This document shows, one piece after another, positions 1 to 64,000 of a stretch of 64,000 nt of DNA. The stretch spans positions 9,102,184 to 9,166,183 of the forward strand of contig OZ316895.1 of assembly GCA_973895155.1 (NCBI GenBank), read 5' to 3'. The position numbers were made by a program, and so were the translations under genes. Numbering within the stretch: position 1 is the first letter of the stretch; the number at the start of each line of letters is the position of its first letter. This stretch comes from Marsupella aquatica. Lineage: Eukaryota > Plantae > Marchantiophyta. The notes beneath the pieces were generated by a model that was not told the origin of the DNA, did no database searches, and saw only the letters and a program-made list of their open reading frames with translations.

Positions 1-393
1 AATTTGGTAGCATGTATTGAAAAAACTTTATTTTGACAACTCCTTGTGATAACCATGCTGTCAATTAGCCAAGGGGTCCACGAACTAATTCTGAAGTTTA
101 AGGTCAACCTGTTCTTGCTCCACTTGGTCTAGTCTTTGTATTCACCATTTTGTTGCAGGGTCCTGAGGCAATTGCCACTCATGGGCAAATTGATCAAATA
201 CTGGAACACCTCCACCTGCCAGAGGTGACTCTGGTTCCAGATTGTTAGATTATGTACTAGACATGAGGTGGTCTGCACATCAACTGCCCCAGTCTGAGTG
301 ATAGTGTAGGTGAGTGGGGCAGGGGCAAGGCCAGGTCTCAAGCTTGACTCATGCTGGTAACAGTTTCACTTTTAACACTCATCCCAATGAAAA

Positions 394-690
394 GTGGGGT
401 TCATTTGCACCTTGGATAGATTATGCGGAGACAGGGCAGCAGAAGGGGTGCAGACAACAAAGGGTGCAAACAGCAAAGTAAAGTATGAGATAACTTTTGG
501 AGATCTGCAAAGCTTGGTCACAGGGGAATATTTCCCCAACCAAAACATAAACTTCAGGAGATTCCATGCCATTGGTAAAGTGCTATGGAGGCCTCTACAT
601 GATGAATTCCTGTTCAGATCATGATCCACAGAAATGGGGGTGCATGATCTTCCCCTCCTCCACTCACTCTTTTAACCAAAATAACAAAAT
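394..690 (+). pseudogene. Possible degenerate Ulp1/C48 protease-like fragment (TE-associated)
   Basis: EITFGDLQSLVTGEYFPNQNINF loosely resembles the Ulp1 segment ITxxDLxxLxPGxWLNDxVINFY; the frame then breaks and no catalytic residues are visible. Confidence 0.2.
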
Positions 691-749
691 AATAATAAGA
701 TGTGAGAAACAGATCTCTCTTTGCACATTTCTTTGTAGTTGTCATATGG

Positions 750-1210
750 ACACCAAAACCTATTGAAACATCATATTGACACCAAAACCTATATTGTCAT
801 GTCAATCAAACATCCTTCAGTACCATTCAAGCTTTGAAAAGTTGGAACCACTCCACTTCTCAATCTTCAAATAAACTGCAAACGAGGGCCAAAAGAGAGA
901 AGAAAGCAAAGACCAAACTGATTAGTGCCAGGATATAGGACCTTGCCACCAAAACCCATCCCATTTTAGCCACCCAAACATCGTTCCGTACCATGGAAGC
1001 TTTGACCAGTTGGAAGTACTATCCTACTCTCTACTCAAACCGAGTCGTGCCAGAATAGTCTCTTGCCACCAAAACCGATCCCATCTCGCCTCTCAAAAAC
1101 ATCCTTCCGTACCATTTGAAGCTTTGACTTTGACGACTCGGAGTACTATCCTACTCTCGATTCAAATAAAGTCCGAACGAGGGCCAAGCAAGCAAAAAGC
1201 TAAACGAGTG
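750..1210. repeat. Three degenerate tandem copies of a ~120-160 bp unit upstream of the ARF-GEF
   Basis: Recurring blocks accaaaacc...aaacatc(c/g)ttc(a/c)gtaccat...aagctttga at ~780-860, ~942-1031 and ~1062-1158; caaataaa...aacgagggccaa recurs at ~868 and ~1163. Confidence 0.65.
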
Positions 1211-1313
1211 CCAAACGACTAAACGAGAGAACAAAGAGACGAAGAAGGTGTTAAAACCTCGAGAAAGAGGAGGAGACGCGAAAAAGGAGAAGAACGAGTG
1301 CGAAAAGCGAGAG

Positions 1314-1316
<3 letters not shown>

Positions 1317-1348
<32 letters not shown>
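1317..1348 (+). repeat. (GA)n microsatellite in the ARF-GEF promoter/5' leader (possible BBR/BPC GAGA element)
   Basis: About 15 uninterrupted GA units ~680 bp upstream of the ATG at 2010. Confidence 0.8.
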
Positions 1349-1351
<3 letters not shown>

Positions 1352-2009
1352 GACCGATGGCGAGATTTTAACGTGGAAGGGAACGACAGAAGCGAAGGAC
1401 TGGAGTGGGGCAGGGAAGGTCGTCGTGCTACGAGCAGATGGAACGAAGCATATCTGGGGAGCGATCTTGGAGAAGCAGCGAGCAGTAGATCGGAGCTTCG
1501 CGGACGACGGATCGACTCAGATCCGGTGCAGCTGCACCAACCAACCCTAGCTGAGGAGAGCGAGGATAAAGCAAGGCGAGGCGAGCTCGAGTTTGACGGG
1601 CAGGATCGAACAATTGTAAAGCGTGCTTGGGCACGAACAGGTTGCTCGGGCGGATCCAGAAGCTGGACAGACACGGATCAATTGGAGTCTGGCAGCGAGG
1701 CGAGTCTCAGAGCAGAGACCTTTCCAGAGAGGCCAAGTGTGTGAGATCCGGAGCCCGAGCAAGGTGTTGTTCAATGATCTGGTGATTGTGCCATTCGAAG
1801 AAGGATAACGAGCGAGAATGTGAAGCTTCAATGCCTTCGCGCTTGGCCAAGGCTGTCCGGAGGTTCTGCTGATCTGTCTCTGTTATCTATTTCTCGGGTG
1901 AGGGCGAGAGATCCGTCCTTACGAGGGCGGATTCTAGCCGCGTACGTGAAAATTAGAGTGGAGCTGGAAATGCAGCATCGAGGACCTCGCGTAAGTGTCT
2001 GAAGTCAAA

Positions 2010-5000
2010 ATGGCGGAGGCGGGTGGGGGGTTCGTTACCCGCTCCTTTGAGCGCATGCTCAAGGACGCACCTGGGAAAAAATACATCAATCTTCAGCAGG
2101 CGCTGAAAGCATATCTAGGTTTGTATACCAAAATCATTCTTCCGTTCCTGGATCTGCGCGTATTTGGTTCGAACTCAGCTTCCTAATTGTGAATGAATTG
2201 AAGGAATCTGGGAACTTTATGCACCCTCCACCTGATAGATTCGGAGCAGCTTCTGGTGGACGAAGTCGGATCACGAAGCCCCTGAGATAAGTTTTTGATC
2301 GCAACTGAGTTTGGGCATGTTGTGCACATTCTACAGCATTGCCACCTCTGCATCCGCATTCTGAGAATAGGAGATCAGCTCAGCATATAACCCCAAGTCT
2401 GATCTAAAACTATAATGAGCAAGCAATTTGGCTCTGCACCATGATAGAGACCTCGTATATTTTTATCAGCATTCGCAAAGGCGTCCACTGATGCTACCGG
2501 TTCAAAGTGAATTCTCGACGTGGTGTTTCTCTGTTTGGAGAGAGTTTTTGACGGCCCTTTGAACGAAACTAGAAGTTAAGGATGGTCAAGTGGTCTCTTG
2601 GTCGTTGATTTCGGTCGTTGGGATGAAATGTAGTGTAGCCGGTGGTACACACTCCCAGACAAGGTTGCTGCTTTACTTCCAGATATCAATCAGCATTGTA
2701 TGATTTGGAAGCGCGAGTAATCTCGTTGAACAGTAGGGCATTTCTTTTCGTGGCAGTGCACAATGCTTGAGGTGACGTGAATCAGAGAACCCTACCGTCT
2801 TCATACCTGTCTTGCCGATCAGATCTGCTGGGTCCGGTTACTCGATAAAACAGTCTAAAGGAGCCTATCAGCAGCGTTGGTCCCGAACTTCGTGGCAAGA
2901 TCAATCCAATGCATGGTTTTTTTAGGAAGGAAAGATGATATCAATCTGAAGGCTGAACTTTTAGTGTATATGATCAATTGGAGCCGCCACAATCTGAGAT
3001 CTTTCTTTTCGTGTGCAGACAGAAGTAAAGTTCAAGCAGAGCAGCCCATTCAGCCTCCAGTGGCTGAGTTGGAGCCCGAATCACACACCACAACTGACAG
3101 CACGTGAGTATTGTCCGTGATTTCGTAAAATGATGAGTTCTTAACTGTTTCTGTAGACTGGAGTGTGAAGTTGTGTAGTCCGTGTTTTCCAATCCCATCC
3201 GATGCGTCACTTTGGGTGCAATTTGCAACAAATGGCAAATGATAGAGTGGGCTTTTAACTCGACTCCCTATACTTCCAATGATGGCATTCAAATTGTGTA
3301 ATCGTGGAACCAGGAACCTACTTGTGTTAATGTTCAATTTAAGATGAACCCGGGGCAGAGTATAACACTTTAGATCAGCAATTCTTTCTCTTTATTGATT
3401 CACATGTTTTATACTGCACAATGTGGGTGATGTCCATCGAAGGAATTTCAAGTTCTACCATTTGAAAGGTTGGTATAACAATGAGGGGATAGTTCTTTAC
3501 TCGAACTCAGAATCGATGGCCGTATTCTTGAAATATTAATATGAATCGTTCCTGATGGGTCACCTTTTCAAAAAATTGTCCACTTACAGGCAGATTTTAG
3601 GGACGGAAGCTGGGTACTCAATTCATTTGTTCCATTCATGTCAAATGGATAAAAGTTTTGTGCGGAATAACAGTGTACCCGTTGGTTGTATCTTTTGTCA
3701 AGTAGACCTCATTGTTAGTCACTGTTGAAGTCATTTGCCCACGCAATGCTAAAGCTACGTTTCTCTTAACAAATCTGAGTCATCTCTTGTGGCTGTTCAG
3801 TGAGCCACCTGAAGAAAATGGAGCAGATCCACTTGAGAATGATGGTCTCGCAAAAACACCAATCCATCCAGGCCGGAGACAAAGTACTGGGGAGGGAGCT
3901 GCTGCAACAATGGCAGAAGCGGGACACTCACTTCAAGGATCTGAGTCAGATTTAGTATTACTTCCCTTGAAGCTGGCATTTGATACTCGACAACCTAAGC
4001 TTGTAGAACCTGCACTCGACTGCTTACATGTAAGCCGTTCAGAATGCGGGGAATCTGTCACTCTCTGGCACAATTTGTTATTTTATATCGTTAGAAGAAT
4101 TGTGTTGGACATATCCATCTTCTTGGCGTTTCTTGTATTCGGTCAAAGTTCTGCCAGAGTCTGCTGACAGCCATTGTAAACTGCCTTTAAAACTCTCAAT
4201 CGAATCTCAGTTGATTTGATGAATTGTCTGGGCTTGCAAGGACGCTTCTGTGCCATTGACATGGTCCGGTATCTTCAAAATCTCGCCGTGGTGGGGACTT
4301 TTGAATGATGTGGCTGCAAGCTTTCATTTAAACTTTAATGTTTTTATGTCCGCAGAAACTCATCAGCTATGGGCATTTAGAAGGAGAAGCTGGGCTGGAA
4401 GGTGGTAAGAACGGAGTTACTGTCACAGAGATATTCAATTTGGTTTGTGCTGCAGCAGACAACGCTGCCTCTGATAGGTATGTTTCACTCCACATCTAGT
4501 ATTTCATTGGGAGTCGCTCATGTATGGCTCTTCTGGATATGGCGTTCTTCCTTGGATTCTGTCCTGAGAACTTTCTAGCGTCCTTTAGGCTTGCCTGAGG
4601 AAGTTACTTTTACTGGAGGGATACATTGTTTTTTCGTGCTGTGGCTTAGTGGGAGTGGACTTTGTCCAGCTTATGTCCACATCTCGTTTGTCTCTGGAAT
4701 GGTTAGGATAGCATAGAAGAGTGATTTGTTTTGTCTAAGAAAGTTGTGCGATCCAAGAGGAGCTCCTATGCAAGGCGATGACTTGAGAGAGAATTTACTT
4801 GTGGGGATTGGTGATTGTGATGCAGTGTAGTGTTGCAAGTTATCAAAGTTCTCTTGACAGCTGTTGCATCACCTTCCTTTCAAGGTAATGCTCTGTCGGC
4901 TACTTTGGTGATCAACTTTTTGTTCTGCTAGCCATAATGAGCCTTTGGGAAGGACTGGTTGGAGTGTGGACTGTAAATAGCTCGTTGTTTTGCGATTGGA

Positions 5001-8000
5001 TGCGATTTCCCACGTTTTGTAATAGTTAGTTTAAACGGCAATGAAATGTGTGAGAACAAGAGAAATTCCAAGTACCCTATCAAAGCGAGAAGAACTAACT
5101 TATTAGACCATTTGTGACGAGATGAAGAGCTTAAGGGTTTGGTTCTGAGAGTAGAGCGCGTATTAGAGTTTGTGAAAGTAAGTTAGTTGAGCCCGATGGG
5201 GCCAGGTTATCTGCATGTATGTGATAAAAAGCATATGTCCGCGTGATATTGTAATGGTGCTCGGTCATTGTAAAGAATAATATTCAACAACTTGGATGGG
5301 CTCGACAATAGAAACACTGTCTGATGTCTGCCTAATTTCGTTTTGACAATTTGGTGACCACCGCATTGGAATTTGAGCATAGACAGCTTGCAATAGGTTA
5401 TGATTGAAGAAGTATATCGGGAAGTTCTAAACAATATTTCTACAATTTGATCCATCAATCCGTAGCAGATATGTCTATTAAATCTTTGGTGAGACACAAG
5501 AGTGATGGATGACATGCTTGAATTCCTTAGGGGCAATGAAGAGGTGAAGTCACTGCCAAAGCCTGAGTATAGTGGTGCACATCAACATTCATAACTTCTC
5601 TTGGCCCAAAAGAAGAAAAAAGAAAACGAAAGAAAAAGCTGAAAAATTCAGAAGTTTCCAATGTCTTGTCATCTTTACTTGATCAAGTGAAATGGCTGCA
5701 CATTCTGATGATCGACTCCCAGTTGCTGTCAAGCTCATGAATTTGGCGACCCCTCTTATTCAGACTGTCCTTGATTTGCAGTACATGGAGAATGCCTCTT
5801 GACCTCTATTCGCACATGTTACAACATCGTGGTTAGCAGGTATTTCATAGCTGGCTTGTAAAGTTTCGAAGGTGTACGAAGTTGATCATATTCTGAGCGT
5901 GTTTACAGGATTAGCATCAACTGATAGGTTTTGATGTGAACATAGTTCAGTCTATAGGATTCCCTGCTAAAACTTCTTGGTTTTGTATGTAAAGGACTTC
6001 CTGGGTCTGACACGAGTCACCTGAGACTGCACTAATTCGTTCATGTAAGAGCTCAGCCAATTTGGGATATGTAATGCACTGAGATCTGCTTTTGCAGCAA
6101 AAGTGTCATTAATCAAGCAACAGCTAAAGCGACCCTTACTCAAATGATCAACATTGTCTTCAAGAGAATGGAATCTGAGGCTCAGGTGTGAGCTTCAAAG
6201 GTCCTCACGTGGGAAAAAAATGGCATTACCTTAATGATCTAATGCGGTTGCATGTGTTCTTCCGAAGGTTTGATTACATGATAGTAAACTGTCTTTAGTG
6301 CTTTAGGAGGGGTTATCGGAAGGACATGGCCTTGATTAAGGTCCGAAGCAGTATTGCCTGTGGCTTGTGGTCTGCATGTGGGATCACGAATTTCGCACAA
6401 CTTGGCCTTACAATTGTTTTGAGTTCCGTGAAGTTCTCGGTGGCAGCCTTATTTACAGTTTTATGACATATGATCCCTTGTGACGCCATCTCAGGATTCA
6501 GAGGGCTCGCCAGGCAGTGGACATGCGAGTGCCTCAAATGAAACAAGTTCTGTTGAGACAGAAAAGGCTGAAGGAAACGGCACCGAACCAGGTGCTGTCT
6601 CTTTGGAGGAACTACAGCATTTAGCAGGGGATGCTGACATTAAGGTTTGTTCATGAACGCCACTCTTCACAATGGAATGAACTTATGGTCACTCTGTTAA
6701 TAGTTCTCGGTCCTGTATATGTCTTCACCCAACCTAGGTAACTGTCCTTTCCAGACATATTTGGATTGATGTTGGCATCATTTGTGTAGTCGTCTTCCAT
6801 TCGGCAGGTTTACCTTCACAGGTACACGAACATTGCAAATGAGTAGGATCTTCGGGTTTATTACCATTCTGGGGCGATGTGTTTCTTGACAGACAGGAAT
6901 GACTGAAACTACATGAACAAGAACCTGGTGCAAAAGTTTCCTATTATCACATTGTCTGGTGTAGGGAGATAAATTGAGTGGTACCCGGTGCTCATTAACC
7001 TGTAATACATCTGGATTCCAGGGTCTTGAGGCTGCTCTGGACAAGGCAGTTCATTCTGATGGGACTAAGACTCATGAGTAAGCCTGCTGTACACAAGGAT
7101 TTGTCTATTCTCTTTTGCATTGAATGCCAATAGAAGACTCTGGCCGATTAGATCCTGTTGCCCCGGGTAACATTCGACTTCTTAAGATTGTTGAGAATGT
7201 CTGCATCCCTGAGGAAGACAGTCTTTCTTCCATGAGTGACTAAATTGATTTTGATTTATTTCAGAGGAATGGATTTGGAATCTCTAAATATAGGCCAAAG
7301 AGATGCCCTTCTCGTTTTCAGAACCGTCTGCAAGGTAAGCTTGTTATTACTATGTACTCTTGTGTTTGACGCATCTACAGATATGATAGTAAATTCACAG
7401 AAATACTGCATTCGCGTATGCATAGTTGACATTAAACGGACACGCTAATGTGTTTTTGGCTGGGCAGATTTCCATGAAGGAAGGGTCCGAAGAGATTCTT
7501 CCGAAGATGAAATTGCTCTCCCTAGAACTCCTTCAGGTTAGACAATTGTGCTTCCTCTCTGAGATATGGAATCATCTTTTCACATTTGTTGTCTGCGAAT
7601 ATTGCTGGTCTAGAGGCCGGAGCTGTGGATTACACTGGAAGGTTGGCGTCATGATTGTGCCATGACTTTCGAAAATTTCAAAAGTGTTCTTCTACTTTCT
7701 TGACAGTGCATCATTGGTATGCCGCTAGAGTTTCTTTGTGCTTCTTTGGTTTTTTAGGACTCACCGGAATTGGAATTTTAAACTCCTTTTGTGGTCCAGA
7801 TGTCACTGTTCTAACATCACAAATTTTTCCTTTCGCAGAGCTTGCTTGAGAACGTTGAACATGCCTTCACTGTCAACTTTGCGTTTCTGGATTCTGTGAA
7901 GGCTTATCTATGTTATGCTCTTTTAAGAGCATCCGTCTCAACGGATGCCGCAATTTTTCAGGTTTGTTATTCATGTCAGCTCTTTGGACTACATTGCTTA

Positions 8001-11000
8001 GCTCACTGAACACATTGCTTCTGCTTGGTGACTTTTACGGGGCTACAGTGGAAACGTGAACGACTTTGAAGGACGTCAGGGCTTCTTGTGTTGGCTTCTT
8101 GTGTAAAAGTAAAGTCCCTAGCAACAAGGGACCAGGGACTTTACTTTTACAGCGAACATCATGGCATCGTATAGAGTAAATCTTATTTGAATATGGATTA
8201 AGTTTATATCTACAGATTGGTTCCTTCAATCGCCATGAACAGTTCTGCTCTTCATGGCGATTCAAATTGCACAATAACATTGTTCAGATTTCATCTGCAG
8301 TTTGCTTGTGGCATCTTCACAACATTGCTGCTGCGCTTCAGGGAAAGTCTCAAGGTACTTCTGAGATTATTCAAGTTTTGAAATCTTAACAACCACGGCT
8401 TCCTCGTTATTGAGATGCGTCTGCCCGAAAGGAACATCTATGTATGAATTTAAAGAGTCATCGTATGGTAGACAATTTTATTCTTCGAGGTTGCTCGATA
8501 GACTCCCGTCCTTCCGTCCTTTCGATCAAAGGCTTTCATATCATATAGTCAAGACATCGCAGTGAATGAAAGAGCTTAGATCCTTGAAACGAAGATGGCA
8601 TATATGGGAATACTATACTGAAACGGAACTTTGGAAAGGAGCAGTCAAGGTCAGTTTGAAGCAGTTTCCTTTGAAGAGTCTATTTCTCAGGACACTTCAT
8701 TGTGTTCTCAGGACTCTGCATTGTGAAAGGCTACGTAGTGGGTATAATCTTGAGCTCCAGCTATAAGTGCAATAGTAAGAAAGACGATTACAGTTTCTGG
8801 AGATCAGCCAGCCGCCTTCAAACATCACATAGACACTTGCTTGCACCCAGAAAAAGTAGTCTCGTCTAGTAGGGTCTTTCGCAACTTTTTTCTGCCTTTG
8901 AGTTGATATTAATCTGTACGCTATCTTCGAAGTTACAGGCATGTTACGCTAGGTTAGATATTTCATCCTCGGTCATACATAGATGGAAAAACATTATCTA
9001 TATTATGAATAGGCTTAACTGCCAGATTTAAAGCATTGTGCTTTTCTTTGGTCAGATTCTAAATTGCTTCTTGACCCATTGCAGGGAGAGATTGGAGTGT
9101 TCTTTCCTTTGATAGTCTTGCGGTCCCTGGATGCCACAGATAGCCCTCTTCAGCAGCGGACAGCAGTTCTGAAGTGAGTAAAGAAGAGCCTTAACCTATT
9201 AGTAAGCTACGAGATTAATGGAAATTCGCTCTTTCCTCAGAAGATATAGTTGGTTCTTCACATTGGAGATTTTGCCAGCACAATAAAATTGTCAAGTCTG
9301 CATGTGGGTCTTCCGGCTGATTACCAGTCACATCGCATCTACTTTAGCAGAAATTTGTCGGCTAATTCCTATCAATTCAGTATTTAGTGAGGATTAACGC
9401 TAGTCAAATAAGCTGTAAGATAAAAACTTTAATGCCTGCTTCATTCAGCGGTTAGGACATTCCAGATTTGCAAAGAAACAGTGTAGATGCTTGAAGTTAA
9501 TTCGTGCCGAGATGATTTTCAATATTAGAAAATAAACGCAATGACAGGGTCCTAGCCAGTGAGAATATTTGAAGCGTTGAGATGCACATTCTTTGCTCAT
9601 TTTTCTGTCTTTTAACACCCGATGTGTAACTCAAGGGTTGACATTATTATTCCATTTGTTGTCTAATAACTTTATGATGTTGTTCTCCAGACGTACCCCA
9701 CTCCATTTGATTACCATTCTACTGAGCCATCTGCATAAGTTTTGTCTGTAGCATAGCAGAAACGTCTCCTTTCTGCTTGAACTAAGTCAAAATTGTAGTA
9801 AGTGCAGACCTGTTTTTGACAAGTTGTTCTATGTTCGCTTTATGATTTCCCTCTGCACCATTGCAGAATGTTGGAGAAAGTCTGCAAGGATCCTCAAATG
9901 CTGGCTGATGTGTTTGTAAACTATGACTGTGATCTGGAAGCCACCAACTTATTTGAACGCATGGTGAGCCTTAATCACACTCTTGTTTGGTTGCATCTCT
10001 TCGCTTGCCCGAAAGACTCGTCATGAAGTTGATAGTGTCGTTAAAAAAAATGGTTTCATTGTTGGTAAGTGCGGCGCAATTTCATAGGTATAGCTTACCA
10101 ATGTTACGGGTATGTTTCTTGCTGAAAGGTCAACTCCTTATCAAAGATTGCGCAAGCAACACCAGTCGCTGATCCAAATGCAGTTGTCACGGGCCAAAAT
10201 GCTGCTCTGAAATCCTCATCTCTTCAGGTGACGGCTCACCCACTCCAGCTTTCCAGCTGGTTGACTTGCAATATTAAATAGCATTCCTTTGGCTCAGACA
10301 CCGGCTGGATTTTTCTTTCTAAGGTCGACTCTTTCAAGGGTTGTTTGTATCAGTGAAGGTTCTTCTAATACTTTACTTTTGCGTGTTCACCTCTGCTAAA
10401 CACTCTTTGTACATTTTGGGTGAATGGGTAGCGGGCAGATGTTTTTTGTTCTTCCCCTTCATTTCCCCAGTTACGCAAAAATTGAGTTCAAATTAATATA
10501 AATTTTTGGTGGTGCTCGAGTTCTAACCTTAGATTCTGTCTGGCAGTGCTTGGTGAGTGTCGTAAAGTCGCTAAACGATTACACTGCAAAGCATCAAGAG
10601 GCAAATGTTGCTGCAGTGGCTGCAGTTGAATTGGGCGATGGACCCTCTAGCGCAGATCCAAGTCTAAGTGGTCTCGTTGACAGTGATGAGCCAGAGCAAA
10701 AGGAGTCAAAGGAAGAGACGCAGGCCGATAAGGTTGAGAAGGCCAAGGATTATAAGTCGAAAATGGAGCTTGCTGTTGTTGAGGTAGGTGTATCTTAAAT
10801 AACTCAAAGGTTGGAAAACGGGGTGTCTGTTGAAAAAGAGTTCAGTCTGCCATGGGAGCCACGACCATCTTCTCCGTGCCACAGGATGACTATCTTGAGA
10901 CTGCTGTTCCTGTACAATAACAGTTTCTGAATATTCCCCGTATCCAGCAACCTAAGTTGTGATTCTTGAGTTAGTACTAAGTCAAACGAGGTCAAAGTGG

Positions 11001-14000
11001 ACTATATCCGCAGAAGCCCTAGAGCGGAAGGTTTTCTTGTCAGTGGGTCCCCAATTATTACTCACTTCTCTCGTATGGTTGATGTTGTGCAGTTTAATCA
11101 GAAGCCTTCGAAAGGTATAAACTTCGTGATTGAAAACAAATTGTTTCCTCGAGAACCAGCAGCTATTGCGCAATTCCTGAGGACTCCAGGATTAGACAAG
11201 GTTTGTTCTTGTACTCGGTCTCTTGCAAATAATAAGTATCTCTTCATTGGCTACTGTGTAAACTCAAGTATTTTTGCCTTACAAGGAGACCGAAATGTCA
11301 GACAGATTCCTATTAACCAAACATTTTGGTCTTGCAGACTCTCATTGGTGACTACCTGGGCCAGCATGAGGAGTTTCAAGTTTCGGTCATGCATGCATTC
11401 GTTGACCAGATGCAATTTGCAGGGTCCAAATTTGATTTGGCTATTCGGGAATTTTTGAAAGGATTTCGTCTTCCTGGAGAGGCACAGAAGATTGATCGCA
11501 TCATGGAAAAGTTTGCAGAAAGGTATGGCAGCTCATGGACCGTCATATGAAACAAGTAATGTTGGGTCGTCTGCTGGGATTGGACGAGATAGGAATCTTT
11601 GTTTAAAAGAATAAAATATATATCCACTTATGACGTCATTTTTTACAGAAGTCGATCGTAACAAATTTTAAGTAATCTTTTTCACCTTCTTGTTAAAATA
11701 AAAAAACACCTATGGTTTGCATTCAGTTACAAAAGACCTGACGAGAAGCAGGAAACACATTGATGAAAACGGCTGTCGGAGTCCTGGTAGGTGTAGTTCA
11801 TTGCATTGGTCGTAACAAAGCTGATGGGTATCAACAGGGGAGACTCCTTTGGTTTCGAAAGTGATCTTTTCGATCTTTTTCTCCTTTTATTGTTCAATTA
11901 CTACTTTCTGACAATTTTTTTCATTGTCAGGTATTGTCGAGATAACCCAGATCTCTTCAAGAATGCCGATACTGCATATATCCTGGCCTATGCAGTTATC
12001 ATGCTGAACACCGATGCCCACAATCCTATGGTCTGGCCAAAGATGTCAAAAGCTGACTTTGTCAAAATGAATACCTCTAGCGATGCAGAGGAACATGCTC
12101 CCAAGGAGATGCTCGAAGAGATCTACGACAATATTGTAAAGAAGGAGATTAAATTGAAGGACGAAAATTCGAAGCTAAGCAAGGGCCTTAAGCAAAGGCG
12201 GGATGAAGAAGAAAAAAGTCGATTAGTGAACATTCTCAACATAAATTTTGCAGCAACGAAAGCTGCTACTGACACTAAAAAAGAAAGTGAAGAGATTGTA
12301 AAGCGCACACAAGCTGTGTTTAAAGGTGGAGTGAAGAGAGGTGTTTTCTATAAGGCCATGCATCTGGAGATTGCACGGCCAATGTTAGATGCTGTTGGTT
12401 GGCCTCTTCTAGCAACATTTTCTGTGACTATGGAGAATAGTGACAACAGGTCTCTTGTTCTTCTCTGTATGGAGGGGTTCCGGTTGGGCATTCGCCTGAC
12501 TAGATTTCTTGGTATGGAGACCATGCGCTATGCATTCTTGACGTCATTGGTGAGGTGAGTTTTGAAGTGAGAACTACATGATCTTGAATTTTTTTTTTTA
12601 AAGGCTTATCTTGGAGTTTCTAGTAAAGCAGGGCTGAATGGTTATTTTGTGTGGATTGTGTCATCTCAGATTCACTTTCTTACATGCACCAAAAGAGATG
12701 CGGAGCAAGAATGTGGAATCCTTGAGGACGCTGCTCGCTTTGTGCCAGAATGAGCCGGATTCCTTGCAGGACACATGGAACGCGGTTTTGGAATGTGTCT
12801 CAAGATTAGAGTTCATAACGACATCACCAAACATCACAGTCACTCTCATGTTGGGTTCGAATCAAGTTTCTAGAGACTCTCTTCTTCAATCTCTAGTCGA
12901 ACTGACTGGGAAACCTACCGAGCAGGTTTTTGTAAACAGTGTGAAACTTCCCAGTGATGCCATTGTGGAATTTTTCACTGCGTTATGTGGAGTTTCTGCC
13001 GAGGAGCTGAAACAAGTACCGGCTCGAGTTTTTAGTTTAACAAAGCTTGTGGAAATTAGTTACTATAACATGGCTCGTATCCGTATGGTAAGCACATTCT
13101 CCTGTAAATTATCTTACAAGAGATGCTTTGCCATTTTGATTATTGCCTTGCTATGTTTGGGCCGTTTCTCTTGTAGCATTAGTTTGGCAGCAGAGCATGA
13201 GTATATATTGTCTTTCTGTGGACATGGAGCCGTTTAATAGTAGACCTTAAATTTGGTGAAAAAGAAAATCAAACGTTGACCCCTCGCTTATCTGACAGGT
13301 TTGGGCAAGAATTTGGGCTGTTCTGTCGCTCCATTTTGTTGCAGCGGGGAGTCATCAAGATGAGAAAATAGCTATGTATGCCATAGATTCTCTGAGGCAG
13401 CTTGGCATTAAGTATCTTGAACGAGCAGAGCTTTCCAACTTCACTTTTCAGAATGACATTCTGAAGCCATTTGTTATCCTTATCCGTAATAGCAAAAGTG
13501 CCACAATACGTGCTCTAATCGTGGACTGCATCGTCCAGGTGAGGGAGATGGATGAATTATAACAAATTCCAATTTGTAAGGTTTGATGTTTCAACTATCT
13601 GATATTCTATGCTCTTACTTCTTTGTAAGGTCGATGTCTGCTGATTTTTCTATTCAATGATTCTGACCAGATGATCAAATCAAAAGTTGGTAGCATCAAA
13701 TCTGGCTGGAAAAGTGTTTTCATGGTTTTTACAACTGCGGCATACGATGATACAGAATCAATTGCTGATATTGCATTTGAGAATGTTGAGCAAGGTAACC
13801 GACAGTTTCCTAGCCAGAAGAACAAAAATCATATGTCGTTTATTGGTGATTTTTCCTGCGGTGTTACGAATTTTTTCGCGTCAAGAGTATTGAAGAGTTA
13901 TCAAATATCCAGTGCATGTCCGTGCATATTTTTCAGTGCCAGTGTTCGCGGATAATATACAATGATTCTCATGAATTTTGTGCAGTTATACTCGAGCATT

Positions 14001-17000
14001 TTGATCAAGTAGTGGGTGATTGCTTCATGGATTGTGTAAACTGTTTAATCGCTTTTGCAAACAACAAGACAAGTCCACGGACAAGTCTAAAAGCAATTGC
14101 ACTCCTGCGAATCTGTGAAGATCGGCTTGCGGAGGTATTTCTGTTTCTGGGGTCCCACCAAATCATCTGCTTGTTGATAATCGAAGCGGACTGGGCACGT
14201 GACATGTTCCTGTAGCATTTTGACATCCATTATTGTCAGACAATTTTGAGCCAGCGGATTTCTAGTAGTTTTCAGATATGGATTTCATGATTCTTTGTAG
14301 TTTGAAGAAATTTCCACAGTAGCAGGGTGCGGCTTCCGGGGACCGTATCTGTAGATGGATCGACTAAGGGTCAGGCAAAAGACGTGAATGGTGACCTCTA
14401 TGTCCATAAATATACTCACAATGTAGTGTCAACTTCTCTATTTGGTAAAATGGAAACGCCCTAAACCTGATTTTTGCTTTCGACTCTTCTCTCAGGGCCA
14501 CATTCCTGGTGGGATGAAGCAACCAATAAGTGAATCCGGCAAAGGAGACCTGGAAGTGGCAGAGTATTATTGGTTTCCGATGCTCGCCGGGCTTTCTGAT
14601 CTGACTTCTGATCCCCGCGTTGAAGTTCGAAATTGTGCATTGGAGGTTCTATTTGATCTTCTTAAAGAAAGGGGACATCAATTCTCCTCTGCGTTTTGGG
14701 AAAGTGTTTTCCATCGGGTACTGTTTCCAATCTTTGATTATGTTAGACATGCTGGCAAAGACGGGGAGAAGCCAGCTGCATCTTCAGATGAATGGCTGCG
14801 AGAGACATGTATCCACTCTCTACAGTTGCTTTGCGACCTTTTCTCAAGTTTTTACAAGGTTTGTCCTTGAACCATTTTTTCATTTTATGGTAGTAAGATT
14901 GACGAATGCTGTTAGGATGTTGACACAATGGACTTCCGGGATGGTACCATGCGGAATAGATTTGGGGTTTAAGTAGCAGAGAGTTAAGCTAATAGTCCCT
15001 TCTATTTCGTCTTAGTCCTACCCTTTCAGAGCATGGGGTCTGCCCACCACGCTAGAGCAGATGCAAATTTATGGCTGTTTCTTTCCAAGTGTAGAGCTGT
15101 AGTTCATCCCTGGTTCTGAAGGACAATGTGTTCATTTCTATGGATCAATGTTGAGATAGATGCTTGTAGACTATGTTGTGGTCGCAAGTACTGAAAATAA
15201 TTTTCTTCCCTATCGTGTTCAGGAGGTATCTTTCTTGCTACCAGCGTTGTTGGGATTGTTACTGGACTGTGCGACAAGGCCAGACCAAACGTTGGCTTCT
15301 ATATCGGTGGGTGCTCTGGTGCGCCTAATGGAAGTTGGAGGCCACCAATTCAACGACAGGGACTGGACCACTCTTCTAGACAGCATTCGGTTAGTTGGCC
15401 ACCATTTCTTGATTGTTTTTCTGTTTGGACAATGTAAACACAATTCTAGTCTTGTATATCAATTTTTTAATTCCCGGGCTACGAACTTGGTGTGCAGGGA
15501 TGCCTGCTATACTACCCAGCCAGTGGAGCTTCTCAATCCTGAAAACGTTTTCAGCTTTGGGTTGGACTATAGATCTGTTTCAAAGAAAGTGGGAGCCATG
15601 ACTCCAGCTTATGGTTTCAATGGGGAGCAGACACCCACAGGAACACCGTCCGAGGCTGGCATGTCAGACGGAGAAAGTTCAGAGAACCATGAAAATGGAC
15701 AACTTTATCCCGGAACACCAAATAGTGTTAGTAATGGTGATGTAAGCAAGTTTGGTCGGAGGACAAGTTTTGACACACAGGATGGTGATGGACAGAGTCT
15801 TAGCGAATTGGAAGGTATGTTCTTGGTACTCATGTTGTTTAGCAGTGCTATGCCTGCACCCAGCAATTACACTAGGTACTGTATGCACTGGCTTCCTCAC
15901 CTGTTTGAGAGGTCTGTTGTCAGTATACATTACATGGTTCTGTTTTAGTGCCTTGACAACTCTTTGTCTTCTGCAGGTGTACCTCCAGCGTCTCCCAAAG
16001 GAGGCAAAGCATTGGGTGGAGGATTCTTTGGGGGTCAGGCAGGGAAGAGGTTCATGGGAAGTGTAATGGACACTCTTATGTTCAAAAACCTTCCGACCTT
16101 CAAGGGCAAAGCGCGAACGTCTGAACCCATTCTTACCTCTCCCCAGGTGACGATCTACATCCAGTACTCATTTAATCTGTTTAGATATGTTGTACGCTAC
16201 CCTTCCTCTAACGACTTTGGAACTCAGATTAATGATGTAGAGGAACATGGCTTCACTGACGGTGAAGAAGAAGGGCCTCTACTGCACAGTGTCAGGTCAA
16301 AATGTGTTATACAGCTTCTTCTTCTTGGAGCTCTTGAGAGCCTTCAGGTAATTTCGATCGTCCTCACGTTTGGATGTATTTTACATGGAAAGCTCTCTCC
16401 CGTAATACTTGCTTCGTCTCTACCTTCGATTTGTCGTCAATGAGGGGGCTGGCGAATTTCTTCTAAGGATTTGTTATGTTAGAACTCAAATCATCCCTTG
16501 TTGAAACCGGAGGCTATGCCGCATGAGAAAACCGGACATAAACCTCAGATATTATTTGGACACGTTATTGACAATCGGCCTAGAATTCATATCATTCAAA
16601 CAGAAGTCTAAGTTTTAAAGAGCTGAGCAAAAGACTTGAAACATGGGACCAAATTAGCCCTCATGGTCGGTCTGCCTCTTTTCTAATTTATGTCTTCGTT
16701 CCAGAAAAAACACTGGGAGCGTCTCAATCCTTCGCATAAAATTATGATCATGGACATACTTCTGTCGATGGTAGACTTTGCTGCATCGTACAATTCTGAC
16801 GGGAACTTACGGAGTCGCATGCAGCAAGTTTCTGGAGACAGGTAACAGTCACCTTTGCGTTCACGAAGTTATACCAATTTGAAGCATCTTCTGTGTATCT
16901 GTTGGACATCGTCGAAACTTAATCACTATTTTTTGGTGACAGGCCTCCCCCAAATTTACTGCGCCAAGAGGTTGAGGGTACCCAACTATACTTGATTGTT

Positions 17001-17714
17001 CTCCAGCGAGCTTGTGTAATTGTAAATGTTCCCACCCGCAACGGAAGTTTGTCAAATGGCCCAGCTCAAGACGATTCTGTCGAAACGGATTATGACAAGG
17101 AGGCTGGCTTGAAAGGTGAAGAACAAAAACTTCAAGAAGAGGCAGAGCGACGACTGGTGACTTTTTATGGACACATATTGAAAGAAGCCGCTAGCCTGCA
17201 ACCAGGTCCTAGTGATGCTGTTCAAGCAGATGCTCATCGTGCTCTTTCATTACGGTCTCCAGTCACAGTGAAGGTACCAAAACTGGACTCTGAGGTATTC
17301 TTAATGCTGTAGTTACTGTTTTGGAAACAGGCGGCTTTGGCTTTGGTACAGTCGATTTCCATTTGATATGGATTAACTGAAATGGAGCGCAAATGTGACA
17401 CAGGTGTTGAATTCTATGTCTCAAATGGAAATGACAATGTTTAAAAAGCATCTCCCAGAGTTCTACCCATATTTCACCAAACTTATCTGCAGTGACCAGG
17501 TATTTCTTGTTACCCTCGACAAAATGATAGTATTTTCCAAAACAGGGAATGAGTTCAAGTGTTGAATTATGTTGGTCCCATTTATCAGTCGAGAAATGTA
17601 TTTTGTTGGTTTTATTAGTCGCATTTAAGAGGCATCCATTGTTTGGTGCAGATGGATGTGCGCAGGGCATTGGGAGATCTCTTCAAAGCACGACTTGTGG
17701 CTTTGTTGCCCTGA
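2010..17714 (+). CDS. BIG5: Brefeldin A-inhibited ARF guanine-nucleotide exchange factor, BIG5/MIN7/BEN1 clade; ~33 exons
   Basis: N-terminus [18 protein letters not shown]; HUS box [17 protein letters not shown] (~9912-9963); Sec7 motifs [21 protein letters not shown] (11464-11522) and [18 protein letters not shown] (~11970-12030); HDS motifs [50 protein letters not shown]; C-terminus [20 protein letters not shown] (TGA 17712-17714). GT-AG introns are traceable throughout. Confidence 0.95.
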
Positions 17715-18378
17715 TATTTTTATATATAGCTTTCATCGGACAAAGTCTTGTAGGTTGTGAAGGGGGTATATTTTTACTTAATTTTGTAGTACTCACCCCT
17801 TTGTAGATACAAATCTGAGTTGAAGATTATTTGTCTCAAGCACTTAGTGACAGAGTTATTTCAATTTTTGTCTCTATCACCACATTGTTCGGCATATTGG
17901 TACAGTTCTTCTGTGCTGCGATGCTCAAGTTCGACTTCGGGCATCTGTAACGAATAAAAAAGTCATTATCCGCAAGTGGTTGTCATTTTGCCCACTTTCT
18001 TCAGTTGTTGGCAGATCAAGGCATCGCGCTAGATCTTGATAGCATGAGCAGAAATTTGTATGGACTCCAACTAGAATTTTATGATAGGCCGGTTGAGATC
18101 TGACATCATATCAGGTGATACAAGTGAATGTGGAAGCTTGTCCTCCTGTTCTCGGCAAGCAAATATATCTTCAATGGAATATTGCATCTGTTCTATCTAC
18201 CAGTCAATGATCACATCGAGGAGCAAGTGGTGGCTTTGTCATCCGCGAAAACAATGGCATGTTTTGGTGGGTCCCTTTTGCATTGCCTATTGAACATGGA
18301 GCTGGAACTGCTCATAAGGGAGCGGTACGTCTTGGCTTTGGTAACCTGAACATATGAAACTTCATATAGAGGACCTTA

Positions 18379-18961
18379 GAGCATCTCCACCGGGCCCTCC
18401 AAAGAGCCCCGGAACCTCCATTCTCGCACAAATGGGGGTCAGGTTTCCCTTTACTGTCCCCACCTGCACTCAACAACCTCCAAAACTATTGGGCACCCTG
18501 CAAAGCTCCTGACCCTGGCTCGCATTTGGTGCCGTGGAAACTGTAACCGGAAGCACAACCGTGGATTGGAGCACACAGGTTGTGAGCTACAGCTGATTTA
18601 TGATTCCAACGCACCTAAGTATAAAATTGCTGAAATTTACATGCAGTGTCAGTTTTGTCCTAATTGAAAGTTAATGTCTAGAGGTCCCACTCTAGACCTA
18701 GGCCACAAAAGTAAGTTTTTATAGCGAAATATTAGGAAGATTGCCACTTTGTTTGGTCTGATGTCACATTTGACACCTTTTTTAGATGAATAAATACCAC
18801 TTTTTAAAATCCAATAGTTTCCATTGCCCTTGGGTTTACTCAAAGTAGGGTTCCGCCTTGCATGGAAATCCCACCCCCGCCCTTGCCTCCCCCTTTCCCG
18901 AGTGTCCTCATCTGCCCTCATGGTAGGTGCCCCCCACCCCCCGCAGTGCACTCTGCTCTAA
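18379..18961. mobile_element. Possible degenerate PIF/Harbinger (Tourist-like) MITE
   Basis: Left end TTA|GAGCATCTCCAC matches a typical Tourist terminus; right end ...ctctGCTC|TAA matches only briefly. The flanks TTA/TAA are not identical. Confidence 0.35.
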
Positions 18962-21900
18962 GGGCAATGGGAAAGATTCTCCAATGTATCTATCTAGCTA
19001 TAGGATCTACTCCATTACACAAAGGTTAAATCACTTAGCCCATGAATAGAAAGAGTGACATTGTGATAATGGAACACTATAATAAACAATCTTTGCCAAG
19101 AATGCAGGAAGGTCAGAGTGTAGGGTTTAGCTGTTTACCCCAAAATGAATACTGTTGCATATCCACCCATACCCCTTCCTGCCTCACCCACTTGCCATAG
19201 AAAACAAAATTTTAACTTTGACAACATTGAAACAAAACAAACGAGAGAATAAATTACTATTTAAAAGAAGAATAATTTATTGATTCTCCGTATGATCAAG
19301 CCCATCTGTCCTGGCTCTGGTCTTGCTAACAAGAACACTGATCAAAATGATGACATTTTTGTAAGAATAGGTATCCAACCAAAATGACAAAACTTCCACA
19401 CCCACAAACATGTTGCACAAATAACATGGTTGAAGTTCCTTGCCTAATAGCAATTGTTTCTCATCTTGACATTTATGTGCAACACTAGATCTTGTAACAC
19501 GTTACATCAACAACCACATGGTCACAACAAACAATCATTCTTTTGCTTGATTTGTCTCATCTGGATATTTTCATGACATGCATGGGTGTTGCCGTACGAA
19601 CAACAGCAAGGCAATAGTAATCACATGGATGCAATTGTGGAACACGCTAGGTTAATTTATCTTTTAAGTGTGCCAACGATATGAAGGAAATCTAGTAAAA
19701 CTTAATTATAGTTATGAATCCATACTTAGTGATTCAACATCATATTTTTGCTTTCGTTCACAATGGCAGCATAAGTATGAAATTTCAGGAATGTTATTCT
19801 GTGACCGTCATCATTGTGAAATAACTTTATAGCAGTCGTCAGTCAAAGTGGACGAATACAACTGATTACAAGTACGTTGTAGTACTCAAATGCTCAAGAA
19901 TATTCTGCTTAGCAATCTTAAATCTTTTCCACCACCTACCAGAAATTGAAGGGCAAATTCTTTCGTACTGCATTGCAGAGTAATCGGACGCAGAACATAA
20001 ATAATCTTACACATGTAACTATTAAAGTTTCTCGATGTAGACCGTCTGTCATCATTTCCGCGCTTCTGTACTTTAAGTATGTAGTATTTCTGGAACTCGC
20101 AGAATTGTTACAGCCATAATAGATTGTAATAGGGGAAACTAAGTGGACTTGACAAGAAGTAGGAAGACATTGTGATCTTATTTTACACCAAAGCAAATCG
20201 GAGGGGCACTACTTGTTCTAAAAATAAGCCCTGGACCCAAAATCTTTTGAAATGAAATTCAATCAATGCAAATACCTTGAATGAAGGAGAGAGATTTTGC
20301 ATCACCTCTGGAGGGGCTCTAAAATTCTAGACAAGTTAAGCACTCTACGTCAGTATTTTCTTGGACCCATTGTTTGCGCCTATAGGATCCAGACACAATA
20401 CCTGAATGAGCCCTTGAGTGCTTGTAAAGCCAAGTATAGTCTTTTCCATTTATTATGATGTCCAGATTCAATCTCACGAGAAATAAAAAGAAGTAATGTG
20501 CCCCTGGTGTATTGTAAAGCCACCCTAGCACATAAATGCAGACGCTTCAGGAAGAAGCTCAATCTCATATGACCCTTGAGGTTCCATATATGAGCCCTCA
20601 GGTGCCCTGCCCAGCTCCCTTACATGCCTGTGCACCTTTTGTTTGTCCACCCTCTCTTCCCTCGCAAAGGTTTTTGAAATAAGCTTTGGTGAACTCCACT
20701 TTTGGGTGGGGTTTGTAACAAAAGCAGATGTGTGGTTGAGGGAGCCTTGGCCCCCTAGACACCAGTGCCTTCCAACAGGGATGGCCTACTGCTCTGCTAC
20801 TTTCACCTCAGTGACTAATTCCGGTCACTGATTGTAAATAAAATTAATAGCACCCAACAGGATCCCGGGTACTAATTAGAATCTTGAGACTGGCATTTGG
20901 GACACAAGAAGGTGCCAGGTTGGAGCCCCCTCACCCCTTACTAACAGAACCTGGGTTAGATGAGGGAGTAGACTTTTGTTTGTGTGTGATACTTCCAATC
21001 CCCACTAGACCTCATGCATTAGACTGCTCGTGTGGCTGCTGTAGAAAAGAGGCAATGACATCATCTTTACTTTCCCTCTCTTTTTGTTGTGCAATTGAAT
21101 GTTCTTCTTACCCTTGCATAGTGTAATGAGGAGCTTCACCAACTGAATCAATTACTGCTCAACCCTCAGCTGGTATGTTGAGCTCATCAATAACAACAAG
21201 CTCTATACCTCTTGTATGCTCAGTCCCTCGGTAGTGCAACTGTTGAGTTCAGGATTCTGATCAGTGCCCTGGGGAAAATCAGATTTAACAATATATTCTA
21301 GGCATCTTGATGTAGCACATTGACTTAATATGAGTCTATACTGCGTGGTCCCCATGTCTGGTGCACCGTCAGGGACTATCAAGGGTGTGCCTTGAAGTGG
21401 GGTGTCATGGAAGTTGTTGGCAGCTGCCCTTTACTAAAAATTCTAGTGAAGGCATGACCCGATTGAGGTCTATGGAACAAGACTCTTAGCCACTATTGTT
21501 GTAAGACAACAATCCCACAAAATATGGAGATCATACCAATTGGGGGGGGGGAGGGGGGTTGACCATGAAAATCTGTAGGAATGACATGCAAGTACAAATA
21601 GATATATTAGAGTGATATTTGCAAAAGTGCCTTAAAAGAAGTGGGTCTTTCGTTGAGAAAAAGATAAAACAGTAATGGCCTCCTATATATAGTCCACCTT
21701 AGTGTCATCCGGGTCTGTGCAGGTCCTGCATAAAATATTCACTTTTTTATTCCAGGAAATAATGCTATGTCAATATATTATTCTCCACTGTTTTTTGTTT
21801 CTCAACTTTAAAATCATGTTTCCATCCAAATGTTTAGAGATTACTAATTTGCGTCACAAAACTATTTTGAAGTTTCACAAGCACATTAAAATATGTTGTC

Positions 21901-22915
21901 ATTCAAATCCAAAATTGAAGTAGTTATTATATATTTTGTGTACCTGGACCGCACTAGGATATACTATCCTATGAGTTTTGTTGACAATTCCCCCCAAAAA
22001 ATAAAATAAAAAAATTATAACTGTGTGTGTATGTGGATACCCATGTACCACTGTTTGGAATAATCTTGTCGGGCAGCCATGTTTACACGCTACAAGAACG
22101 ACCGCAATGTAAAATTTCCATGTGAAACGGTCAGTGCTAGTGCTCTTTTCCACCGCTCCATCATCGTTCCATACTTCCATCATGATAATTGCCCTGCTTG
22201 GCTTCAGCTTTCTGATACACTCATATATCGGCGTTTCTATGACGACTCCTAGAATGACTGTGCTCCCACGTTCTGGCTGCCCGGCTGCCCGGCTGCCCGA
22301 GCTTCTGTCCCCATGGATCGGACCGGTCCTCATTGCAGATTCGCTGTTTTCCCGATTTGGGTTGCTCTAGAACCGTCAGATGTGCCAGGATACCGGGATA
22401 CACGACTGAAAACCCTCTAGAGCATAGCATCAGCCAGTCTCGGTTTTTGTTGTTGTTGGCTCCAAAGGGACAGTACAGTCGGCTCTCTCTAACTGCAATA
22501 TCTTTAAGTGCAAACCTGGATAACTGCAAGTAATAGTGTTCTTCTCTTTTCTGTTACAATGATTTTGCACCATCTTTGCACCTTTTCTTTAGTGTAACAG
22601 GCCTAAAATATTCTCACTATATGATACTTTATAGTGAAAACTGTTAATAAGTGTGTATCTATAAGTTTATCAATAAGCACACAATACCCATCAAATTGCA
22701 TTTACTGATAAGTGCATGTTCTTGTTCTAACGTAGGAGATGCACTTAGGGATTTGAAATCTAAATATGTGGAGTGATGTACAATTTGGGTTGCACGTCAC
22801 AAGAGTGCTCACCAACAAAGAGTGGACTTTTATTGATAAGTGCACAATTCTACAGGTTTGCACTTATTAAAATGTAAACCCCCCTGTGGTACACACAAGA
22901 CGCTTCTTCCCTAGA

Positions 22916-23250
22916 GTGTGCACTTAGAAAAATTAAGCCGTAGAGCAGTTATTTTGCTTTGAAGGGAGATCCGTTTTCAGAGAGTAAAATAATGTCCAAT
23001 GTGTACTGAGAGAATTAATTGTAGAGCCCATATTTTTCTTTGAACAGAGACCAGTTTCCAAATAGGAAAATAACGTCCGGTGTGCACTTAGAGAGAATCA
23101 ACTGTATAGCCACTATTTTGCTTTCAAGGGAGACCCGTTTTCAGAGAGAGAAGTAATGTCCGGTGTGCACTTAGAGAGAATTAACTGTAGAGCCGATAGG
23201 TTGCTTTGAAGAGAGACCCGTTTTCAAAGAGGGAACTCATGTCTGGTGGG
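22916..23250. repeat. Four tandem copies of an ~82 bp unit, probably a TE subterminal array
   Basis: Unit gtgtgcacttagagagaattaactgtagagcc...ttgctttgaagggagacccgttttcagagag...taatgtccg begins at ~22916, ~22999, ~23080 and ~23163. Confidence 0.85.
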
Positions 23251-24962
23251 CAGGCGGGCAGCGGGCAGCTCTCGGCTGGTTTGTGTGGAGGTATGGTCTG
23301 GCTGTTCAGAGGGGCGGTCCGACATTATGTTGCAGTCTCGTCGGGCACCCACCTCCTGCCCGCGGCCACCAAACATTGGCGGTGTGATGCAGCATGGCAT
23401 CGGAGCGGAGCGGGCTCTGTCCCACCGTCCGATCTCTAAGGCGCGGCATTGCATGTCAGACAGGATCCCTGCAACTGGGCCGTACGGTGCAGCCCGGGTC
23501 GCTGGCGAGGCGTCATTGGAGATCATGGAAGTTTCCGGATTGTGGATTCGAAATTCTCGTTTTTCTAGCCGACGGTCGTACGATGTGATGTTTTTGACGG
23601 TCAGGCGCTCTTCTCGTCAGACGAGGAGGGGTTTGGGCAGGCAGACGGGGCAGAAATCAGGGCAGACCAGTCCAGGGCAGGGCTGGGCAGGGCAGCGTGG
23701 GGCATGCGCGGAAAAAGATGCAAAGACAAGAGAGTGCGATTGATTTACGTCATGAGAGTGGAGACTCGAGCATGAACATGCGAAGTGAAAATGTGAACGA
23801 CGTTTCGACGATGAATGTGCACAATGCTGCGAGCTGTTTGCATAGATCGAGCTCTCTGAGTTGCGCGTTGCGGTACTGATGTCGTGAAGCGCATTTTCAG
23901 GTGCGGAACCGAGGTCGAAGAACGAGAATGGAGGTGGAAATCAGTTGACAGCTATCTGCATGAAACAGCTGACGGAGATTAAATGTTACACGGCGGGGCT
24001 CGTTCGACAACGATGGTGGTGATGGAGCTCTAGAGAAGTGGAGGCTTTCCGGGAGGTACGTTCTTCTGGTTTACGAACATGCATTGCGAAAGTTGATTGC
24101 GAAAGGAGGCACGAGACGAACTGCCAGACCTTAGAGGAGTGTAGCTGGCAGTGGTGGGAGCGGACGTAAAAGTCTGCGGCGGAAGCTGAACTCAACGAGG
24201 TCCGGAACGTGATCAGTGTACTGATTTTGCTTGCGATGGCATAGTCACAGCGACGGAAATCAAGAGTGCTCAGTGAGAAAGGGGCTTCGAAGACCGAGCT
24301 GGATAGAGTGTAGACGCAGTCGCAAGAGAAAGAAAGAGAACTTCGATGAAACTGAGCTCAATCCGCAGCGCAGCTCTATCGCAAGTGTCCCAGAAACGGA
24401 GGCGAGTAAACGTACCATCAGCTCTGGAAAAGTCCATATCATCGTGCAACTTTCTGCGTTGAACTGAACAAGAAATATCGGATAATCCTCGCGTTCATGG
24501 TTAGAGTGGTACTGTAGGAGGACATGTAATGTATGTTTCTGTAACGGAAGCTGAAACCATTTAGTAGTCGGGGCACCTGTACGGTGATCTTGTGTTCATT
24601 TCTGTGGACTGGGACTTCTGCACTAGAGACGGGAGGTCAATGGGATATGAACTCTCAGGAAAAAATTCAGAAGCTTGATCAGTTTCGAAGAAGATGGCGT
24701 TAGAGATGATGCAGATGCTCGAGCAAAGCATGACCAATGTGGGTATTGGTGAACACTCGTCCGTCTCCAAATTGAACCCAGACGTACACCTGGTTTGTTT
24801 CGTGGGATTATCTGATACCGAAAATTTTTCTGAGATGCTTCTTGAAAGCCAAGGTCGTAGCTGAATTGCAGGAAAAGGTAGAGCTCCAGAGATTACGGTT
24901 TTTTTTCAGAAAATGTGGTTCAATGTTCTTCAATGAGTTGAAGCATCATTACCCGATTCAAC

Positions 24963-27535
24963 ATGAAGCCTATTTTCTTTGGGTTTATTGGAGCTGCCTC
25001 GGTTATCGTGGTGGCGCTACTGGCCCTGGCAATTTTCCAAATTGTTCTGCTCCTTCGCCGTGAGGAGAAGGAACCTGTTCTTCCTTTCGTTCAACCCAAA
25101 GGAAAGGAGTCTGCGTCGTTTAGCTTAAAGATTCAAGGTAAGAAACCTGCCCATCGTCACAAACTTAAATACTGCTTTGATTGGTCGGCAATATAATATT
25201 TAATCTATTTCGTTGACTAACGTCTCACCAACGCTTCTTTCCGATTAATGATTGCATCGACATGTCTTCAGATCGAGGTCGAGTCTTCTTGTTCAATGAG
25301 GTTGAAGATGTGAGTGAAGGCTTCAGTAATCACATTGGGGATGGAACTACCTACCTCGTATTCAAAGGGATACTTAAGGATGGTACGGAGGTTGCCATCA
25401 AGCGCATGAGAGAGAATTTGGTCACGGCCTCCGGTGAAGCGGCTAAGTTTCACCTGCAGGTGCGTACTTGACCTCTGGTCGACATATAGGATTTACATTT
25501 CACAACTATCTCAGGCGATGATTGACGAGAATCAATAACGAGACTCGAACGAGTAAATGATAAACAGCATCCCGTCCGTGGGCTTTTTAAGTATGTCAAT
25601 TACATGCAAAGTGGGTGGAGTTTGGTAGTCTTCACCTTGAACTAATTAATCTTGTGAGTATCTATAAGCGGGCTTCCCATAGCTGGGCTCGTTGAGCAAT
25701 CAATTGGATGAATTGTATTGGGATTTTGCTCTGAGCAAGCTCCTCCCTATAACAATTGTGGTGTGCTGGTGTCAGGTAGATTTGCTCTACCGTGTTCATC
25801 ATCAACACATAGTAAACTTAGTCGGATACTGCGACCAAAAACCTCACCGGTACGGATTATCTCCTTTGGTCTGTACTGCTTGATTATCTTGCAACACCGT
25901 GACAGGCCATTGGATTCCTTGCTCGACAGGCTACGATGGACGAAATGTAATCAGGATATTCTGTTGGAGCTGATAGTTCTCTGTTCCAGTACTTCAGAGC
26001 GAAATACCAAGTCCAGATCATACTTAGGCCACTAACTATATTCATTCTTAAATGCATGTCACAGGATGCTCCTTTGCCAGTATGCTCCGAACGGCTCTCT
26101 TTACGAAACACTTCATGGTCGGTATCCTCTCTAGCCTGTGATCCGTATGTCTGCATGTTACAAATTTGGAGGCGAACAATGAGTAGCTATCCACGGCACA
26201 AATTTGCTCAATTTAAGAAGATTGTCCAGTCTTCCTTAAATACAATGGAATGTCGATCAGGAGTCTGAAAGCTAGATTTAGGTTGTCGTCTCCATTTAAG
26301 TGGGAGAAACAAATCCGTGTGGGCCCACTTTGCTTGAAGTCACAAATCAATTGGACTAGCAATCAGAGAGAACGATCAGGGAAGGGAGTTAACTTCTGCC
26401 ACGCAGAAGTGTTAGACAGAATTTGTCCTCCCGTAGAGCTCAGATCTCTGATCTACGAAAGGTACTCAAAAGGAGTCCGCTATTGCTGTTTCTGAGATTT
26501 GTGGATCTGTAATGAATAGTGTTGTCATTCGGAATGCTGAGAAAGATTCCTGATTTGTACCGCAACGAACCGCGCAGGTGAGGTGAACGACGAGCTTCTC
26601 ACATGGAAACAAAGATTGAGAATCGCGATGGGGATTGCTTACGGTCTATGTTATTTGCACCATTCATGCAATCCTCCAATAATTCACGGCGAACTTACGT
26701 CGGTCAACATTTTATTAACTGAAGACTTCGCTGCCAAGGTAAACGTGTGTTTCGTTTCGCAATTACACCTTTTACGAGGATCTTCTTCATCCACCACTCC
26801 GATTGAAAGAAGATTGTAACGCTTGAGGGAAGACTACAAGAGTTTCCGTTCAAGAAGAAACTGTGCATTTTAGAGCGAGTGGGATAGGAATTGAAGCTCT
26901 TCATCCATCCGTTTAATGACAGTTGTCTGGTTTTCTCTTCTAACTACTTCTGGGTAACGGGTGCAGATAACCGGGCTAGGGAAGGTGCCCCTCTTACGGG
27001 CAACGTCAGAACTGCAGACTAATGGAAAAACAATGTCAACTAAGGACGCGAAGGTCGATCAAAAGAGACTGTTCAGTCGAGCGGATGATGTACATTCTTT
27101 TGGAGTAATACTCCTGGAGCTTCTGTCTGGAAGGACAGCTTACAGTGTGGAGACCGGCAATCTGGCCGATTGGGTAAACACTGCTCTCAGCTGTGTGCTT
27201 CAAGTGATCGCGACCTTTCGTACAATTGTACCTCTACTGCCTTGTAAGACGATTTTGATTCCATCGAGTGGACATGTCTGCAGGCAATGCCTTTTCTCAC
27301 AAACAAGGAGCAAATAATGGGCGTCATGGACTCGAGCCTCAAGAATGTCCAGTCCTTAGAGTTCTGTGCCATATGCGAAGTCGCCCGCCTATGCATACAA
27401 AGCGACAGCACGAATCGACCAGCAATGACAGATGTCTTGGAAATGCTACTCCAAGTTTCGAACATCTCTGTAGAAGTAGCCGCCCCAATCAGTAGCCCCG
27501 TGACATTAAGAGGACTCATGGCAGCCTTTGGTTAG
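24963..27535 (+). CDS. Membrane-anchored receptor-like (pseudo)kinase, RLK/Pelle family, MDIS/LRR-VI-like kinase domain, no ectodomain; ~7 exons
   Basis: N-terminal hydrophobic anchor IFFGFIGAASVIVVALLALAIFQIVLLL; kinase exons FSNHIGDG..VFKGILKDGTEVAIKR, HHQHIVNLVGYC, MLLCQYAPNGSLYETLH, LTWKQRLRIAMGIAYGLCYLHHSCNPPIIHGELTSVNILL, DVHSFGVILLELLSGR, VARLCIQSDSTNRPAMTDV; stop at 27535. Confidence 0.9.
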
Positions 27536-27801
27536 TACAGTAACTGGTCGCTGACATTGGAATTATTCAACTCATCAACAATAATTAGATGTGTGTAGGG
27601 AAGCATTCTTACATTATGCCATGACCTCCTCCTGAGAATTGTAGCTAGCTTTCACCCTTCTTAAATCGACGAAGAAGTCTTCCTGGGATGGAAGGGAAGG
27701 TTTTCCCACGAGGTCATGATAACTGAGCAATTGACTCTCGTGAGAGACGATGGTAACAAACTGTGGTCTTCTCCGTGCCGATTCTGTCTGATTAAGGCTG
27801 G

Positions 27802-28053
27802 CTAATTTAAATCCCTAGTCCTCCCATGGGCACCCAACGTTCCTGCAGATGTGATTTTTCCCGGCTCGTGGTCGTGAATTTCCCCGTCTTTGTTATAGGT
27901 TCCACCCTGGCGAAGTGGAATCCTTGTTGGAGGTTCCACCCGTCTGTCTTTCAATCGTTCATAGTAGGGAATCTTCCATTGAAACTCTGAACTGCATACG
28001 ATACTCAGAGAAAACACTAACACCAAAATGAGTGTATCAAAGAGGCAGAGCAT
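27802..28053 (-). CDS. Candidate small secreted peptide precursor (83 aa)
   Basis: True ATG; signal-peptide-like N-terminus MLCLFDTLILVLVFSLSIVCS/S followed by a hydrophilic, Cys-free tail with a dibasic RR. No family motif recognised. Confidence 0.35.
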   Translation of the reverse strand: MLCLFDTLILVLVFSLSIVCSSEFQWKIPYYERLKDRRVEPPTRIPLRQGGTYNKDGEIHDHEPGKITSAGTLGAHGRTRDLN

Positions 28054-29499
28054 TGCTCCCTTTCGGTTCGATCAGGGAACTTTCTGAGCGTTACTTTCTA
28101 CCGGCAATCCGGCACCGACGAGCAGCGAAGCTCTGATCGATCAGGCTCTGATCGAAGTCTGGAACTCAGGCTTCGCCGTCCTGGCTTGCGCAAGACTGTT
28201 ACAAGATTACCAATTTGAATTTCAAAGTGAAGCTCAACGGAATATGCAAACCGTGGTTGTTCTTAGCCTGAGCCTGAGACTGTACTCCAGTATTTCTGTG
28301 CCAGATGCCGTACATCACCGTCTGCGGAATGCATCCGTTATTTTATTTTGCGAAAAGTGAGGTATTTGTTGGATGGGACCCCAAAATAAAAAGTGTTTTT
28401 TGTTCGTACCCTATCAACGGTCCTGATCACTCAGGTTTCGTATTAGGTATTTTCTATTTTGGGTCCCGTCAAGCAAATACTTATCGAAAATTATATTAAA
28501 TCATCAGCCCTCAGTCCAGCAATTAGTTCTTGGACCCCCACAAATTTTGATTGAGATTGAAAAGTACATAGATATTGATATAGATAAATGTGTTATGCAA
28601 CAACTCATTAATCTATGAGAACACATTTAATTCATTTTTTACTTTTTCTCTTTGTGCTTACCAGTTGCTGGTTTATCTCGGTAATGGTTGTAGAAATCCG
28701 CTTTGAACACTTTCCTCTCTTCGATCATTTTGAAGAGTTCTCTCCTGTTGATCCCGTTTACCATCTCAGTTGTCTCGATTCTGAGACCATTGCTGAAAAA
28801 AATTAAGAAAAAAATTGAAAAACTGACGAATCTGTGATCTATTTATTAAGCTACTAAGAAAACTGCAAAGAAAGTTCCCCAATCCATTACATAGACACCG
28901 TCGGAACGACTTAAATGCAACTTAAATGCAAAGCATAAATTGTCTTATGCAGATATCTGTCCAAAATAACTAGCCTTAAGGTTCGACATTACAATATACA
29001 AGAACATCCAAAAGGCACAAAGAACCGAAAGACTTGCATACGTAAATTTCCCTCGATAAGATTCGACCCAATCCACAATGGAAGATGTAAAACTACTTCT
29101 CAATGCAATTTTTCAAAATGTAATTTCATCATGCAAATATGAAGCTGTCCTGTCGGAAGATAGCTAGCCCCATTGCTAAGATGATTCAGAGGTCGGAAGT
29201 GCCGTCGTGGAATTGCCGTCATGGAGTCCTATAAAGTAATATTTATAAAAAAAATTGGGTTCCCATCAAAGCAAAATCACTCAGAGGCCCTATTAAGTAA
29301 TTTTTTTAATTTTGAGGTCCCGTCAATGGAATACTTAAAATTCTATAAAAATATCAGCTTTTAGTCATATAACAACACAATCAGCTTACCCCAAAAATAT
29401 GTAAACGAAACAACATTGAGGGTTTAAACCCTAAAGAAAACAACCCCTTGGATGTAAATTTGTCAACACTCACTGATATAACAAACATTTACGTCTAAC

Positions 29500-29692
29500 A
29501 ATTCAGTGATTATAACAAAAAAGATACAAAAGTTTTATCATGGCATGGAAATCTGCCCAGTGATATAACAAAAAATAAAAGATGTTTAACATGGCATGGA
29601 AAAGGTTTATCATGGTCTAGAAAATCTGCGCAACCTGTGGACACAAGGTTTATCATGGTCTGGAAAATCTGCGCAACCTGTGGACACTTATC
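29500..29692. repeat. Short tandem duplications (43 bp x2 plus a degenerate ~50 bp pair)
   Basis: aaggtttatcatggtct(a/g)gaaaatctgcgcaacctgtggacac at ~29602 and ~29645; cagtgat(t)ataacaaaaaa...catggcatggaaa twice just upstream. Confidence 0.8.
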
Positions 29693-29801
29693 AATGGTGA
29701 CATAGTACTCTGTATGCTGGACTTTTCATGTGCATTAACCAGGAATGCTTTGGACTGACTCCACCAGGGTAATTATTTGATTTTCATTTTGCTTCTACCA
29801 C

Positions 29802-30012
29802 ATTTTCCCCCAAATTGCTCAACCTTCTTAAGTTGCCCAGAAAACTAATTTAATTAGTAAGCCGCTCCCATGGACCCATGCAGTAATCTTAGTTGTATAT
29901 TTCAACTATGTAAAATAGTCAAGGCTGTCCGATTCCTTGCAAGGGGCCCAATCTAGTAATCAAATTAGTCTAAGGGGCAGCTAAGTAATTTTGCTCAATT
30001 TGGGGGGCAAAA
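29802..30012. mobile_element. Small degenerate foldback MITE (Mutator-like)
   Basis: Left arm ttttcccccaaattgctcaa...agttgccc...actaatttaattagta is an imperfect reverse complement of right arm tagtaatcaaattagtctaaggggcagct...ctcaatttggggggcaaaa (~55 bp). Confidence 0.6.
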
Positions 30013-30632
30013 TAGCTATTGCCAGGGTGGCAATTGTCACCTTATATGAGCCCAAAGATGCTAAGAATGATACTTATCTAATTTTCCTAGATTACTTTTT
30101 TTACCATTAGATCTTTCTAGATTTAAGGTAACCGCCAGGTTCTGTTGGACTATGGTGAGATATTTTCCTAGCCATAAGGGAATGGCTAGGAAACCCTAAA
30201 CCCATCACTCCTGGCAGCTCACACTCTCCTATAAATCCAATTGCTAGGTCAACTCGTCTACTTCTCACAACATCAGACTGCCTCGCCATGCTTGACAACA
30301 CTTCAATTTAACATCACTTACTTTAGAAAACATCATACAACACATGAGCAACTAATTCTCATAGGAAAACCTCTACGTGCAGTGCATGTAAGTCTTTCGA
30401 GGCAGTTTCATCACAAATTTAATTTACTCCCCCATTCCCCAACAGATTACTGTACCATATTTATCATCAGGCCGAGCTTTCTTGAGAATCATGGGTGCCA
30501 ATTTTTTTAATTAATTATTATGGGCACGAACTTACTGTACTTACTACAGGACTACGGTACCAGACGCCGTTCCATTCTCGTGCTTCATCCAGTCGCACAC
30601 TTCCACTCCTTCCGCCATTCCATAGCTTTGCG

Positions 30633-33600
30633 ATGGCTCCCAACAAACGTAAGCGCACTGTGCAAACAGCAGGAGCCGCACCAGCGAACCCAATCCGCGT
30701 GAAATGTCCTGCCTGCGAGGTGCGTGTGCTGGACAACAATTGCCCTAATCCCCTTGAAACTGACGTGATTTGCATGTGAGTAGATGTCTTCATTCCTTTG
30801 CATCTTAGCAATTTTCCTAGAGTTAGCTTTCCACGTTTTCAGCTATCGAAGAAGAATTGAGCAACGGTCCTGGTTAGTTACAAATCATTGGTAGTAGTGA
30901 CTTCTCTGATTGTAGTTTGCACTGAGCGGTTGTTAGTCCTCAACTCTCACCTCGGTGAGTTCATTTCTTGAACAGAGCCATTTGGTCGTTCAATTGATTC
31001 CTTATGCGTGGTATTCTTTCTGCTTCAAGACAGAGTGAGAATGTGTGACATAGTTTCCCTTTCGACAAATCTGTTGCATTCCTTTTGAGAATGTCGAGAA
31101 GAGTTTGACAGTAACTGATGCTGTGCTCTACTGTGGAAGTGGAACGTTCACAGAAGGAGGTCCCATCTTTCTTTGTCAACTCGCACTTGGACTTGGAATG
31201 CCCGGTCCTGACAAAGGCCTCTGCACTCCCGGGACTACCAGCTCCTTCGCCCTCAGCTGGGAAAACTTTCGGCTGCTATTCTCCATCAAGAGGCCAACGC
31301 CAGGGGAGCTCTCTCCAAATTGTAAGTGGTAAAATGTAGGGTTTCTGGAACTCTCACGTTGAAGAATATGTATGTTTACAGCCATCAAAGATAAGACCAT
31401 TGTTGTCACCGAAGATTGCCCTGTCTCATCGACGTACTGTCCACGGATTCTACTGGGTGTGGGCCGTTTTGCCTTTGATTCTTTGCTTCGGGTTTGGGTT
31501 TTGGAATTGAATATTGATTTTGTGTTGTCTAGACTAAGAGCCATGTATATACTCTGGAAAATCTCAGTTGGGGAAAGCAAGTTTATCGTGTGGCCGAAGG
31601 CTGTTTTTTTCACAGCTGAGATTCCGTTTCCATTCTACCGGATTGTCTCGTAGTTTGTGAACAATCCTAGGCACAAAATAAGTCATTTTAAACTAAATGC
31701 ACCAGTTTTTTGTTTTCTCTTGCGCCCTTGCGGTACAAATCCAGAACACAAATTCATCATCCCTTGGTTCCCTGTTGGATTGTGACTACTGGCTTTTTGA
31801 GCATCTTCGGATTGGTTCAATTGTTGATTCATGCTCTGTTTTTGGGAACTAATATGAGACGCAGCACTGGATTGATGAGTGTGCTTCCTCTGAAATATCA
31901 TTTTCGTGGGAATCCGAACTAATCACAGAGACAGAGGCTTTTATTGTCAGAGATGAGGTTCCACTTCTATTGGAGAAGATTGTCGTAACCTTTGTTCACC
32001 GTCTGCCTTGTCGTTTTCTGTAGGATAGTGAGCAGCTCTTAACACAATAAGGATGTTATTTTATGAGCTTTTCTCTCAGTTATTGACATGCAAGTGCGTT
32101 GGCAAATTGTTAGGACGAGAGAATCATTCAGTCCTCCTTGAAAAATGACAGCTCTCTCGCGTCTTCGTTGTTGGAGTTTGATGAACCTAAATCCTGGGAG
32201 GATGAAAGAGGTGAGGTCACCACGGGTATTGCAGCTCACAAGGATCGTCCATCCTACGATAGGGACGTTGATAATTGTGTCAGGGATTGGGGTAGTGCCC
32301 GCGAAATCCAATTCGAAGTGTTTAGAAATCATTCAATGAGTCTCAAGGATGATGAACTGGAGAGAATTAGAAGAGAAGGAAGTGATTCTCGCAAGGAACA
32401 CTCTCAAAGTGCCGGGATTCAACTACCAAATTCAAGCTGCCAATCTGTTCACCCACGGGCAGATAGATGCTCAACTCAGTCAAGTAAGCCCGGGTACTTC
32501 GCTAGCATCTCGGGCTGTTTTCCATCTTTGCCGCCGCAGAAAATCATGGCTCCCAAAGGACTTCAAGTGGTAGAGGACTTCATTACACCTGAGGTATCCA
32601 AGCTGCCTTCCGTCCCCCGTATTGCAGTCAGAAGCAGGTGTAGGCGAAATGCATGAAGTCCTTCTCGATCTCCTTCTCGATGTTTTTGTTCACAGGTGAC
32701 TTCATTCTGCAGAGAGCGAAAAGCCATTTTCTCGTGTCTCTTTTGTCGAAGTGCCAGTGATGATGATGAGTGCTACTGTTGGACAAGATAGACAGGGAGG
32801 TCACATTCTCATTTTGGAGTTACAGATGCACAATACTAGTACTTTAGCAATGTAGGTATGAGACCCTGATGTAACGCGATAACTTGGGTTTTTTGAAGGA
32901 AGAGGAGTATCTATTGCATTGCCTTGACACAGACGTAAGTAATTCATGGAAGCCCAGCAAAACCAACGGCATACATCAAGGAAAAGCCTATGGAAATCAT
33001 ATCTATGGAGACTACAAAAGAAAGTAGGTTATATTTGTCCACTCTCGAACCATGTAAAACTCATTTGTTGTCATAGATTTATATCTTCGAGGATATGTTT
33101 TTAGCTGGGTCCCGTGTGTCCTGTTGACGTGGATAATTGTTACTCTGATCTGGCTGATTGGTAGGGTAGTTTCACAGGCGAACAGTCCAATGCCAGACTT
33201 TGTTCTCCCATATGTTAAGCGGATGAGAGACAAAGTGCCAGCGTTGAAGGAATTTTTCCCTAACGAAATGAACTCCATCGATTATCGGAAAGAGCACGGT
33301 CACTACTTAAAGGCACATATGGACGATCGACAGGTAGGGCAGTACACTAGCATTCAGTTTCCTCAACACAGAAGTAGAAAAGCTTCGTTTACGTATTTGA
33401 GGTCTCTTGCAGTGCCTCTGCTCGACCTCCGAGTTATCTTGTCTTAGGTTTAGTGCTCTCTGTCGTGCTTGCTGCTGTAGGAAAATCCGGGCTAATTCAC
33501 ATCAGTGGGACTTGATTCAATTATAGTGGAAAATATTGGTGAATTTGAGCTTGGCTGGCTGCTGTCGTGCTTGCTGCTGTAGGATAATCTGGGCTAATTC

Positions 33601-34045
33601 ACATCAGTGGGACTTGATTCAGTTATCGGGGAAAATATTGGTGAACTTGAGCTTGGCTGGCTGCTGCTTCATGACCTACACACGAGAACTTCGTGTAAAA
33701 GAGGCATATCAAGTAAAGCTAGCACCACGTTCTTTACAGGTAGCCTTTCTCTCTGATAGGAACGCATCATCATTTCATTCCTCGAATGGACGACTAAAGT
33801 AGGGACAGCAATACAATAAACTACAAAAGATGGATGTTGTGGAGATTCAGGATTATGTAGTACGACTGATCTCAGCTGTAAACTGGGCTTGTGTCTCTTA
33901 ACAGATTTTGACAGGGGAGAGTCGCTACAGTTACACTCATGGTATTCAAAGGGCTGACATTTTAGATCCTCGGAGAGTGAGCATGACTTTTAGACAATCA
34001 GTTCAAACTTCTCCAAACATTTGTTCAAGCAGGTTATATAATTGA
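30633..34045 (+). CDS. AlkB-family 2OG-Fe(II) dioxygenase (ALKBH4-like) with N-terminal NLS and Rad18-type UBZ4 zinc finger; 7 exons
   Basis: Exons ~30633-30719, 31154-31321, 32114-32593, 32899-33023, 33165-33333, 33623-33739 and 33905-34045 join in phase. The product reads MAPNKRKR..VKCPACE|KEVPSFFVNSHLDLEC (UBZ4), GLQVVEDFITPEEE, NSIDYRKEHGHYLKAHMDD (HxD), LAPRSLQILTGESRYSYTHGI (distal His), RRVSMTFR (2OG-binding Args). Confidence 0.88.
33461..33664 (+). repeat. 102 bp tandem duplication spanning the exon-6 splice acceptor of the AlkB gene
   Basis: Copies start at 33461 and 33563 (tgtcgtgcttgctgctgtagga...); copy 1 has gattcAAttatag where copy 2 has gattcAG|ttatcg. Confidence 0.9.
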
Positions 34046-34306
34046 ATCCTCTGTGTTATTGTCTTTAGAAGATGTATTATTCCCACACACACAGGTTTTT
34101 CCTTGTGACAGGAAATAGGAATTATCATAATAGCAAAAATAGTCAAAAATAGCAGGAGTTAAATAATTAAAGATAGCATGAGTTTTTGTACCCAATGCCA
34201 AAAGAAAATTCTCATTTTAGGTACCAAAAACTCCAGATATGTTTTACACATGAAGATATCATTTGATAATAGTTCAAGAATGCTTGCAACAAAAATCTTC
34301 ACAGAG

Positions 34307-34492
34307 CAACAAAAGAAACTTATAAATCCTAACCCAATAAGGATTGACAATTCTTGAATGTTTGGATCTGGAATGTTATGCTTACTCAAGCTGATCTCTC
34401 AACAAAAGAAACTTATAAATCCTAATCCAATAAGGATTGACAATTCTTGAGTGTTTGGATTTGGAATGTTATGCTTTTTCAAACTGATCTCT
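34307..34492. repeat. 93 bp tandem duplication
   Basis: caacaaaagaaacttataaatcctaa...ctgatctct at 34307 and 34400 with a few substitutions. Confidence 0.9.
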
Positions 34493-34689
34493 TATCTAGC
34501 ACAATCCATCTCTTGTGCATCTCCATTGACATCTAAGGAGAATCAATGAGCTTGCTCTTCCCCTATGGATGAGATTGTTTTGCTAATTGAGTTTTCATCC
34601 CTTGATAAGCACAGACACTCCCTATATAGTGGTCAGTCATGAGATAATTTATTGTTGTTTAGAATGTTATGACCAAAAAAACAGTTAGT

Positions 34690-35060
34690 TACTCTATTTA
34701 TATACCAATTTTCATGCTCAAAAATATTGTGCATGACGTCAAAATCATATAAATATTATGACATAAAAGTTTATTCCCCTTTAGACACCCCAATTGTCAT
34801 GCTCAAACTAACTTGAATGGTGTACTCCATTTATATACCAATGTTCATGCACAAAAGTTATTATGACATAAAAGTTTATTCCCCTTTAGACACCCCAATT
34901 GTCATGCTCAAACTAACTTGAATGGTGTACTCCATTTATATACCAATGTTCATGCACAAAAGTATCGCGCATGAGGTCAAATCATATAAATATTATAACA
35001 TAAAAGCTTATTCCCCTTTAGACACCCCAATTGTCATGCTTAAACTAACTTGAATGATAT
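34690..35060. repeat. Three near-identical ~105-130 bp tandem units in AT-rich TE-like DNA
   Basis: tattat(g/a)acataaaag(t/c)ttattcccc(t)ttagacacccc..aattgtcatgct(c/t)aaactaacttgaat at ~34753, ~34858 and ~34991. Confidence 0.9.
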
Positions 35061-35426
35061 TGCATCGTACTTTGATTTGACAAACTACTAATAAAACAAC
35101 ACATCATAGCAAAAGTTTCATGCATGTTCTAAAGTACTCCCTCAAAGATTGAATGTGGGGATTGACCAAAGGTTAACTTCCTCACATAAAGTGATGTGAG
35201 CGAAAATGTATACTCTTGCTATCAAATACAATACACTCTGGTCATTTGAATGCTTTAAACAATGATAAGAAGTTGGACAGAGTGTAAATTTTGATCCAAC
35301 CGCCTTAGATCATTAATGAATGCTGTGTTATTTTTGGTAGTAATAAGGTCAGCAACAATGACATTGAAAAATATTAATGATAAATATAAAAATTAAAAGA
35401 TAACAAATGATGATATAATATAATAA

Positions 35427-36720
35427 CACTACAAACTAATATAATAATATGATAATTAAAGCCATTGTTTTTGACCAAAATTTATAGCAGTTGACGCTAA
35501 TCAAAATATATCCTTTAGGCTATATTCATTTTTGTTCATATTCCCATAGTAGCATCTACCGCCAACAAAGAGTACTTTTTGGTGAGCTCTCATTTACATA
35601 GATATTTCTTTATTATATGCAAAATTGCATGACCTTCTAAAATATCCTTTAGTGTATTTATCAACGATAGCAAACATAAAAGATAAAAAAATGTTAATAC
35701 TATTAGTGAAATATGTGGTATAACAATAAACAAGTAAAGCTAACAGACTCAAAAAAAAGTTTCTCTAGAGGGTTTGGGCCAGAGTCACATTACTAGCTCC
35801 TAGTGTTAGTAATGTTCATTTGTTTTTCTATATTTTTTTGCATAAAATTTCTCTTATAAATTTCTCAAAATGGTGCTATTGTATTAATGTTAATTTACTT
35901 CTCCAATTGAATTTGCTAAATTTTTTATCATAAATACACTCAACATAATGTTATTGCAAAGAGTCTAAGCTCGAGTGTGATATTACTAGCTCTCGGAGCT
36001 AGTAATATTCTTTCATTTTTATAGTTTTTTTAGCTTAATTTTTTTCATAAAACACTCAAAATATTGTCATTTTGGAGGATCCAAATTGGTGTGATATTAC
36101 TAGCTTACAGCGTAATGTTCTTTTATTTTTATTATCTTTTTGCTTATTTTTTATGTAACATGCTCAAAATACTCTTATTCTGGAGGGTCCAGGTGGGTGT
36201 GACATGACTAGCTCTTGGCACTAGTAATATGTCATCATTTTTTTGAGTCTTTTCTTACTATTTTTTTTTGTAAACATGCACTCATATAATATAATTTTGG
36301 ACTGTTTTGATGACTTAAATATTATTAGTTCTTGGTCATAGTAATATTTTTTTATTTTTTATACTAATTTTAGCTCACTTTTTGTATAAGTTTTTAAAAA
36401 TATTATCATTCTTAGAGGGGATCAAGCCAAGTAGGATATTACTAGCGCGCAGTGCTAGTAGTCTTTTTATCTTTTTTATTTATTTTTTATAGGTTTATTT
36501 TTATTAGTTTTTGTAATTACCTTTTTTGCCAATTCTCTTTAAAAAATGATGGATGTTACTAGATATGAAAGTGTCATTTGATAATAGCACTTGCTGCTTT
36601 TATCAATCACTACATCAAAAAAAATTGATTTGTGATAGTGTCTGGCACTATCATATATTCTATACAAAATTTTAGGACTATTAAGATAGCATTTAGGTAC
36701 TAAATTAGGGATTATATCAT
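35427..36720. mobile_element. AT-rich CACTA-derived remnant with a spaced array of palindromes
   Basis: CACTACAAA at ~35427 and CACTACATCAAAA at ~36608; six palindromes of the form atattactagc-N8-9-(g/a)ctagtaatat at ~35786, 35979, 36093, 36201, 36319 and 36435. Confidence 0.45.
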
Positions 36721-38699
36721 ATTAATATGTTAAATTTCTTTCAATTTCTTTTGCATCTGGAGCTATTACGAGATTTGCTCCAAGATTTAATGCAAGAGTT
36801 TAATATTCAGAACCTTTAAAAGCATTCAATTAAGCCAATTTGTATAGTAAAGTATGAAATTATTATCATATTTGTCTTATTCTATACTAGATCTTTTGGG
36901 GTCACAAGAGAAAGTCAAACTCTAATCTTTTTGTAGTCCAAAACTTTTCTCATTTTCATAAGCACCTCACCCATTATGGGAATAATTTTAAAGTAATTCT
37001 AAGAAATTTTGTGAAGATAAGAACAACCCACATTTGTAGAATCAACAACTTGAAAATATAATGATGTTTGTGGTGTGAAAAAGACAAATTTAATCGTAGT
37101 CAAATTAATATTGTCCCAAAATCTTTTTGCGAAACAAAGATTGAAATAAGACTTGGTTTTATAATTTCATCTCATTTGTGTGCCTATCCGTCACATGGGT
37201 TGATAAATTCTTGTTACCCATGTAAAATTATATCCATACATTAATATTTATGTTCGAGAATATTAAAAAAAATCTGTGAAATTTTCCTATATTGAAGGTT
37301 TGATTTAAATAGAAATTAGATCTAAAAAATCCTTTCACATGAGGATTTTTTTTTGCCAAGATTGTGCCCCTTAGGTAAGCACTGTTTTAATCAGTTTGAT
37401 GATGATGTACACTTTAAGTCTCCTCTTAGAATTCAAAGAGAATTGGATTTGGCCAAATGCAAGAAATATGCACTTGGTTTATAGGAGAATTATATTGCAT
37501 ATTTGTAAGCATTCAACAAATATAGGAATTTGTTGTATGTTAATTGTAAATCTTGTCACTATATAAAAACTATGATGGTATTTTGGCTAGCATTGGAAGG
37601 GGGTATTAATGATAACTCTTGCCAAAATGCTAAATATCCACTGAAAAATACAAATTATATGTCTTCAATAAACCATGTACATTTTGTTTGCCTAACATGT
37701 GATATAATTTGCTAATTATAATCCTTGCAACTAATATAAAGACATGTCATTGTATTTTGGCTAGCGCTTGACGCTTAAAAATTTATCTCATTGTGACAAA
37801 GTAGGGTTTTTTTAAGACAAAAAGCGGTGGCCTGGATCATAGATATCATAAAAAAATTATTTTAGGGTTTTAAAAATGAAACTTTTTTTTGTTGTGAGCA
37901 CAAAAATATTATCTCTTTTGATTTTTTTTGTTAGGATTTTTGGTTTTATGTCACTGAGGTCAGGCCCCTCACAGGTTGGGCTGAACTTATTACTTAGTAT
38001 ATCATCATGACTCTCATCACGTGTTGTACATACTTCACCCACTATATGTAATCCCACTCTCACCTGCATATCGTAAATTTTGCAGATTTTGGGCATGAGC
38101 TATGATTCTTTATATCAAGAATCATGTGGCTGAGTTTTTGAAGGCAAAATCAAGTGTGCATCTGACTGATTCACTATGGATCTTCTGCGTCTTAATAGAA
38201 AGATTTTCTAAAAATTGAGATCTTGTTTTTCTGAGTCAACTTTTATGCACTGTTTAAAAGTGTAGCCAAATTTAAGCAACACATGAAGAGTACATGTAGA
38301 GTTAGCAACCGAGACAAAAATACAAAGAGGATAATTTGGTTATCAACAATGGTCTTACATATCATCTGAACCACTAGAGTCATTATCAGCTTAAATCGTC
38401 ATAAGGCTCAGCATTGATTGCATTTCAATGTGCTGTCCCTTAATTCTGGAAGGAATACAAGCTTCACGAGCTTCAAGTATCATCAATCCAAGGATTCCCA
38501 GGTGACAAAAATCATCTGCATATTGATGGTTGAGAGTATCTTTGAAAAAGTCCAAGGCATACGCTGATTCCCATTTGCAGAACCTACAAAGGGATGACTA
38601 TAGAGACTCATTTGCAGAACCTACATAGAGATGACTATAGAGATTTCTATCTGGTTTCAAACGGGCTAAGGTAGTAAATTCATGGACAACAGTAGAAAA

Positions 38700-39395
38700 A
38701 TTATTCTGATTTCTTAAAAAACTATATGTTATCCAAATAATTCCTTTGAAAACCTGCACAATCATCTTCAAAAGCTGATACCCCAGCCTTGATTACTTGC
38801 CTGAACAACGTTTTGCCCTTACAGAGTAATATCTTCCTTTTCTTCTCCACGTCTCCTTCCAGCACATTGTACCCCAAGTTGATGAGATCTTGTAGTGCCT
38901 GTGCAAATACTCCGAAATGGGCAATAGAGGGCTACAACAAACAATCCTCCTTTTTCATGGAAATTTGAGGAACTTTGTTGCTTTAAAAATAAATCCTTTG
39001 AACAGCTTTATCGTATGTGCTTTTCTGTTTAGTCCACCAATCGAATGTAAATACGAGGATAACACCTCCTCAATAACCTTGTAGACTCAACGCATACAAC
39101 TGCTCTGGACATCTGAACAAAGTACTTGTCTTTCAAGAGCATACTCTCCCACAGCATCTAGGAGGTTCCAAAATCACAAGTGCCTCTTGATTCCCAACAC
39201 CTGGATCCATAATTGTTCTTACTGGTTTGTGAGAGACATCGGACATTAGTATCAGAATCAACTTCACGGGAGTTTTCCAAGAAAGGTGCATCTACTATTG
39301 CCATGGGAATGGCAAAGTATCAGTCCACCACCTTTTCAAACTCCACACAAGGGATATCTTGAATGAAGACACTATGTTCCTAATTGCAAGTGACC
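38700..39395 (-). pseudogene. Degenerate coding-like fragment of unknown origin
   Basis: After a ttttttgcag acceptor, the minus strand gives protein-like stretches (FWNLLDAVGEYALERQVLCSD..., PSIAHFGVFAQALQDLINLGYNVLEGDVEKKRKILLCKG...) broken by stops and frameshifts. No family recognised. Confidence 0.3.
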
Positions 39396-39615
39396 TGCAA
39401 AAAATCCGGTGATCTGTGATCAGTAGAAAAATACTTGTTGATTTTCAGTCATGCAGAGGAAAGTGAAGGCAAGGGAAGGTGGACGGGGCGAACTCGGCAC
39501 GAGCAAGAACACAGCACCAAAAGGCATATCCGTCACGCACAGCTTCAAGCTATTCACAAGCAAGCAAGCCGGAGGCGGTAAATAATTAACATGAGAGGCA
39601 AGGATAATAGGCATA

Positions 39616-40395
39616 AAGCTTTTTATTAACCTGTCCCCCAAAGTGAGCTAAATTACTAACCTACCCCCAAAATGATTTTAATTGCTAGGTTGCCCCCCCA
39701 TATTATATACATTAATTAATAGTTTTAGTTAACCCAGGATGATTTTTCATTGGTGGACTGACACATGGCAATGCACTATTGGCTCCGCCTTACCCTGGCC
39801 AAGTTTACCCTCACCGGGCTAGCTCTTTCCCATTTTTTGAATGAGCCCTGCACCAAACAGGGTTGGCCCATCCCCCTCTCGAGTTTTAAATCCCGATGAC
39901 CTAGCTTGAATCAGGCGATAGGCTCAAATGTGGGTTTGTTTACACATAGAAAACATGTATACTATCGGGGTCTCTTTCCTTCAGACAAGTGGGAGTAGGG
40001 TGGATCATCGGGACCCAAGGATCATCAGGCACCTATGGAGTGTGGGACCCCATTTTTGAAGGGAAATTGCAACACCCAGCCAGCAAGGTCATCAGGGTTG
40101 GGATCTCGGTTGGGATTGGAACTTGTGAGGGGGAGGGGCAGCCCTGGTTGGTGCAAGACTTGTTCAAAACATGGGAAAGTGCTAGCCGAGTGAGGGTAAG
40201 CTCGGCCAGGGTAAGGCAGAGCCAATTGCGCCTCGCCACGTGTTAGTCCACCAATGAGAAATCCCTCTGGGTTAACTAAATCAGCTACTTTAACCGATAT
40301 ATACAATATGGGGTGGGGCAACCTAGGAATTAAAATAATTTTGGGGGTAGGTTAGTAATTTAACTCACTTTGGGAGACATGATAATAAAAAGCTG
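39616..40395. mobile_element. Non-autonomous Mutator-like foldback element (~780 bp) with ~280 bp TIRs and a 10 bp TSD
   Basis: Left agctttttatta..cccccaaagtgagctaaattactaacctacccccaaaat..ccttaccctggcc.. is reverse-complemented at the right end (..ggccagggtaagg..attttgggggtaggttagtaatttaactcactttggg..taataaaaagct). Direct repeat AATAGGCATA at 39606-39615 and 40396-40405. Confidence 0.88.
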
Positions 40396-41196
40396 AATAG
40401 GCATAACGGGCATAATGAATATGCCTATGATAATCCTAATCTGGACAGGGTTGGATTTCGGGCAGCTTCGGGGTTTTTAGGGCACTTCCCAAGGTGACAC
40501 GTCGCCTGCGCCGGTGCGGAACACTCTCGCCAGCCTGGGCCCTGTCCCTTATTTTCATCCCGTTGGCCATTGCTCACCGCCTCGGGCCGGGCCCAGCGAC
40601 CACCACTCCACGCCTCTTGCCAGAATAGGCCACCGGGATAGGCCATGCCAGGCATCGTATTACACTCGTTCATCCGCGTACAGTGATTTCTTGTACAACC
40701 TATTGGTCGAGTAGGAACGAGACCCGATGCCCCCCTCGGTGATGCAAAGTCGCACAAAAAAAAGCTTGAAGAGACCTGCCGGAGTGTCGGTACTATATTT
40801 GATCTAACTGGCCAAATGCTGGAAATGAATCGGTCCTATTATTCGATCAAACTGGACAGCTGACAAAGTTGAAGCTAAGTACTGGACTGTACGTTTGATC
40901 GATTCGACAACTAAAGTCCTGCGTTTTCCGTTTTGTGTACATAGTCTCGTTACCTTCGAAGCAATCTTCCAATTTCTGGAATTGCAATCGATCATTGAAT
41001 TGCAACTATCATAGCAGAGATTGTATTGTGGCGTCTTTAGTCGAACTTAGCATCTGAGTGCGTAGTTCAGGGGTTGGAGACTCGGTGCAAATGCCCAGCG
41101 AAGATAGGGGTTTGATTGAAATAAAGCGGAGGCGAGGTGAGACGAGACGAGATGTGGATTGGAGAGTGAACTTGAACCCGATCGGACCGATCGATT

Positions 41197-42616
41197 ATGG
41201 CGATGGTACCCGGTGGAAACGAGAAAATCGACTATGACGAGAGTTCGGGCCAGCGATCAGTGGGGGCTGCAAAGGATCCGAATCTCCCGCCAACGCTGAC
41301 ACTGAGGAGCAAAAGGATGGTGCTGAAGACGCCTACTCCAGAGGACGACGTTGCCATGTGCGAAATTGTCTCGGATCCCCTCACTGTGCAGTACCTGCCT
41401 CACTTTCATCGACCCGGAGGGTGGACACTGAGCGAGATGGCTCAGCGCAGAGAAAAGCTTTTGGCTGCCCAAGGAGAGGTTTCTCTCCTCTCCTCTCCTC
41501 TCCTCTCCTCTCCTCTAAGAAGTTTGCAAACTCTCGTAGGGTAGAAGTAAAGCCTGAATGGCCGGATCCAGCCCATCAAATCTATGTGGAGGTTCCTACC
41601 AAATTTTTTATCGAATTCCTGTCGTTACGAGCGAAAATTGTTATGCGTCACCCAAGCTGCGTTCTGATTCGTGCACGGCTCGTTGAGGACTCCTGTAGTT
41701 GTTGATTGATGGTGGCAAAGATTCCACTCTAGAAATGCGATAATCTTTGAACATTTACTTTTCCCCTGATACTTACATTTTTGTTGAGAGTATTCCAAAT
41801 CGATTGAAGTGTCTGGACAAGGCAGTAGGGATGACGGGACTTGGAATTGAATGAAACTTGCAAGACTAACAGTGCACTCCTACATTGCCGTCAATTCAGC
41901 TGACTTGTGGAGCTTGTTGATTTTCCATTTGTGGACTTCTCTTAGTCAGTAGAAAAGACGAAGTGAACTAGTAGAGGACTGAAGCCCTCAGCAATGTATC
42001 CCAATTTCCTATTGTGAGACTGTCCTCCCCGAATGTGAAGACTTGGAACGATTTGTGTACTTCTACTGGGATGCTCGGAGCACTTAGTCGATAAAGAGTA
42101 AGTATACATTACAGTATGTCCAATGAATACCTCAACAGCTAATAGACATGGGTGGATTTGCAGAATAAAGGTCTGACAGTCTTCATTCACATTTTGGGCA
42201 ACGAAGGGCAAAATGGCGGCACTGAAGAGTTCCTCACGCAGTCAAATGACAAAGTCGAAGATCTGACTCTTGCTGGAACCACTGGCTTCAGTGCCGTGAA
42301 ACTAACGGACAGGACATGCGAGATCGGCATCATACTTCACCATCCCTACTGGAGAAAGGGGATTTGCACTGAGGCTCTCTACCTGTGCCTGCGGTATGCG
42401 TTTGAAGAGCTCGGCCTTCACAGAGTGGATTGGGTCACTTCAGTGGGCAACAAGGAAATGCGAGGGTGGTGTGAGGATCTCCTGCAAATGAAGCCTGTCG
42501 ATGTCATGACTGAAAACCTTGGAGCTTCGGTGGGATATTCGTTATCAGTATCAGAGTGGCAGAGCCGTGTCAGCCATTTCCTTGAGCAGAAAGTGTCCTC
42601 GAGACGCAGCAGCTAA
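41197..42616 (+). CDS. GNAT N-acetyltransferase, RimJ/RimL (Acetyltransf_3) type; 2 exons
   Basis: Exon 1 (41197-~41478) TLRSKRMVLKTPTPEDDVAMCEIVSDPLTVQYL; exon 2 (~42164-42616) CEIGIILHHPYWRKGICTEALYLCLRYAFEELGLHRV..N, with the acetyl-CoA motif A variant WRKGI. Confidence 0.88.
41483..41515 (+). repeat. (CTCCT)n pyrimidine microsatellite at the 5' end of the GNAT intron
   Basis: ctctcctctcctctcctctcctctcctctcctct directly after the GT donor. Confidence 0.8.
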
Positions 42617-43882
42617 CTGACAGCAGCAGTCATGTTCTGAAATCCCACCGCCACGAGATAGACCATAACCAAGTAGACACGGGCACCGGTGGTGAGATCC
42701 TACGAAGTACAACCCTTTGAAAATAGAGAAGAAGCATAAGTTGTGGTTGAGACCATGACGCTTTTCACAATGATCTTCGTCCAGAGCGCACTGTTGCGGT
42801 GATAAGACATCTGACTCCCTAAGTCTTAGAGGCAGCGCCCATAATCGAAATATCAGGAAGGATAGTACTCCTACTTGAGTGCCGGCGTTTCTAGAAGCCT
42901 CCTTCATTGGTAATTTCATTGTGTCATTGATTCTCTGTAATGATTTAGCTACATTATGTGGAACAAATGTGAAACCAGCTTAGACGACACATTTTTGCCT
43001 ACCTTCACACCTCAAAATGATTCCTCAATTGAACTCCTTTCACTAACATATACACGGTTGGCCATGTTCTAATGTGCCTGACCAATAATTGTTTACCACT
43101 ACTTCGGGTTGTGGATAGTCGCTTGTGCAGCTTCAAGAATGCTTTTCTTTCTTCGTGGTTCTCCAATTCTACAGATAGACAGGGGACATTTAAAAGCAGT
43201 CCGCATTCTTCGTCGTCAATTGTCCACCCATGATTCTAGGGTGGACCATTTACTAGTTCATGAGGGACTGGAGCGCTGAAAATGATCCCTGCGGATCAAA
43301 TGTAGAAAAGAATCTAAGCTCCATTGCCGTGTGGGACGGTCCTTGAGTATCGTTCATGACGTTCTTTCAATGCGAGCCGGTGCAACTTTTTGTAAGATAA
43401 ATTAAACTGTTTTCTGCGTTTGATAAAAGCTTAACAAAAAGCTCGCCAGACATGTGTCAATTGTCATGATCATTGGGAGCCAGAGGGGGTGACCCGTCAG
43501 TATATCCGGGAATGAAAGCTACCTATGACGACCAGAAATTGTATCATGCAAAGTAAATGCAAAGCTGCTTTGAAAAATAGTTGCTGCCAAATCGACTGAT
43601 TTGCTTGATTTCGAATGTACAAACTGTAGCTTCTTCACAACCAAAGTTCAAAACTCGTGTAATATGTCCCAAAGCTGTATCACTTTCATTGGCAACAGGG
43701 GCTTTCTGGCGGTGGTTGTAGCCCACCATCACATCAAGCTATGTCACAGCCGAATGACTAAGGACTACCGAGAGTTCCACTTCACAAACGTATATACAAG
43801 CAGAATTATTCACTACAACTACAGTTGAGGTCAGATGTACAAACGCACACACGTTGCAGCTTAGAAGACGCACTGCGTGGCT

Positions 43883-46511
43883 CTAAGACGCAGTTGAGGA
43901 ACTTGTCACGGTCCATTTCCCCTCGGCAGTGCGATGAAGTCCAGCATTCATATTTTCATCTTTACTACCCCTAGAAACCGTCAGGTGAAGCTGAAATTGA
44001 GTCTTTTCATCATCCGCCTGCAGAGATTTACCATCAAAAGGAGTCAGGAACGAATGCACAGTCCCACCCAACCGTATTGCAGAAAGTTCACTTCAACTGG
44101 AAACGTCAAAACCATCTGTCAAATAATGCCTATAAAAGGTAATGTACAGATTAGCAAAGAAAGATTAAAACGATTTTCTGATAGTAACGCTTATCAGACG
44201 GTAAAGCTAGCCCAGAAGAACTCAATTACAGAAACAGTTAAAACAGCAAAGCGAAGGCTAGCTACATCTAAAAAACCTCAAAAATATGGACAGAAGAACA
44301 TCAGAGGGATTCAAAATGAAGTTTCAACGCAATCAAGCTTGTGAAATGAAAACACAAGCCAAAAAATATCGACAGACATAGCAAAACAAAGGTACATGAG
44401 GAAAGCACGACCATCTCATATTTAGGTCCGCACATCGATCTTCATAACATGTGAATGTGTTTCCCCAAGGATATAAAGCTCCCACAATCATTCCAATTCA
44501 AGACCTCATTTAAACCAGTTTATCTTATGAACTCCTGATATTGAGGTTACATGCTTTCAAGGACTACATATATTTTCGGAAACGTTTAGAGAACCTGTAC
44601 GTCCAGTTTAATATCTCCATTCTGTTAGCGTGATACACTGGCATGCGACAGCAGCAGAGTAAAAATCACGAAAACACAGCTCCGGATAGAACGAACCTCG
44701 GCATGCGCGGAAAGTATTTCTTTAAGCTTATACGGTACAAGGGAATTGGATTTGTTATTCAACCCCTTAATAGCATGCTCTGCAGCTTCCTTGATTACAG
44801 GGTCCTCAACTGAGACTGCAGGCAGCCCTGATGGCTCTCGTGTGTCGGAGGACACACCTAGCAAACCCAGACCACCGTCCATCAGCTACATATAATACTC
44901 CACAATCATACCAGCTGGTGGATGGACACAACCCACAAACTGCAGCAACTGAGGCCGAAAGCTACAGTCCAGATAGACACAGCCAGGTCACGTTCATAGT
45001 AAACGTGCTTCGTTCTTCTCCAACCAAGAAACGATAATGGTCCGATTGTGAAATTGTAATGCAGTTTCATTTCATTTGTGTTGATGTCCTTTGACATTAA
45101 CGGCATCTTGGATCATTACCAATGCCATGTTCAGCACAGATGTTTTTTAAGAGCTTCACAAAAATCTGAAAAATCATACATCATCAATAGCATACGGACA
45201 TAGTACAGGAAAGTAACATCGATAGAAGAAGGCAATTAGAAGAATCAACTCACTGCTAGAAGTTTCAGATTCCTTGAAGTGCTCCAAGGTCTTGTGGTTC
45301 TGCCATGGCTTCGTCCAGACCTTGGCATCGTACAGCTTGGGCTGGTCCGAAGATTCATGAGTAGCTTCCAGGGTCAAGTGGTACATGGTACCTGCCACAA
45401 CCTGGGTCTTAGCCGTCACCACCTTCTTGAAAGTCAATTTCTTCCCCTGTAATGACAACGGCGACACACAATCATGAAATGAGTTTCACTCCCAATCGAC
45501 CAATGAAGGTACAAAAGTGACCCGCATAATCTCCCATTCATTATCTAATTGAGCTACCTACGACAAGAAGTCGTAGATATTGCGAAACTTCAAAGGACGG
45601 ATGAAACCTGTCAGAGAGAACCAATGAAACTACTATTTTCTAAAAATGAAGAAAGAAAAGCCAATAAGCTCCAAACTACAAAGCACACAGAAGCCAGCAG
45701 GCACGTATCACAAGCTCAGGACTGCGCTTCCCAGACTTTTATTTACAAAATACCACAAGACAGCAATCACACACCAGAACTTTGCACGGGTGATTACAAC
45801 CTCAGCTACAGAGCAAGGTGTCGTCCTGAGCAGAGTACAGACCTAACGGCTGAGTGGAAATTTTGGGACAGGGGTGGAACTCATCCTTGTGAATACATTC
45901 ATCGTCTGATTCCGTAAAACACCACGATACCACAAAATATGATCTATATCTCCTTCCAGACCTTGTCAGAGAAGGAAGATGTTACAGGGTGGCGCAGAAT
46001 ATCGATCTAAAACACCGTAGTGGAATCTCTCGGATTAGTCAATCGTCAAAATCGCAAATCTTACAGTCGCCCGACCGAAAGAAGGGAAAGTTATTCGCAG
46101 TACTCGACGATCCCGAGAACCTGCTGGCTTGCCCACACGGTACCTTAATGACGAACACCTTAGAGATCAACGACAACCATTGCTTGACCTCACAAAATCA
46201 TTCAGAAGATGAATAATTAAGGATGCCGTCCGCACACATACCTCCTTGGCGTTGTGCTCCTCGACTGCGAACTTCCCGATATCCTCCACCTCCGCGCTGT
46301 TCTCGGAGCTCTTGACCTCCTTGGGTGCTCCCATCAGTCCGCCCGCCATGGTTTCTGCCTGTCTCTCGACCTCTTCCTCACACAGAGTTGATTTGAAGCC
46401 CAAGCTGGTGATGCCGCACACCCCGAACACAATTACCAGAACCAGCAGCAACGACGTGACGATCGATGACAGCCGATTACAACTCCCCTTCTTCCCCGCA
46501 CCAAATTTCAT
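43883..46511 (-). CDS. C-terminally extended (two-domain) phytocystatin, cysteine protease inhibitor; 4 exons
   Basis: Hydrophobic leader IVTSLLLVLVIVFGVCG; GG..G; IGKFAVEEHN (LARFAV-like); QVVAG; VWTKPW; second domain with SNSL motif (GLNNKSNSLVPYKL) and last exon ..LTVSRGSKDENMNAGLHRTAEGKW..* ending 43883. Exons ~46241-46511, ~45254-45447, ~44697-44886, 43883-~44017. Confidence 0.92.
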
Positions 46512-46924
46512 CCCCTTTTCTCTCTGAATCGAGACAACGCGCTGCTTAAAAGAACCCAGCACCTCACTACATTTTCCGCCGTGCCTTCATCGTTACTTCT
46601 CTGTGAATCCTTTTCCCACTCCCCTCGAATCGTGCGATCGATCGTTTTGTCCTTCGCCCATCGCTCTGTTCCTCACCTGCGTTTCTGCGAGATCCCACCA
46701 CGCAGCAGAAATGCCATTCGCCAAGGTACCGCACAGGACCACACCGGTACAGGTGTCACACGCTCGCTCATGCCACCACGACAGGCTGCAGTCACTTCAT
46801 TCGCCCTCTGGCCAGTGAGCACCGACGGCGCAAAACCCAGCGCAGTCCATCGAAACCCGCCCGCATGCAAGGCAGAAACAAGACAGCGCCACCTGGTGCG
46901 ATGAAAGAAACCCACCGCCTCTCT

Positions 46925-47083
46925 TGTCACTCAACCTTAAACAAAACTTTGTCCGGTTTGCGCGGCCCTCAACACAGCTCACAGCCTCACACCCCCCAAT
47001 GTCACTCAACCTTAGACAAAACTTTGTCCGGTTTGCGCAAATTTTAGGCCCTCAACACGGCTCACAGCCTCACACCCCCAATG
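46925..47083. repeat. ~75 bp tandem duplication in the cystatin upstream region
   Basis: tgtcactcaacctta(a/g)acaaaactttgtccggtttgcgc..ggccctcaacac(a/g)gctcacagcctcacacccccaa at 46925 and 47000; copy 2 has an 8 bp insertion. Confidence 0.9.
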
Positions 47084-49708
47084 CCGCTGCCACATCGAGA
47101 GAATCAAATTGAAATGGGGTCTAAATGCCACATCGAGACAGTTGAAGTAGGGCCTATATTCACTGCAGCAAAACTGCAAAAGGCTTCATGGCCCCCTATG
47201 GGAAATCAAAGCCCAACGAGCCCATATCTTTTGAAGGTGACTTGTTGGTGGGGCCCATGCACATTACTAGGGCAAAGTTCCATGGGCCAGGGGCAGGGAG
47301 TATGATCACTCCCTCTGACACCGCTTTGGGCCCAAAATACATGTATGCCAAGGTGTACACAATATTTTTGGATGAACCTAAAGGTTATGTGATGGGGGGC
47401 AAAAATTGACTCCAAAGTATGTTCCCCGCATACACAGTCTCTCCTCATAATTATAGAGGCACAGATATATACTTTGGTCATAACATTCTCATTAGGGACC
47501 CCACTAGAGGTCCCTTCCAAAATTCCTGGCTCCACAGCGTGCCATGTCATCATGGCGCCCTGCAAACAGGAACGAATTGGTTTCCACAATGAAATTATGC
47601 CCACATTCGTGTTTGCGGCAGGATTTTGGTAAAACTGGGGACGCCATGCCGTAAAAATTCATGTAAACTTGTTTTACAAGTAACCGTATTATTTACTTTT
47701 AGATAACAAATTATTGAAGTTGAAATAGACAATAACCGTTTTTTTAACCCCTAAATAACGGAATGCACACCCTCTGGTTCAATTAACCATTAATTAAGTA
47801 ATAATTAAAAGAGAAAAAAAAATTAATGAAATGTGTAATCGAAAGTAAGCACTTGTCACTAGAAACACATAATTAACGTCCACTACAATCCATCCCGCCC
47901 GCAATCCACACTGCAAAGAGCGCTCCTCCGCGCCACAACCTTTGCACGCATTCTGGTTGTTGATTTTGATTGTGATTGTGCTGTGAATGTGTGCACACGC
48001 AATGTTGAGAGAAACGAGAAGGTGAGATCGAAGTGCCCCATCGAAGATTGATAACAAAGAAACGATCGAATCAGGAAGAGAAGGACTGCGATTTGAACCT
48101 GAAATCAAAACAAAGATCAAAAGAGGCCATGGCGAAGTGAAAGCGTAAGCCAGGAGAAGTGAAGGAGATACGAAAGGGCGAGAGAGACTAACACAACGCC
48201 CCGATGATCCAAAGAACAACAGAAAATTGAAAGAGTAAATTAAGGATCGAACAAGAAGATATAAAACGCTGCAGAAACACAATGGTGGCAGAGAAGAGCG
48301 GAAAGGCAGCGACCTGAGCAGAAGAAAAAGGCAAAAGCAGATCGATCGAACAAGGTCAACTTTCATTGCTGAATACTTCTGATTTTGATGTCTCTTGCTC
48401 GCGTGGCCTTCAGTCACCAATGCCCTTCACGAGCGCTCATTTTGCTTCTTCCTTGCTTCTTCCTTTAGGAATCCCTGGAAGCCGATATCACTGAAAATTT
48501 GTGATATGAATGAGTGTCGTGGAGCACACTTCGACACCACAAATTGAGAGGGACAGGTTTAAAGAAATATAGTTTGATCAATCAATCAATGTGGCAAGAG
48601 AGCCAAAGTAGAATGAGTAAAAGAAATCTTAATTGACTCCCTCCATGATAAGTGAAGGCTTCCAGGGATTGCCTCCCCTCTGTTTCCTTTCTTCAATTTT
48701 TGATTTTTGGGTAGTAGCATCGAGAGTTTTCGCACTAGATTAGCATGAATTCAGCTAATTAATTGAGGTGGGTCAAGCATAAATGATTTTGGTCTTTGGC
48801 CAGAACATTCGGTCGTTTGATGTATGCAGCACAGAGATCAGCTTTGACCGTGTTACGTTTTACGTGCAATATTTGACAAGGAAATGAGTGGGGTCTGAGT
48901 CGATAAAAATGTCTAATGAATTCCATAAAGATAAATCTCGGGGTATCTATAATAGTATATCTAAAGATAAACTATTCTTGCTCAGTCTCGCCTGCATTCT
49001 TCATTTTGTTTTCATTCTGGTCCTTACTAGCAAGTGGCTTCATTTTTCCACGTTCATTTTCCAGCGACTATTTTTGGGGAGCATAGAGTACTCACCGGAA
49101 GTAGTCTTTGTCCCAGCCTTTCAATAGCACCGACTAGAGAAATCTGCTAGAATTTATAGAAATGGGTCAGCGCAGTCATATTAGATAGACTTCTCTTTAG
49201 GAGAATGGTAGAACAAATTTGATCACATTGTAGCGAATGATCCATGACTTGAAAGAGTTGAGTCGACCACTTTTGGTGGAAGCCATCTCTTTTGATCCTA
49301 TCTCCTAAAAGAATGCAAAAATTGCATGGCAGCGTACATGTGTGGGCAAACAGCGTTGAACTCAAGTCTCGAGGCTCTCTTTTGGTGCGAAGAAACACAA
49401 AGAAACGACCACTCTTCCATTTTTGAAATTGAAGGACAGGAAAAGATGTGCATCTGGCATGAGTTAATTTTTAGCAATCTGGGTAGTCGATGTTTGAAAC
49501 AAGGCTGACAATCCCAGGCTCTTCTCCCCAGGATTTGTCTATGGAGCAGGGCCTGGGTCTGCCCTAGCCATCGATTTGGTCCAGCCGGATCCCCAAATGC
49601 CTGAGGTGAGGGCGAAATGCCTCAAGAGTCCTTAGACTGCCCACTACCGCTCTGCAGTTCTCCACACTTACAATGATGATGCCTCTATTCAAGTGCCGGA
49701 TCGTATTA

Positions 49709-50798
49709 GCTGCTTAGTAAGGGACCTAACCTTAGCAATTTTCCTAACATTCAAGAAGACGCTGACGAACAACCAGATGTAAGTGAGCACGCCTATTATT
49801 ATTATATAATCCAAGGAAATTAATGTATGGATTGAGGCTGATGAAGCAGTTGTTCACAGTAATAGTCACCAAATCACAGACAAAAATAGTTACACTCTCA
49901 TCCTTCAGACTCTCATTTCTCCATGAAGAAATTCAGGAGGTTGATGCTCGGGATGATGAAGCTGGTGGTAGTCGCCAAATTAGACCGAAGCACTATAATC
50001 CTCCAAACTTTTTATCACTATAATCTAGGAATTACGGTTGCGTTTGACTGCCTTAGTTTACGAGTCTGGATAGAGCACACTTGGGACATATTAAGAATTC
50101 AGGGATACTGGGGAATCAATCAGATACTGGTGTCCCTTCTTCTGGGAAGGAAGATGGCCTGATAAAGGAACTCAGATTCTCATTGAAAATTCTGCAATAC
50201 AAATTTTTTGATCGTTTGGGAAGGTAATACTCCTACCTCCATAGTACTTTACCATGAAACGTGGGTCCTAGACATGCAACTAGCTTGTGCAACCACCTGA
50301 GGTGCAGCGTTGCCGGTGAGTGAGGCACTCAAGTAGACCAATCCCATAGTACAACCCCTAAGGAAAGCCAGAAGCCCTCCTCGGAATCGGCCAATGCCAC
50401 TGGACCCAACTTTTTGTAGGATTTTGATGTCTCTCTTTTGATTCTCTTTTCTGCTTCTTTTTGCCTTTTGAATCTGGGACTCTTCTTTTCGCCTTGTATT
50501 ATTCTTTCTCGATCAAGTGCGAGTGTTGTTATTATTCTTTCCCCAAGTGCAAGAAATAAAGCTCCTATAGAACTCTATACAGTAAGTACAATGTTCTATA
50601 GAGCTCCTATAGAACTCTATACAGTATAGAAGATGAAAGTTCTCCAATTTGAACTTCAGGAATTGAATTAACTCTATTTACTATTCTAGATATACAGCTC
50701 AAAAATGAGATGGAATGCAGCTGCTTAGTAAGGGTCCTGACCTTAGCAATTTTCCTAACAAGAAGACGCTGACAAACCACCAGTCAGATGTTAGTGAG
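49709..50798 (+). repeat. Dispersed ~80 bp direct repeat resembling a duplicated exon of a decayed gene
   Basis: agctgcttagtaaggg(a/t)cct(a/g)accttagcaattttcctaaca..aagaagacgctgac..ccag..atgt(a/t)agtgagc at 49709-49788 and 50719-50798, each ending in a GT donor-like site. Confidence 0.75.
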
Positions 50799-51097
50799 CC
50801 CTAGATATTGCAAATCGCGTCCTTTGTGAACAAAGCTCACAACATGAAAAAGCATTTGCAGGATGCACAGGCTTTCAGAGTCAACTGTTTCTTTGTAGTA
50901 GGGTTCGATGTCATTGTCGATCTTGCTTGTCATAACTAAATTAGAGAGACACCTAAAATAAAGTGAGTCACGCGACCTATACTTAGAGCCTATAACTAGA
51001 CTGAAATTTATAATTAGGTTGACACCTGAAATAAACTTAAGCGAGTCACAATTTTATGTGAGATGTATTTTATAGGTTTTTAAATTATGTAAAATAT

Positions 51098-51190
51098 TTT
51101 AAAAGGTAAGTGCTATTATTTAATAAAATATTACAATATTAAAATTCTAAATAATAGCACTTACCTTTTAAATAATAGCACTTACCTTTT
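51098..51190. repeat. Perfect 25 bp inverted repeat with a tandemly duplicated right arm
   Basis: tttaaaaggtaagtgctattattta (51098-51122) and taaataatagcacttaccttttaaa (51148-51172); aaataatagcacttacctttt is repeated again to 51190. Confidence 0.9.
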
Positions 51191-51744
51191 CAATTTTTTG
51201 TAAATTGAAAATAATTCATTTAAACAATATATTCACATTAAATTTGGTTATAACCGGATGGATAAGTTGGCGTTTAATATAAAAGGGTAGTCAAGTAACT
51301 ACCCTTAATATGAGTAACCGCCTAAGGTCTCCTAGACCCTAGAAGACCAAATTGGCATCTCCCCCACTCATGCTCCTCGCTCCTGGCCATCTCCATAGAC
51401 TCCTATCTAGCAACGGCAATCACTCTCTTTGAACTGTGTTTCTATGATTTATTTCTTTGAAGCTTCCCTGATGTAAAGCGAGCTAAGAAGTAACAGACTG
51501 GAGGGAGTCTCAGCCCCGTTCTCAACTTTGTTGCACTCTTGGCGATGTACGAGGTGACCTGCAATGGAAGTGAATTCAGAGCAGCAAGGAACCCAATAAG
51601 CCTGCCAAAAGAAGGAATAAGAGTTTGATGCGAATGCTTGTGCATACCACTGGCAAGCTTAGCTGGCATCTGGAGTATTGGACAGGTATAAAACTGTAAC
51701 CCAAGTTTCAGGCCACAAAATTGTGCAGATTAAAAGCGGTATCA

Positions 51745-51948
51745 CCCCTGGGCCCTCACTCCGTGTAAAAGAAGTGGACCCCCTGCGATCGAGCTCTTTT
51801 CATGTTTACCCTTTGTTATTTCCATTTTACTATTAAAAGTTCCCTTATTACCAATAATAATTATAATTATTAGTTCAAAATGAATACAAATTACCCTTAG
51901 AGCGTTCGCACATCCTCCACGTATTAGTTAAGATTGAGGGCCCAGGGG
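51745..51948. mobile_element. ~200 bp MITE with perfect 13-14 bp TIRs and an intact TSD
   Basis: CCCCTGGGCCCTCA (51745-51758) and TGAGGGCCCAGGGG (51935-51948), flanked by GTATCA on both sides (or GGTATCAC if the TIR is read as 13 bp). Confidence 0.85.
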
Positions 51949-52534
51949 GTATCACTCACGCTGCACGCAAGTCAAACTTGAAATAACAATGGCATGGATT
52001 CAAACATGAACGGAAGCCGCAATGCAAGTAGGACAATCAAAACCTTTTTGTGAGCAATTCATGTCTCCTCATACACAACAGTTAGTTTTGCTATTATCAT
52101 GGTTAAGTTCCACAGGCAAGCAATTGATCACTTCTAGACACAACTAAAACAGCAGTCCGACACAACCAATCTTTCACCTCCACTCTCTTATCATGACCCT
52201 GCTCCCACAGAAGTTCCACGGGTAATTTTGAGCAAAGCTCTCGAGAGAAACATATGCACGCTTGTGCAATTTTAGGGAATTCTAAAGTGGTGTTTAGTAC
52301 AAAATTAGTTGAGCTTGAGCTTGCAAACCTCAACCTATCAAACAAAAGAATGAACTAGACAATATCATCTTCATTCTATTTCTCATGTCCATTTATATGA
52401 ATTATCAAGGGTTGATCACATGAAGCATGAATATGACCATAAGTTTCCAAATGGAGTGATTAGAAACCTGCGTTGATACCTCTTCCCATCCATATCGCTC
52501 CATAGTAGATGATCTCATAGATTGCTAGATTAGC

Positions 52535-52745
52535 TCAAACTTTTGACCGGCTTGCCCTATTTAAGAAGCATGATATATAAGGCCATACTTGGGGGTTTTG
52601 TGCTTCGTCTTAAGAGCTCGCCTAGCAGCACTGTCAGATTGGGAGCAATTGTTGTCATTCTACTTTGCAAGTAATCAAAAAGTTGAATTTGGTACTTCAA
52701 CAAAGCAATCACTTGATTGCAGAGGGACTTGATGGAAATTGAGTC
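52535..52745 (-). pseudogene. NOP58: NOP58/NOP5 (box C/D snoRNP protein) pseudogene fragment with internal deletion
   Basis: IKSLCNQVIALLKYQIQLFDYLQSRMTTIAPNLTVLLGEL joins, in a shifted frame, [27 protein letters not shown]; both are Nop-domain signatures. In-frame stop present. Confidence 0.8.
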
Positions 52746-52899
52746 AACAAAGCACGAACTGATGAAGATGGAGAATTGAGTCGACAAAGAGAGAAACTTG
52801 CAAAGATTTTAGGAGTCTTAATGTGTTCAACAAAAATGCTTGAGGAGAATTGATGTGAAATGAATAGTGTGTCTATGGAAAAGCTGAACCAGGAAGAGA

Positions 52900-54990
52900 C
52901 TCTGGAATTGAGTGTTGGTTGTGCATGGAGCTCTGAATTGGGGAGAAACTATGAAGACAAATGTATTATAACGGACTTGTTGTGGGATTAAGTTGAAAAA
53001 GTGCGGTGAACAAAATCAATTTTGAAGTTTGTGACCATGGAAGCGAGGAGTAATGGAAAGTAAGTGATGGCTCTGGAGCCCAAGAATTTTTTGTGTTAGG
53101 TTACAGTGTGTAAGGACGATCGTGAGAGATCTGGTTTTCTATTTGATGGAATCGTTCGCATTTACTAGAGAGTCATAGTGAAATGCAAATGAGGTATGAG
53201 TATAACTCTTCAATGTCCCTTAATCTTTAAATTTGTTAAGGGCCATGGGAGTGCATTGGAACAAGAAGTAATGGGCTTGCTTGAACAGTTTTGCATAAAC
53301 AAAGTTGCTTTCATTAAGCTCATACTAACATTCAAGTCTCAATTTCTTCCCAGTTATGAAACATTTCTGGTGCTCTACTTGTCTTAAAATCAAGGGCAGC
53401 CTCTCAGGATTCCATGATGTCTTCATCTGTAGTAGTCATTTGGCCAAGGGATTTCCATGCCAATGCCAAGAATTTTCTGTCCCTAGAATAATTTTTGATT
53501 TCAACGTAACCCTAACCTTCTCATGAAAACATGATAGTATCCTGGGCTCATAGTATGAGGGTGGAGAAAAGACTTATTAATTATTACTTAACTATATAAA
53601 AAAATTACAAAACTTTCATGTGAAGTGATGGCTCGTCCATTTTGTATATTCATAAGATAAGCACTCTTTTGCCAACAGTTGAGTGTTGTCCCCAGTCCAT
53701 CTTGTGACCGTAATGTTCAACATAACTCACAAATGACCAATCAAGAATGATAGAAATTCACAATTTCTCCAATGTGTAAGCGAAAACGGTCATCAAAAAC
53801 TCAACTCCTCTACATTGAACTTTTGTTTGATAAAACAGAGAGATTATCTCAACCAGATCAATCTCCTCTATCTTTCGAGCATTCTCTTTTCTACGAGCAC
53901 ACACCAAGACCATCGGGAGACTCAAAACCATCGGTTATTGCCTTGCTGAAAATTGATTTCACTTCATCCCACACACATTCCTTGGATGAACATGGGGGTC
54001 CACGGGGGTATTTACAAACGACAAGAAACAGCAAACAGTAACAGGAAAATGAGTGGTAATTTTTTTTGAAATTTTTTTGAAATTTTTTTTGAAATTTTTT
54101 TTATGGAAAAAGTTTTTTATTTCGAATTTTATTTTTTTGCTAGTGCCCAAAGCTAGCCAAAAAATGTTGTAATTTAATTTTTTTTGGAAAATGTGACTTT
54201 TGAGAAAATATTTTGACATGGTTATTTTTCCTAGTAATAGTAACTTTTTGCTGGTACCTGTAAACCTGTTTCTTGTTTACTGTCACGCATGCCATACCCC
54301 ATCATCGGATGGGGTGTTTAAATCTTGCTATAGTTTGTTTTATGCAGTCAAAAGATATGGAAATTGTCCTTGATTCCAAGTTTTCCAAATTTCCTCTATG
54401 TGAGTGTTTTTGTCTGGTAAACAAGGCAAAATCTTTTTCCTGCACTGACTTCTATTAGAGCCATGCCTGTTTTAGGCTTGGTTCATTATGATCTTTGTGG
54501 CCAATGAACAACACCTCTTTGTTACACAAAAATAAAACCCAAGTTGGTTCTCACATCAAGTCTTTGAGAGGTGACAAGTATGTTTCTCAAAAGTTTTATC
54601 AATTCACGCACAACATGGTATTTCATGGAAAATTATCATACCCGTTACTCTTGAATAGAAATTTGGTATGGCCAAATGTAAAGACAACCTTGGTTAACTC
54701 TGCCCAAAGCATGATATTTGCTACACATCTCTCTTCACACTATTGGGTTGAAGCAATTCTAATTGCCTGCTACCTTCAAATATATTAACTTGGAGTTATT
54801 CTTCATCCTTGATGAAAGATCTTACTCCTTTGAAGTTTGGACAAGTCACAAACAATCAAGTTCTTACCCATGTCCAATGAACTAAAAATGCAAGAAGTTT
54901 TCTTGAAAAATTAAAACTATTTATTCATTGGGTATGATGAAGATTCGGTGTCAATGGTTATTGACCGTATAATGTGCAAACACTTTGTTT
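52900..54990 (+). mobile_element. Highly decayed Ty1/copia LTR retrotransposon internal region (gag, Zn knuckle, integrase)
   Basis: gag-like FLPSYETFL (~53345); knuckle relic FICSSHLAK (~53420); integrase relics CECFCLVNK, LVHYDLCG, IKSLRGD, TLVNSAQSM..LSSHYWVEAILIACYL, TPFEVWT and FIGYDE (54400-54945) with many stops and frameshifts. No LTRs identified. Confidence 0.7.
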
Positions 54991-55042
54991 GGGGACTGTT
55001 TAAGTGCAGTGTAATATTGTTGATTTAACAAAAATGTTAGGA

Positions 55043-55394
55043 CACTAGTAGAAACAGGGTCAATTTAGACTGAACCTTTTAGGACTTAGCCCACTAAGTC
55101 CTTTTGATATACTTTAAATGACTCAGAACCATTGCACCAGTTCACACAACTACTAGGATAGACTATCAGTGTTTAATGGTTTATGAAAAGACTAATTAAG
55201 AAAACTTTGCTACTTTGTGAACTATCAACACTCTAGAATGTTCATAATGGTTGATTTGTTGACTATTGATAATGGTCACGGGGTTGCACGTAGTTGTCCT
55301 GCACCCTAAAAGGGCATGGGTCAGATTGCCAAATAGTAAGACAGTCCTACTATGCTCAATTCATTCATCTTCCTTGCTATGCATGGGCAACATA
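55043..55394 (+). mobile_element. Second CACTA-type terminus, possibly an older element interrupted by the main CACTA
   Basis: CACTAGTAGAAACAGGG at 55043; no partner end in the window. Confidence 0.35.
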
Positions 55395-55418
55395 CACTAG
55401 TACATTTTTGGCCCTTTT

Positions 55419-55835
55419 TCCGATCCTAACAACATCGGACCCCTTCAGAAATTTTGACGCAGAAAAATGACCCGTCCGATGTGATTTACTTCGCACTTTC
55501 CCATACTTCACCCATCGGATATCGACAATCGGACATCCATCGGAATTTCCATTTCTGATACAATTGGTACATCCGTTACTGAATGTTTCGGATAATTTGT
55601 GTCCGATTCTAATTTCATCGGATACTATAGGCCCACCAAAAGGTAATATCAAGGGTCCGATGTATTTTATATGGGATAGTCCGATGTAAAACATATCGGA
55701 GTTTGCGTAGCAATATGTATCGGGACATCCGTAGTGGTGTGTAACGCAAATTGCGATGCTGAAAATATCGGACATTTGGGAGGAGGGGTCCGAAATAGTT
55801 TACTTCGGAAGTTCCGTAGCGTATGGTATCGGATA
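55419..55835. repeat. CACTA subterminal array of TCCGA(T)/(A)TCGGA motifs
   Basis: More than 15 copies in both orientations, e.g. ttccgatcc, catcggacc, gtccgatgt, catcggata, gtccgatt. Confidence 0.88.
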
Positions 55836-56175
55836 TGAGTTGGGTCACCGGCTTGACTAATAATGGATATTTAGGGTTTGTGGGGGTTTAATATTGGATT
55901 CATGGGAATCATTTGGGGGTTTAGGTTTAGGGTTCAGGCTGAGATTGACAAAATAGGGTCCAAAGAGCATGCTCAAAGCAAGGTAGTGGTTGAATTAAAT
56001 ATCAGGTTTTCACAATGGGGAACACCCCAATATGTACAAAATGAAATGGGCCTAGGTAGGCAGTAGAGCCATATGGCCGGTGACGGCTACATGAAACACC
56101 AAAATGAGGCTCTAACTGGCCTACACTATGTGGTACCTCTAATCAAAGCTATCAGACACTATGTACCACAAACCT

Positions 56176-58703
56176 CTAAAAAGGTGTGTTGCGTCCCTTC
56201 TTCTTCTTTGGGCGAGAGCGTGGGCGGGGTACAGGTTCGGGAGCGCGAGACCCCTCATGTTGGTGGCTGCCCACAACCGTGGTAGCCACCTGCTCAGCGG
56301 ATGGCGTGGGTTGGCCTGATGCAGGTCTAGACCCTGAACCACTAGATGCACCACTACGGTGCTCAGGCAAGACAGATGTCCCACCACCCCCCGACACAGC
56401 AGAGTGGAAGGAGCCCTCTCCGGTAGACCTACGCGAGTGATGGGATGCTCCACCTGCATGTGTTGTCTCTGGCCCGTGCCGTGCTGTACTCCCACCAGAC
56501 TCACGAGATGGCGCTCGCCCCCTAGAACCACCATCCTGTATGTCACTAGTCCCTCGTCGTGGAGGGCCAGCTGGTGCACTATGTACCCCGGACCGATGGC
56601 CTGGTCCCACACGACCTCTACTACCCCCTGACGGCCCGGGCCTACCACCCCGTGATGCTGCTGAATGATGGGAGCCCACACCATCAGCATCATGTGAACC
56701 AGCACCCTCTGCTGATGTGGGGGCAACATGAGGGATAGGGGTAATCGTGGCCACTCTCGCCAACCCTGCCGCATCCTCTGCATCCTCATCACCTGCATTC
56801 TCATCACCAGCATCCTCATCGCCAGCATCCTCATCACCAGCATCCTCATCACCACCGTCCTCATCACCTGCATCCTCATCACCTGCCCCACCTGACTCCT
56901 CATCCGATCCCGACTCCTCCTCCTACGCAATACATAGCTAGGATTAAATTGTTGTTAAATTAGTTTATATAGGGCCTCCAAAACTCTAACAAATTCACCA
57001 TAACCAAAAACATTTTCATAACCTAGGGGGAACACAAACCTCTCCCAACTCATCCTCAAGGTGGCGCTTAAGAGCGCGGGGTCCATTCCTCTTTGCCAAA
57101 TCCCTCTCGGATGGCCCAATAGGTCTACCCCACTCCCTTTCCTGGCAGTTCACAGTCCCAAACAAAATATCCCATTAGCATGAAACCAAGCAATCTTGGA
57201 CCCCATAATGCACACCCTACATACCCCTCATTAAAACTGTTATCATAGTAAACCCTAATTTAAAATAGGACCCCTGCCACATACCCATACATATCCTATA
57301 CCCTATATATAAACCCCTAATCAAACTAGTTCTCAAATTTAACCCTAATTTAAAAAACTCCACAAAGTGCTACTCAATCATGAAACCCCTAAAACCTAAT
57401 ACCAAAGTTAAACAGTTATTGCTATAAGCCCCCTAAAAATGCCACAAAACCTGATAATTAAGCTTTCCACGAGGGGTCCGATTCTCCATCCGATTGTCTT
57501 AGCATCGGAACTGCCTCGGAACGTTAGTGCCAAAAAATGAATAACAAGAGGTCCGATGCCGGGTCCGATGCAGAAAGAATCGGACACCTATCGGAAAGCA
57601 CAGGGCCGAGAGCAAATTACACCATCGGGCTGCAAAGGGTTTAAAGCATTTGGAGGCTAAAAAATGGTCACTCTTCACAACAGAAGGTCAGGTGGTCGGG
57701 GGGAGGAGCTAGGGAGGAGGGAGAGGGGACTTACAAATTCGGCCTTCAGTCGATTGGAGCCGCCTTGCCCCATCCGGTGAGTGACCACAGGTCGACCTTG
57801 CACTCGCTGCAAAGCTGCTATGATGTCCTTTGGTGGCTTGGGGAGTCTTACCTCTTGTGCATGCCACTGTTGTAGCATCTGTTGGAGGGGGAGGATGTCA
57901 ATTTCCTCTCCAGCTTTCCTCTTCTCCTCTGCCAGGCTGATTTCGAGATTGTAGTGACGTTTTTGCAGCCAGGCTCGGACTGCTAGTTCCTCCTCAAGCC
58001 AAGCTGCCCACTCATCTGAGGAAAGCGCATCTGGACAGCCCTGCTCCCTGACCACCTCTGCATCCATCGGCATCTCAGCAAGGTAGTTCCTGAATTTCTC
58101 TCTTTGATGGTTTCGCATGTCTGAGAGTGAGGCGGATATCCTCTTGTTCAAGAACCTATCATCAATGTGTGCCCCGTTCTTGAATCGTTCTTTCACTTGC
58201 TCTCGAATTCTGGATTTCTCTTCCTCCTTCTTCTTGCCCCAGTAATCTAATGGCCCCAAATTGGCCTGCACCACTTGTTTGAATTGGCTGCGAAAGAGAT
58301 TGTAGCCCCTGGGTAATGGAGAGCCACCTGAGTTTAGGGGTAGCTCAGGCCTCAAAGCTCTCTCTGCTTCCTTTCGCTTGAGCTCCTCTACTCGCCCCTT
58401 CTCAGCTTCCCTAGCCTCCCTCCGAAGCTTCTTCTCTCGTTTTCGAGGAGAGAGAGACTCCTCTGCATCTGCCCTGCTTCTCTTTGCCTCCTTCTTCTTC
58501 TTCTTTGCAGCTGCAATGGCTGCTACAACAGCTTTCTCAGCCTCAATCTTTGAGGCATCAAACAAGGTCTGCAAAAGCGGGACTACTCTAGCTGCATCCT
58601 CCACACTCAACCCGGCCCTAGCAACAAAAATCTCCTTCATCACCTCATCGTATGCCCGAGAAGGTCCAGCCCCATCCCCACCACCAGATTCGCCTCCCAC
58701 CAT
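56176..58703 (-). pseudogene. TnpA-like (Ptta/En-Spm Transposase_24-like) accessory gene of the CACTA; 3 exons; one premature stop
   Basis: Exons 58703-57735, 57141-57040 and 56937-56176 join in phase 0 via GT-AG. CPDALSSDEWAAWLE and HRMGQGGSNRLKAEF|EREWGRPI resemble TnpA-family segments. Basic NLS-like runs KKKKKEAKR and KKKKGR; in-frame TAG at 56925-56923; acidic GDEDA repeats follow. Confidence 0.65.
56775..56905 (-). repeat. 15 bp coding minisatellite (GDEDA)n in TnpA-like exon 3
   Basis: Plus-strand unit catcctcatcacc(t/a)g repeated about 7-8 times. Confidence 0.9.
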
Positions 58704-59878
58704 CTCCCCTCCTCCTTTGAGCTCCCCTCCCAGCCTCGACAATAGCCTAAGTGTCAAGTGCGAAGCTTGTCCCGACTCGCGGGTCTTCGCACCAGCGTCG
58801 GGACTTCTTTTTTGAAATCTGGCCTGTTGCGTCCGATGCAAATTGCTTCGGACTTTCCGAAGCCGAGAACATCGGTATTGGTATCGGACCTTCCGATATG
58901 TTTGACATCGGACCCCTCGTTGTTAATGGGTTGCCTTTTGTTTGCCAAGGTTTGTTCGTTTCTTATAGTATCGGACCCCTCGTAGAATTCTTTCGGATGC
59001 ACCTTTTCTTTCCCAAATTAAGGGGGTGTGATGTGCTTAGTTAAATGGGTTGAATTGGGTATGGATTCTAGAGTTTTGGGGTTTTTTGAATTTGGGTTGG
59101 GTATGGTTGTGTTAACATTTTCTTTCCATTTGAATTGACAGGTTTTTTGATGTAGGGTGATACATACCTCACTGGGAGGGTGACCGTGACGTGCATGTGA
59201 CTCTTGTGCATACTAGTTCCTTCTTCAAGGATACAATTTTTGGGTTTGTTCTTGATTTTCATTTTTTGGGGGATAATTTTACTCTGGTTGTGCATACCTA
59301 ATATGTTAGGCTATAATGATGCAATTCTTATATAGTCTTGCTTGAGACATTGGTTTAGGGTTTTTATGAGGATAGTGTTGTACATTTTCTTATGATAACA
59401 TGAAGCCATTGTTAGGCTAATGTTTGTGTTTGGATATGATGTGCAGTACCTTGATTTTGGCATGGAGGGGTAGGTTAATTAGTTTTTTTGATGGGGGTTG
59501 GTAGTCTTTTTTGATAATGCACTATGCATAGCGTGAGACCGCGCATCCAAGAGGTATGATGTTTCTTGGCCCATCCATGTATTCTCCTCAGGTTGTAACA
59601 TAGAGGTTTACTTTGGCAAGTTTGACACATCGTTTGCCGAGGTGTGCATGTCGTGCACTTTTTTCACTTAGCTCACTATTGAAATGCCCACCTTGCAGAG
59701 ACTTTGGATATCCCACACTTTGTGTGTCGAGAATATAGCCCAATAGGCACAGCAAAGTGCGGATATCATTGAGGTACGTAGGGCAATGTCTCTCTATGTA
59801 AATCTCCTTAATTATGTTTGTATATACATCGACACAAGAAGTTGTTTAATCTAACTTACATGTTGGATATGTATGTAG

Positions 59879-61170
59879 ATGTCTACATCCGATAGTTCCA
59901 CATCGGATTCAGACTCTGACACGAGCTTGTCCGAGGGGGAGGTTCCTCCACCCCCTCCTCTTGACCGTCCTCGTGCTCCACTAGGGCCCATACCTTGCTG
60001 GTGTGTGAGATGCAAGGGACTTGTGGTTCGACATGCCTGGGAGACTTGTGAGCACATTGAGAACTATGGTCGCCATGAGGGTGATATGCCAGGTTATTTG
60101 CCTAGCCAGGTAAATAATTATACATACATCCCCCCTTTCATTTCATGAAACGGCAATTGGTGAAATATTGTATATAATTAGCTTGCATTCAAATAACACT
60201 ACTTAATTTATTGTGTGTTGAAATAGGTGCCTCGTAGACCCCCACCTCCTTTGGTTGATGATGTTGTGTGGCTAGAAGGGTTTCTAGCAAGGGCAAGGGA
60301 CTTGCTTGCATCCCCCCTTGCCCATCCACCTCTTAGCCCCCTGCTCCTATCCCCATAGTCGAGCATGTAGAGGGTGAACCGGTCTCTCGACCGGAGGTTG
60401 GGTGTACAAGAGTCCTACGTACACGACCACGGTCTCGCAGACGTAGATGGCAATATGAGCCACTGGAACAGGTAGACAACAGGGAGGAGGTGTTAGGCAG
60501 TGCCCGACCATCCAACAACGTAGATTATATTGGGGTTGATGGACGGTTTGGAGCATCTTATCTCACTGGTAGGGCAGCCGACATTTTGAAAGACTTTGAT
60601 CCTAGTCTCTTCAAATTTCCAGACTACATTCCTATTAATGAACCGATTGAGATATGGGGTCACTCTTGGATAGTGAAAGATTCCTCCATTGGTGCTGATA
60701 TAGGATATGGTCTATATGCTTTGGAGGACATTATTGTCCCTCCAAAGCCATGGAGACGTGGCTATGATGGAGAGCACCTTTTCCCTTACATTGGAGCTGT
60801 ATACAACGCTAAGAGTTGGAACATTTTGTTGCGTCAACACCCAAGTTGGGGGGTGTACGCATTAAGGATGGACTCAGACCCAGACGAGGTCTTCACTAGG
60901 CCGTGGCATTGTAGGATGATTGATGGTGACCCTGTTCGGAATTGTAATTTAGCAGGGTACATCAATAGTACCACGGGTAGAGGTAGAGATTTGGAGGCTA
61001 ATGTAGAGTGGATCCAGATGTTTGGTCCACCTAGAGCTCCATATTTTGTGAAACATATGGATGATCACATCATGACGGTCGCTGTTAGGACCATTAGAGC
61101 TGGTGAGGAGTTATTGTGTGATTATGAGTGGGATGCACCAAAATTGTCCCTACGTTCCCGTCCAAGATAG
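59879..61170 (+). pseudogene. CACTA-borne gene: transposase-associated Zn-like exon plus SET domain (one frameshift in the linker)
   Basis: Exon 1 (59879-60108) has IPCWCVRCKG..TCEHIENYG. Exon 2 starts at 60227, shifts frame near 60335-60345, then stays open 60337-61170 with SET motifs VKDSSI..IGYGLYALEDI, PYIGAVY, IDGDP..NLAGYINS, ANVEW and VAVRTIRAGEELLCDY. Confidence 0.8.
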
Positions 61171-61290
61171 TTTCTTGGACTTACATATATACATATATAT
61201 ATCGGATTCTTTTCCATTTTTAACATTGGATAATTGGTTGTTCACAATATTGATGTTGATGAGATTGCATGCATTGATGTTGTATGATAG

Positions 61291-64000
61291 AATCAATATG
61301 TGGTGCCTGATATTGGGGTAATATCACGAGCTATGCGGCAACACCTTGTTGAGGCCATGGTGGCGAATGATGGGGAGGAGAATGAGGTACAACATGAGGA
61401 TGATGACTCTACCCAAGATCGGCTTGAAGATGAGGAGGCCATGGATGAGCTCATGAACCAATTTTATGAAGATGATGCTGATATTGGTATGGAGGAGATG
61501 GGTTTCACCGATGACAACACCACTCATCCTTCTAGGGGGGGCCAGCAGAAGGAATGGGAAGAGGCTCAACGTCATGCTCGTACTCGCATATTTGAGGGGA
61601 GTAGGTTATCTCGGCTCTCAGCAATAATGTTATTGTTGAATCTGCAACAAAGACATGGGGCCAGCAACCTACTTTTGGATGATGTTTTTCGTACCCTACA
61701 TGATCGCATTTTACCACCAGGCAACAACATGCCAAGGTCTTGGAAGGAGGCTAAACAGGTGTTGAAGTCCATTGGTCTAAAGTATGAAGTGATACATGCA
61801 TGTGTAAATGACTGCATTCTTTTTAGGGGTGAGCATGAAAATGCAATCATATGTCCTGAGTGTGAGAAGCCGCGGTACCGTGATGACATGTTGACAGGGA
61901 AGGTGCCTCAAAAAGTTATGCGGTATTTTCCTCTCATCCCTCGATTGCGAAATCAATACCATTGTGCAGAGTTGGCTGAGTATATGGTATGACACTCACA
62001 ACATCGTTCTGATATGGGTACAGACTCCAGTGCCATGCGAATGATGGTTGACTCTCCTGCCAATCGATTTGTAGAGGATAGATGGGGTGAGTTCAAAACT
62101 GACCCACGACATGTGAGACTTGGATTGGCAACAGATGGTATTAGCCCTTTTGCATTGGCAGGTAAAGCAAAACCATATTCAGTATGGCCAGTAGTTCTAA
62201 CAAACTACAATATCCCTCCATGGATGGCCATGAAGAAAGGTCATCTACTACTCTCAATGATCATCCCGGGTCCTAAGCAAGTAAAAAAGATTGACATCTA
62301 CTTGCAACCTTTGATTGATGAGCTTTTGCAACTTTGGAGGGGAGTGGATTGTTATGACGGACGTCGCAACACTGGAGGTTTATCTCGCGCATTCACCCTC
62401 AAGGCCATTCTTATGTGGACCATGCATGATTTACCAGGTAATCACAGTAAACCTTGCAATTAATTTAACCCTATTTCATCAATCTTGCACTTAATTAAAA
62501 ATTGTATTCTTTTCTCTAACCTTCTTTCATTGGCTAGTTGTCCCTTGACCAATCATAGGGTTTGGATATATCTCTGGATTGCAAACATCAGGCTATCGAG
62601 CTTGCCCTTCATGTGGACCAGATTTGGAGGGAGTGGCAAGACGCAAGTCAATTACTTTGCGGAAGATAGTTTACATTGGTCATACTAAATATCTTCCAGC
62701 AGACCATCCTTGGAGGAGTGACCACTTCCTGTATGACACTGATGAGGGCCAACCTGATACCCGTCCTCAACCTCAGCGAAAGGATCCAGCATATATATTG
62801 GAGAGAGGTATGGCAAAGAGTTCAAGACCCAGATGATCCATTACAATTTCTCAGATGTGGGATGACCCGTTTGTCTGCATTATCACAGTTGCCATATTGG
62901 TCAGAGATGCCCATTAATCACTTGTTAGATCCGATGCACATTGAGGGGAATGTGGGGAGGTCATTGATTCGTCATCTATATGGGGAGAAGAACCACAATT
63001 GGAGAGAAAGTTGTGAGGAGATGGGGATGCATGGTCTTCTTGGTTTTTGGCCATCTTTGGACCCCCCTGGAGACCCCCCTAGCATCCATCCACCTTGGGT
63101 TTTGACTAGGGCAGAGCGCACTGAGTTTCGCAGACGTATTGGGTCAATGAGGTTTCCCACAGGTTATGGCGCAAATCTCCGAAAAGCATTTGGGGGGGAT
63201 GATTCTCCAAAATGGCCATCTTACTTGAAACACATGATTATCATCGGTTACTAGAACATGTCATTCCAGTTGCGATTATTGGATTGGGTAGTGAGGAACT
63301 TCGTGATGCCCTTTGGTCATTGGGAAAGCTTTTGAGATGGGTATGTCAGAAGGAGGTACAGGAGGATGAAACTGCTGCAATGGAGATATTTGGAGTAGAG
63401 GTTATTTGTAAGTTGGAGAAGGCACTCCCTCCCTCTTTCTTTGATGGCCAGGTTCATTTTCCCATACATTTAGTGCATGAGGTTGCAATTGCAGGCCCAG
63501 TGCATTGTCGATGGATGTATTGGGTTGAGCGTTATATGGGGGTGATGAAGTCGTACGTCTCTAATCGCGCTAGGGTGGAAGGTAGCATTGCAGAGCGTCA
63601 TCTTGGAGCAGAGAGTATGTTTTATTGTACAAACATAGTTGCCACACTAGATCCTAACGCTCCTAGGGGATGGATACATGAGGCAGCGCGAGAGGCGGAC
63701 TATGAGGATGATAGACTCACTGGGGCATCAGGAGAGCGTCTCTTGAGCTCAGCGGAGCGTTTGCAGCTCACAACATTTATGTTGTATAATTCACCAGAGG
63801 TTGTAGGGGAGTGGACAACATTTTATGAGGAGGAGAAGAAAAATAGTCGGCGACCACGATTATTTCCCAAGTTTCACCCATACATGAAGTCAAAGATGCT
63901 AGAAGTGGATGCCTTGGTGGGTATTGGGGAGAGCATATCACACTTCCCAAAGGTGATTGATAAGCTTCATACCTTGATTCATGGTCCACTACTTATAGTC
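61291..64000 (+). pseudogene. CACTA TnpD transposase (Transposase_21/Tnp2 plus DUF4218), disrupted, truncated by the window end
   Basis: IHACVNDCILFRGE..CPECEKPRY, VMRYFPLIPRL, VRLGLATDGISPF, YSVWPVVLTNYNIPPW, IDIYLQPLIDELLQLW, WTMHDLPG|FGY..GYRACPSC (intron ~62438-62558), LDPMHIEGNV, KLEKALPPSFFD..GPVHCRWMYWVERYM..EGSIAE. Lesions: TGA at 61990-61992 (conserved W of WH) and frameshifts at ~62808 and ~63229. Confidence 0.93.

Follow-up and report, generated by a model that had tools for sequence, protein, structure and literature searches.

Several DNA transposons are known to encode SET-type lysine methyltransferases. SET genes have been described in HarbingerS elements and in MuDR transposons of Phytophthora (PMC12730594), and SET-carrying Helitrons are cited both in that work and in the Bostrychia preprint. 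A SET accessory cargo within the EnSpm/CACTA superfamily itself is PAG2 of the red-algal Plavaka elements, which has long been kept and for which a role in chromatin is proposed (10.1101/2025.02.11.637652). For the transposon-borne SETs of oomycetes and red algae, the available passages of these works report no test. A second group of related systems comprises the anti-silencing factors of plant transposons. Those studied, VANC and TnpA, have no enzymatic activity themselves and make use of DNA demethylases of the host (10.64898/2026.08.24.746577). In Arabidopsis, TnpA binds clusters of family-specific motifs and recruits these demethylases, and H3K9 methylation stays. According to the accessible main text of the same study, which is without mention of SET, Spm elements make their products via alternative splicing or from separate genes, and TnpA-like proteins occur only in flowering plants.

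Here, we describe a CACTA element with a SET domain inside its transposase locus, located in a 64,000-nt stretch of the liverwort Marsupella aquatica (contig OZ316895.1), which is referred to below as the window and to which all positions without a locus name apply. An earlier sequence-only reading of this DNA had presented SET cargo as implicitly new, which is overstated, as HarbingerS, Phytophthora MuDR, Helitrons and red-algal Plavaka precede it. Nonetheless, a literature search, with Repbase and subscription journals outside its scope, found no published case of a SET domain in a land-plant CACTA element. Like PAG2, the window SET is cargo of an EnSpm/CACTA-superfamily transposon. PAG2, which is compared here by its description, is however a gene in its own right within a three-gene Plavaka cassette, and its product combines SET with an N6-adenine DNA methylase. 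The window SET lacks a methylase partner; it is embedded in a TnpD locus of the plant type (PF02992, PF13960) and likely has exon 1 in common with the transposase. The N6-adenine methylase profile (PF01555) matched neither the window frames nor any of 55 aligned family members. HarbingerS, Phytophthora MuDR and the Helitrons likewise are DNA transposons encoding a SET lysine methyltransferase, but they belong to other superfamilies and other hosts, and the passages describing them mention no exon shared with the transposase. The window transposase is a CACTA TnpD and not of the Harbinger or MuDR type. With En/Spm of maize and Arabidopsis, as far as described in the passages available, the window element shares a likely CACTA terminus, TnpD, family-specific motif clusters and, probably, alternative splicing as a source of separate products. 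Yet TnpA is non-enzymatic, while the alternative exon of the window element has an enzyme fold.

The TnpD domains place the element in CACTA/EnSpm (PF02992, E = 1e-41; PF13960, E = 3e-30); L002, a metagenomic relative, additionally matches PF13952. The likely left terminus is the CACTA at 55395–55399 (+ strand), inferred from the metagenomic loci L006 and L008, in which homology begins exactly at CACTA while the flanks differ. From this terminus it is 24 nt to the first subterminal palindrome, the same offset as in L006 (CACTA at 6289, first palindrome at 6313). The right end, with its expected inverted repeat and 3-bp target duplication, lies outside the window, and none of the metagenomic loci covers both ends. 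When up to one mismatch is allowed, palindromes of the form TCCGA-N11-TCGGA occur 15 times in the 64 kb, compared to 1.04 expected, and all of them fall within 55419–58912. Ten sites form a subterminal cluster (55419–55833) and are predicted as likely TnpA-type binding sites. Two more (57489–57584; L006 counterpart 7602–7731) fall within intron 1 of an accessory gene, and three (58832–58912; L006 counterpart 8996–9101) in what is likely a divergent promoter serving this gene and the first exon of the transposase locus. A second family, represented by metagenome contigs, carries TGCGA-N11-TCGCA at three matching places and with the same 24-nt offset (13 sites compared to 0.11 expected). Each family has its own palindrome, both with an 11-nt spacer (window 55419–58912; L006 6313–9101). 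Clusters of CG-containing, family-specific motifs in non-coding parts are also typical of VANC/TnpA-type systems. The core of the TnpA-Spm1 motif of En/Spm, given as CCVTCGCAAA in the available description, is matched by the second-family half-site TCGCAA, a likeness that may point to a recognition code of great age.

The accessory gene (56075–58703, − strand) likely comprises three exons, at 58703–57735, ~57141–57040 (placed by eye) and 56922 to ~56177, with an approximate low end. It and the transposase locus are arranged head to head, unlike the genes of maize Spm, which lie on the same strand. Its product is about 30% identical to that of the gene in the same position in the second family, and its predicted model is helical, with low confidence. 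No family or fold match was obtained against Pfam, the atlas or Foldseek. The position of the gene, together with an HxxGxGG motif that we take to be of the TnpA type, suggests that it likely encodes a TnpA-like DNA-binding protein. The last exon contains seven 15-nt repeats that encode an acidic GDEDA run and closes with a basic, NLS-like end.

The transposase locus is encoded on the + strand. Its first exon (59879–60109; 77 codons), hereafter the zinc exon, starts with an ATG, continues with a Ser/Asp- and Pro-rich stretch and a CxCxxC-x13-H motif from 59996, and ends at the phase-0 donor CAG/GTAAAT. The SET exon (60227–61170) follows, with a phase-0 acceptor, a Pro/Arg-rich linker, an N-terminal extension of about 50 residues, the SET core (60655–61125) and a stop. 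TnpD is encoded from the phase-0 acceptor TAG/AAT onwards by an exon at 61291–62437, which covers the N-terminal part of Transposase_21 (PF02992) and carries a premature TGA at 61990–61992, and by further coding sequence at 62558–64000, which covers the C-terminal part of Transposase_21 and DUF4218 (PF13960) and continues past the window end. The SET domain thus lies between the CxCxxC..H exon and TnpD on the transposase strand, as the sequence-only reading had it. TnpD usually starts with the transposase-associated domain PF13963. This profile does not match the window zinc exon itself, and it reaches the homologous zinc motifs of two relatives (P0061 and P0185) below the cut-off only (E = 0.031 and 0.16). 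The zinc exon is likely a diverged version of this transposase-associated zinc domain.

Phase 0 is found at the donor and at both acceptors in three families, namely those of the window, L001 and L002, and the TnpD acceptor reads TAG/AAT in all three. The distances are 111–118 nt from the zinc donor to the SET acceptor and 120–219 nt from the SET stop to the TnpD acceptor. A splice-site survey of 25 records allowed the donor to be read in 9 and the acceptor in 12; the others were fragmentary or mutated. A Calypogeia gene model (P0001) joins the zinc exon to the SET exon. It is highly probable, judging from these predicted sites, that the zinc exon has two in-frame splice partners, the SET exon and, when this is skipped, TnpD, the skip of the SET exon, a terminal exon, being deduced from splice phase alone. 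The simplest reading would be a single transcription unit with two predicted products, a zinc-SET protein, 391 residues long if the copy is intact, and a zinc-TnpD protein. Fusions of 882–2515 residues did not occur in the search, which is weak evidence.

The SET motifs recognized earlier all proved to be in place on the + strand and in a single stop-free frame (60337–61167; 277 codons; stop TAG at 61168–61170): IGYGLYA (60700–60720), FPYIG (60781–60795), NLAGYINST (60946–60972) and IRAGEELLCDY (61093–61125). On this frame, within the CACTA element, the Pfam SET profile (PF00856) scores 25.1 bits (E = 2.4e-5), which is above its gathering cut-off of 22.4 bits, and 46 out of 55 aligned family members match the same profile at E ≤ 0.01. 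An AlphaFold2 model built from 12 sequences reached a pLDDT of 76. Foldseek with this model returned only SET proteins among the matches listed (best E = 1.5e-6), and an independent structure aligner matched it to SETD8 with a Z score of 11.5. The profile and structure checks proposed earlier thus both recovered a SET fold. A phmmer search with the single window sequence against the PDB gave no match below E = 0.49. The domain has no intron in the window and is not accompanied by pre- or post-SET Cys clusters, which agrees with what had been noticed before.

Residues were counted over 55 aligned family members with 24–73% identity. The two glycines of GxG are kept in 52 and 55 members, the YxG glycine in 54, the motif Asn in 50 and the terminal catalytic Tyr in 49, and the GxE motif is also kept (49–55 rows for all of these). 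Where the canonical SET motif RFINH (PMC3980110) is expected, the window copy reads LAGYINS, with both His and Arg replaced, and the same holds for the family, as His is replaced by Ser in 53 and Arg by Gly in 52 of the 55 members. The sequence-only reading had correctly listed the GxG and YxG motifs and the catalytic Tyr, but had not noticed that the His of the NHS motif is gone. Because both residues are replaced family-wide, catalysis may be weak or absent. The SET domain may then have been kept as a binder of lysine or of histone tails, or as a transpososome scaffold involved in, for instance, target-site choice, a role with which the extra family-specific conserved residues (LFPY, W and DGDP) are also consistent. 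This possibility is improbable given that the SAM-binding GxG, the Asn and the catalytic Tyr have been kept at 24–73% identity, the Tyr being present in 102 out of 108 proteins that fit a GxEL pattern.

Among solved proteins, LegAS4/RomA of Legionella (PDB 5czy, 8swi) is the best match both by sequence profile (E = 6e-6) and by Foldseek. Both are minimal SETs without the NHS His, which LegAS4 lacks in the profile alignment as well. LegAS4/RomA is described, in the passages available, as an H3K14 methyltransferase. It is secreted by the bacterium, contains ankyrin repeats and shares 22–26% identity with the window SET, a match too weak to indicate origin or substrate. EZH2 was matched by the same profile with E = 1e-3; both matches are weak. 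Overall, the conserved residues make it probable that the SET domain of this family is catalytically active. Two positions before the terminal Tyr stands a small residue, and 106 of the 108 pattern-fitting proteins (redundant members counted) have a non-aromatic one there. According to the Phe/Tyr-switch rule, a small residue at this position allows di- or trimethylation, and by this rule the predicted enzyme would permit either.

A profile search of 1.84 billion proteins yielded 132 related clusters at E ≤ 0.001. Organism names were looked up for 30 of them and include Calypogeia, Riccia sorocarpa (several loci), Adiantum and Ceratopteris; the closest named relative of the window SET is from Calypogeia fissa (71% identity). 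The gene models of this family inflate the counts of ‘SET domain-containing protein’ in genomes such as that of Riccia. A divergent member from Calypogeia fissa (proteins P0081 and P0186) has a different, Cys/His-rich N-terminus with a weak DUF5763 match and could stem from another transposon or have been domesticated.

A metagenomic family with about 42% identity shows the same order of opposite-strand accessory gene, zinc exon, SET and TnpD. Linkage was determined in 24 metagenomic loci, of which 22 belong to a single family and count once. TnpD is found downstream in 16 out of 18 loci with at least 280 nt of downstream sequence, the zinc exon upstream in all ten loci with at least 600 nt upstream, and the accessory gene in six out of seven with at least 2.4 kb upstream. 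With regard to the suggested check of whether SET always lies between the zinc exon and TnpD, two loci had room for TnpD but lack it, L016 (a truncated SET) and L022 (a distant subfamily). These figures apply to the 24 loci; genomic context was available for a minority of the 132 clusters, the distant clades of the tree not among them. In gene models from Riccia (P0064, P0086, P0090) and Adiantum (P0184), sequence of the SET family is combined with that of TnpD. They were rejected as true fusions, since they resemble predictions on decayed copies, and are used as evidence of adjacency only. A shared repeat, likely the LTR of an inserted retrotransposon, interrupts some element copies (L004 12–127 and 5317–5432; L016 2583–2696).

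CACTA elements are known to capture fragments of host genes. The SET domain might accordingly be a functionless captured fragment of the Pack-CACTA type, particularly as the window copy and many others are broken. Selection argues against it. Between L001 and 13 second-family copies, dN/dS is 0.27–0.38 at a dS of 0.42–0.55, and between the window and the same copies it is 0.27–0.40, with dS near saturation. In the SET core, 33 synonymous and 30 replacement changes separate the families, whereas the singletons of decaying copies comprise 14 and 58 (Fisher p = 7e-5). With 11 synonymous and 31 replacement changes, the N-terminal part looks neutral. The SET core is thus under purifying selection between families, and the dN/dS check suggested earlier speaks against a neutral one-off capture. 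So does the identical layout in three families, and the SET is not single-copy but is multicopy, present in sibling copies as well as in distant families.

Furthermore, none of the 132 profile relatives carries an NHS-type motif, so no host donor shows up. PF00856 is also the sole Pfam match in the SET frame, which lacks the class-specific partner domains of SUVH, ATX, CLF and ASHH; the earlier view that the domain is not a fragment of such a plant gene is borne out on both counts. Capture of a functionless fragment is thereby largely refuted and has become very improbable. Among viral contigs, none of 33 pattern matches is a relative. Among prokaryote genomes, one of 80 is an ordinary NHS-type bacterial SET with 29% identity, the position of which in the family tree was disregarded as a long-branch artefact.

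The window copy itself reads as broken and probably inactive. Within exon 2, which starts at 60227, a run of C at ~60337, upstream of the SET core, carries a 1-nt frameshift that puts the zinc exon and SET out of frame. In TnpD, the TGA at 61990–61992 is joined by frameshifts near 62791 and 63227. The domain frame was thus rightly read as stop-free, but the frameshift and the three TnpD lesions had been missed. Three of the four lesions are located in simple runs, where errors of assembly might have produced them. Contigs of sibling copies in public runs have the open form at all four sites, with one extra C at the ~60337 site, and position 61992 is a G in every covering contig of runs X1, X2, X3 and X6. 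The depth in run X1 is 112–118 for element contigs compared to 12–13 for flank contigs, and one X1 contig of 1555 nt differs from the window in 7 letters. Together, these observations suggest roughly ten young copies of the window element; contig depth is a rough measure of copy number, and X1 is possibly the source sample rather than independent support. CpG is depleted over the window element (observed/expected 0.44–0.53 in coding parts), which, together with the stops in 7 out of the 13 second-family copies, indicates that copies do get methylated and decay.

What could an active SET domain do for its transposon? In the reading that we prefer, joining the zinc exon to the SET exon would give a zinc-SET lysine methyltransferase, a splice twin of the transposase, that would likely act on the histone tails of the element's copies and, by methylating them, keep these copies open for expression and transposition. 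Its delivery would likely depend on the shared zinc exon or on the TnpA-like protein when this occupies the family-specific palindromes, and it would complement a TnpA-type factor. In liverworts and hornworts, H3K27me3 is found on many transposons, according to the available part of a study on these plants (10.1101/2022.10.24.513474), which makes a counter-measure at the histone level plausible. With regard to its parts, we lean slightly towards a histone as the substrate of the SET domain, while an anti-silencing effect on copies of the element itself is possible but not something that we would call probable. The whole chain, in which an active splice-twin methyltransferase marks histones on cognate copies to favour their activity, comes close to being evenly balanced without quite reaching it. 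It is doubtful whether it can be extended to an ancient CACTA lineage of seed-free plants with a splice-twin histone writer that is targeted via its zinc finger or the TnpA-like protein and possibly modifies a lysine that is not a usual target of plant SET enzymes.

The structural neighbours bear on the substrate. Set1, EZH2, NSD2 and SET7/9 all lie within about one Z unit of SETD8 in the same aligner, and enzymes acting on H3K4, H3K27, H4K20, H3K36 and H3K14 are matched within ~2 Z units of one another, so the substrate cannot be read off the fold. An enzyme that writes a repressive, H3K27- or H3K9-like mark, either for reversible self-silencing or to switch off host defence genes, would agree with Z scores of 10–11 for EZH2-type chains, with the H3K27me3 on liverwort and hornwort transposons and with the giant-virus SETs among the structural neighbours. 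Chlorovirus vSET, for instance, switches off host defence genes. Such a role is nonetheless rather improbable, as activating-mark enzymes tie with these chains in Z score and the plant transposon accessory factors studied, VANC and TnpA, activate their copies in the accounts available. Many SET enzymes act on non-histone proteins. The active methyltransferase might similarly modify its own TnpD or TnpA-like protein and influence transposase stability, or modify a host silencing factor and disable the defence in trans. The minimal SET without pre-SET, post-SET or reader domains is in line with such a target, as is exon 1, which SET and TnpD likely have in common and which would lead to their co-expression. 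We regard a non-histone substrate as unlikely, since the closest solved profile relatives, LegAS4 and EZH2, are histone enzymes, albeit weakly matched.

If the extended reading of a targeted, splice-twin histone writer were true, this would be the first case of a transposon demonstrated to alter the histone marks of copies of itself. The family occurs in liverworts and in ferns, including Ceratopteris, and offers young near-identical copies, a compact domain of 210 residues and defined target motifs, such that the idea of a transposon writing its own histone mark becomes directly testable.

Elsewhere in the window, an intron-split host gene for an ARF-GEF of the Sec7/BIG type (3700–16400, with Sec7 at ~11–12.5 kb) marks the window as plant nuclear DNA, and a GNAT acetyltransferase host gene is located at 42146–42613. 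Short tandem arrays (83–105 nt), together with a dispersed 58-nt repeat with ACTAG cores in an AT-rich stretch, are found at 22916–23260, 33460–35095 and 35781–36487. A long inverted repeat with arms of 152 and 96 nt that are 83–86% complementary (39617–40394) is likely a foldback element or a MITE. Finally, the segment at 53600–54400, just outside the CACTA element, is a repeat of very high depth in the public runs and likely a MITE or another small repeat.
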